Positions 1-64,000 of a DNA stretch of 64,000 bases are shown here, in pieces. Below the pieces are notes generated by a model. The model was not told the DNA's origin. It saw nothing but the letters and a program-made list of their open reading frames with translations, and searched no databases. The stretch is taken from the NCBI RefSeq assembly GCF_006345805.1, contig NC_042999.1:131130001-131194000 (forward strand), given 5' to 3'. This stretch comes from Octopus sinensis. Taxonomy: Eukaryota. Every line of letters starts with the position of its first letter. The first letter of the stretch is position 1. A program made the translations under genes and the position numbers.

Positions 1-2299
1 CTTTCAGTAACTGGGAAAATATGCTACACCCACCTTACAGTTGACTGATTAGTATTGATTTATAAATAATATTTTATGTCAGTAACATACAGTCTGGCCC
101 ATATTAGCAGAGACAAGATTGATACTATATGATAATGTATGATTCTTCAATGTGTGTTAATAGAAAGCAAAGTTTTAAGGGGGGGGGGAAGAAATGTTTT
201 TTTGAAGTTGTATTACATTGTTTGTTATTCAAAAAATAAGAGTAATCACAGACAATTTTTAACAGAATTAAATTTAAGTACAGTGTCATGGATTTCATAG
301 TTTGAATACTTTCTGCTGCATGTTTTTAATGTTGGGTATGTTAATTTAAAGAGAAAGATTAGTCCAGTCCTTAGTGGAGACATGAGAAGTACTGTTATCT
401 TTGAAATGCTTTTTTAGTATTGTAAAGAAATACTGAAGCATAAACAGAAATCTCAAGTGGTGCATGCTAAAAGTGGCAGACAGCAGAAAAATAGGTGCAG
501 CAATCTTGTAGAAGTTAGCATGACATTAAAGGGAGTAGAGGATTTTGTTAAAAGAGAATTAAAGAAAAAGTAGAGACTCCCGTTTTAAGATTCTTAGAAG
601 TACAGTTTATCACATAAATGATATTTTCTGATATATTGAATATTGGCAATTGAAGATAATGCACTGTCATAAATATGCTTCTCCAAGAAATATCTTTTAA
701 AGCTGAAGAGGGAGAAACATTTTTTTCTTTGGTTATCTTGTCAATACATGGACATACAGTAAATGGATTTCTTGGGCTTTGAAGCTGTTCATTAAAACTG
801 CACTTTTTATTTTTTTCCCTTATTCTTTCTGCTCCTAACATAAATACAGTATGTAGTTTGCAGTTGTTAAAGTTTACTAATTTGCTAGATTCATGTATGA
901 AGACTTCTCTTTAGTTAGAGAATATAGATACCTGGCAGGACATTTGAAGATTGGTAGTGGCAAATGTTTGCTGTAAAATTGCTACACCAACTCTGCCACA
1001 TTTTTTTTTTTACTGAGCTACTAACTTGTTTTATTTTAAAGAACTATTAACATAATCAGTAAAGCTGAAAGTTTTGTCTTGACAGATGTATTCACCGTTT
1101 CCATGACATCATTGATAAACTGTGGAAGCTGTTCTGACAATAGATTCTAATCTTTTGTAACAGATTGTGATAGATAATTAGTTATCAGTAAGTCTTCATT
1201 TGTTTCTTGATTAATCACTCCTTTCTTAAACAATAAAGCAAAGATATGTTTAAAACTATTATAGATAAGCCAAGTTATATATCTTAAAATTCAGATGTTT
1301 CATGCTAACTGTTCACATGCACCAGTTTCATATCAAATTAATTTCTTACTAAATTATAGAAAAATTAAGGGAATATGTCAAAAGAAAGGATGAACTACTT
1401 GTTTATGTCAAAAGAGATTTTATCTTTTTGATGTTAAATTTTAAATATTTTTACTATGTTTCACTGGGTTTTATTGCTATGAATTGAAAACAAATTTGAA
1501 TTTTAGGTTACAGCATATTGGTTAATATGTACTTCAAAACTTAGTGAACTTAGTGAACTTCTACAAAATTTGTGATCAACATATGTAAACTGATCAAATC
1601 AGAATCTTGATTCTGTAAAGATTGTGAAAATGAAAAATAAAAATAGGTTTAAGTGACCATCATAACCATCATTATTTCACATCTGTTTTCCATGCTGATA
1701 TGAGTTGAAGGGGGTCATCACAATCAAAGTCAATTCCCATTTGAAGTTATTGTCCTCTTATTGGTGAGGAATCCTACATCACTCATACATATCATTTTTT
1801 GCATGGTTTCTGTGGCTGAATACTCTTTTTAACATCAACTACATGGCACCATCATGAATGAGGTTGCCTGGTCCCTGCCTAGACTAAAGATTCCTTTCTA
1901 TCATACGTTGTCTCTTCTCATTCAAGGATACATGACTTAGTGAATAGAAAAGCAGTGAAAAAGAGATCCAAGATGAGACGATGGTAATATAAGAGGATAT
2001 GATGGCAGAAACAGTGATTGGAGTGAAGTAATGGTAGGGGAGAGGCTAAAGGAAAAAAAGTGAGTGAGATGACTTACAATGAAGATCCAATGCCATCTCT
2101 TGTTGTGCAATAGTAAGAGAGAAGGTAATAGATGAGACTGTAACAAAGACATAGGTAGAGCAATAGATGAAGGCTGAACATGATAGAGACGTAAATGTAG
2201 ATATTATGTATCTCAACTTCACTACCTTTATTACATCTGTTTTACTGTGCTTGCATGGGTTAGGTGAGTTTTACTCCATAATAGCATATTACCACTTAT

Positions 2300-4330
2300 G
2301 GTTTCTTGTTGTCTCTTTAGTGAGTTTCAGCCCCCTGAGATCAACCTTTACCATTTTGTTCCCTCTTTCATGAATTTCAACCATTCTGAATACTCAACAC
2401 TTTTTTTATACAACTGACATCCTCCATACACATGACATGTCTGTATCAACACAGTCTACTCACTTGTATACTACTTTTGCATCTTCTTATATCCAACTTT
2501 ACACCCTAACATTGTACATCCATCAGATCATACTTACCTCATTTCTTTCTAGCCTTCACAAATCATGTGTATTCAAAGACCATGTCTCACTACCATGCAG
2601 CATCCTGCCTCATACACAAGCATCATACAATCTGTTTTTCACTTTGTGGTGGAAACTCTTTATTGATGCAGAGATAATAACTCTCTGAATATCTTCCATT
2701 TTGTTCTTACTCTAGTTACTTTGCTTTCACCTCCATTGCTAATTAGGCTAATTAACACACACAGACACACTTCCATAGCTAATTAGGTGACCTGAATAAA
2801 GAAAGCTATCAACTATTTCTTGAGAGCCTTCTGGGCATTTGAAAGAATCTATTTCACATGTACTCTTGCTATTGGCTGATCTAGTGCATCAGTTGCATAC
2901 AAAGCTAATTTCTCTTTCAGCCTGCTTGTGATCCCACAATACTTTGTCTGACCATAGTTTATACTGGGCATACTGTATGGAATTCCTACCCACATCCTTT
3001 CTAAATATCAAGCAGAGCTGTTTTCTTGATGGCAATAGTATCCTGCTTTCTTTGCTTCATATTAAAACTTTCTTTTTCATATACATTGAGGCCTCTTGAT
3101 TCTAAGTTTTGCCTCTGTGTTGAAAACTTCTCTAAATCTTTAGATTCATCAATAAAAACTTCATCAGCATACTCCTATGAGTAGTTGATCATAAATTCTT
3201 GTTCTGGCTTATAGCAGGGGTCACCAAACTATGGCCCACGGGCTGGATCCGGCCTGCGAGGTCAGTTCACCCGGCCTGCCGCCACACTGTACCTTTTGTG
3301 TAAGTACCTGCAATGAGAGTTCATTTGCCTCTGGTATGGCATCAGTATCTGGAACAAATTATGTCTGCGAGCAAACATTTTCAATAATGAAGTATATGAA
3401 GTCAGCACATTGAATGAAGTTGACCGATGAACATTTGAAAGCAATTCTCTTGGTTGGATGCAGCAATTTCAAAGCAAATATTGATGACATCTTCAAAGCT
3501 AAACACCAATTTCACAAATCTTACTAACCTTTTTTGCTTCTTAGTTTGTGAGATTCAGATATGTGCACACTGGGTGTGAATCTTATTGCTAACGTTGCCT
3601 TCTTTGATAACTTTTTGGTAAATAAATAAGTTTGTTGTCTTTATTTTTTTGTGTATTCACTATATTATATTGAACAAAATGGTTATGTGGCCCAACCTCG
3701 CCATTCTCTCAGTTATCTGGCCCCCTGGTTTATAGGACTAAATAAACAGGAAGCACTTGAGAACTGATTCCTTTTAGACATTTAAGTGCATGCTAAATTA
3801 ACTCATTAATTTTCTCTCTACTGAGAGTATCTCTCTACATAGCTTGCATAACTCTTATAAACCATCCAACTACTCCTAATTTCCCTTATGACTACCAAAT
3901 AGCTGAGTGTAGAACTCCATCAAATGCTGTTTTCAAGCTGATGAATATCAGGTAGGGTGGTTTACTCCTAATTAAGCACTCCTCTTGTAGTTATCTTTCT
4001 AGAAGAGAGCATTTGTAGCACCTCTTTTTCAGCACAAAGCTGAACTGCATCTCTTTTCGACTAATTCTCTTCTGAATCAGGTGTGCTATCACTCTTTCAG
4101 TAACTTTCATAATCTGGTCCATCAGTGTGAGGTCTTTGTAGTTACCACTCTCTCTTTTGTGGATATCCTTTGCCCTTGAAGCAATTGCCGATGTATTACC
4201 TGATTGACTACATGAGTAACTAGCTTGTGGCCTACTATGTCAAATGTTTTCACCATCTCAACCACTATACTTGATAGTCTAACTGTCTTCCCAGTCATGC
4301 TTTTGACATATAATACACACGCACACATGA
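2300..4330 (-). mobile_element. Degraded RTE-clade LINE fragment, interrupted by a hAT element
   Basis: Similar by eye to the RTE copies at about 32 kb, 55 kb and 61.6 kb (e.g. catacacaagcatcatacaatctg). No intact ORF. The sequence resumes after the hAT insertion. Boundaries approximate. Confidence 0.6.
3215..3727 (+). mobile_element. Non-autonomous hAT (SPIN/Charlie-like) DNA transposon
   Basis: Starts CAGGGGTCACCAAACT and ends ...CCCCTG; 8-bp target-site duplication gcttatag/gtttatag. Internal remnant FASGMASVSGTNYVCEQTFSIMKYMKSAH*MKLTDEHL resembles the hAT C-terminal dimerization domain. Confidence 0.8.
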
Positions 4331-5639
4331 GCAGGGTATGTGTTAGTGTTGATAACTGATACAACTCAGTAGTCAGACAGATATGTAAAAATCCTAAAAT
4401 TTATTTCACTCCTTTGATATTTGCAAAATATGTGATCAGTAAAGTACTGGGTGGCAGATTTGGTAAATTACTAAGAAAATGCCATATGATATATGACATA
4501 CAATTATATCTGTCATTTTACATTCTGAGTTCAAATCTGATCAGAGTTTAAAGAGTTCTAAAAACAATAGATTCATTGTAAATAGATAGGCTCTATTGTT
4601 TATATAAAGTAGCCATAGTGAAATTATTGTAAATGAAAATACTTACTAAAGAAGATTGTCAAATAAAAATGTTAATCCCCATTTGCAATTTTCTGCAGAA
4701 AAAGAAGAGCAGAGACGAACACATAGCTTTTAAATGGTAGAGTTATAGTTACTATTGAACATCCCTTATAGCTAAAGGTTATGAGAGATAATTTCTATTA
4801 TATAAATGGCTTAACCATTCTCAACAGAACCAGTGATATTGTAATAAGAGATGATTTCTATTTTTGTTGTAATCTAGATATAGCAATATAGTATGGAAGA
4901 ACTCAGTCTAAAGAGATGTGAGGTATTTCAGCTAGATCTATAATGTTAATTGAAAGAGAGCTTGAGTGCGTGTGAGAAAAGTATTTGATGATAGAAATCT
5001 TAGTTCAATTATATGAGAACAATCTATGATCTACCAAAAAGGACTTGGGCATATAGTTAATGGTTCCTTGTTTAAGAAGAATGGTAATTCAGTGTAAGAA
5101 GGAAGATGTTGGGTTTAGAGAGAAATAGTCTACATCAAAAACTTACAGTTGAAAGCAACACTGCATACACATGAAAACAATAATTATGTTGGTGAAGCTA
5201 GTATTAACTAAAAATAATTATGCAGTGAGGAAAAAATATTAGTTAATGGCTGATACTATTTTGAAGTACATGTTTTGGTCATACTTATACGTCATCAATA
5301 CAGTATTAGTTTTCACCATGCTTGCCGAAGTAATGATGAAAGCTTTACTAAGTAACTGTACAAGGTTGTACATTGGTTGGTGTAGGAAAATAGTTACTCT
5401 ACGTTACATTGCTATATATTTGCCAACCAATGTTGATCCTAACAGATTTGAGCTCAGAATGTAAGAGGACACACACAATTATATAACATACAGTATTTTA
5501 TTAGTAATTTACAAAATCTGCCATCCAGTACTTTAAGATAGTTATGATTTTGTATATTGATACATGGCCACACATTTGAGAGAGAGAGATGCATCTAATT
5601 GAGCTCAAGCACATTATCTTTTATCATTTACTTTATCAT

Positions 5640-5960
5640 TGATCTGCAGCTATGCTGGGGCAAATTGCCCAATACTTATTTAAAAGCTTAGTGGTTATTC
5701 TGTCAATCTCTTTTGCTGAACTGCTAAGTTAGCAGAGAAACCAACACTGGTTCTCAAGCAGTGGTGGTGTTGTCTGGCAAGCACAAAGACACAAACATGT
5801 GTGTGTGTATGTATGTATACACTCTCACATATGGGCTTCTTTCAGTTTCCATCTATGAAATCCTCTCACAAGACTTTGGTTGGCTCAGGATTATAATTAA
5901 AGAAGGCCTAAGGTGCCATGCAGTAGGACTGAACCTAAAATGTGGTTTAGGAAGCACCAC
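5640..5960 (-). mobile_element. tRNA-derived SINE (same family as 39670 and 47018), degraded
   Basis: Reverse complement of the family consensus seen at 47018-47445, including the internal (TG)/(TA) tract. Confidence 0.7.
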
Positions 5961-6450
5961 ACATCTATGCTTGTGCCTTTTATCACACTCTTGTTTTAAT
6001 AACTGTTGACAATAGGCACCTATGTTACTGACGTTTATTTAATCAACCTTTGAAGGATAAAATGTTAAGTTAACCATAATGGGATTTGCACTTATGACCT
6101 AGAAGGACAGCTAAATACTGTCAAAAGTACAATTAACAACTGCTGTAATGTCAATACTAATAATATCATTAGCAATATCATCAACATTTAAAGAGTAAGT
6201 AAATGATCTTTTATGTAATTTCATCACTTTTTTTTTATTATTCTCCTGAACACCAGAATCATTATCAGCAAAGCCATTCTCAAAGGTAGATTTAATTAAA
6301 TTCAATACAATTAATTTTCATTGGGTTTTCAGAATCACACATGGTTGAAATATTATTTGAAAAATAAAAAAAAATAAAAAATTTAATTTCATATCAAATT
6401 TCCAGATTGCTTACTTATGAAACAAGTTAATATAACTGCAAAAGTAGAAA

Positions 6451-6671
6451 CCCTTTCATTACTCTACTTCTGCTGAAATATACTCCCTTTGTTTCAATTA
6501 ATTTTAAAAATAATTAAGAACTTAGTAAAATAATTTTGTCATTATTATACTGGTACTTAGAACTTAAATAGCATGAAATTTTGATGGAAGATTTTAATTT
6601 AGATCACTTTAAAACAAGATGTTTGTGTCCTAGAACCAGGGGCAGTCTCAGACAGTTTGGTAACAAAAAGG
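6451..6671. mobile_element. TTAA-type MITE (piggyBac/Kolobok-like)
   Basis: Termini CCCTTT..TTAC and GTAACAAAAAGG followed by TTAA. A reverse-oriented fragment of the same family lies near 41000-41100. Confidence 0.5.
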
Positions 6672-9114
6672 TTAACAAAAATGTCAAAAAATATTTAATC
6701 AAATCTTTGTTTATAAAACCCAAGGCTCTATTAAACCAAACTAATATTTTCTCTTAAGAATTTCCATTGATTATTTGTGAAATCATAGTATAATTTCGAA
6801 ATGTGTTTCCTACATAACACTAAGTTGTTGTGCTTTATGCTTATGGTATTAAAGGTATAGACTAGTTAGTTATGGTAAGTTTTAGAAAATGACCTTTGTG
6901 AGGGCCTACTTCCATGTTTACAAAAGTATGTGACCTTGAAAGAACAGCTGATCTATCTCGAGAGACTAACTTGTAATTAAAGATCAGTTTATATGTGGGT
7001 GGAGCAAAATCTCAAGTAGACACTATGTTACATAATGATGAAATATTAACAGAACTAAATTAATAGAACTGTGTTTTGGAAAGTATAAAATTTACTTCAA
7101 GCAATTGTAATGATAGCTTCAGGAAAAAAGTGAACAGAATTATAAAGATTTTTGAGAATTAGTTAAGAGGCATGAAACATTAACTGCAAGGTTATTTGAA
7201 TAGCCCTGCAAGTAGTTAATGCTTTATTGAAATTTATTAGCTGTAGTAATGTTGGAGATATTTGTAAGTACTTTGGAATAACTTAAGAATATATTCAGAA
7301 TTATGGCAATCTTAACTAGTGTATTTGTATTATTATCAATTACTTTATGGATTAGATTTATGAAGGAGAGAGGAGTAACTGTTGACAGATTAAGTAATGA
7401 GGATTGGACAATCAAAACTAGGGGAAAGCATTCTTAAGATACATCATATGATATGTGGTGTTTGTACTGGATTAGTAAAAGTTGTTGGCAGAATACTTAA
7501 AATGTACAAATGTTTTCTAGTAATTGTTCCAGCTCTTTGCATTTTGAGTTCAAATCCTGTTGTGGTTAGTTTTGTCTTTCATCCTCCATATGTCGATAAA
7601 ATACCAGTCAAGTATCAGGGTTGGTTATTTTGTCCTTGTTTCTCTTTTTCTCACAATTAGCTACACTGTACTATGAGAGGATCTTAGGAAGCTACTCATA
7701 ATGTTCTTTTCTCCAGAAATGGAAGTGTATTGAATCCAGGGGTTAATAACTTCTCATCTTGTAGGCTGCAAAATTGCACAAAGAAACCATGATGCATGGT
7801 GAGTGTTGATGAACCAAAGTGCTGTACAGCATGGAACAGTTAAAAACAAATTGATATGAGGTTGCAAAATAATGAATTTGGCATGTGATGTTTGTAAAAT
7901 TTGACATTTATGAATAATTGTCATGGAGGTGACACACTCCTAATAAATGCAACAATGAGTTCAAAATTCTGTCAGATGTTCTTTGAGACTCAATTTAATC
8001 CCATTAAATAAAACAGTAGCTTTCAGCATATTTTTTTCTGAAAGAATTTCTATTTCCAGATCATTTGATTCTCTTTGTGAACTTAAAGCATAGAAAAAAA
8101 ATAAGATAAAAAGAAAAATGCTAAGCCTAAGTATATTGTTTAAATAATAAAAAGGGGTAAGGGGGGGGAGACAAAAAATCTTGTTAAATACATAAAACAA
8201 AAATGTAAATCAGCTTTTACACAAACATAAGTAAGCCACTTTAATGACTTTATCAGTTGAAGAACTTCTTAAAGATAACTTAATAACACTAAAGTGATAG
8301 CAGCTGTACAACTTTCAATAATGATCTTAACAAAACCACTTAGTATCTATCAAGTCCATATAACTTCAAACAACTTACAGAAAGATGAACTACAGCAGTA
8401 GATATTATCTATTGTAAAGAAGAGTAGTAAGTAATATTGTATATAGTTGAGAAATTAGAATGTTTGATGTATTCATATTGTCAGGTTTGATTATATTAAG
8501 AATGTGTTAAGAGAAAGTAAGAAAATAAAAACAGGATGCCTTTGCTTATACTGAACATTCATCGGAGAACTGGGATTGACTGAGATAAGAGAATTTACTA
8601 TGAGATCTGTTGCATTCCCAGTAGTTAACTTTCTTCTCATGACTATCCCAGGATCCTGAACAATTGTTTAAACCAGTGGATGTTTACTTAAGCATGCTAA
8701 CATGCATTCCTATTCATGTGGATTAAGAATGATTGCAAATATGTTCAGGGATTGCCTATCATTGGGGAGCTTATTCTAGAAATTACAAAATATGTTATGA
8801 TATTTTTATATTACTTGGATTGAGATGAAGCAGTTCATGATATAATCTGTGATTGTATTTTTATGGGAGCTAGTACACTTTGATTAATCAACAGTATCTT
8901 TGAATCCAGTTATTAATGAATATTATTAGTTTTTTACAAGACTGCTTTGATCAGGTCTTCATTTTTCTTGAATGATGGTCACTAGACATTACTACCAAAT
9001 TTACTATAAGTAACCATTACTGTGAGGAATAGGTACATAGTTTCTTAGTTTAAATTGTCATTAGCTCCATTTGCCAAAATATTTATATGCTAAAATAATC
9101 TTTTTTTTATTTTT

Positions 9115-9415
9115 TATTTATGTGCCCTTTTCAAGCCTAGCCAGGCTCATGGGCTCAGTTTCTCGGTTTCTGTGGTGTATGTGTTCCCCCAACTGGACGG
9201 GGCGGCAGTTCATCGCAGTGAAGAAACATGAAGAAAGAGTGAGTGAAAGTTGAGGCGAAAGTGTACAACAGGGGTCGCCACCATCCTTTGCTGGAGCCTC
9301 ATGGAGCTTTAGGTGTTTTTGCTCAATAAACACACACAATGCCCGGTCTGAGAATTGAAACCGCGATCCTCCGACTGCAAGTCTGCTGCCCTACCACTGG
9401 GCCATTACGCCTCCA
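9115..9415 (-). mobile_element. tRNA-headed SINE (second family)
   Basis: Minus strand reads GGAGGCGTAATGGCCCAGTGGTAGGGC (A box) ... GGTTTCAATTCTC (B-box-like), then a body and an A-rich tail. Confidence 0.7.
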
Positions 9416-9680
9416 TAAAATAATCTTAGGCTAGGTCTATAAGTTCAGTTTTAAAACTTTTAATCTATGGCTTATCTATTTCAAATCCTATGGTTTCCCA
9501 TGTAAGATACAATGTTTGGGTGGCCTGCTCAAAAGATGAGTAATTTTGCTTTTGCTTACATTGAGCATAAATTGCTGTTCAGTAGCTAAATCAAATTTTC
9601 AATATTTTGCAATAAATAACTTGTTAATGATTTTCAAAAAAAATTATTTTTTATATGCATAAAAACATTTGTGAAGTAAA

Positions 9681-9870
9681 CATCATCATCATCATCATCA
9701 GCATTTAATGTCCGTTTTCATGCTGGCATGGGTTGGACGGTTTGACTGGGGTCTGGGAAGCCAGGAGGCTGCACCAGGCCCCAATCTGATCTGGCAGTGT
9801 TTCTACAGCTGGCTGCCCTTTCTAATGCCAACCACTCCGAGAGTGTAGTGGGTGCTTTCTATGTGCCCTA
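9681..9870 (-). mobile_element. RTE-type LINE/SINE 3' tail ending in (GAT)n
   Basis: Recurs near 16730-16915 (+), 27700-27910 (+), 31725-31890 (-), 32960-33125 (+), 48698-48820 (-) and 61260-61470 (-). Confidence 0.7.
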
Positions 9871-10017
9871 ACCACTGAGCCATTTTGCCTCCTGAGATTA
9901 CTAAATGGTAAAAATAGCTATTATGGATATGAAGGCAATGAAAGGCAGCTGGAGTATCAGGATAGTACTGAGATACTGAAAATATCTGGCAAAGTAGGAT
10001 ATGTGCTAGTTGCTCAT

Positions 10018-10250
10018 ATATTTCTTTATTGCTCACAGGGGGCTAAACACAGAGGGGACAAACAAAGACAGACAAATAGATTAAGTCGATTACATCGACC
10101 CCAGAGCATAACTGGTAATTATTTAATCGACCCTGAGAGGATGAAAGGCAAAGTCGACTTCAGCAGAATTTGAGCTCAGAACGTAACAGCAGACAAAATA
10201 CTGCTAAGCATTTCACCTGGCATGCTAACGATTCTGCCAGCTCGCTGCCC
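10018..10250 (-). mobile_element. SINE (third family)
   Basis: Minus strand GGCAGCGAGCTGGCAGAATCGTTAG...GTCGACTTTGCCTTTCATCC...; homologous copies at about 14585-14790 (+) and 7480-7620 (+). Confidence 0.7.
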
Positions 10251-13200
10251 TAACCCTTAGCCTAGTTGCTTATATAGTCAGTAAAGTTGTGTTGAGGGGA
10301 GTTGCATAGTAGCATGATTGTGAACTGCTTCAAGAACAAAGAAGACAATTTAGAAAGAATTAGAAGAGCATTAATCTTATTGACTAAGTGGTAGTGGAGT
10401 ATTAAAACAAAGGTAGCTAGGGTTTGAAGGAAACTAGCTTAGATGAGTTGCAATTTGGATTTGTACCTGGATGTCTTCATAGATAACTATGAGAGTAAAC
10501 CATTACACATAGTATTTGTTGACTTTTAATAGAGTACCAGTTGGGTGGTTGATAAGAAAACTGGTAGTTGTGAATATCTCACGAGAGTCATGTAAATTCT
10601 GTACTGGCATAGTGTTTGCAAAGTGAGAGGTTAGTGACAAACTCAGTGAAGAATGCAGTGTGCAAATAAGTATCCACCAAGGCTTGATTTTTAGTTCCTT
10701 CTTATTTAGTATAGTTCTCCAGGTCATTACAGACTAGCTGATTGTGGGAATTCATGTATAAAGCAATCCAGTTCTTCTTGCAAATCACTAAAAGAATAAA
10801 AGGAAAAGCTCCAAACATGGAAGCAAGATTTAAATAACAGCGGCCTAAAGATTAATTTAGTAAAGATAAAAGGAAACAGAATACAAGTATAAAATAAGAA
10901 AGCCATCATATTTGATATCCCAAAAGAGAACAAGTTAGCAATCTATACTGTGTATCCAGTGCAAACATTGGTGGCAGAGATTGTGCAGTGAGAACTTTGG
11001 TAGGCTTATAGAGAGGTATTTCAAATGTAGTAAATAGCTGCATGTGAGTTGCTAGTAAAAAGAGAAATCCAAGAAATGGAGTTTCTCAATTGTTCAAAAA
11101 GCTTAATAGCTTATGATCAGCAGTGATGGTTGGTGTTGTGAAAACATAGTAACCAGTCAGGAATTACTTCTGTTAACAGCAAAGGGCTTTTCTAATGTGA
11201 AGGAACAGGCTGTATGATACTTGTGTATAAAGTCTAGTATTTCATGGTTCGGTGATATGGTCTCTGAAGATGAAAGGCATATGAAGACTAGAAAGAAATA
11301 AGTTAAGTATACTCTGCTGGATATAGAATAGTAGCATACACGAATAATGGAGCACAGTGAGTAAAGTGTGTATGTGTGTGTGGGTGGGGCAGAAATGAGT
11401 ATAAAAAGCATCAGCTACAGTATGCAAGAGAATACTGTATTTGCACACACTTATGATGTTTATAAAGGATAACAGCTGGCTGAAGGATTGTCAAGTGATA
11501 CAAGTGGAAAAAGCTTGCAGAAGTCGAAGATGTCAGAAGGACTATAGCTAATGGCATGACACTATTGAAACTAATCCGGCTATGCTGATAACTAGGTTAT
11601 AAGTTCAAAGCTTAGAGTTGCTGTTGCTTTGTCCCTGAGTATAGTACTGCTTGTCTGACAACAGGATCCATTCTTTTCAGTTGAAGTACATCTAACAAAT
11701 AGTTATTCCAGTAGTGAGCAACTATCTCAAATTAATATTTTTCTTATATTTTCTCTTTCTCAAATATTTCAGTAGAGCCATTGATGGTTCACTTGATAAG
11801 ATACCAGACAACCAGCTGTTAAATGGTTATCTGGTATCCTATCAGTGGGTTATATCCTGTCACAATTGTTGCACAGTGTCAGTGGCTGATATACTTAAAT
11901 CTCCACTATTCAGCTCACCTAGGTGTAACAGTACTGAGCAGTTGAGTATTTTGTTTGAAGTTCAAGTCCTTCAATTGTGTGATTAGAAGAAGTCTTGGAT
12001 TCCATTGATCTCATTTTGACCTTCACATTTGAGCATGCAAGAGATTAATTATTTTTTCACAGTATCCCAATATTTTGTGTTTAACTCAAGTGGAGAGCAG
12101 TGCTTATAGTCATTGAAAGCTTTCTTCATTAATAAATTATGTATATTAGCAACAGAAGAAGTATTAATACTGAGATAGTATTAATAAATATGGATGTTCT
12201 GTTAGAACAAATTTTATTGCAGTAGATACCATGAAAGAAACTCTCATATAGTCTTTTGGTGCAAAATGCATACTTGTTTATATCACTAGCAGGGAGATAA
12301 ATTCTCACTGACTCCAGCGCCGAGGCCACCAGGTCATGTGATTTCGACCTTCCTTGGTTTCATCAATAAAGGAAACTCAACCGCTAGAGGAAGCTGTGAC
12401 TTATGTCTCAACCAGTAATATATAGAGAATCAGTATCAGAACAGGCACTGATGTCACGATTAGCTTCCTTCATTGGTGAGGTCACTTGTAGGCATGGGGA
12501 AAGTTCTAAATGATTGCATTTCTGGGAAGGAAAGATTATGAAAATTGTTTAATGTGGAGTTTGTGTATGTGTGGACTGAGGAAGTATAGATAAGAGGAGG
12601 AGAAGAGCCCAAACTGTTATGATAGTGTAATGGGGGAGGTGACAAAGGAAGGAACAGCAGAATAGTAGGTTAGTGGTTGCAATGTGTTGTTGAAATACTT
12701 TTACGTAAATGTTGTAATGGTTATTGGATTGCAACTAGATTTTACAATTACCACTTGTTATTGGTGCTATAGATACTCCTGTATACTACTCTCTCTGTCT
12801 CTGCAATTCTGCCTTTAGATGCCAATGGGACCTTTAGTGAATTAAAGCTAAATTTAAGTTAACATTTATCTTGGGTTATTCAGATTTCAGTTTGATTTAC
12901 TAAATGGTACAATCATCAGGATAGAATGTGATAGCACCCCATCTTCTAAGTTTTAACGCACCTTAAAGGTATTAACCATTTCTCTTTATGTGTTATGCAG
13001 CCAAAGGAGCTAGTGACTCTTCTCTGACAATCCTAGTAAATTCCTGTTTCAACAGAAAATTTTGAAATTATTGCACTACCTGTTATGATACTTGAACTAT
13101 TTTTAAAGATACTTTCATTCAGCCTGCCACAGAAGTTGTAGCACAACATCAGCTCACTAATAATAAATAATCGACCTTGAAGTCTGTTGAGTCTGTTCAG

Positions 13201-14584
13201 AAACTCAGACTGTAACATTAAAAGCATCATGGCTGATACATACTGAAAAATATATTTGTGATTCATTGAATGTAGAAATTTCTTCTGCTAGGAAAACAAA
13301 ACTCTTAACCCTGCCTTCAATCATAAATCAGGCTTTGGAAATAGGCATGCAAAATTCTCAGGCCTATGAATCTGTTCTTCAAGTTGAAAATCATGCATTA
13401 GTTTCTGCTAGAAAAGTTAGAGTGGAATTTTGAATTCTGAAGCAAAGTTTTAAAAGAGTCCCTTCCTGTGCATCTGCATCTTATCAGGGTGAACAAATTA
13501 TGCACAAATGTTCTACAATTGCACTCATTGTCCAACCTGTTATACTATTTACTTCTAGTGTAAGATGAATGACACTTCCCTTTTAAGTGTTCTTTTCCTC
13601 ATGTTTTTAGATGACCTTTCTTTCAGGTTTTTAAATTTTCAAAAGAAACAGTGAGCACTTCTATTCTTTCTGTGATACTTATCTGTATACTTAGTGGTAA
13701 GAGACTTTATCATTGACTTAAATATTCACTGAATTTCTCTAAATTGCCAAAGTTTATCATAAATGAAAAGCTTTGCTATATATCAAGTTTTTTCCAGGTG
13801 TTTTTGTTCATATTTATAAGAATGGATGAAGCTGGGGTACATTTATAAATTGAAAATGTGGTTTAACAAAGGGAAAAGCTTGTTGCTTTGGGACAATGTT
13901 TGGATTCCACTTATGAAGCAATGTCAAAAAGCAACTATAATGAAGCAATACTATAACTGCAGTAATTTTCATGAGATTAATATTTGTTTTAGCTTCTCAA
14001 ATATACCTTTTAAAAACAGTATTCATGTGGAGGGGAACAAGTAGTTGGTTAAGAGAGAAAAACCATTCATGAAGAATGTAATATGTGTGCTTCACTATTA
14101 GATGTTTGGTTTTTGAGATACAATTTTCAGCTGGTGTACATGTTGAAACTGTCATCAAATCGTTTTTTAAAATGTGGCATTTGAAAGACAATTAATATAG
14201 GAGAAGACAGTTTGTTGTGAAAAGAAAATGATGAAGAGGAGAGTAACGATGATTTCCAAAGAAATAGAAACTTCCAGGGATTAAGATCCATATGCTGATT
14301 TCGTTACACCAGATGAGCAATATTGATGACTATATTTTGGAGGATTTTAAAAATTTAATTTTTCATTTTATTTATTATCAATAAAATATATCTTTTTTTT
14401 TAAAAGCATAATTAACCTTGGAATTAAAATTTGTTAAATATTTCTGAGTTATGGTTTTAGAATTTCAGCACTTGTTAAGTTTAATTTCAATTAGCATCAA
14501 GTGTTTTTAAAGCTGTTCAAAAGAATGCCATAATGTTGGTGTTTACATTTAATACACTGCTGTTATTTATCATTAAACTAAGTC

Positions 14585-14790
14585 AGCAAGCTGGCAGAAT
14601 TGTTAGCATGCGGGATAAAAATCTTAGCGACATTTTATCCTTCTTTAAGTACTAGGTTCAAATACTACCGAGGTAGACTTTGCCTTTCATTCTTTTGGGG
14701 TCAATAAAAATAAGTACCAGCTGAGCACTGGTATTAATCTACTCGAAGAACTCCTTCCCTTAAAATTGCTAACCTTATGCCAAAATTAGA
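14585..14790 (+). mobile_element. SINE (third family)
   Basis: agctggcagaattgttagcatg...ggttcaaatact...gactttgcctttcattcttttggggtcaataaaaataagtacc; matches the copy at 10018-10250. Confidence 0.7.
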
Positions 14791-16309
14791 AATAATTATT
14801 TATCATCAATTTGCTATAGCTCCAATTTATTATATATTATTTTTCTCTATAGGTCAAAATTATGCTACATCAACCATATATGAAACATGATTCTTGTTCA
14901 TTAACTCAATGTCATAGTAAATAATATTTTCTGTGACACCCATCAGTCATTATTGTGCTGTCATGAATTCATTATTGTGCTATAGTTGAAAACAGCAAGT
15001 GCTTTTTGTAGATATATACTGCTTTTTATTATCTTATACCACTGTTAATCTAGTGTTAAATAATTTAAGTTCACTGAATTCAAGCTTTAAATGAAAATAT
15101 GTGGTAACTTGCTGGAGTGAGAGTGTGCATAGTAGTTGTTATATCTGCTCCACATGTTTACCTCACTCAGTAAGTTGGGTCCTTGATATTTTTAGATTAA
15201 AAAGATGACTTATATGTCACATTTTACGATAATTCTTTTTCTTCCTAGTTTGAAATAATTCTCTTGATTTTTTTTTTCTTTCATCTATTGCGCTACTAAT
15301 TAAGTAACAAGAGTTATTTAGGAAGTCAACCTTCATTATTAGTTATTAACAGTATAAGATCTGCTCTTACTGGCATAAAATCAAAGTATGAAATCAGACA
15401 AACATTTTTACAGGGTAATGCTGGAAATGTGCAACCTGAACTTAGTTTTGTCTGACCTTTGTGAACAGACTAATTTATAAAGTGCTGAAGTAAATATTAT
15501 ACAAAGTTGAAATAGATTTGAATAGATTGGAAGTAATTTACACTTGAATTTGACTTCTCAAAGATGCCAAAGCTGTATAGTCAACAAAATGTCAGCTTCC
15601 AGAATTGTGCGTGTATGTGTATGTGACTTGTAGTTTCTATAAATGCAGTAGTTGTGTATATAGGGAGGGAGAGTAAAGTGCTTTAGATTTCCATTCTGCT
15701 ACTGATATTGGTCAAGAAAATTTAATTAGTTATATCTTTTTTAAAGATTTTTCCACTTTATTTCTGTTTTAGTTTTTTAAGTTACAAAACTAAAATGATT
15801 TCATGAGCTTAATAAAGCAGATAAGGAAGAATTTGAATTAAAATAAAAAAATAATAAAGGACAAATTATTTTTATTCATTTGAACCCAAATTCAAATTTC
15901 AATTTCTAAATTTAAAAAATCTATTTTTTAATACCCCTCCCTCTCCCCCTCTCTCTTTTTCTTTCCTGCACACATGCACATACACACACACACAGAACTA
16001 AGCTCATCTCACAGTGCCAAACATTTTATTGTTAAAATTCCTTGGAATAATTCTTTTTTGTCAAGTTGAAATCCACCCCCTCTCTTTTTATAAATAAATT
16101 AATTTAGGAATTAATAAATAAGATAATTTGAGTTTCCATCCATAATTTGCATTGTTTTTCAAATCTCATTGGGACTTGTTGTAGTTGAAAATACCCTGAC
16201 TAATTTAAAACATCCTGAATTATAGCATATGTTATTTAGTAATTGTTTATTATACGATGAATTAATTGTTTGACCCCTCTCTGTTGTCAAGTTGCACTAC
16301 TTATTTTTC

Positions 16310-16431
16310 ATTTTAAGCCTGGGACTTATTCTATTGTTCTCCTTTGCTGTGTCACTAAGTTATGGGGACATAAACAAACCAACACCGGTTGTCAAGTGAC
16401 TTTGGGGGACAAACACACACTAACATAGATC

Positions 16432-16470
<39 letters not shown>

Positions 16471-17075
16471 GAGGACAGCTGCATAAAGAAGTGCCAAGTT
16501 CTAGTTGCTGAGGATACCTGTGGAAGGAGTAGACCCAGGAAGATGTGGGACAACATTGTGAGAAAGGATCCTCGGATGCTGAGCCTCACTGGAAATGACA
16601 AGGGACCTGGAGATGTGGCAATTTGCTGTACTTGATAAGACAAGCTAAGTAAAATCATTGTTGTCTTCCACATATACAGGCTTGTCCTTCCAGGTGCCAC
16701 ATAGAAAGCACATGTGCTAGTGCTGCATAAATGCCCCCACACCAGTGGCATGTGAAAAGCACTCAGCACACTGTTAATTAATTAGTTGGCATTAGGAAGG
16801 GCATCCAGCTGTAGTAACCACGCCACAACAGACAATTGGAATCTAGACAGCTTCATGCCAAACTATCCAGCCCATGCCAGCATGGAAGGTGGACATTAAA
16901 CAATGATGGTGATATATATGATAGGCAGCTTACAGTTTCCATCTACCAAATCTACTCACAAAGCTTTGGTTGGTCCAAAGCAATAGTACAAGCTACTTGT
17001 CCAGAGTGTCTTTTAGTTAGACTAAACCTGGAACTATGTGACTGAGAAACAAACTTCTTACCACACAGCCACACC
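16310..17075 (-). mobile_element. tRNA-derived SINE with a nested RTE 3' fragment in its microsatellite tract
   Basis: SINE head (cttaccacacagccacacc) ends near 17075 and SINE tail lies near 16310-16420. An opposite-strand RTE tail occupies about 16470-16915. Confidence 0.65.
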
Positions 17076-17157
17076 TGTAAAAATTGTTTTTATTTTGTTT
17101 ATCAGAATATTGATAGTAGTTTATTCATGGTATTTACACTTTCTAATTCTATTTCAG

Positions 17158-17300
17158 ATTGGAGTGATGTCTTTCACCATTGCACCTATACGGATCCTCA
17201 TTGCAGGAATTCTTTTGATGCTTGCTTGGAGTTTGGCTTCTTTGTCTCTTCTTTTTCAAACTGAAATAGAAAGACAGAAACCTCTCATAGGATGGAGAAA
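17158..17300 (+). CDS. LPCAT: LPCAT1/2-like acyltransferase, internal coding exon (provisional exon 2; N-terminal membrane segment)
   Basis: Acceptor ttctatttcag|ATT and donor AGAAA|gtaagt; 143 nt, phase 0 to 2. Encodes IGVMSFTIAPIRILIAGILLMLAWSLASLSLLFQTEIERQKPLIGWR, matching the LPCAT pattern P.R.L...LLAW...P...WR. Confidence 0.9.
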
Positions 17301-20300
17301 GTAAGTTTGGGAAGAATTTATTAAATATATGAATCACTTAGAATGTTTTATTCTAGTATAAATTTTAATTTCAAGGATGATGAGTTTAACTGACATAGGC
17401 ACACTGTTAATGCTTAATCTATTTAGTGCTTATTTTATTAGTTATAGCTATTATTAAAGATGTTCATTTTTGTTATAGCTATTTTACACATATATCTCCT
17501 TGACTCAATTATATTAAACTTCAGATTCCTTCTGTAGTTCTTTGATTCTTTAATGAGAACCAGATCATTTGCATTTAAAAGTTCCCATAGAATTCAGTTC
17601 ATTCTCTTCCATTATGTTGAAAAACAGTTCTAATAAATATCTGTCAAAATATCATAGTGTAGAATATATTGTTACCCTAGTCAAAATTGATATGATCTGT
17701 TTACTTGTACTAATTAGCTATATCTTGTGTTTTGTCTTTCTGGCTTTAGTTTTAAAGTTTGAAAAGTTACATATGGCTTCTGTTGTCTACATTAAGAATG
17801 ATGAGTGTAGAAAATACAGAAATTTGGAGCATAAAACAATATAATTCATTCAATAATGATTGACTCCCAACTCTGTTTAGATTTGTATGATGCATATATT
17901 AGAAATGTGGACTTATAAAGCTTTGAAATACCAACAAAAAATGAAGTAGGCCAGGATGTTTGCTAGAAAAGTTCTCATATATAAAACATTACCACTTGAA
18001 CTTATTTCTTCATGGTGTCAGGCGAATAAAACAGCCTAAAATGAAATTGAAAATATTTTCATCAAACACCAATTTTATAATTAATAACTTAATTTTAGGA
18101 CAGGACTTCAATATTTCTGATTATATCCAAGGAAACCGTACTTGATATCTGTGCTTAGATCTGTTGTGATTTGGTTGATTTGTGTTCAATACAGTAGTTT
18201 TTATTTTTGTTTATGACATCTTGTTGTTAATGCTGGTCATTCATGTCGTGTAACAGTAGTGTTAATTTGTAAGGAGAGTGGGTAAGCTTTCAGTGAGATC
18301 AGTAAAGACATAAATGTTATAACTTAGCATTTCTTTTCTTCAAAAGTTTTAATCTGAGTAATCCTTAGCCTGTCATCAAAACTCTAGTTTGTTTTGTCAT
18401 AAGACAATATTAACTAGGTACTTTAGAGATATTTAATCTTGAACTTTGAGTTTGCTACAGGAATCAGAAGGAAGAGAGCTAAGAGCAGAACATTGTTGTA
18501 TAATAATTCTGCTTTAATGTTCATTGAGCTTACTGCTTAGCACTATTTTAAGCTTTTTTCATGCATTGAACAAACCAGTCCTTCATATCTAACTCATTGC
18601 TTGGATGACATCAAAAAGCAAAAAACATTCCCCAATGTTACATCAAAAATATAACATCTAGGTGCATAATCAAACTGTATCTTGTTCAACTTTGCTATGG
18701 CCTTTTCTGTTCTGTTAGTTATCATGGATAATTTTTTTCCTACACAATCTGATTAACTAAGTTTTTGCTTGATGTGGCAAGAACTCATCCTGGCATTTTC
18801 ATCATCTCAGTTATTCCTGATCAGGGATTCGATAATTGTTCAATGTTGAAATGGAATCATAGTTAATAAGTGAATAATTTGCTTTCATCTAGAAATAACA
18901 TCAAGCATCATTTTAAAGTAGCAATATTAGATGTACAGTATTATAGTTCTTTTATTCTTTTTGGATTGTGTAGGTAAGACATGAACACTTTTCTACTTAA
19001 GCACCATTTCTTGCTTTGTAATCTCTCAAAGTGGCATTTCCATACCTGGTTGCTAATTTGCATTCAGTTGCTGTGTCATTTATTATATATGAGTTTCTAT
19101 TTGTTAGTCCATTTGCTAATTCTGTTTAGAAGCTGACACTGACAAAGGAATCTTTCATTTTCTACTCATTCCTTTTAGACAAGTTTCCTTTTGAACCTTA
19201 ATCCGGAATATAATGCAGACTACTTTGATATAAATATGTTTCAAAGAGCTAATCTTCATTTGTAGGTTTTATAAGACTTAAAAAGGAAATTACTCAACAC
19301 ATATCTGTATAGTGTTGAAATATTAAGAACTTGCCTACTCTCTTACAATATCATGATTCACAAACTATGTCAGCTTATTTTTTCATTAATTACTTTAATT
19401 TGACACAGAAACAGATGTGGTTTATAAGCAAGTATATGTTTCTCAAAAAACATTTAACAAATACAATTTCAGTATTGTTTTGGTTATATCACATACTAAT
19501 GAACTCGGCAGTCTTACCTAAATTTTTCTTCATTTATCTGTTCTTTAAATGTCTTACTTCAGTTAACATCAAAGCTTTTGCTATTTTTAATCTTACTGTA
19601 ATAATATCATTAATTTCTAATATTTATACAAAGCCACAAAATTTGTATGAGGGGTATAGTTGACTTAAATAAGCCCATTATTTCTCCAACCATGGAAGAA
19701 TAAAAAGGTAAAGTTGTTAGTAGTTGGATTTTAATTTTGAATGTAAAGGGATGTAACTAAAAACTATATAACCATTTTTTGCCACTTGCTGTCTTTATCA
19801 TGATAATATTGTCAATTATAAAGTAAGTAGGCTATCTCACAGTTATTTAACTAATATTCTTTACTACCTTTGCTACTACTCTTCAAAAGTTTACAATTCT
19901 AATATTCAGAATTATGCCAAGCAGTACTAATATCAAGGCAATTCAGATTACATTTTATGTTTTTTCTGGGTTTATTTGGATTGTTCTTGAGTGGAAATGA
20001 CATCCGCCTCCAAGATTTAGCACCAGTTTTTTGATAATTTGTTTACTGCTGGTTACCAAATTGACATAACCTTCTCCAGTTGATGACCTCCTTGACACCA
20101 GAGAGACCAAACTGGCTCCTTTGCAGAAGTAAAGCTTTCTGATCCAGCATTTTTCTGAGTGATTCTGTCTAGGCAAGGTCATATATATCTTATATTCATG
20201 GATCAAGTTTTACTACAAGAGAGTAACTTATTGTGAAATTTAACTGAGAAATAGGTCATGAAATTACTTTCAATGCAACCAGACTATGTGTGTGCTGTTG

Positions 20301-21704
20301 TTTAAATGAACACTGAGAAACTCAATCAGATCACTATATAAGAATAGTCATCAACCTTTGTTTGAGTCGTTATTTTCTAAACACAAAGCAAATCTTGAGA
20401 GAAGATACTTTGTTACTTTTCAATGCAATTTGGATTCAGAATTGCATAATAGCAAATTATATAAATTATACTTTGTGAAACATCTAATTTAGATTTTGTG
20501 GTCTATTTACATTTTTTCCTAGGCAGACATTTTAATATAATCATTAAAAGAGCTTTTACTTATTAGACACATTATCACAACATGGCGATATTGTATTAAA
20601 TGTATTCTGTTTTCTGTACAGTGACTTTATTTTCCTAATCTTAATCAATACAACATTCTGACAAATCCAATATTCAATGTTTAAACAAAAAAAAAAAAAT
20701 GAGTGTTTTAATAGATTGCCTCTGAAATGACCCAAACTGGATGATGTCTGTTATAATGAGGTTTGATTAAAGCAACCCTCCTTCTAATTCTCTAGTCCAG
20801 TCCTTTGTCTACATGTGAGAGCTATCCATCAACATAAAGCTTATGTGATTAAAAAATTTAGTTTATTCATTCTTTTTTTTGGGGTTTTTTTTCACTCTAC
20901 TATTGCTGTTTTTCTCTTCAAACCGAAAAGTTATGCATTATTTTCAAGAGGTTCTTATGATTTAGTCAAAGGCTTAATTCTTTTTTAATTATTGCTACAG
21001 AGCCTTTTTCCTTGAATAGGTTCTTACAAATTAGTTCAATACTTAATGCCTTCTTTATAGCTATACTTATAGATCATGCTCCCCACCACCATCACCAAAC
21101 ACACACACACACACACGCGCTTTGTTTAAACAGTATTTTATTGTTTTAAATGCATTTTCATGATTATATTTTTGAATGTCTGACTAGGAAGTGTTTTTTT
21201 TCTTGGTTGCCTCAAATATCAATGAATGCTAACTCGGTTATTGAGGGATGTCAGATACAATATCTGTAAGTGTATTTAAGAATAGATTATTAACACAATA
21301 TCTACTAATTGGACCTATTGTAAATATGATCTAGCCTCTTTAATCTTATTTTCAGTGAGGCTTTCTGTCACCTAATTATTCTCTTCTTACATACTTTCTC
21401 TGTTTCAATTCCTTCATTATGTTATTACTTGTTTTATTAGTTATGATTTTGTTTTACAGTGTTCCTGAAACTCATTTATCCACAAAGACTCATTTGACCA
21501 TTTAAAAAAAAATTTGACAGTGAGACAGCTGAAATTGCATCTCACTGAAATTTTATTTAGCTAACATCTTACGTTATCTACACAGGATACAAAAGTAAAA
21601 CATTTCCTTCATTTTATTCACTTTTCTGGAAGAGGATCCTTAGGATATATATATTCTTTGATTATTTTATTCTTTTACTTGTTTCAGCCATGCAGCCATG
21701 CCTG

Positions 21705-22660
21705 GGGCACCACCATGTTCGTTCTGACTTCCTCAGTCTGGGTGTTTCACATCACCACTCCATTTTCCCATCTGTTGGTACATCATTTGGTGTATAATTG
21801 AGTTTGATTCTGCTGCCCTTTTCTATATCTCATGTCGGGTTGTTGGTTCATCCGGCATTGTGGAGAGGAGGATGTCCAGTTTCCTTTTGAAGACATCCAC
21901 CTCACCCTATGCAAATTTCTCAAGCATTGAAGTGCTGTGGATGTTTGAAACCTAGACTACTGCAGTACGTGGTCCTGAATTTAGATGGAGTGAATGGTAC
22001 CTTTGGTACAATACAATGGCGGCCAGTTTTGGCATTTGTATAACACTCAGTGCTAAAGTTAGGTACTAGCCCATCTAGGATTTTCCGTATGTATATCATT
22101 GCATATCTGTCACACCTTTGCTCCAGGGAGTAGAGCTGTAGTTTTCTCAGCCTATCCCTATAGTTCATCCACTGCACTGTTTTAATCTTTTTAATCTTTG
22201 GACTGCTTCAAGCTCTGCTGTTAGTTTGGCACTATGTGGTAACCATTACTGGGAACAGTAGTCCAGGTGGCCGAGAACAAAGGTTCTTCACAGGGTCAAC
22301 ATAGTTTCTTGGTCTCTTGTCTTGAAGGACCTCAGTATCTATCCTGCCAGTTGTTTGCACCTTGCTGCCATCATGCTTATATGCAACAAAAATGATGCAT
22401 CATTGCACATACTGATCCCCAAATTTTTCTGTGACTCTGGGAGTGTAGTGCCTTCGGGTCCGGTAAATGTAGATGGTACAGTATTTATACTGAGTTGATA
22501 GTGCAGTGCTTCAAATATTCCAGCATCAAACTGCATGTTGTTTATTTTGACCCTCTTGTATATTCAGCTTATGTGGCGCTGTAAGCTTGAGACATCCTCT
22601 TGGTTTTTTTTATTGCCTATGAAAATTTTGTCATCGGCATAGCTTTTGACAATGGCTGTC
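21705..22660 (-). mobile_element. CR1/L2-clade LINE 3' fragment (ORF2 C-terminus, disrupted)
   Basis: Minus-strand peptides MNYRDRLRKLQLYSLEQRCDRYAMIYIRKILDGLVPN and KNLGISMCNDASF..HI are typical of the post-RT region of CR1/L2 ORF2. Confidence 0.75.
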
Positions 22661-22699
22661 CTATTTATATATATATCTGTAAATATTATATGCGACAGT

Positions 22700-23825
22700 T
22701 ATTCAGTAGACATGATAAAAATCCCGAGTTTTGGATGTTGGGGCGTAAATCCATACTGGCATCTCTACAGTTATCAAGCCATCGAAAAATGCTATGAAAA
22801 TGACCGTTAAACAAAGGGAAATTACTGTGTGAGTGACCGTTATTAAGACAAAAGAGCTATTAGAATGACCACTAAGTAAGGGGAGGGAGTAAAGGTAAGG
22901 GAGTAAAAATGTCCATAACATTTGTGTAAGTGTGCATGTCCATACATACACATGCGCACCTGCACACCCACATACATGTACCTATATGTATATACTCATT
23001 CACCCACACATTCGCCAAAATATATATACATACCCGCATACTCGCACACAAACACACGCACACAAAAAGGTTCAAACATGTTTATATACGCACCTGCACA
23101 AGAAAAAACAGGGCTAAAGCCAAAAATACAGAAAAATGTGTAAAAAATAAGCAATAAGAATAAAAAGTAAAGGAGTAAATATGCTCAAGGTGAATGCAAA
23201 TGTGTGCTAGTCCATACATACACATGCGTGCACGCACACCTACATATTCGCCAAAAATAATTTATACATACATGCTCACATGCACACGAGCACAAAAATA
23301 GCAATCAAGACAAATATGACACTATTGTACAGCTTCACTGCGTATATACTAGCAAAGACGTGTGTGTGCAACAAACATAAAAAATTTGTCTTACCTCTGG
23401 GAAGAACATTCGATAAATGGACAACCCAGAATCGGATAATGCAGGACCGGTTTCTGACTCTTCAAATACGTTTGACAACATAAATTTGATCAGTCTTCAT
23501 CAGCTGTATTTACCTAGACAATATTTCACATGTTGCCACATCAATGCCAGTATACTCACCTGAATGCCGTGCCATTAATAGAATGAGAACAATGAAAAAT
23601 AATATTGCAATACAAATGTATTACTTTCCAGTAAAATAAAGCCTCATAAGGGTAGAAGTATACATATAAAAAGAGATGAGTAGTGCAACAAGGCACCAAT
23701 ATTTACTGGAAAATAGCAATCGATACAAATATGACACTATTGTAAAGCTTCACTTCGTATGTACTAGTAAAGACGTGTGTGTGCAACAAACATGAAATAT
23801 TTGTCTTACCTCAAGGAAGAACATT
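22700..23825 (-). mobile_element. Unclassified element with internal direct repeats and a hammerhead-like motif (possibly a Penelope-like pseudo-LTR)
   Basis: Direct repeat 23295-23410 vs 23710-23825; a second repeat pair near 22890-23020 vs 23165-23270; hammerhead core at 23442-23506. Confidence 0.4.
23442..23506 (-). ncRNA. Putative minimal type I hammerhead ribozyme
   Basis: Minus strand: CAG-CUGAUGA-a-GACU..(UCAAAU/AUUUGA)..AGUC-a-GAAA-CCGG-UC-CUG. Intact core boxes, palindromic ACCGGU helix III and GUC cleavage triplet; A.A mismatch at the base of helix II. Confidence 0.55.
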
Positions 23826-24269
23826 ATATATATATTATATTATATTATACTATATTATATCATATTATCTCTCTCTATATATATAAAACTGAGAATGTCT
23901 GTCTGTTTCCCTAAAACTTGAGAACTATACAACCAATTTCATTCAAATTTTACACATGCCTTACTTAAGGTCCGGGGAGTGTCATCGGCAAAAAAATCTT
24001 AACTGTTTCCCTAGGGCGACCCCACAGCAATATCATATCTTCACTGTTTCAGTATTACGTGTTAAAAGTGAAACAAAAACATCTCTCTTCTGTAATGCAG
24101 ACACTTTCACTTTATTACTGAAACTATTAAAGTGAAAGTATTATATAACAGGGATGAACCATTAACAATGGTCATCCATTTTGCTAGAAGAAGATCCGCT
24201 ATGGTCTTATATGCTACACCACTGGTTTTCAATTCATATTAATCAAATTAATATTCAATTTTTCACCCT

Positions 24270-24309
<40 letters not shown>

Positions 24310-24907
24310 TGTGTGTATTAGCAATTCGTATAAAATTGCATCAATGACTTGAACTTGAATAAGTGGTTTCACGTAAATGGGGATAAATTAAAAAGGTTTG
24401 TTATTATTATTACTGTTTGGCTATTGTAATCACGTTTGTTGGTTCCTCGTCAGGGAAACGTTGTTGTGTTGCATTTGTTAAATAATTGTAAACCGTAACC
24501 CTCCCCCTTTCAGAGAAGGGGCTTTGGTTATTGTTTAAAAATTAAATTGTGTCCCTGTTTGGGGAAATTGACAATATTTTCACCGTCTTTATGGAAGCAT
24601 TTTTGTTTAAATGCCTTCGATAGAAGAAAGTCCAAAAATGAATTTCGCTGCAGCCGTACACTTCTATACAAGAGGGAGGACAAGATCCAATTGATTGAAA
24701 TTGCAAGAGACGGGCCTACAATTCCAGTCTGTTATATATTTTGAGTATTGTTATCACTAGCGATATCAAGATATAACTTTGTGTTTTGTATTTTATGTGT
24801 AGATGTATATATATAGATGTACATGTAATATGTACACATATATATATACACATATATACATGCATAATATATCTACCCATACACACATACGCACACACAC
24901 ATACATA

Positions 24908-25045
24908 GGGGCAGGTGTGGCTGTGTGGTAACAAACTATGTTCCAAACACATGGTCCTGGGTTCAGTCCCACTGTGTGGTGACTTGGCATGTGTCTTCTG
25001 CTGTAGCTTCAGACCAACAAAAGCCTTCTCAGTGGATTTTGTACA
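24908..25045 (+). mobile_element. 5' part of a tRNA-derived SINE inside the Helitron
   Basis: gtggctgtgtggtaac...gggttcagtcccactg...; same family as 39670 and 47018. Confidence 0.75.
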
Positions 25046-25149
25046 TATATACAGGCATACATACATATATATACTTGCATACGTACATATTCGGCATAAA
25101 CACTCTACCACTACAACTAATAACTGTTGGGAACACTTTCAAACCTGCC

Positions 25150-26951
25150 TTACATTCGAACCGGAATCTCAACGCCCGAGTTTTCCATCTGAAGTTAATC
25201 TCTTTCATAGAGCTCATACAAAAAGGGCAAGTCTTTGGGCCCATACAATGTGACATGTACACAATCGAGTGGCAAAAAAGTGGCCTTCCACATGCTCATA
25301 TCCTGCTTTGGCTCTCAGCGAAGATCAATTCCAATGACATCGACAAGATAATCTCTGCAGAGCTTCCTGATCCAGCTTTAGACAAAGAACTATACGAAAT
25401 AGTTAAAGCAAACATGGTACATGGTCCACGTGGGCGTGGATTCAACATAAACACACCATGCTTGAAGGACAGCATATGTTCAAAAAGATTTCCAAGGAGG
25501 TTCCTACAAGAAACTCAGACAGGTGCTGATGGGTATCCATCATACAGACGCAGAAAACCAGAAGACGGAGGTTTCACAGCAACTATCGGACAGCACGATG
25601 TTGATAATAGATGGCTTGTTCCATACTGCCCACTCCTGTCAAAGACTTTCAATGCCCACATCAATGTTGAGTTTTGCAACTCTGTTAAATCTATCAAGTA
25701 CGTTTGCAAATATGTAAACAAGGGTTCTGACGCTGCAATGTTTGGACTTCAACAAGAATACTGCCAGGATGAGGTGACGCATTATCAGGTGGGACGGTAC
25801 ATAAGTAGCAACGAGGCTTTCTGGCGCATCTTTGGCTTTCCAATTCACCGACACCCCGCCATTCAACAGCTTGTAGTGCACCTGGAAAATGGTCAAAGAG
25901 TGTACTTCACCGATGCTAATGCTTCTCTGTTGGCAGAGGAACCAAGGGATAGCACACTCACTGCATTCTTCAAGCTTTGTCAAGTGGATTCATTCGCTCA
26001 AACCTTGCTGTATCCACAGATTCCAACGTACTACACTTGGAATGGAAAAAAAATGGGCCCCACGGAAAGCAGGCCAAAATGTTCATGGATACCCTGGCAT
26101 TAAGTTTCACACTTGCCTTGGGCAAGTATACACAATGCATCCCACTCAACAAGAGTGCTTCTTACCTTCGTCTACTACTGCATGAGGTCAGAGGGCCAAT
26201 GTCTTTCCAGGCCCTAAAAACTCTCGGTACTGCAGGACAAATGGAAGTGTGGTCATTTTCCTCTATTGTTAATTCTGTAGATGATCTCAAAAACAAAGTC
26301 TTTCCCAACATCACACAAAACTACCAAAATCACAATTGGCTGTGTGAAAGAGCATTATTAGCTAAAAAAAACGTCGCTGTTAACAAAATTAATCAACAGC
26401 TAATGCATTCTCTTCTCGGCACTATACACACTTACAAGTCTGTTGATACAATTCCAGATATAAATGAAGTTGTGAACTATCCTCCTGAATTTCTCAATTC
26501 ACTGGAGCCTCCTGGACTACCTCCACACATATTAGCACTTACAGTTGGAACTCCTGTAATGCTACTCCGCAATCTGGAACCACCAAGACTTTGCAATGGA
26601 ACACGACTGGTGATAAAGAAAATGATGTCACACGTTATCAAGGCGATCATTCTTTCTGGGTGTGGAAAAGGTGATGACGTCTTTATTCCAAGATTTCCTC
26701 TTACTCCATCAGGAGCAGAAATTTCATTTACATTCAGAAGACTGCAATTCCCCCTTCGTGTCAGCTTTGCCATGTCCATTAACAAATCTCATGGTCAAAC
26801 CCTCTCTGTAGCTGGTCTTCTCTTGGAAGAGCCCTGCTTCTCGCATGGGCAACTGTATGTTGGCTGCTCAAGAGTAGGAACCAAAAGAAACCTTTTTGTG
26901 TATGCTCCACAAGGAAAAACAAGGAACATTGTTTACAACGAGGTGTTATAA
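25150..26951 (+). pseudogene. Helitron RepHel remnant (HUH Rep plus Pif1-family helicase C-terminus), frameshifted and deleted
   Basis: Rep motif 2 IEWQKSGLPHAHILLW and motif 3 KYVCKYVNKG. Helicase motifs PVMLLRNL..PRLCNGTRL, RLQFPLRVSFAMSINKSHGQTL and FSHGQLYVGCSRV. Frameshifts near 26050-26160; Walker A and B are absent. Confidence 0.92.
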
Positions 26952-27149
26952 TCTCAACAGCCAGGAGGTATATACATGATCCCCCTTTTTTTAACAAACT
27001 TCATATACTTTCATGTATTTATATTAATATACATATGTGTGTGTGTGTATCCATATATATATATATATATAACAGAAAAGTCTAATTCTTCAATTGAATG
27101 TAACCGGCCAATTGAATGTATCTCTGCTAGTATTATATATATATATAAT

Positions 27150-27907
27150 GTTGGACATATGAAGCATTGGATGTCGCATGTGAGAGAGACATCTGCGCTG
27201 GTATGGTCATGTACTATTGATGGATGAGGAGAGCTGTGTGAAGAAGTGCCACTCTCAAGCAGTGGAAGGAACCTGTATTAGATGGAGACCCAGAAAGACA
27301 TTGGATGATGTGGTGAAGCATGACCTTTGAACGTTGGGCTTCACAGAGGCAATGATAAAAAACCAAGACCTCTGGAGATATGCTATGAATGAGAAGACCC
27401 GCCAAAGAATGTGAGATCTCAGCTGTAGCTTACATCAGTGTCAGATAACCAGCCCACTGAAAAAAGTACCTTTGGATCGTAAGGTGACATGCTATGCTTG
27501 AGGAGGCCTATTTAGTCAAGTACATCAGCATCAAAATCAAATCAAACCATAATCAAATGGAAATTGTAGCTTTGGCTGATGCCAGCGCCACCTCTGTAAC
27601 TCCTCATGCCAGTGGCATATAAAAAGCACCATCTGAACATGGCCAATGCCAACCCCTACTTAACTGGTTCTCATTCCATTGGCACTTAAAAGCACCATCT
27701 AAACGTGGTCGATGCCAGCACAGACTGGCCCCTGTGTCGGTGACATGTAAAAAGCACTCAGTACACTCTCAGAATGGTTGGCGTTAGGAAGGGCATTTAG
27801 CTGTAGAAACACTGCCAGATCAGACTGGAGCCTGGTGCATCCTCCTGGCTTCCCAGACCCCGATCGAACTGTCCAACCCATGTCAGCATGGAAAACACAT
27901 TAAACGA

Positions 27908-27910
<3 letters not shown>
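27150..27910 (+). mobile_element. RTE-clade LINE 3' end
   Basis: ctgcgctggtatggtcatgta (LRWYGHV) ... agacccagaaagacattgg (RPRKT); 3' UTR ends in the (GAT)/(TA)n tail. Confidence 0.75.
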
Positions 27911-27935
<25 letters not shown>

Positions 27936-27947
<12 letters not shown>

Positions 27948-28590
27948 AAACAAGTCAAAATAGAAAATGCTAAAATAATTTTATAAAGAACATTTCAGTA
28001 CCGGTTTCGGTCATTTTGAGACCTTTTTAACTGTAACGATTAAATAATTAAATTTAGAAAAATTAGAAGAAAAGTTTTTTTAAAGGAATATTTGTATAGT
28101 TTTCAAATTTTAGTGGCATTCTGCCTTTCTCTGACTCCCTTGTTTGCACTTGTGTGTTCGAGGTCGAACACACAAGTGCAAACAAGGGAGTCAGAGAAAG
28201 GCAGAATGCCACTAAAATTTGAAAACTATACAAATATTCCTTTAAAAAAACTTTTCTTCTAATTTTTCTAAATTTAATTATTTAATCGTTACAGTTGAAA
28301 AGGTCTCAAAATAACCGAAACCGGTACTGAAATGTTCTTTATAATGTTCTAAATTTAATTATTTAATCGAACACACAAGTGCAAACAAGGGAGTCAGAGA
28401 AAGGCAGAATGCCGCTAAAATTTGAAAACTATACAAATATTCCTTTAAAAAAACTTTTCTTCTAATTTTTCTAAATTTAATTATTTAATCGTTACAGTTG
28501 AAAAGGTCTCAAAATGACCGAAACCGGTACTGAAATGTTCTTTATAAAATTATTTTAGCATTTTCTATTTTGACTTGTTTTTTCATATAT
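27936..28590. repeat. Near-perfect long palindrome with a duplicated right arm (Penelope-like inverted terminus)
   Basis: Left arm about 27936-28161, 2-nt centre (ttcga GG tcgaa), right arm 1 about 28164-28344, right arm 2 about 28367-28590; flanked by (TA)n on both sides. Confidence 0.9.
28492..28535 (+). ncRNA. Putative minimal hammerhead ribozyme, U3:A8 variant (second copy near 28289-28332)
   Basis: CAG-UUGAAAA-GGUC ucaaaau GACC-GAAA-CCGG-UA-CUG: helix II, GAAA box, palindromic helix III and GUA triplet. Confidence 0.45.
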
Positions 28591-28644
28591 ATCAACTCGT
28601 GTGTTCCTTTTCACCCTTATACATATATATATATATAATATATA

Positions 28645-28679
<35 letters not shown>

Positions 28680-29849
28680 CTTATGAAATCATTTTTAGTC
28701 TTCTTTTTTGCTGTGGTTTTGTTTTGTATTTTTTTGTTTTGTGTGATCTCGTGGCAAATAAAATCATATTAACCTACTTAAAATTTATTTTATGATTTTG
28801 TTGATAGATATTTGGTAGCTTTAACAGCTTATAATGAAAATAAATGTTAAGAATTAAATAATTGAATTTAATATCTCCATGTGATCTTCAGAAAATCACA
28901 GATAATTGTCACTTATATTCAAGGCCTACTAATATACAAATGTAATTTCTCAAGAATTTTGGTTTTGATTTCATACTTAAATTGTGTTTGGTTTTAATAT
29001 TTTTAACTGATATAAAACATGTGCTGATAATTGTTATAAAATTATAATTTTTAATGCTAATATATCTAAACGAAATTTTGCATACGATAACATAGTGCTA
29101 AACATTGTTTTTGTTTTGTTTGTTTTGTTTTTTTCTTAGTTTATATTTAGGTGGTATGATTTAATATATTAACATCAGAATTAAAATCAATTACAAATTT
29201 AAAATTCAACATTTTTATTAAGTTATGAAGTTTAGTACTGAAATGAAACTTGATGCTTTACCGTATCTAGTTTTGTCTTTCCCATTACTATGTTCAAATC
29301 CCACTGAGATTTGACTGATCATGCCTGAGTTGATAAAATAAACATAAGTAATAATATATTGCAGTCATTAATTGATATTCATTCCTGTTTTATTTTCATA
29401 CAAAAATTATTTTGTGCTTAGAAAAAAACTAGATTTCATCTGAGTTTGATTCAGAGCTTAGTTCATAGCTACTTGGAGTTCAGGAATTTAAGTTAAATAT
29501 CTGAACCCTTAAGGAATGAAAATCAAGAATAATTATATATATATTCACATAATAGTTAAGAGAAATCATTTATTATGTTGATGCTTTGAATTTATTATGC
29601 AAGTTACCGTTCAAGAATTTGTGAGCTATACATTGAAAAATAAATGATATTTTTTTGGTTTTGTAAATTGAAAATGGTGCATATCTATTGTATTGCAGAC
29701 TTTTAAATTACTTTCACTAATAATTTAGTAATATATTGCATATTGCATTGATGCATAAATAATGTAATGTAGCAATCTTTACTACAACATCCTGATGCAG
29801 ATGTCTACTTTTCCTACTATTTCTTACTGACTTTTGGTATATTTTTTAG

Positions 29850-30067
29850 TGTCCTGCGACCTCTGATTGTGTTCCTATGTCGGGCAGTATTTTTTACCGG
29901 AGGATTTCATTGGATTTCTGTGAAAGGATCGAGGGCTCGCACTGAACTGGCTCCAATTGTTGCTCTCGCTCCGCATTCCTCTTACTTCGATGCCTTGCCT
30001 GTAGTATATCTAAACTTAACAACAGTAGTAGCAAAGTCAGAAGTGGAAATGGTGCCATTTTTTGGAA
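29850..30067 (+). CDS. LPCAT: LPCAT exon 3a (mutually exclusive alternative A) carrying catalytic motif I HSSYFD
   Basis: Branch-like TACTGAC plus ttttttag|T acceptor; GGAA|gtatgc donor; 218 nt, phase 2 to 1. Open frame VLRPLIVFLCRAVFFTGGFHWISVKGSRARTELAPIVALAPHSSYFDALPVVYLNLTTVVAKSEVEMVPFFG joins in frame to the flanking exons. Confidence 0.93.
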
Positions 30068-32039
30068 GTATGCACCTCATTTATATTTTTCTCATGTCAC
30101 TTGTCACGTAGTTCACTGTAGTTAGATATTGTTACTTCAAAATTCTTTCGCATCTTTTTTTTTTTATCAAGTGCCAGACTTTTATTTAAGATTAAATGTC
30201 GAAGCCTCTTTTGTTTAGAAAAATGAAATGTGTAGGCTTACAAACTGGTGTCTTCAAATTTTCCTTTTCAGTTGCCTTTCTAGTATTGTTTAATACGTGT
30301 TATGCATGTTTTGCATGGCCATTTAATACATTTGCTTGATGTATTTGCTGCAGTGATGAAAGTCTTAATACTTAACCATGCAAAATATTGTTGGGTGCCA
30401 GCCAAGTATCATATGAAGAGTTAGATCAATATTAGACATTAACTCAAAGAAAAAAACCTGGCATTTCTGTTATTATAACACATTTTTTTAATTATAATTT
30501 ATAAAAGCTACTTACAGCATTCTATCATACAGATAAATATCAATTATCAAGTCATACTACAATTATCCAATTAATGATTAACTTCGCTGAGCCTCAAAGT
30601 ATTCTGTATGAAAATCAGAAGGGTACTAAGAATTTAATAAATTTTATATAACTTATTTCTTGTAGTTTATACTCCCTGTGGATGTTGCATTGTTTTGGAA
30701 TCTTTCTTGACTAAGCTGTAAATAATCTGTTTTAATGATTTCCTTTCTTTCTAGATTTCTAAAGCTGCTTATGTATGTAAATATTTATGTAAATTTTAAA
30801 TTTGCTGCATTTCATTCTTTATACTACATAGTTTAACATCTTTCTTTTATCTGAAGTAGATTGTATTGAAACTGAAAGCCTTTTCTTCTTCATTTACAAA
30901 TTTTTAAGTATATAAAATTTATTCTTTTCAGTTTAAAACATAATTTTTCATGCTTTCTTACCTATTACTATTAAGAAATTCATTCTCAGACTCAAGGCAT
31001 TGAAGCTTTTCTTTCAGTTTATCTGTTCATCTATATTGCTATAATGTATTCATTTCAATACTTGTTTTTTTTTTATGAAAAGGACAACTTTTATTGCCTT
31101 AAATTGTGTTTTTTATGAGCAGGGCTCTTTATTTCCATTATCTATCTAGAGTATATATACTAATCTAACAGGTTGATGCAGAGTTTCTAGCCATCAAAAG
31201 TGCTGTTTTAAAGAGTTATATTTTATTCAAAAAATATTTGGTATAAAAAGTATGTTAGATATTGAAATATTTTCCCATTATAGCTTGAAATAATTTCTTT
31301 TTATACATTCTTTTTAAAATTACTTTTAAATAATTTTCTTTTCCATTCCATTTTGCTGGGGACTGGAAATACATAGCAGTAGACTTATTCATATTATTTC
31401 AATGGACTGATCTAATCCTAATTTCCGAAATAAGTTGAAATTCAGCTTGCTTCTTTTATTTAAAAATCAAATTCTTTACTGACTAGTATTAGTTTATATT
31501 CATTATTGCATAAAATTATCACACACATGTGCATGCACATACACATGCACACACACACACACACACACACACAAATAATGATCATTAAATATTATCCTTA
31601 TTGTTAATTTAGTATCCATGTTGGTGTGAGCTGGACTGATATATATTCTTTTTTAAAGCAATGTTTTACATGGTTAAATACTTTTTGTCTTATCAGGACC
31701 CATTGAAATGAAGTAAGCCATATGTCATCATCACCATCATCGTTTAATGTCCATTTTCCATGCTTGCATGGGTTGGATGGTTTGACTGAGGTCTGGAGAG
31801 CCTGCAGCTGCACCGGGCTCCAATCTGATCTGGCAGTGTTTCTATAGCTGGATGCCCTTCTGAGAGAGTAGTGGGTGCTTTTTATGTGCCACTGGAATGG
31901 GGGCCAGTCAGGGGTCACTGGACACAGTTGCAATTTTGGTTTTACTTGTCTCAACAGGTCTTCTCAAGCATATCATATCACCTGACACATCAAGAGTACT
32001 CTTAAAGGCCGGACATCCAACACTGGAATTCGTCATGGA

Positions 32040-32860
32040 TGTGATCTCACTTTAGTTGCCAGGTCTTCTCAATCACAGCATATTTCCAAAGGTCTCAGTC
32101 TCCTGTCATTGCCTCTGTAAGGCCCATTGTTTGAAGGTCATGCTTCACCATTTCATCCCATGTCTTCCTGGGTCTACCTCTTCCACAGGTTCCTTCTACA
32201 GTTAGGGAGTGGCACTTTCTCACACAGAAGTCTTTATCCATATGTAACACATGATCATAACAGTGCAGTTATCTCTCTTGCACACCATATTTGATGCTTC
32301 TTATGTCCAACTTTTCTCTCAGAGTGCTTACGCTCTGTCGTGTGTGCACACTGACATTACACATCCAGCAGATCATACTAACTTCATTTCTTTCAAGCCT
32401 ACACATGTCCTCAGCAGTCATGGCCCATGTTTCACTGCCATGTAGTATGGCAGTTTGAACACATGCATCATACAGTCTACCTTTCATCCTGAGAGAGAGG
32501 CCCTTAGTTGCCAGCAGAAGTAGGAGCTCCCTGAACTTTGCCCAGGCTATTCATATTCTAGCCGCTACACTCTCAAAGTAACTACTCCCACTATAAACTA
32601 CTTCTAGGTTTTCCCCTTGGCATGTGATGGAATCTGTTTTCTGTCCATCTTCAATGTTTACTGCCCTTGTGCATCTGCCATACACAAAACTATCTTCCTA
32701 GTTAACCTTCCTTCGATATTGCTGCACCTTTTATGTATCCATAGCTTACATCAGATACATCGTATGGAGTTTCTATCCATGCTTTTTCTACAGATTGGGT
32801 AAGGTCATCTACCTGAAGGTGTTTGTGATTTGTCAGCCTTCCTACTTACTAAGACTATAT
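32040..32860 (-). mobile_element. RTE-clade LINE fragment
   Basis: Minus-strand ORF MKGRLYDACVQTAILHGSETWAMTAEDMCRLERNEVSMICWMCNV is typical of the RTE C-terminal region. Confidence 0.85.
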
Positions 32861-34567
32861 ATATATAGGCATACATATTATACTTCGCACCTTAAAATAT
32901 CTTTTACTACAACACTGGGCCAGCCAAAGATTTGTGAGTGAATTTGGTAAATGGATTCTAATAACAGCTGGTGTTAGGAAGAGCATCCAGTTGTAAAAAC
33001 CCTGCCAAAACAGACACAGTAGCTTGGAGTAGTCTTCTACCTGGCTGGCTCCTGTCAATCATCCTACCCATGCATGCATGGAAGACGAACGTTAAATGAT
33101 GATGATGGTGGTGGTGGTGATGATATATATATATATATGAGTCTATGTTTGTGTCTCATTCTCTTGATTTTACATTCCTTGGAGGTTTGTAACAAGAATA
33201 GTATTTAGCTATAGAAAAATCTGCTTCAATACCCTCTATCCGTCTAGAAAATTGGATTTTTTAATGATGATGGTGATGATATTTGGTAGGTGCAGGCATG
33301 GTTGTGGGGTTGAGAAATTAGCTTTCTAATCATGTTGATTTAAGGTAGAACCACTCTTTAGCCTTGAGTTGGGCAATGCTTTGTGAGGGAAAGTTGGTAG
33401 ACAGAAAGTGTTCAGAAGCTTATTGTGTGTGTGTGTGTGCATACATGTGTTTCTATCTACATGACTCTGCATTGATACTTGATACCACTTTGAGAATAGT
33501 GACATTGTTTATGTCCCATGAAAGAAATGTCTAGCAGTTTTCCAGTTCAGTGTGCAAAGATGTAGAATAAAAGTTGCTTGCTTGAAAAACAAGTGTTGGT
33601 TTTAGGAAGGGAATTCATTCATAAAATACTTCCTCAAGATGTCTCATTCAGTCATGCCACCAGTAAAAAAAAAAGCAGATGTAAAGATGATGAATATTGC
33701 TTCTCACTAAGCACATCTTTCTTTTATGCCTAGGATTGAAAGGAATGTTTGGTGTAATGTGTAGGACAAAGGAGAGATGACTAAATAAATATCAGAAGAG
33801 ACTGGACCTATACAAAATAGTATGATGTTTGAGACAGTAATGGTGACAGTCATTTTGAGAGAGAGAGAGAGAGAGGACAATTCTACATTCTGTGTATTAT
33901 AACTTAAATGTTGAAGGAAAAATGAAAATGATATGTAATTAACATCTCATTTCACACTGTTTGCAGCAAGCAAATATTTAACCCTGTATTGTCTTGAAAT
34001 CTGGATTCATACTATCCCTGGTCCCATATGCTGTGAAAGAAGGTGTAGCACCAAAGTAGCTGTGTAGGAACTGTCTAGCTGAAAAGTTTTATATATCAAC
34101 TTTCTTGTGCATAACCAAATATATATTTTTAGATTTTCTTATGGAACCTTAAGCTTAAGCAACTTTCAAATTTGGTGATTACCACAACTCAATCTTGTCA
34201 TTCTAATTTGGAAAGAAAATACTTAATTACAACAGCCTAGTCTTCAAGGGCCAGGTACTTAATTGCTTGCCTAAAAACGTCAGGGATTTAACAAGTTTTT
34301 GTTGACATTTAAAAAGTGTAATTTCAAATTGCTAAGGTTCCCATCCAACCAGCAGTAGCTGCTGTTTACAGCCTAAATAGTTTCCACTGATGTATTGGTA
34401 CAACAACTATGTAATCTTATGTAGAAGCTAAAATAACAATGATAAAATAAAACCAAAATAGTTTAGATGAGCATAGTGTGAAAATATTTGATGACATGAC
34501 TATTTGGAGTGAAACTGACTTTTCCAAACTTCATCCTTGGCAGAAATGTTAGCTTATGTATAATTAA

Positions 34568-34785
34568 CTCTTTATCATTCAGATTACTCTGTCAAATGTA
34601 AAGCTTATTTATTTACATTTTAAAAATTAATTATGAATTATTTTGTAACTTAAAGATTTTGGCTGATGTGATTGTTTATGTTTAGAATAACATTGTAGAG
34701 TTGGTGTGAGATGCTTGATCTGACCAGTTTGAACATCATAAGTAGAATATTTGGGCTGGATATGGCTGGTTTAAATGCTAATGGG
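34568..34785. mobile_element. TTAA-flanked MITE, copy 1
   Basis: TTAA at both ends; termini resemble CCCTTTAGCATT/AATGCTAAAGGG; homologous to 43781 and 59009. Confidence 0.75.
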
Positions 34786-37219
34786 TTAAACTTTAAATGT
34801 TCTTGCAACAACAAACTTGATAAAATTTATTTAGTTGCTTTAATTCAATAATTACAACCTTCGGTTATCTTTTAATGATGCATTGTTTAAATGAAATGTA
34901 CACATATTGAAAAATAAGCGGTGTTGTGATGGGAACAAATGTGAAGAATTGAGGGGATAACATTAGTAACTAATAATAAGCATGGAAGATTTAAGGAAAA
35001 TCTGATCAGAACTGCTTATGTAATATCAGATTTTCTCAACAAAAGCTATCCATCCACTTTAAGCTGTTTATGGGTCAGAATGATCTAACTCATTCCTTTG
35101 ATGAAACTAAATCATAAGAATACAGGGAAATTACAGAAATAGAAAATGTTCGTGCATTTATTGATAATGCATCATTTTTAGTTGGCAGGAAAAAACCTTT
35201 AAGATTACTTTTGATATAAAATAAATTGTGAGTTTTTAATATTTTGTTTATTGTCAGAGCAGTGGATATTATACAGTACCAGGCTGGATACTTTACTGAA
35301 ACTAGTTTGGTATCCATGGATGGATTAGCTTTTCATCTCTTCAGAGTTGATCAAATTATTATCAAAACTAGGTCAATCAAATCAACTATTTCTCTCTTCT
35401 CTAAAAATTGGCTCTGTACTACTTAGTCAACAGAAAGCAATAGTGATTAGTATATTTTTGTGTGTAAAATCAAAGTAAATCAATTTTATGTATACTGCAT
35501 ATTGCAGTGGTAAGTTGGCATTGATTACCTTTTGGAATTATGTTTATGGGAAAAAGCTGAAAGGTCACAACTTGTAATTTCTCCACTACTAAAGTCTCAA
35601 GCTTCATGTCTATGCCAAAAGACATTATATATTGTCTCACTTTTTTTATTTTTTTAACTCAGTTGACAAAGCTCAGCTAAATTAAACTCAGTCTACTGAA
35701 ACAGAAATTCTTTCTGGAATGAATATCAGCACAAATCAACAAAAGTTTATCAATGTTTCATAATCGAATCAACATGTTGAGCTGATGAATTTAATGGCTG
35801 CAGCAGACATGAACTTACATACTGATTTATCAATTATAATTCTATAATATTTTATTGAATTTTGTCTTAAACAATTTGGTAGTTATTTTTGTTAAGCATG
35901 TACTTTTCTTACAAGTGTTCTTCATTGTAGAAAATGAGGCATAAATGCTTTGTAGATGTCATATAGTGCAGCTAGAATTAGTTTCTAGATTAATGCATTT
36001 TTAAAGTAAATAAACTTTAATTTCACTGACTTCTTTGCAAAAACTAAGGGTTCTAGTATCCAAAAATATTGAGAACTTTCTTGGTTACAGATTTGTAATC
36101 TAATCAAAGTTTAATTTTAAAATTTCTTTTATCAAACCAATTTGCTTATATTTTGAAATAAATATAACATGTTTTTATAAATATATTTCTATCAGAATAT
36201 TCCCCTTTATTGCACTAGAATACATAATTTTCAGCTTTAATAAAATCTCTTCAGTTATATTTAATATTGTTTTACATTTTTAATCATATTTAATTTCAAT
36301 AATAATGGTTGGCGGGTAAAAAAGTGCTCCAAGAAGTCACTTCAGATAGTTACTTTATATTAATTATGGATAAGAAAATTAAAACTCTTCAACTTACAAA
36401 TGAAAACTGCTCATAGAAGCAGAAAATATATCATTAGAAAAGGAAGCTTGAAGTTTTGCCTTTAAAAGGACACACATTAAGAAAATATAAATAAAGAAAA
36501 TTCAGCTTCTAATGAATAATTCAAATAATGAGGTTCTACCCCAAGGCTTTCTTTTGTTATTTATATTAGGTAATAACATTAGACTACCACAAAGTTACTA
36601 TCAACAGTATACCTTGAAAATACATAAAATGTAGGACAATATTTAAACAGTGGAATTAAGAAAGAACTATTCTGAACTATTTAATTATGTTCAATAATAT
36701 GAAGGATCCAGATTGAGTAAATTACATACATGCTACCCAAAATAGGATCATAAACTGTATGGACACCATTGAATATTTGAAGCTTCTATTTCAAAACAAA
36801 AAAGTATAGGATGAACCAGCATAATAAGAAAGTGGGAGAAACCGTTGATCTCAGATTTCTGGAGGCATAGAAAGCAAGAATGAACAACTAGTTTTTCCTT
36901 TACTTTTATGGATATGAAATTTCATAAAGTATGGTATATCCAAAATGTGAGAAATTTGAGTAGCTGAGCCTTTAGATATGTGCAGTTTAACATTTTTAGA
37001 TGTGAGTTTTTCAGGCTGTTTCTAAGGTATCCATCACCAACTTCAACATAAAATTAACATTAACAAAATCACATCTGAAATTAAGTCAGTAACCAAAGAC
37101 AACAATGTTGTACCATGACCATAACCATTTAATTTATACTGAAAGACTAACCATAACTAACACAATTAGATCATGGAAAAATCAATTTAGCTATTTAAGA
37201 ACACATAAAAATTATTATA

Positions 37220-37439
37220 CAGTAATCGCCATATCATAGTTCACCTATTGCAGTTTATTATTTAAGCTTACGTCAATTCCTCCGTAGTGTTGTTTTGCAT
37301 TTATGATAAAATAAATATATACAAATTATAAAAATAATAAAAAACATATATACAGTACCGTACTGTTTCTACTTTGCAGATTTTCACCTACCGTGGGGGG
37401 TTTTGGAACGTAACGCCTGTGATATTCGAGGAATTACTG
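37220..37439. mobile_element. pogo/Tigger-like MITE
   Basis: TA|CAGTAATC ... GAATTACTG|TA. Confidence 0.65.
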
Positions 37440-38255
37440 TATTCACTTTTTAAAAATTATTAATAGTAAAGTCTACAATAAAGTGTCAAATCATTTCATC
37501 CCACTTTTGTGTTCTAGTCACTGATAAAAATTCTATTGCATCATCTCAGTTCGTAAGATGAAATAGATCTAAGTCAATGACCAGGTTGTGGGAGTGTAAA
37601 GAAATTTTTTGACTCTTCTTCATAAGAGACTGTATTGTTCAGAAATAAGCAAAATGTGAATACAGCAATTTTTGTGTGTTCTTAAATAGCTAAAATAGCT
37701 CTTCCATATTGTCACTTTTTAGCCTCAACACAGAGTCTCTAAAATAAGGGCAAGAACAGCTCCAAAATAGTACCTAAGTTGGTAAATTGTTTTTTAAAGC
37801 AGATTTTTGTCAGGAATACTGGTGAAGATATATAACAAAAACAGCTATTTTACAATGACTAAGATTGTTTGATATAGATTTATTATTCGTATTCAGAAAC
37901 TCTATTTTGAACTAATAATTTTTGTTTTTCTGAAGAATTATTTTTACATTACTATTAGTAATGAGAGTCAATGTGAACTACCTCAGGCTTGGTCATTACT
38001 AGTTGTAAACTATTTCTATTTTCATTTTTTTTTCTTTTGGTTTACAATTTTCTTTCATGTAATGTAATTAAGTTTTCCCGTTTATTATGTTTGTATACAA
38101 ATTTGTTAATAAATATGCTGATTTTCTTATATGCATCAAATACGTTTTTTATTTCATTCCTATAAACAACACTGAACGTTTTATTGCAGCTACTGGTTAA
38201 TCATAGTTAATGTTATAAGCACTAGTTTTTATCCTTCCTTCTCTTATTGCAATAG

Positions 38256-38476
38256 GATCGTGAACTATGTACTCCTAAAAATCTCTCGGATCATCTTCTT
38301 TGTGATGGGATTTCACTGGGTGAAAGTCAAAGGACACTGTGCACAAGCAAAAGAAGCACCAATTGTGTGCATTGCTCCCCATTCCAGCTTGTTTGATGCA
38401 CTAGTATTTTTTATGATTCCTGAATTACCTGCTGTGGTGTCAGCTGTAGATCATATAAAAGTACCTTTCATCGGAA
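38256..38476 (+). CDS. LPCAT: LPCAT exon 3b (mutually exclusive alternative B) carrying catalytic motif I HSSLFD
   Basis: Pyrimidine tract plus aatag|G acceptor; GGAA|gtaggt donor; 221 nt, phase 2 to 1. Open frame IVNYVLLKISRIIFFVMGFHWVKVKGHCAQAKEAPIVCIAPHSSLFDALVFFMIPELPAVVSAVDHIKVPFIG is homologous to exon 3a end to end. Confidence 0.9.
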
Positions 38477-39669
38477 GTAGGTACCAAGTTTTTAATTTTA
38501 AATCAATTTTATTGCTATGGTTTTACCACTGCTAACTTGAGAAATGGTGAACTCTTAATCCATGTCCATTACTTTAAAGTTTCAGAGAGAGGAAGTTTCC
38601 TTCTTTTTTTTTATGTTCAGCATAGAAAGTTTTAGTTTTAGTCTTAAAGATTTTTATTTGATTTACAGCTATAGTTTATTATTCACAACAACTCTAACTT
38701 ACTAACAAGTTTCTTGTATTTAAAAATAACCTATCTAATGTAGCTTGTGAAAATACATATTTGTAGGGTAGCATTTCTAATTACTTTACACTTGTATTGG
38801 CTATTAACATTTTTGCATTAACTATTGTTATCATGAAATACTGCTATAAATATTCTCTGCATAGAAGTTTGACCAGCTTATGTTGCGGCCAGATCTACTA
38901 ACAGGATGGAAAAATTTACATTGGAACCAGATGTAAGCTGTGAACAACAGTTCATTTTCTGCAGAGCTATATCTGTTTGTGACTTAAATTACGATAGGGC
39001 CCCAGCATGGCTGCAACTTTCAAGCTGAAACTTGTAAAGAAAAACATGCTCTCTTGTTCTTGAGAACTTCATTGAAAGCAATGTTGTATTTGACTTCAAC
39101 AAATGTCCAGTATGAAAACCTCCAGGCAAAGTTTCTTGCCTTTGGGCTTCACCCATATTTCATATGTTAGATTGGAAATTTTCTGACAGACATTACCATC
39201 ATAGCATATATTAAAGAACTTCTCCCTCCCTAACCAATTTTCTGCTACTTTTAGCATGCCTTAAGTTTGTTATATCCCCTATATACTCTCTTCTTTAACT
39301 TACTCTCAATTACTTTCAACCAAAAACACTGCCATGTACAAGTTAATATTCTTCTTTCTTGAATAATCTCTTGTACAATGACATTACCCATACACTGCTC
39401 TTGCCGACCAATCCATAAAAAGTAAATGTAAACATGACACCTCATATCACAATGCTAACTCATCATTAAAGTCTATTTGATTCAGTTACCTTCTTTTGTT
39501 CCATCATACCCTATTTTGCCATCAAAATCCCATATTATCCAAACTTTTATCTGCAGAGCTGTCTCTCTGAAGCTCCTTGTCTATTCACATTTCCCCTATA
39601 GTTATTAATGAGAAATTGAAGCTGGACATTGACTGCATCAATCCTAATAATCAGGGAGCAGTTGCAAAA

Positions 39670-40080
39670 GGCATGGCTGTGTGGTAAGAAGCTTGCTTCT
39701 CAACCACATGGTTCTGGGTTCAGTCCCACTATGTAGCACCTTGGGCAAATGTCTTTAACTATAGCCTTGGGCCAACCAAAGCCTTGTGAGTGGATTTGGT
39801 AGATGGAAACCGAAATAAGATCATCATGTGCATTATATATATATATATATATATATATATGCATATATTTGTGTCCGTTTGTCCCCCCACCATTGCTTGA
39901 CAACCAATGTTGGTGTGTTTACATCCCCATAACTTAGCAGTTCAACAAAGGAGACCAATAGAATAAGTATTAGGCTTACAAAGAATAAGTCCTGGGGGTC
40001 AATTTGTTCAATTAAAACCCTTTAAGGCAATGCTCCAGCATGGCCACAGTCTAATGGCTGAATCAAATAACAGAATTACA
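39670..40080 (+). mobile_element. Full-length tRNA-derived SINE with internal (TA)n
   Basis: A box TGGCTGTGTGGTAAG and B-box-like GGGTTCAGTCCC; multiple copies in the window. Confidence 0.85.
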
Positions 40081-41509
40081 GAATAAAATACTTCTAACAG
40101 CATGCCTTTTAATACTGATGTAAAGGCCTTGTTTGGAATGCTGACTAGTTAATGCAGCCAGCTCTAGACAAATATGCAGCATATGTTTCTAGATGAGATG
40201 GAAGAATGTGCTTGATCTGTACATGATATGCAATCATTCACTGTTAAATGTTTGCTGCAAGAAAGTTTTCCATTGCTTCTTTTTTGCTCTTTGTGCTTTA
40301 TTTGCTGATCATATTCAGACTTGCCATTTAGTTCATCTATAATTTGTTGTGGGTTAAGATTCTTTAGTTCCAGATTATCACTTATCAAATAGTTCTATGC
40401 TGAAAAGTTATTCTTTCTTGTTAAAGATGTATTGTATTTCTTATTAAAGATGTATTGTATAGCACAGTCTTAAATACTGTGCTATCCAGTATATCCTTCC
40501 ATTTTAAATACAGTTGGGTGTAATTTAAAGAAGCTTTGGCTACTATTTCTAACAGGTTGAGTCACTGTATATGTATAGACACTTTCTTGTTAACTCTTAG
40601 GGATAAGACTGATTTATAAAATCCAGTTCATTATAAAATTTTATGCTACAGTCAGTTTATGGCATTTATTTCTCGGGTATAATCACATAGTTTCCCAAGT
40701 AATACATTCTAGATCTATTATTGCCACTTTTACAGGTAAAAAATCTATGTACAAAACTTGTAACAAGTTAAGACTTAACTATTTTAGATGTTTATGTGCC
40801 ATTTTGAAATGTTTGTTAGGGTTAATTATTTTGTGTATATTAATGGTTGTAGGAACGATATGGACTGAATAAGATGTGGATCCCTTGACTTGTCTAGATG
40901 GATAGGCTTTTTCCTGCCCATGACAGCTTGGACAGTGGATCTAAAATGAATGATAATGAAATGTTCCAGAAAGCTACATGTCATGCAATTTAGCCATAGA
41001 ATTATGATGTAAAAGTTATGTCTACTAAATTCTTAATTAATTTCAATATTGATTAAAACAAAGACAATGTATTTCAACAGAAATATGGTAACAAAGGGAT
41101 TACAATCATTTGATGAAGTCAGTACTCTCAAGTAATTGTCAATGACTGTCTTTGGAGATAATTAGTCTAACTAAAATAAGAATTTTCTTCATGTAACATA
41201 CATGGGTTAAAGTTGAGGCTTTTTGAGGACCTCTACTTGCTAATGGTTTGTTTTCTTGTACTTCAGCAGCTCTAGCTCCATCTGTGAAATTAGAAGTTTT
41301 CAGCTAGTTTTATTTTTCTCGCAATTTAATATAAATATGGAATTGTTGAAGGATGTTAGACAAAAATTAAAATCAAAATGACTGGGAGTGAGATATTTTC
41401 ATTGTAAGTTATTTCCATTGCTTTAAAACCTCAAATTGTGTTTTACATGTAAGGCAAGCATTATACCTCTGAATCTACCCTTTTTCTTACAACTGGCTTG
41501 ATTGCAGCA

Positions 41510-41512
<3 letters not shown>

Positions 41513-41592
<80 letters not shown>
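41513..41592. repeat. (GA)n microsatellite
   Basis: About 40 GA units with one interruption. Confidence 0.95.
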
Positions 41593-42330
41593 TGTGTTAC
41601 ATTTGTCCTGATGACTTCAGAAAGAATAAGTAAAGATTTTGCTTTTTAGGTTCAATTATTTGATGTTTATCCTCACTGTTTCTTTTGCCACCCCTATTCT
41701 TTCTTTGCCTCTTTCTCCTCCTATGTCTATTTAAGGTGAGTTTTATTTTTAAGTTGTTTGATTAAATCTAAAACTATTTATATTCTCTATGCTGTAATTA
41801 TGTTATACTATTTAATTATTGAGCCTTGTACATATATTATGAAAAAATATTGACATTGTGTAAAATTACATAAGATTAGTAAGTTCACCATTTCTGAGCT
41901 AAAATACCTTGGGCATTTGCCCTCACATTTTACTAAAATTCAGTGCTTGTAATTCAGTTATTAAATGCTGAATTCTGTTTAATTAGACATTGCTTAATTC
42001 AACTAACTTATGCTCATTGCCTGCCTTTTGCCCAAATTTTATTCTTGGTAATCAATCCAATTATCCTTTAATTACCTTTACTAATTTGTTTGAAATTGAC
42101 TTCTTTGTTTTGGATTTTCCCCATATGAGTTGTTTTGCAATTCATTAAAAAGTTTGGCCATTACAGGTTTATTGAGTTGACATTTTGTCTTTCAGATTTC
42201 CAGGGTTAACAAAATATGGGATTAATCTAATCCCATCTTACCTTTCCAAAAGACTCTTGTATCATAGCAAGAAACCATTAAAAAACAAACACTATTTACC
42301 CACAAACCAAATTTTCTAGAAAATCTACTT

Positions 42331-42746
42331 AAATAATAATAATAATAAAAGAAAATATAAAGAACATGCATGATAATCAACATAGCATGTCCTGGTGACA
42401 ATAGGATCAAAGAGAAAGAAGAAAAACTGAACAACTATGATGATTTGAAGTGGGAAATATGAAGGTTGTGGTCAATGAGGAAAGTAGATGTGATACCAAT
42501 AGTAACTGGTGCACTTGAAAGTATCAGCACTCAACTACCAACATAGCTCAGAAAGATTGGTACAAATGTAAAGGTAGAACATCTACAAAAATCAGCATTA
42601 CTTGGAAATGCAAGAATTCTTTGCAGGGTTCTTGAGGCATGACCAATAAACAAGTGTCACCTTAGTCTGCTGGCTAGCTGTGGACAGCTGACACTTTCCA
42701 TCATACCCAGTAAAATAAGCTGAGAGTTTTCTTCAAATAATAATAA
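42331..42746 (+). mobile_element. 5'-truncated R4/Dong-clade non-LTR retrotransposon (restriction-like endonuclease C-terminus) inserted in (TAA)n
   Basis: Frame from 42361 reads RTCMIINIACPGDNRIKEKEEKLNNYDDLKWEI*RLWSMRKVDVIPIVTGALESI...VEHLQKSALLGNARILCRVLEA*; (TAA)n at both ends. Confidence 0.8.
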
Positions 42747-42873
42747 TGATTGCTTCTAATCTAGGTACAAGGCCAGTAATTTGGAGAAAGAGGGTTAGTC
42801 AATTGCATCGACCCCATAATAATAATGATAAATTTTATATAGAACTAGGAAAAAGTGCTGATGTAATGACATA

Positions 42874-43081
42874 CAGGGTGCATCAGAAATACCTCCCACA
42901 TTTTAAACCTTCACCTATGTGTTGCTAATGAATTTATGCAAGTGCCAATGATATTTTAATTTAAATAATGAACAAAAACTGTAACCCTTTGTTTAAATAA
43001 CAGTAAAATTAATTTTTCATAAATGTTTCTTTTTCCTTTTGTCAACCTTACAAATGTGGGAGGTATTTCTGCCGCACCCTG
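42874..43081. mobile_element. Tc1/mariner MITE
   Basis: TA|CAGGGTGCATCAGAAATACCTCCCACATTT ... AAATGTGGGAGGTATTTCTGCCGCACCCTG|TA. Confidence 0.85.
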
Positions 43082-43780
43082 TATATTGAGATAGGAAGAT
43101 GTGCTGTTATAATAATGTGTGTTTATGCATGTATGCATACAGGCAAAACACACCCTCTTCTACTCATTTCCTTTTTTTCTCTGAGAAATTAATATTTATT
43201 TCTTCACTTTCTATTGATTCCAAGTGAAATATTGAAGTTCTGAATTCCGTATTTTTATCAAATTATGATATACATACTAATTATCGAATCATTCTATTTT
43301 AAATTCTATGATATTCGGGTTAAGTTGTCTGAAAAACAGTGGTGTGCTGTAATTAATTGCTGGTTTCTATATGTTAATATGTTTGGATTTGTTATCCTAA
43401 TTAACAACCATTATTTGTTATTTCTCTAGTACACAATTTATAATTATTCTAATTGTGATTTTGAAAAGCATAATACAACAAAGGGTATTATTCTATTTGA
43501 TTTTGCATTATTTGTTTGGAATAACTAGATATCAACACTGAATATTCAGGAAGACTCTTCCTAAATCAGCTAAAAGAAAAATAATGCAAACAAAAAGACT
43601 AATCTTTCTATTTAAAATATTTGTTAATTAAGGTTGTAATAATATGTCATATGGTTAATTAGGTAAAAACAATGCGGCATAACCAGAGCCAAATGGCTGT
43701 AGCCAGTAAAAGAATACTGGGAATACTCTAAATTCAATATTAGGCTTTATTTATCAAAGATTATGAATTTTTTTAATAAA

Positions 43781-43998
43781 CCCTTAAGTATTCAGATTAC
43801 TCTGCCAAATGTAATGGTTATTTATTCACATTGTTTTGAATTAATCAAACATTGTCTTCTAACTTCAGGATTTCAATGATGTGGTTGTTTATTTATTTTA
43901 GAATGGCATTGTAGGATAGGTATCAGAGATCTGATCAGTTTGAACACAAAACAGGCAGAATATTTGGTCCAGATATGGTCAGTTTAAGTGCTAAAGAG
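43781..43998. mobile_element. TTAA-flanked MITE, copy 2
   Basis: Homologous to 34568-34785; ends ...GCTAAAGAG|TTAA. Confidence 0.75.
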
Positions 43999-44175
43999 TT
44001 AAACCAAACTTTCAGGTGCCCAAAATGCAAAGGGTCACATGTTTGTTGAACAGCCAGCCATATTTTCTTTTCTGTATTTCATGATGATCAGAAATGTTGA
44101 TTTTAAATACATATATATTTTTTAAAATTAAATACTTTCTGAGTAATGTTGGTTTTAGAATATTTATTGTCATTG

Positions 44176-44228
<53 letters not shown>

Positions 44229-45899
44229 TATTGTGCCTAATCAACCATATGCTTTTGATTGTATAATTACAACTTCAACCTGTTTATCTTATTTAAAACA
44301 CTCCTTCATTCCAGACACACATATAACCAATTAATTCATAGTGCACTATGTAGCAATTTTTTACCTTTTTGTGGCAGTACTGGGAGTGGATAAGTCTAAA
44401 TGTAAGCTATATCTTTTTTGATAAACATGCAGTTTTAGCCTTGCTGTGAAAAGTAAACTAGTGGTTACACCACTAGCTTTATCTCTTTGTGGGGAGAAAA
44501 ATAAGATTGATCTAACTAGTTTTTAGTCTTTTTAGGCCTTCATCAGAAAAAGAATATGCATTTGTGAGGAGATTAGTAACTTGGTAACTATTTATAGTGT
44601 AGACAATCTAGATTTCTATTAAACTTACCTGCTTAATTTGCATAACAGTGTCTGTGCTGACAGGGTGGATTAAGTCATTCATTCCTAAAGCACTACACTG
44701 TTTTTTGTTGTTTCTTTTGTGGGGTGGATATAATTTGAAACAAAATATACCTTTTTAATAAACACAATTTTAACATCACTGAAAAGTAAATAAAATACCT
44801 CTCTGTGGGCAGAAAAAATTAGAACAATCTGACAAGTCTTCCTTTTTTACACTATAAATAGCTGTAAGTTATTAGTTTCTTTTGGACAAAGATGGGTATT
44901 CTTTCTTTAGGGGCAGTATAAGAAAACTAAAAAACTAACTGGATCAGTTCCACTTTGTTTACTTTTCACAGCAAATCTATATTTGTATGTTTATGGAAAA
45001 GATATATGCTGCATTTCAAATTATACATGTACAAAACATATTTACTAACCTCTTTATATAAATATATGAATATACCTTTTGGACTCTATTTTAGTCGGAT
45101 TTTTTCTAAGATTGTCTTTTATCTGAAACTTTATTTTTCTAATAAAGAATTCTCTTTACAGTTCAATACTATTTAAAAAATACCTTCCTCAATCTGCATG
45201 ATTCATGCATTCAGTTTTATTGCATCTAGAGAATTGTAGTATGCCATTGATCTCTTCTTTCTCATTTCCTCTCTTTGTGTCTTATTTTCTCTTTTCATCT
45301 TACTTCTACACTTATTTTCTTACCTAGTCTAATCATAATTTTTTTACTATTTCATAATTACTGTTAGGTTGCAGTGCTTGAAACTAATTTAATGTTAAGT
45401 TTTATTGTAAAAATTGTAAGCCATCAAATCTCAGCATATTAACTCTAATTTTGGCATGAAATTACCTTAATGTCAATCGACTATGTTTCCTTTTTGCTTA
45501 CTAGACAGCTCTGTACCAAAAGAAATAGCTATTGTTATTCTGTTGATGTAGATCTTGTTTTCATATAACTAAATACAGGGTGGACATACTGGTTTCTTTC
45601 TTAAAGGTTATTAGCAGTTAGTATAAGCAGAATCTAACTTATATTTCAGAGTGGTATTAAATCAATTCAAGTTGTCTACATTGAGCTAAGAAAATGCTGT
45701 GAAAGTCCCACAATTAAGTTACTTTACTCAGCTAATATGGAAAGATAGTTGGAATGACATAATTATAAAGATATATATGTGTATTTTTTAACTATTTAAA
45801 GCAATATAACTCAGAGTTATTTAACAGGATATTAACCATTAGAATCTACAAAATTTTCCAACAATAAGCAAATCTATTATAAAATTCTGGAGTTCTGAA

Positions 45900-46478
45900 G
45901 CCATTGAATTCTTTTAAATATTTTGGGCAGCTGTTTGGTTGTTGAAGACTTTCTGTTGCTGGAAAATACTGAGATGCTTGAAAAAATGGTCATCACTTTG
46001 AGTAAGACCAGCTGATTAAGCTGGATAAGTCAGAATTTCATAGACCATTTCATTCAATTTCTGAAACATGTGGTCAGGTGTGTTCTGTAGTCACAGACAA
46101 TGGCAGTCTTCCTCATTTTCAAGGGTCTCATCTGTGAAATATTGGAATCAGTGTTGAAGTATGCATTTGTTGACAGTCCCGTAGCCAAATGTTTGGTTGA
46201 TATTGTGAGTAGTTTCCATTTCTTTGCATTCCATTCTGAACTCAGGCAGTAAAATTCAGCTTAATTCCTTGATCTCACTCCAAATGATAGCCACTTTTTC
46301 AAGCATCTCAGTATCTTCCTGCAAAAGAAGGTCTTCAACAATTTGCTTTTCTTTCTACTTTAATTTAGCATAGTCAATGAAAATGGAACATAAATTAACA
46401 TAAATACACTGAAATCTATGATTCAAAATAGTATATAACAAAAGTTTATTCCAAAATTATTTTCATACCAACCTGATA
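45900..46478 (-). mobile_element. Degraded mariner remnant
   Basis: Right end tttcataccaacctgata resembles a mariner TIR (TATCAGGTTGG on the minus strand); the left end was not located. Confidence 0.4.
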
Positions 46479-46948
46479 CTAAAAGATAGTTGTCATTGAT
46501 CTTTCTGATCAGCCAAGAAAACTATCTATTAATTGCAATGCTTTTATAGCCTGACATTTAAAAACAAACCTTTAATTTTTAGTCTGTAAAGCCTAACTAC
46601 AATTTTTATAACTCCTGGATAGGAAATAATAGATCTTATTGTCATGAATGAGGTATAAGGGAATCCAAAGATGATGCCAAAAGGTGAAAACTAATCTTAA
46701 TTCATGTAATAGTATCTATCTAGTTACATAATTTACAAGGTTTTGATAGTTATGTTTAACTCATTTTGTATGTTTGCCTTCACTCTTGATAAGTTTAGCC
46801 GTCTTGTGTGTGTGTGTGTGAATGTGTCTTGTTCTCAGCTTGAAAAATGACAAAATAAATTATTACTTCAATCAGGAAACCCTGGGTAGCGGTAGTGAAG
46901 ATTTGTGCTTTTGTTATAACATTAAATATATACACACACACACACACA

Positions 46949-47184
46949 AAGGGTGGCCCAGAAGTAATTGAACCCTGAAAATACAAATCAGCATAACCTT
47001 CATCTTGAGACACTATAGGCCACAGAGTGGCTGTGTGGTAAGTAGCTTGCTTACCAACCACATGGTTCCGGGTTAGTCCCACTGCGTGGCACCTTGGGCA
47101 AGTGTCTTCTACTATAGCCTCGGGCCTTGTGAGAGGATTTGGTAGACAGAAACTGAAAGAAGCCTGTCGTATATATGTGTATAT

Positions 47185-47243
<59 letters not shown>

Positions 47244-47549
47244 GTTTGTGTGTTTGTGTTTGTTCCCCCAACATCGCTTGACAACCAATGGTGGTGTGTT
47301 TACGTCCCTGTAACTTAGCGGTTCGGCAAAAGAGACCGATAGAATAAGTACTAAGCTTACAATGAATAAGTTCTGGGGTAGACTTGCTCGACTAAAAGCG
47401 GTGCTCCAATATAGCCGCAGTCAAATGACTAAAACAAGTAAAAGAGAGTATATGATTCAGCCATCACTATGTTATCAAAAAAAAAAAGGGAGAGTAATTA
47501 GCAATATTTAATAAATTCAATAGGGTTCAGCTACTTTTGGGCCGCCCTG
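46949..47549. mobile_element. Tc1/mariner MITE interrupted by a SINE
   Basis: TIRs AGGGTGGCCCAGAAGTAATTGAACCCT and AGGGTTCAGCTACTTTTGGGCCGCCCTG|TA. Confidence 0.75.
47018..47445 (+). mobile_element. Young full-length tRNA-derived SINE
   Basis: Same family as 39670; retains many CpGs; internal (TA)n; tail aaacaagtaaaagag. Confidence 0.85.
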
Positions 47550-47589
<40 letters not shown>

Positions 47590-50500
47590 GGGAGAGTTTA
47601 CGAAAAAAACAAAAGACGAAGACGGGTGGTGTATAAAACAAACAGATGTTTTAGTATAACGCTCAGGAATAGAAAAAGTCTTTTATGTTTCGAGCCTATG
47701 CTCTTCTACAGAAAGGGACACAGAAAAAAACAAGTAGAGAAAAAAATATATATATACATACACACACACACATATACTTGTATACACATATTCTTGTTGT
47801 CAGGGTTTCTAATGTATTTGTATTTTTAAATATGTGCTGACGTTAGTGTTGCTTATATGTATAATTTGAATATTTATAGGTTTTTAACTTCTAGAATACA
47901 TAGTTTTGTCAAATGTATTTCCCCGCTTTTTTAATTGAATAACTAAAATACATATAATGTAAATAATAACCAGATCAATATTTTAATTTTGACAATATCC
48001 TTTCTAACTACTTTTATTTTGCTTTTTATAGAATTGTCTTCTTTTCTTTCTTTGTGAAAGGTTAATTTTCAGATTTGAAATAATAAAGTTCAGTAAAATG
48101 GTACATTTTTATGCTCAGACTGGACAGTTAAAACTATTTCATGCACAAGGAAACAGAAATTACATAATCAACTTCATTAGCTTACAGTTGTTTCTATTAT
48201 AAGGTGATGCACAAACACTGTAAGCTAATGGAATTATGTAATTCCTGTTCCTATGTTGCTCTATTGATTAATATACAAATACACGTGTGTGTGTTTGTGC
48301 GTGTATTTATATATACATACATATATATATATATATGTGTGTGAGAGAGAGAGATAAGACAGAGTTTATGAGCACCCTTAGGTAGAGAAAAGAAGAGAAC
48401 AGATTCCTTTACAGGAGTCAAATCTTTTATTTGTTGCTTGTTGGGCTACTGTATTACTGATTACATCAAAGAAGTTTGCCTATTCAGTGTGTCATATTAG
48501 CTCCTATAAATAGTTATATTGGCATAAGCAGTACAACTTCATCCCATATCACAATGAAATTCAATGTTCAGCACTGGAGCAAATTCCAAGAACATGAATA
48601 GTAATTAGATGAAATGGCTGTTATTGTGAAGGAGTTTGCTCTACTGTCAATGTAAATTTGATAGATGACAGCTTTGCAGAAGCCTGTTATATATATCATC
48701 GTCAGTTAATGTCTGCTTTCCATGCTGGCATGGGTTGGATGGTTTGACTGAGGGCTGGCAAACCAGAAGGCTGCACCAGGCTCCAATCTTATCTGGCAAA
48801 GTTTCTACAGCTAGATGCCCTATATATATATATATATATATATAAGGTTAATCCAAACGGGAAAACAGAAAAAACAACAACACGTGGAACAATTACAGTA
48901 TTATTATTATTAGGCGCTCAGGAAAATGGAAGAAGGAGGGTATGACGTTTCGAGCGGAGCTCTTCGTCGGAAACATAAGAGAAAGAAAGATCCCGAGACG
49001 GGAGGACAGAGGAAAAAAAATTGCAGGTAGTCTTCACGAGGTCACATACTGAAAAGACGGAAGTTGTAAAAAAGGAGGAAAATGTTTTTTAAAAACAGGA
49101 GAGCTGAATCAAAGAGGGAATGGTAAAAAAGGTGTGCGAGAAAACGAGGGTGTGTGTATGTGTGCGTGCGTGTGTGTGTATGGTGGACAGTGGCTAGTAG
49201 CAGGCAGTAGTAGAGTTAAAGGAGTGTGTGGGGGTACCCTAGCAAGTGAGAAAGGCAGGTCAGAAACAGGGAGGTATGTGTGTGTGCGTATATATATATA
49301 TATATATATATATTTACATACATACATTGGTGGAATATATACAACCTGCATGGATGTTTGTTTGTCACTGCTTTGCAACCAGTGTCTGTTTGTTTATATA
49401 AATAAATATCTAGCTTTGATTGACAAAACCTATCAAAACAAGACCCTAGCATGGCCACTGTCCAATGATTGAATCAAGTAAAGTGAGAAAGAATATGATG
49501 TTTACCAGCACAGCCTAAGACAATATAATAAAGAAAAGTATCCCATGTATGAGAGTTGCATCACATACCCTTTATATGCTAGAGATATGGTAGTGCTTTT
49601 TGCTTATTCCACAAAGAAGATTATTGGCGCTAATTTGACAGTGAGAATTGACAGAATTCTCTTAGTGTGATTGGTAAGGTCTCCCAGCATATGCCACATA
49701 CATGCTTCGGCCCCTGGGACGGTGGGGGTCTGTTCTTGTTCTTGTCTTAAAGTGTTTTCATAAACATCTTTTGTATAATCTATATTTAAAATCTTTGTAG
49801 TATTTTGTGTATACACATACACACATGTATATGTGTGTTTGTGTAATTTCTGTATACATTTTTACCTGTATTTTTTCCTGTCAGTTCTTTAATCCAAAAT
49901 ATCTGATGATTTGCCATTACTTGGTACTGGAATTATTTTAACTATCGTTATAAAAACTAGTTACTTACCTCAGTTGTTTCGCATTTTACATTCAGTTTAA
50001 AAAGTATCAGAGGAAAGTGACATACGTATTTGAGTTAAAATTCAGGTTATTCTTTTCCCATTTTATTCTTAGGAAATTTCAAGAATGATAGAAACTTTAT
50101 GAAGTAACTTGTTAAGCAATTGCATGTAAATGATATCAGATGTTATAAGTACCAATTTGAGACAAAAGAGCAACAGACAGGATGTAATCCTGTTGCTCTT
50201 TCCCATCTATAATTGGTGCTTATATGTTTAATATCAATAGAAACCGTTGCTGCAAAAACAATTCAGTGTTTATGTTTGGTATTGAAGAACTGCAAAAACT
50301 CTAATTATGTTTAACTGTTTACAGATTCAATTTTTGTTTGTTTTAATGTTAGCTGTACTCAAACAATGGTAAAGTTTGATTTATTCAGTTTGTACACAAT
50401 TATTTTATTGTCTTTCATACATCTTGCTGTTATTAAATATAATTTATGCTGCTTTGCATTTTACTCTGATATTTTTTTTTGTTACTCTTTCATTTTTATC

Positions 50501-52886
50501 CAAAACTAATATTACTGAATATATATTTCTGTAAATGTCTTCTTGTTTGGAATTTAAACAATAGTTTGAATAGAATAGAAATATTTAAGTTGAATATAAT
50601 TATTAAATTTCATGAAAGAGAATTTTATTCTATTGAGAATTTAATTTATATTAAATCAAATATGTTCAGCAACTAAATTTTTGTTTTCCTTTTGTTAGTG
50701 TTTGTTGATGTAATTATAATTATCATAGTAGCCTTTTCATAAGTCTAATATCTTTTTTTAATTTGCTCGTTAATATAGGTTGGGTCCATCTTTACATATT
50801 GACAGTGGTTGTTATAATGCTGGTGATATGATATAAGATGCCAACTGATTAGAGTATCTCTTGAAAATATTTTAAAATAAATTACATTTATTACATTTTA
50901 ATTAATGAATTTAATTACAGTATTTAATTTCTGCAAATATTTGATATGTTTTTAATGAGTGTTTCCTATTTTCACAAATACTTGTATTTTAATGTACTTT
51001 ATTCATCAGTTGGCTGTCTGGAGTCTGTGACTATATGGATGACCAATTTCTCTGAGAATATAAACAGCTGGTTCTTAGGATAGCTTACAACAGATTACAC
51101 ACCTGCTTTTTCATGGACTTTCTCAGCCATGTCCATTTTTTTTCATCATAATCACATAATCTATAATCTAGTATCTTGTTCCAGTCTCACAATTTTAATA
51201 TTCCTTACATTTGATCTCTAAGTCTATCTACAACGGAGATATTCAAATGTAAAGGAAACACAAAACAAGTAACAGCTACATCATTACCTAAGCAACAGTA
51301 GTTCACTCTACCATGGAGGCAACATAAATCTTTGTGTGTTTGTACATGTGTTCAATACTGTTTTCTCTCTGTGAGTATGCTTGTTGATATTAGTGTTTTC
51401 CTATTGTATGGTTTCAATATTTAGGAATTTTTTTTAAAATCACAAGTTGAAGAGAAATTAATGGTTGTCCTAATTATGGATTCAGTCATATTTGATTGGT
51501 CTATGCACTCCATATTTTGTAGTGTGGGTTAACTTCTGACTGACATAGAAAATAAGTTAATAGTTAAATCAATCTTAAAAGTAATGGTATGTAATAATAC
51601 CATGGTTATAAGTTACTATCATGATTGCAAAATTCAAACCTAGCCATATATGTTGTTCTATCTTGTAAGTATAGCACATTTCTTGGATTAGTTTCCCAAG
51701 CTAATGCAGTTGAGCAGTTTGTTAAAAGATGATCAAGCTGTTAAAAAATGGTTTAAGGTATATGCAAATGTTTGATTTACAATTATTTTTCTTAATTAAT
51801 CCAAACTGAAATACAATATAATCTATTGGAATTTTGATTTATATTAATATCTATGTTAAAGTGAATTTAAAGAATTTGAGAGTCAGAAGGATTTTTTTTT
51901 AGCATAATAATGTTGCCTGCTATCGTTGCTTTGAAATCTGTTACTATTCTTTGTTGTCAAAATTTTATAAAGATTTAGATTAATCTGCTATAAACAGGCA
52001 TCAGTTTGAGATAATCCATTCTCTTTTGGTTTGGTTATAGTCCTGTTTGTCACAAGTGTAATCATTGAAGAGTTGATGTTAGGTCAGCCAGAGCTGGGGG
52101 TCTTTTTCTCATCTATTAATCAAAGACTCCTTTTATTTTCTTGTAAGAAAGGCTAATCTACTATAAAGAGACATCAATTTCTCTTTAGCTTTTGTCATAT
52201 TGTTCTGTTAGTCACAAGAGGACATTTTGAAGAGTTGATGTTAGGTCAGCTTAAGCCTTTTTCTTTTTAAAGACTCCATTAATGTACTTGTAATTATAGA
52301 TTATTTATAAACTTTATATAGTCTATGCTGTTAAGTTATGTGCATAAAACATTTTGGTTACCAATGGATCGAAATTCCTGTCCTATCCACCCTCACATAT
52401 GGGACAAAGGGAAAATTTAATTTTTATAAATGGGTATCTTATATAGAAAATATTCATTCTGACATAAGCTGTTTGAGGCAAACAGTAGAAGTTAAATACT
52501 GTGCTTTGAGTTTGTGGCTTTTGAAATTCTAGTCTTGTATCTTAACTTTGCTTTCAGTTCTCTCTATCTCTATTTCTCTGTCTCTCACAATGAATGAGAA
52601 GGTAATTGTGTTCAGCGTATCTTAGCAACTGTTAACTTTTTCATGGTGTAGTTTCTGATGTTAATTTAGGAACAGTGCAGGCATTAAAGTAACTGATTTA
52701 GCATGAGCTCTTTTCTGTAATGAGTATTCTGCTTTAATGTAATATCATACAGGACAAAGTAGTAAAACAAGTTTTACTTTTGAATTATGTTCAATATTAT
52801 ATTGTTTTCTATTTTTCTGATATATATATGTGTGTGTGTGTGTGTGAAATAGATTAGCTTCTATGTGTACTATTTGAAATTTTCAG

Positions 52887-53060
52887 AACTGATCCAGTTC
52901 ACTCAGCCAGTATTTGTATCTCGAGAAGACCCTAATTCCCGACTTAACACAATCAAAGAAATCAACAAGAGAGCTCATTCAAAAGGAGCATGGCCACAAA
53001 TTGTTATTTTTCCTGAAGGGACATGCACCAACAGATCTTGTTTGATAGGGTTTAAGCCAG
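52887..53060 (+). CDS. LPCAT: LPCAT exon 4 (acyltransferase motifs II and III: PVFVSR, FPEGT)
   Basis: ttttcag|AA acceptor and CCAG|gtgagg donor; 174 nt, phase 1 to 1. Encodes LIQFTQPVFVSREDPNSRLNTIKEINKRAHSKGAWPQIVIFPEGTCTNRSCLIGFKP. Confidence 0.96.
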
Positions 53061-54255
53061 GTGAGGTTATGAAATATTATTAGTAGCTTTATAATTATTG
53101 AAACCAATCCTTTTAATTACATACTCATTATCACTTGTTTTAGTAATCATTTATTGTCACATTGCAGTATAGTATTATAATATTCTTGTTATCTTTCAAT
53201 TATTTTATATCTGTTAAATTATGATTCTACTGAATGGTTAACTATAATTAATCTAGAAAACATTGCATCAGACTCTTAGGCTTATTGACAGAATCTGTTC
53301 ACTTTAGTCTGTACACACTCTTTTTCTAGATTTTTAAAGCTTAAAATTTGGAGTGTGCATTACACACAAGAATTAATTGTTATCCTATTTTTCTCTGGCC
53401 AAGTACTTGACTTTATTGGGATGGTTTGACCAGGAGTAACATCAGTTCCCCAAGCTTTAGGTTGGGGAATGGATGACAAATGTTTTTTTTATTGTATAAT
53501 ATGCTAAATGTTTTACAAGTATGTATTAAAGGTGTAAATCTTACCCTTTTAGTGCAAATTTTTATACCTATTGCATGATATTCACAAAGAATAGTCACCA
53601 AACACAGCCATTCTCATCAGAGTTGATATTAACTAGTGTGTACCTAAACTATGATGATGATGATGATCATCATCATCATCCTTTTTATGTTTAGTTCTTA
53701 TTTAGAGCTCTTACTGACCTCTTAGATAACCATGGAGCCACATCTTAATTGTACACTTCATATTTGGTGTGGTTTCTATAATTGGATGCCCTTCTTAATA
53801 CTAACCATTTCATACAGTGTACTGGATGCATTTTATTGTGATACCAGTATTAGTAAGGTGTCTTGTTATCCATTAAAGAATCATCCCAGTATGATGGGAG
53901 AAACACAGTGATAGGACTGAGAAAGTAATGCAGGAAGGTGTTACAGAAGAGAGATAGCAACTACATGTTACTTATTGTAAAGGGACTGAATTAAATAACA
54001 GTGTATAAGTGAATAAGAATGATGGTGGAGAGCCAGTGCAATGGAAGAAGAAAAATATGGAGAGATCTGAAACCATCTCTCATTACACAGATGTTATGAT
54101 TGGAGAAAGTAGTGTGATAAAGGTGGTGGTATGTGGAGATTGATTATGAATAGATGCAGTGCAATATCTCATTACACAGGCAGTATGGAAAGAGAATGAC
54201 AAATGAGAGGGTAACAAAGATGGGAGAGTAAATGGCAATTTAACTGAAACTTTTT

Positions 54256-54882
54256 GATGCGTGGTATCAAAAAGTTCCCGGACTAGTTATGTTTAATAAA
54301 AAATAACTTACTTACCTAAGTTTTAATATCATCTCCTTTGAAATAGTTACCTTCCACAGCAATACACTTGTCCCAGCATTCCTACCACTTTTGGAATCTG
54401 GCTTGGAAGTCATTTTCCGTGAGTTGAGGACCTTCTGTGATTTGCTCTGGATATTGACAGAGGTATTAAAACAGTGACCTTTGAGCTGCATTGTTATCTG
54501 GAGGGAAGAGATAGAAGTCTGCAGGTGATAAATCTGGTTGCAGGGTGGATGCAGAAGCAATATCATGTTGTTTTGGACAAAAAATTCATGAGTGAGGAGA
54601 GCTCAGTGACAGGGTGCATTGTCTTCATGAAGAGTCTAATTCTTCACGTTCCATAGATCCAGTCACTTTCACCAAATGTCCTCCCTCAAATGTCCACAAC
54701 AAAAATAAGACTTCAGCATACACGTGATTACAAAAACAGAAATTTCACAAATTTTCACAGTAAACATAGTGATGTCACTCAGCACACTGCCTCATGAAGG
54801 TCACTGCTAGCTCTCACTGCATATGCAACTGTGTGCTGCCATCTGTTGGTGTGCTACAGAATTAGTCCAGGAACTTTTCAAT
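54256..54882 (-). mobile_element. Internally deleted mariner element
   Basis: TIR-like ends AAAAGTTCCCGGACTA and TAGTCCAGGAACTTTT. Minus strand encodes FQKW*ECWDKCIAVEGNYFKGD, the mariner transposase C-terminus. Confidence 0.75.
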
Positions 54883-54959
54883 GTCTGTTTTGCCATGCTT
54901 GCACAAGTGAGTAGCTCTTTTCTATTCTAGCACTATGTGTTGTCAGCCATTGTAGGTAT

Positions 54960-55940
54960 TTACCATCTCCTTGAGATTCAGCCTCTTAAGATCAGTCTTC
55001 ACCAATTCATCCCATGTCCCATAGGTCTCTTCCTTTCACATGTTGTATCCACTTTGACACCTTAGCACTCCTTTACATAACTGACTTCCTCCACATACTT
55101 ACCTCTACCAGTAGTATTCTCTTTTGTACACTACATTTGATTCCTTTTATATCCATCTTTTCTCTCAGCTCACTTCTATTTCATTGCTCATACACACATC
55201 TACGGTAGCATACTTGCATCATTTCTTTCTAGTCTTTAGCAAATCCACTGCATTCAAAGCCCATGTTTTGCTCACCATATAGCATCATACAATATTGCTC
55301 TTCACTGAGAGGGAGAGAATCCTTTTGTAACCAGTAATGATAATAGCTCCCTTAATATTTCCACCCTGTTCTTACTTTGGCAACCATGCATTCAGAACAT
55401 CCACTTTCACGACTAATTATATTATCTAGGCCACAAGAAGCTACCAATTTATTACTAGGGAGTCATTTGGGTATTTGAAAGAATCTATTTCACATCTACT
55501 TACTACTGACTTTCCTTGTGCATCTGCCACATTCTACTTTCTTTGTCAGCTGCATCTCTCGTGTGTCCATAGTTTTCCTGGGTACATAGTATGGAATTTC
55601 TACCTACTCATTTCCTGCTTATCAAGCATGACCAATCCACTGAGGGTAGCAGGTTTCTGCCTTCTTACTAATACTTTAGCTTTTGCTGAGTTTCCTTTGA
55701 GGCTTTTTGATTCTTGCCAGTAATTTTGTTCATAAATCTACAGATTTAGTTTTATGAACTAGGTCAAGAATATCTAGGAATGCATTTGGACAGTTGATCT
55801 TAAATTTCTCTGTTATAGACTGGGAGATTATAATAAGCAGGAGGACCTAAGAACTGAGTCTTAATGGGATCCTGTGAACATGCTAAATTTGACACTAAAT
55901 TCATGGTTAATTTTCACCTTGCTGGGTGCACATCTGTACT
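54960..55940 (-). mobile_element. Degraded RTE-clade LINE fragment
   Basis: Similar by eye to 2300-3200 and 32040-32860 (e.g. tttgaaagaatctatttcacat). Confidence 0.6.
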
Positions 55941-56604
55941 TAAAAAAATTTGTTCAAATTTTAATATAAAGTAATCAGAAAATAAGATTGATATTTGACA
56001 AAAAAAAATGACCATCACAAATATAACAGAAATTCATACGAGGGTGTGTGTAACTTGGTACACTAATTAGATGCTGTTGACATCATTGTTAGTGTCAACA
56101 CAATTTATGTCCCATAATATTAGATTTGCAATAGACCAGTAACAAAATATTAGAGTGGTTTAAAATGTTTTAATAGAATGTGAATTTCATCAATGCATTA
56201 ATAACAAAACAGTGATATAATGCTACAAAATTAAGCACAGTTTAGCGAATTCATTATTGTCAGTTTCAGTCAGATTTTCCATTTGCTAAATTCAGTTAAA
56301 ACTTTGGACATTTACTTTCAGTTTGTGTGCATAGCTTAGAAATTTAATAGTTCATATTTCAAAAACTGGTGATTCACCTCTGAAACCATGGAAGTTTAAT
56401 TCACTATTTTCTGTGGTGAAGACAGACTCCATGACACCATTGTCTGTGTTGTCAGTGTAATATATATCTTAGTCATGTTGATGTTGTCATCATTTACTGA
56501 GTCTTCAACTTGTTCCTCTAAAGGAATGTCCCCTTCACTGCTATTCTGAGCATTTGTGATGCAGATTTCTTTAAAAGACCTTACTAGAGATGAGGAATTA
56601 TGTA

Positions 56605-56990
56605 CATTATTTACATTTGACAGATATTTGTCTTAATCTTGTTTCTTGTTAGCACAACATTTCAGCTGATATATCCTCTTGGGGAAATTTCAAACCTGGG
56701 TTCTTATTCCGAAGGTATTTTTCAATGTTGTTATTGTTGTTGTTCAGATCATTTCCTGGAATTGAATTTGGAATCTTGGGGTTAGTAGCCTGCGCTCTTA
56801 ACCACTACGCCATATGCCTATGGGCAATTATGGAGTGAATTCTTAGGGCTTATAAATCTAATATTTTCCTATCCTTCCTTAATACCAGTTCCCATATGCT
56901 ATTCATATCTGCACTTGGTCTCCATATGGCATAGTGGTTAAGAGCACGGGCTACTAACCCCAAGATTCCGAGTTCGATTCCAGGCAGCGA

Positions 56991-57032
<42 letters not shown>

Positions 57033-57151
57033 CATCAAAAATACCTTATGAATGAGAACCCAGGTTTGAAATTTCCCCAAGACACTTGATGAAGGCTGGA
57101 GGGTTAACAACAAACAAGATGAAGACTAATATCCGTCAAATGTAAATAATG
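56605..57151. repeat. Head-to-head inverted pair of a composite element (tRNA-like head, (AAT)n, hammerhead-like tail)
   Basis: Left arm 56605-56816 is the reverse complement of right arm 56923-57151. The right arm begins with A box TGGCATAGTGGTT and B box GAGTTCGATTCC. Confidence 0.8.
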
Positions 57152-58828
57152 CTCACTAGGATGGTTTGATTATCCATGTATGCAAAAGGAAAGCTCTAGT
57201 TGGTGAATGTAATCTGTTGGAATGATGGACTTGTACTTCTCTGCCAACCACTGGTTTCACTTAATATGAGCATACTACTTGAACAGCTTGTTAATGCTGA
57301 CTGACACCTAGTGGTTATAGATGAGTAGTTATTCCACCAAAAATAATGGCAAGATTTGTTCTCATGGACTACAACACTTTTACGTTATACCCTCAATGGT
57401 ATCTAAATGTATCAAGCACCAAGAAGACGGCAGTTTCAACATGCTGTCTGGATACATTGGTTTTAATCTAACCACTTGTTATCTCTGCAGTAAACCACAC
57501 CTTTTCGTTTTGTAAGTCTCTCATCAGACTAAGTCATTTTCTTAAAGACAATATGTAACAGCAGCTATTTTCCCTTTACCAGCAACAACCAGTATCACTG
57601 TAAATTGTAACTATTTTCTGACCCTTGAAATTAACTAGTGGTTGATAGTTAATTTCAAGGGTCCTTACCAGTAGTTAATAGTTAACGTCAAGGGTCAGAA
57701 AATAGTTATTGTTTGTAGATACGGCATATCGTAGGCCAGCAGTGTCTTATTTTGCATTTTCAATCTGTTACAGATCATACTCCTTAGTTTCCTGTAATTC
57801 TTGTACTTTTATACTGTGTGAGTCTATCGATAAATTGACAGCTCATGTCTCTGTAAAACACTGAGTCCACTCAACAGTAGTCCTGAAGTTGTCAAACATT
57901 ATTCCCATCATCTTAGTGATTCCATGACTTAAGGTGTATATTAGTTGTGCTAACTCTAATATTGGCCATTCTGTATTCTTTCACTCACGTCATCAGTACC
58001 TTTTCAAACTTAGGAAATCTAGCAGATTTTCCTGTTTTACTTTTTTGCCTTAAGAATGGAATGGAGGTTGGATTTGCATTTGTGCTAGAGTTGGATATTG
58101 ACTTAGAACATCCAAAATAGCAACCAGCTACCCAATTCCCATTTTCATTTACTTCAAGATTGCCTTCACTTTCTATTTCTGTACAATGTTCATTTAGATA
58201 TCATAGTTGAAACTGACAACTTTGTAATAAACACATATTCATGTTTAAAACACCTCTATTTACTTTTATTCATTAGCAATAAATACTCTGCTTTCCTCCT
58301 AACGCAACTGCACAAACTGAAAAGTAAATGTGATCAAAATGTAATTGATTTCTAGGACATTAATTTTGCAGCTTATACCTGTAAAGTTTGAATTTGCTTT
58401 TTTATTTCATGTTGAATGCGCAAAGTGTTTTAGTTGGAAACAATGTGATATGATTTCCTTCAGCATTTTATTCACTAATTAAAATAAATCTGACTGACTA
58501 ATCCTTTTAATAATGAATTGAAATATGACTTGCCGACTGCAATCTCTGTTGGTAACCCTAAATGACACAAAGGAAAATTCAGTGGAAACATAGAGATAAT
58601 TGTTTTCCAGGATTTCATTGTCCATAATTAGGGCTATGCATTATATATGAGTGCATATTATATCTGAATAAATATGGTGTTTATCTCATAAGGGGAATAA
58701 TCTGTATAATAATATTTTAAAAAGTAAAAGCATTATCCCTTTACTTTAAGATATTGCTTATTTACAAGTAAAATTATAGTCATTATCATAATCATAATGA
58801 TTATTATTTTGTGTCCGTATATGTATAG

Positions 58829-58887
58829 GTGCTTTTTATCCTGGTGTCCCTGTTCAGCCTGTATGCGTCCGTTACCCTAATAAATTG
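58829..58887 (+). CDS. LPCAT: LPCAT exon 5 (motif IV, PVQPV)
   Basis: tatag|GT acceptor and TTG|gtaagt donor; 59 nt, phase 1 to 0. Encodes GAFYPGVPVQPVCVRYPNKL. Confidence 0.93.
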
Positions 58888-59008
58888 GTAAGTAATTTAT
58901 AACATTCCAATGTAAAATATTCTGATTGTATAAAAATGGTAATGGGAGTTGTGCTTGTCATTAATTAAAACCTTTGTATTTATGGTTAAATCTTATTTAT
59001 ATATTTAG

Positions 59009-59228
59009 CCCTTTAGCATTCAGATTACTTTTTCAAATGTAATGCTTATTTATGCACATTGCTTTGAATTAATCATTCATTATCTTGTAGCTTCAAGATT
59101 TTGATGATGTGACAGTTTATCTTTAGAAAAACATTGTTGGGTAGGTGTGAGAGGCAGGACCTAGCTGGTTTGAATATAAAGCAGGTAGAATATTTGAACA
59201 GGATATGGCCAGTTTAAATGTTAAATGG
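59009..59228. mobile_element. TTAA-flanked MITE, copy 3
   Basis: CCCTTTAGCATTCAGATTAC ... AATGTTAAATGG|TTAA; homologous to 34568 and 43781. Confidence 0.75.
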
Positions 59229-59594
59229 TTAAGCATACCTCTAATACAGTCAGCAATAATTGAAGTTGATCACTAAATAATACTTTATGCTGGAGCCAAC
59301 ATCTTACATGGATAACTTAATTAACGATGTTAGGCAAACCTCAACATAACTATTAAGAAGCAAGTATATTCGTAAAAGATAAAATATAGTACCAATCAAA
59401 GGCTGAAAGATCAGTGTCTGAAGAAACTAAATTAATTTGATATTAAATTAGGTATTTTTCCTTTATTCAGTACTTTTATATTTACTCATACTCTCTAACT
59501 TCTAGAAAATCGTTAACTATATGTTGTTCTTATATTTGCAAAAATGAATTTTTTTATAAGCAATATTAAAGTTTTTGCAAAATGATATTTTCAG

Positions 59595-59629
59595 GATACT
59601 ATAACTTGGACTTGGGATGGACCTGATGC
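59595..59629 (+). CDS. LPCAT: LPCAT exon 6 (small 35-nt exon)
   Basis: attttcag|GAT acceptor and GC|gtatgt donor; phase 0 to 2. Encodes DTITWTWDGPD(A), the conserved DT.TWTW.GP motif of LPCAT1/2. Confidence 0.92.
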
Positions 59630-60733
59630 GTATGTATTAAATTAATTTGAATCTTCAGTTAAAATATTTATTTATTTATTTTGCAATGTCCTTAATTCTA
59701 TACTTTTTCATTACCTTTTATTTAGGTTAATATATCTTCAAGTTCAAATCATTGTAATGTATATACTGACTGAAAATAGGTGGCTGTTTAAATGGTTGTA
59801 ATTAGGAAAGTCATCTAGCTGTAATAATTTTTATCTTGCAATCCACTCCATTTAAATTTGGATCCTGATCTTGTCACTGTTAGTCTGAGAAATGTACATT
59901 CACTAAAAAAAAAGTGTAAAATCATTAAAAGGCAAAATTAATAGTGGCAAGTTTTTTAAAATGTTCTGCTATGAGACTGTTATACATTCTGTAAGATAAT
60001 ATTATAAAATTTTATTTTTAACTTGCCTTTACAAGGACCCTCGCATTCAGTTATTTTTATCACATTAATAGAGCTCACCAGAAAAGTGAATTCTCTTTCC
60101 AGAACAATATAAGCCCAATTTTCAGTTTGCAATTCTCAGTTAAATCCCTGATAGTATCAATATTTAGCATACTTCAGTGCTATACATTATAGGTATAGTA
60201 TAAATTTAAAAAGCCAACCTGAAATTCCTATGTGCCATCGGGGAAAAAAAAATCTGTTCATCGTCATTAATCTATGCTTGTATGGATTGGACAAAATTTA
60301 TCAAGACAGATTTTCTACAGTTCAGTACCTTTCCTGCCACCAGCCCTCTCCTGTTCCCAAATTAGGTAATATTTTCACAGAAGATGGGAAATGAAGGGCA
60401 CTATGTGTATGATGCTGACTACTTGTTTACAACTATCATGTAATGTCAAGACAAGGTGACACTAATGTGCACACGTGCACACAGACACACACATATATGT
60501 ATTTATAATGCTACCATTGGTTTCATGGGAAAACATTGCAATTACTAGGCATTCTACTTTAAAATGTTAGGAATTCATCCTGTTTTGGATAAGGCTATCC
60601 ATTTTTAAGTAGAATACTTGATAATTGTGATGTTTTTGCCTGAAATCAAGGGTAGGGTTGTAAATCTACAATTAAAGAGTTTTTATTCACCAAATGCTGA
60701 GTTGAACACTCATTTTCACTGTTCACCACTATC

Positions 60734-60764
<31 letters not shown>

Positions 60765-61259
60765 CATAGTAATAAGAAAATGGAGGGAATCAAGAGGTGG
60801 TATTCATCAGCTTTTAGACATTATATTATATCTATTTATTTATTTTTTAAAACACCATTGTAACAATATACATACATGTATAACATATTATGCTTTACAT
60901 ATGTAATATATAAAAATATAATATAGTTCTAATATACATCCTCCCTTGTGCTGGTATCACAATAAACTGCATCCAGATCTCACTGGTTGGATATAGCAGC
61001 ACTGGGGATTCAGCAAGCTGTGGTAATGCAGTCCCTTTGGAGTAGCAGTAGCACTGAATAAAAAGTGATACAGAGTAAAGAGAACACTTTAATTCTGGCA
61101 GACTCTCCTTACTGCATGTAATATTATAAAATGTGCCTGCTCCATGTTCATGGTTGGTGGTAAGAAGGGCATCCTGCTCTAAAAACATACCCCACTTCCC
61201 AATAGAATGCATTGTTTATGCTGCAAAGTGATTCATGTTAGAAAGGGTATCATGATCAT

Positions 61260-61990
61260 ATTCATTTAGTATCTATTTTCTAAGCTAGCATGGATTAGAT
61301 AGTTTGACTGGAACTGGTAAGCCAGAAAGCTTTACCAGGCTCCAGTCAGATTTTGGTTTGGTTCCTACAGCTGGATGCCCTTCCTAACACCAACTACTCC
61401 AAGAGTTAGTGGGTGCCTTGTACATGTTACTGGCACAAGTACCTTTTATGTATCACCAGCACTGTCCACAATTATGATTTCACTTGGCCTGATGAATCTT
61501 ATCAATCACAGCAAACCACTAAAGGCCTTGACCATTTATCATCACCTCCATGAGACCCAACATCCAAAGATCATGCTTCATTACTATGTCTCATGTCTTC
61601 TTAGGTCTACCTTTTTCACAGGTTCCCTCCACAGTTAGGGATTGACACTTCTTTTTGCAGCTGTCCTCATCCATATGCATCACATGACCATACCAGCACA
61701 GTCGTCTCTCTTGCAGACCACATCTGATGCCTCTTATGCCCATTTTTTCTCCCAAGACGTTTATACTCTGTTGTACATGGACACTGACATCACACATCTA
61801 GTGAAGCATACTAGCTTCATTTCTTTCAAACGTTTGCATGTCCTCTGCAATCATAGCCCATGTTTCACTGCTGTGTAGCATGGCTGTCTACACACAAGCA
61901 TCATACAATTTGCCTTTCACTCTGAGGCAGAGGCCCCTTATTACCAACAAAGTTAGATCTCTAAACTTTGCTCAGCCTATTCTTATTTTG
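61260..61990 (-). mobile_element. RTE-clade LINE 3' fragment
   Basis: Minus-strand ORF ...ERRLCWYGHVMHMDEDSCKKKCQSLTVEGTCEKGRPKKT plus the family 3' tail. Confidence 0.8.
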
Positions 61991-62383
61991 AAAGCATATC
62001 CCCAGTCTCTTCTCTCAGTACTTGATATACACAACAATGGAAATAAGTCTGTTGTTGTGTATGTATGTTAGATAGTAAAGAACCATGATAAGCTTGTGAT
62101 GTGATGCTGTAATGGAACAGATCATCCAAATATTCCTGTTTTGTATATGTTTATCAACTTCTAGATTTCACCTCAGTTACATCCCTTTGAGGATCACTGC
62201 ACTTTTACTAACTTTCATACTATAAGTTTACATTGACATGTATGTGCACACACACACACACACACACATATTTGTTTATATATTTGCATACTGAATTTCA
62301 TAACCACCCTGTTATTTTTGTCCAGCAAACTTGATAACATTAAAAAAGACAATATTTTGAATTGAGAAATCCAAGTGATGATA

Positions 62384-62590
62384 GGCATGGCTGTGTGGTA
62401 AGAAGTTTGCTTCCCAACCACATGGTTCCAGGTTCAGTACCACTGCATGGTACTTTGGATAAATGTCTTCTACTATAGCCTCAGGCTGAAATATGTACTG
62501 GGTTTGATACATTCAGCTAAAACTTCTTGAAGGTGGTGCCCCAGCATGGGCTAGTCTTAATGACTGAAACAAGTAAAACATAAAAGATAA
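62384..62590 (+). mobile_element. tRNA-derived SINE with internal deletion
   Basis: Head and tail of the 47018 family without the middle section. Confidence 0.75.
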
Positions 62591-62796
62591 GAATTCTTAG
62601 ATAATGCTGATACACTACATTTATAAAGAGAATATAACAAGAAAATCATAATTTTCCTATCAGCATTTGAAATATAAGTAAAATGATTCTCGACAGGAAT
62701 CAGAATTTGGTCACAGACTGAATTGGTCCACAAGTTACTGCCATATCACTGTAACTATTGTAGTTCTATTAAAGATGTTTTTGTGTTTAATTTCAG

Positions 62797-62851
62797 ATTT
62801 AAAGTATTGTGGTATACACTGTGCCAGTTTCATAATAATGTTGAAATAGAG
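62797..62851 (+). CDS. LPCAT: LPCAT exon 7
   Basis: tttcag|A acceptor and GAG|gtgagt donor; 55 nt, phase 2 to 0. Encodes FKVLWYTLCQFHNNVEIE, matching the LPCAT pattern LW.TLCQFH..VEIE. Confidence 0.92.
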
Positions 62852-62905
62852 GTGAGTTTATATTTGAGATGTACTGTATTAACATTTAACATTTTTATTG
62901 TATTT

Positions 62906-63299
62906 TTGTATTTGAGGATGGTCATTTTGCCAGTTTAGCCAATAAAACGTGCAATATATTTGGTGTTAGTTTGCTTCAGCTATAGTTATTTTTAAGTTAA
63001 TCGTATTTCGATCAGAGTTCTTTCATCACACTTCTGTGACCTCATCAGTGCTCTTTTGCTTTCTTCTTTCTTATTTGTGTGTCTTTATATTAAATGGCTG
63101 ATCGTTAGTAAGGAAAGAACACACAAATAAGAAAGAAGAAAGCAGAGGACCACTAATGAGGTCACAGAAGTGTGACAAAAGAACTCTGGCCAAAATGCAA
63201 TTAACGTAAAAGTAAATAAAGCTGAAGTAAATTAACACCAAACATATAGTGCGTGTGTTTTATTGGCTAAACTGGCAACATGACCATCCCCAAATACAA
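62906..63299. repeat. Inverted repeat with ~180-bp arms and a hammerhead-like core (Penelope-like terminus)
   Basis: Arms about 62906-63085 and 63116-63299. The minus strand of the left arm reads CUGAUGA-GGUCA...UGAUC-GAAA. Confidence 0.8.
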
Positions 63300-64000
63300 C
63301 AATATCTGTTTCAACACACGGTTTCACATCAAGAATCTTGCAAAATGAATATATAAATGTAATTTTTATTGTAGTTTTTTAACTTATTGCTGATATTTTT
63401 CTGTTTCTGTATACACACACATATACATATGTATATTTCAATATTCTTTATGTTTACAATAAAACACTTATATACATTATAATACTTGTAAGACTACTTT
63501 TATAACTAAATTCATCAGCTGAGCTAGATTGTCTCCTACAAAAGAGAAAAAAAAGAAGAAGAAAAAACACACAAAATCTAAACATACAAAACATACAAAA
63601 TCAAAGCAGTGAGTAGCTTAATATCTAGGATTACTAAAATAAACTGTACAGAGAATGTCTAATTTGATATAGTCCATTTTACACAGTGGAGAACTTTGTG
63701 ATAAAATTTATAACATTGTCCCAGCAGAGGCTGAAACTTGCTTACATAGTGTACTAAGCCTTTGGGGCACTCCTTAATGTTTACTTGGCTGAATCCATGT
63801 CATAAGCATATTTAGTCTAGACTGACTGCATCTATTAGATAACATTTTGCTGTAATGTTTCCCCTCCAAGTTTCATTATAGTTCCCTGTCTGAATAAAGG
63901 GATTGACTGCTAAACTTTGTTGTGATATCTGATAGTAAGAGAACTATTAACATATGTGGAAATTATGTTATCAAATTTCATTGTTTCTAGCCTTTTAGTC

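Follow-up and report, generated by a model that had tools for sequence, protein, structure and literature searches.

Splice isoform separation, in which the duplicates of a gene that had mutually exclusive homologous exons retain different ones, has been documented in 11 cases, among them CALU, MARVELD3, PGM1, U2AF1 and CACNA1S/CACNA1F (Abascal et al. 2015, PMC4494069), and in FYN-derived kinases (Martinez-Gomez et al. 2022, PMC9741552). Both surveys start from exons that are alternatively spliced in human today, and the origins given in the sections consulted are vertebrate or jawed vertebrate. Old invertebrate exon pairs are known from ion channels; the relevant extracts describe NALCN and Ca-alpha1T, with a selectivity switch or loss in chordates (PMC9741552), and a comparable pair, exon 5a/5b, in SCN-alpha (PMC12772994). 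The octopus LPCAT gene described here likewise appears to carry a very old tandem pair that exchanges a functional element, but it encodes an enzyme, and its pair would have been divided between named vertebrate enzymes where, in those extracts, the channel pairs were retained or lost.

The vertebrate enzymes in question, LPCAT1, LPCAT2 and LPCAT4 of the AGPAT family (LPLAT8/9/10), have been grouped as vertebrate duplicates that share no evident pattern in how they recognise fatty acids (PMC13500770). Lpcat1 adjoins Slc6a3 and Lpcat2 adjoins Slc6a2 (PMC3253076), and these two transporters are attributed to an ancestral vertebrate duplication (PMC4894405). LPCAT is mentioned neither in the main texts of PMC4494069 and PMC9741552 nor in one supplement of the latter; exons and splicing are not mentioned in the 2026 LPLAT evolution paper (PMC13500770), and a partition of LPCAT exon 3 was not found in the literature searched. 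The phenomenon is already known, while the LPCAT case itself appears to be new. It differs from the surveyed cases in that its origin likely precedes the bilaterian split, judging by the sections of those surveys consulted, and in that the ancestral switch would be left in invertebrates only.

The octopus LPCAT locus

The window, a 64-kb stretch of Octopus sinensis DNA, contains exons 2 to 7 of an LPCAT gene that extends beyond its 3' edge (Table 1); exon 1 was not found within it. As the original prediction had it, exon 3 is present as twins on the forward strand, with AG/GT ends and matched phases, and with the motifs HSSYFDALPV..TTVVAKSE in 3a and HSSLFDALVF..LPAVVSAVDH..VPFIG in 3b. The vertebrate motifs that it gave are also real: P0170, identified as LPCAT1 by its tree position and its His135, contains HSSYFDAIPV..SSIVMKAE, while Papio LPCAT2 (P0376) has LPSMVSRNEN..VPLIG and Macrotis LPCAT4 (P0181) has LPKVVSRAEN..VPVIG.

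Table 1. Features of the LPCAT gene in the window
Feature	Position	Strand	Length	Description
Constitutive exon 2	17158..17300	+	143 nt	First membrane helix; located by tblastn; AG at 17156-17157, GT donor
Alternative exon 3a (A type, LPCAT1-like)	29850..30067	+	218 nt	AG/GT; phase 2 in, phase 1 out
Intron separating 3a from 3b	30068..38255	+	8,188 nt	GT..AG
Alternative exon 3b (B type, resembling LPCAT2/4 and the cnidarian form)	38256..38476	+	221 nt	AG/GT; phases 2/1
Constitutive exon 4	52887..53060	+		Motifs 2 and 3, FPEG; acceptor common to 3a and 3b
Constitutive exon 5	58829..58887	+		GAFYPGVPVQP, motif 4; ends taken from sequence
Constitutive exon 6	59595..59629	+		DTITWTWDGP; ends taken from sequence
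Constitutive exon 7	62797..62851	+		FKVLWYTLCQFHN

Exon 3a encodes the second N-terminal helix, motif 1 (HSSYFD), the VVAKSE strand and the PxxG kink; 3b is atypical for its type in having no SR-x-EN. The twins share 31 of 73 amino acids and 115 of 221 nucleotides. A profile of 84 exon-3 peptides recovers both (E = 2.6e-31 for 3a and 1.7e-28 for 3b) and reveals no third copy in the window. Since searches of the octopus genome match exon 3 only at its two twins and exon 4 only once, we conclude, within the reach of these searches, that the octopus has a single such LPCAT gene, and we reject a second one. Its product has the family hallmarks, namely motif 1 (HxxxxD), motif 3 (FPEG), PF01553 with C-terminal EF-hands and a predicted PlsC-like fold (best Foldseek match, 5KYM); a sequence search of the PDB returned no solved LPCAT structure, and exon 3a by itself had no match there. 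Where vertebrates have three genes with one such exon each, the octopus has one gene with two catalytic exons.

Probable mutually exclusive use of 3a and 3b

Both twins are read from the same exon 2 donor, according to the splice sites. Joining exons 2-3a-4 gives a product identical to the annotated X2 isoforms of O. sinensis and O. vulgaris, while 2-3b-4 gives O. sinensis X1, and the 3b peptide is the same in O. bimaculoides X1. Including both exons brings a stop at codon 122 of the test fragment and skipping both a stop at codon 63. The twins are therefore alike in length, identical in phase and bounded by valid splice sites, and either alone leaves the product open while both or neither cause an early stop, as in tandem mutually exclusive homologous exons. 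From this frame arithmetic, transcripts with both exons or with neither would be cleared by nonsense-mediated decay. Steric exclusion is rejected as the cause of exclusivity because the 8,188-nt intron is too long, and mixed spliceosome sites are rejected also, both exons being GT-AG. In sequencing runs that are RNA by guess only, a contig of run X3 (one of four runs) joins exon 2 directly to 3a (17300 to 29850), and in two contigs the base that follows exon 2 is the first of 3b, an indirect sign of that junction; none of the listed runs matching 3b is recorded as RNA, and these matches were set aside as evidence.

Twin exons in other animals

For animals other than octopus, where genomic DNA was read, the evidence consists of annotated proteins and isoforms. 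Isoform pairs with every difference inside the exon-3 zone were found in 19 of 28 comparisons, from 17 species; the tunicate Styela clava, with 46 differences inside the zone and one outside, brings the total to 18 species in seven phyla, and brachiopod, nemertean, annelid, crustacean and hemichordates are all represented. Twin exons were thus seen in other invertebrates as isoform pairs, and their presence in protostomes, hemichordates and a tunicate agrees with a duplication older than the protostome-deuterostome split. Octopus has A ahead of B, an order repeated in two gene models that fuse both exons (Mytilus coruscus P0023 and the arthropod-clade P0259). Hemichordates have three exon-3 forms, and all 13 amphioxus proteins covering the region are B only. 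None of the vertebrate protein sets sampled (9 LPCAT1, 57 LPCAT2 and 10 LPCAT4) shows both types, each group having one; three hagfish isoforms have one common exon 3. An Anopheles model (P0071) considered as a clean partition was not counted, being two genes fused in prediction (halves identical at 147 of 305 positions), with an A-type relative fitting the B-bearing half better.

Residue signals and profile scores

Raw identity to LPCAT1/2/4 is flat (44/41/43% for octopus 3a, 38/43/41% for 3b) and was discarded as evidence, so the resemblance originally claimed between 3a and LPCAT1 and between 3b and LPCAT2/4 has no signal in octopus alone. Across protostome exons it reappears, with LPCAT1 falling to A and LPCAT2 to B. 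Trained solely on 14 A/B pairs from protostomes, and correct in 28 of 28 leave-one-pair-out assignments, a profile score places all nine LPCAT1 at +18 or above and none of 57 LPCAT2 or six cnidarian-clade proteins above zero, though distant proteins, too, score negative by default. LPCAT4 is weak (-12 to +23, two of ten above zero), tunicate A reaches only +12 and -8, and hemichordate and echinoderm A-candidates are ambiguous (-7 to +4). As the 3b type lies near the cnidarian state, its link to LPCAT2/4 would largely reflect retained ancestral characters; on these residues, the 3a-LPCAT1 link is the informative one.

Phylogeny of exon 3 and of the rest of the gene

LPCAT1 groups with protostome A exons in all four exon-3 tree runs, one of which (71 rows) was a quick tree without bootstrap. 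A clade of protostome A, LPCAT1 and tunicate A reaches 84.6/78 (SH-aLRT/UFBoot), and hagfish LPCAT1 also falls on the 3a-type side, with LPCAT2/4 beside the 3b/cnidarian type; over 72 columns, bootstrap for LPCAT1 with protostome A is only 38 to 62. In an incomplete 83-row run, tunicate A lies beside LPCAT2 on a long branch. AU tests used 50 rows (the 84 less 34 cut for run time) and 45 rows (the 50 less eight hemichordate/echinoderm and two insect-clade rows, plus five). Their p values are uncorrected for multiple tests, constrained searches ran 40 or 100 rounds against up to 200-300 for free ones, and the LG+C20 test re-scored trees built under LG+F+G4. On 45 rows (LG+F+G4/LG+C20) the A clade stands at p = 0.61/0.66, against 0.028/0.019 for a protostome clade, 0.012/0.004 for a chordate clade and 0.041/0.066 for a vertebrate clade; on 50 rows, a vertebrate clade (0.061) and LPCAT1+2 (0.104) are not rejected.

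With exon 3 removed, LPCAT1, LPCAT2 and LPCAT4 form one clade in two of three trees, supported at 90/89 over 213 columns and 93/87 over 412, with the hagfish LPCAT1-like protein within LPCAT1. The third, a FastTree of 183 rows, separates LPCAT1 from LPCAT2/4, which we read as long-branch attraction because the split vanished in both IQ-TREE runs. The expected disagreement between exon and constitutive trees is accordingly seen, the paralogs sorting by type in one and together in the other, with moderate support and with FastTree dissenting.

Origin of the exon pair

Starting from the exons, frames, isoform identities and pairs in seven phyla, which are direct observations, and reading a common 3a-type origin and a vertebrate partition from trees and residues, we propose that catalytic exon 3 was duplicated in tandem before protostomes and deuterostomes separated. 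The same-phase copies would then have been spliced in one at a time, until a gene duplication early in vertebrates, after which LPCAT1 would have held on to the 3a type and the LPCAT2/LPCAT4 ancestor to the 3b type. We consider this history probable. The original prediction, that vertebrate duplicates each kept one exon, would survive for LPCAT1 against the LPCAT2/4 ancestor, as one partition rather than three. On whether the ancestor before that duplication had both exons, the Styela pair and the deletion that tunicate A shares with LPCAT1 stand beside amphioxus with B only and an independent tunicate duplication that AU tests never reject (p = 0.42 on 50 rows, 0.33 and 0.39 on 45).

That last result also suits a different history, which we think unlikely, in which the twin exon goes far back among protostomes, arose again or decayed in deuterostomes, and all vertebrate exon 3s descend from B, LPCAT1 becoming A-like by convergence on an equal substrate preference. 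Amphioxus is consistent with it, and AK and SR turn up again among distant homologues, in 10 and 5 of 43 respectively, so that such residues can arise twice. The AU tests disfavour LPCAT1 from 3b marginally (p 0.04-0.08; 0.078/0.042 for LPCAT1 inside B on 45 rows, and 0.041-0.078 overall), but placing LPCAT1 in A improves the best trees by 20-38 log-likelihood units, and none of 54 distant homologues scores within the LPCAT1 range of +18 or above. Moreover, just 8 of 84 rows (six LPCAT1 and two tunicate A) have lost one residue in the stretch from the catalytic His to the K/R column, both groups have Met at the column of mouse LPCAT2 Ala115, and the hagfish LPCAT1-like protein retains IVAK-x-E.

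Less probable again is the descent of LPCAT1 from a separate A-only gene of early bilaterians, with no partition of one spliced gene. The FastTree of constitutive columns unites LPCAT1 (97) with tapeworm and A-type rows, and AU tests on those columns reject none of four alternatives (p 0.17-0.47), keeping LPCAT1 with protostomes (0.47) or with the tapeworm and A-type rows (0.17). Against this, both 39-row IQ-TREE runs included those rows and returned the vertebrate clade, the Slc6a2/Slc6a3 neighbours match (PMC3253076, PMC4894405), LPLAT8/9/10 are vertebrate duplicates in PMC13500770, and octopus has one such gene. A young duplication in cephalopods or molluscs, with vertebrate likeness by chance or with 3b a dead copy, seems very improbable. 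The octopus raw identities fail to separate the paralogs, 3b lacks the typical B motif, and the sister grouping of 3a and 3b, named beforehand as the refuting outcome, is not rejected on 50 rows (p = 0.195). It is rejected on 45 (0.027/0.016), however, as is a mollusc clade on 50 (0.036); 3a is on average 57% identical to the remaining A exons of protostomes and 35% identical to B exons, the brachiopod, nemertean, annelid and crustacean pairs contradict a young origin, and 3b is open, in phase and present in annotated isoforms of two octopus species. A cephalopod-, mollusc- or protostome-only duplication is rejected in most AU tests.

Possible function and significance

The most A/B-diagnostic column of exon 3 is mouse LPCAT2 Ala115, where A115L and A115W alter acyl-CoA preference (bioRxiv 10.1101/2020.10.31.363515); 3a has Cys there and LPCAT1 has Met, whereas the residue is Ser in octopus 3b and Gly in most 3b types and LPCAT2. 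The exon switch may therefore tune acyl preference, and the swap is predicted to change the floor of the acyl-CoA pocket. It is about an even chance that acyl-chain preference shifts in this way and that one invertebrate gene yields two enzymes, the one like LPCAT1 and the other like LPCAT2. Somewhat more tentatively, the contrast between LPCAT1 (saturated, surfactant-type PC) and LPCAT2 (inducible PAF, polyunsaturated remodelling) may have begun as an ancestral bilaterian exon switch, still used by most invertebrates, whose settings the first vertebrate genome duplication fixed as genes.

If this history is true, the partition of splice forms would be invisible to human-centred surveys, because no sampled vertebrate retains both exons. 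Whole-protein trees of invertebrate LPCATs vary with the isoform chosen. The natural isoform pairs differ in about 72 residues, including the catalytic motif and the acyl-CoA-choice residue, and are otherwise near-identical, so the acyl-chain selectivity of LPLAT8/9/10 would be directly testable with them; the difference between LPCAT1 and LPCAT2 would predate the two genes by far.

The octopus gene and its twin exons

The octopus LPCAT gene has two alternative copies of exon 3, 3a and 3b, which carry the catalytic HxxxxD motif. The twin exons put forward in the original prediction are a real feature: coordinates, AG/GT ends, phases and isoform matches agree. Exons 2 to 7 lie inside the window on the forward strand, and the two copies, 8,188 nt apart and of the same phases, are identical at 31 of 73 residues and 115 of 221 bases.

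Coordinates of the alternative exons and their neighbours (window positions)
Feature	Position	Strand	Remarks
Exon 2	17158-17300	+	upstream of both exon-3 copies
Exon 3a	29850-30067	+	218 nt, AG/GT
Exon 3b	38256-38476	+	221 nt, AG/GT
Exon 4	52887-53060	+	downstream of both exon-3 copies

Translation of exons 2-3a-4 is an exact stretch of isoform X2 in both O. sinensis and O. vulgaris, and 2-3b-4 of O. sinensis isoform X1; including both copies, or neither, brings an early stop. A genome search returned two exon-3 matches (3a and 3b) and one exon-4 match, and a profile scan of the window found no third exon-3 copy. A single contig from sequencing run X3, one of four runs that are RNA only by guess, contains the 17300 to 29850 junction (GT..AG). 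Contigs from runs X1 and X7 depart from exon 2 one base later, at a G that is the first base of 3b, ends that fit a 2-3b junction, short of showing one.

Intron 2 also holds two long stop-free frames at 24868-26948 (+), read as a Helitron fragment from their matches to Helitron_like_N (E 4e-13) and Pif1 2B (E 2e-16), and covered by contigs in all four runs with a few percent differences. The stretch at 27656-28099, with contig depths of 7,000-34,000 in all four runs, is probably an abundant repeat.

Spread of the exon pair across animals

We gathered isoforms from protein searches and cluster lists; the pairs are annotation products compared at the protein level. In 19 of 28 comparisons, from 17 species, all differences were confined to the exon-3 zone; exons resembling 3a are called A type below, and those resembling 3b B type. 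These species are molluscs (two Octopus, Patella, Gigantopelta, Haliotis, Biomphalaria, Ruditapes, Mya, Dreissena, Mizuhopecten, Saccostrea) together with Lingula, Lineus, Owenia, Panulirus, Saccoglossus and Ptychodera (three forms); the other nine comparisons differed also, or solely, outside the zone. Among chordates, the Styela clava pair, two entries that are apparently separate annotations, has 46 differing sites inside the zone and one outside, and amphioxus has a single B-type exon in all 13 proteins covering the region.

The three Ptychodera flava forms (P0080, P0090, P0094) belong to one gene, and an A-like start with a B-like end of exon 3 occurs in P. flava X1, Saccoglossus P0087 and Glandiceps P0097. 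A- and B-type proteins of Bradybaena similaris (P0077, P0102) and Babylonia areolata (P0079, P0054) differ at 262 and 275 sites respectively, spread over the whole protein, possibly reflecting independent partitions following snail gene duplications. P0071 of Anopheles atroparvus (884 aa) is one model fusing two adjacent LPCAT genes, the first with a B-type and the second with an A-type exon 3. Clusters with one type, A in P0208 (Sparganum) and P0192 (Anastrepha) and B in P0277 (Helobdella), may represent repeated single-exon losses.

The A/B isoforms are themselves already in RefSeq/GenBank annotation, and the proposed vertebrate partition is of a kind already described, splice isoform separation (PMC4494069, PMC9741552). 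LPCAT is not mentioned in the searched text of the former, or in the text and one supplement of the latter, and full-text searches of open papers, judged by titles and abstract openings, found no paper on alternative LPCAT exons.

Exon type and the vertebrate paralogues

Trained on 14 A/B pairs from protostomes (the two Mytilus exons come from different species), a profile score assigned all 28 held-out exons to the right type. Labels of vertebrate rows come from named reference proteins (Ambystoma LPCAT1, Myxine LPCAT1-like, Macrotis LPCAT4, many LPCAT2) and otherwise from tree position. All nine LPCAT1 rows, which are one lineage and not nine independent tests, score +18 to +41; LPCAT2 is negative in 57 of 57, and LPCAT4 ranges from -12 to +23, negative in eight of ten. 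Since cnidarian-clade proteins (6/6 negative) and 54 distant homologues (-76 to +4) also score low, a negative score is what to expect by default, and it is the A-likeness of LPCAT1 that carries information. The two Styela exons score +12 and -28, the other A-type exon of the tunicate clade -8, and hemichordate and echinoderm candidates are ambiguous. The span between the catalytic His and the K/R column measures 19 residues in exactly eight of 84 rows, six LPCAT1 and two tunicate A, and 20-22 residues in all others. Octopus 3b has the weakest B score of the 14 (-19), with VVSAVDH in place of the VSR-x-EN of most B exons, possibly a cephalopod-specific change.

In exon-3 trees (72 columns), each of the four runs groups LPCAT1 with protostome A; octopus 3b falls among B rows. 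Bootstrap at the LPCAT1 node is weak (38-62; 78 in one run for A including tunicate A). AU tests on 50 rows rejected mollusc (p 0.036), protostome (0.043) and chordate (0.035) clades and did not reject a vertebrate clade (0.061), LPCAT1+2 (0.104) or tunicate A+B (0.418); A-clade constraints gave 0.35-0.64. On 45 rows without ambulacrarians (LG+F+G4/C20), p was 0.61/0.66 for the A clade, 0.041/0.066 for a vertebrate, 0.028/0.019 for a protostome and 0.012/0.004 for a chordate clade, 0.078/0.042 for LPCAT1 inside B and 0.33/0.39 for tunicate A+B. The grouping of 3a with 3b, the outcome that would have spoken against the original prediction, was rejected on the 45 rows (0.027/0.016) but not on the 50 (0.195).

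Our preferred history begins with a B-like exon, as in cnidarian-clade proteins, which would have been duplicated in tandem, giving A followed by B, before protostomes and deuterostomes parted. Many invertebrates would have retained both, A possibly being lost in amphioxus, and a single early vertebrate duplication, before hagfish branched, would have left A in LPCAT1 and B in the LPCAT2/4 ancestor. Isoform pairs, exon scores and trees support this ancient duplication and vertebrate partition with moderate strength, and we consider the history as a whole probable. That LPCAT1 came to resemble A by convergence seems unlikely, and still less probable is its descent from a separate old A-only gene. 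For the rest of the gene, 39-row trees join LPCAT1 with (LPCAT2 + LPCAT4) at 90/89 (213 columns) and 93/87 (412 columns), with hagfish inside LPCAT1 in both (92/98, 99/95); on the other side, LPCAT1 stands apart in a 183-row FastTree, and AU rejects none of four alternatives there. The proposed comparison of exon-3 and constitutive-exon trees has the paralogues split by exon type in the one and joined, with 39 rows, in the other.

Gene neighbours help the case for LPCAT1 and LPCAT2 as vertebrate duplicates: vole BACs pair Slc6a3 with Lpcat1 and Slc6a2 with Lpcat2 (PMC3253076), and DAT and NAT are attributed to an ancestral vertebrate duplication (PMC4894405). A section of PMC13500770 takes LPLAT8/9/10, the LPCAT1/2/4 group, as vertebrate duplicates, and describes the full LPLAT complement as apparently older than vertebrates.

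Predicted consequences of the exon switch

Exclusive use of 3a or 3b would be enforced at least by reading frame and decay; a separate selector may exist by analogy with SCN-alpha genes, since decay is reported not to be the main factor there (PMC12772994). When modelled with AlphaFold, the 3a isoform (pLDDT 82; best PDB match PlsC 5KYM) has helix 73-86, the strand preceding His112, motif 1 and the VVAK strand within exon 3. Mouse LPCAT2 is reported to require His146, Asp151 and Gly176, and Ala115, at the bottom of its modelled pocket, affects substrate choice, A115L lowering 16:0-CoA and A115W 20:4-CoA preference (Hamano et al., bioRxiv 10.1101/2020.10.31.363515). In the three mammalian LPCAT2 proteins checked, all of which have His146, residue 115 is Gly. 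This column is the best separator of the types: A exons have C/S/V/W/Y (Gly in 0 of 14) and 12 of the 14 B exons have Gly, with Met in 9/9 LPCAT1, Gly/Thr/Ala in 42/13/2 LPCAT2, Ser/Cys in 8/2 LPCAT4, and Cys in octopus 3a and Ser in 3b. LPCAT1 produces PC rich in 16:0, and LPCAT2 produces inflammatory PAF (PMC8753187). Because this column separates the types, Ala115 mutants shift preference and the products of LPCAT1 and LPCAT2 differ, the exon-3 splice choice is predicted to alter acyl preference, in either direction given that A115L and A115W went different ways.
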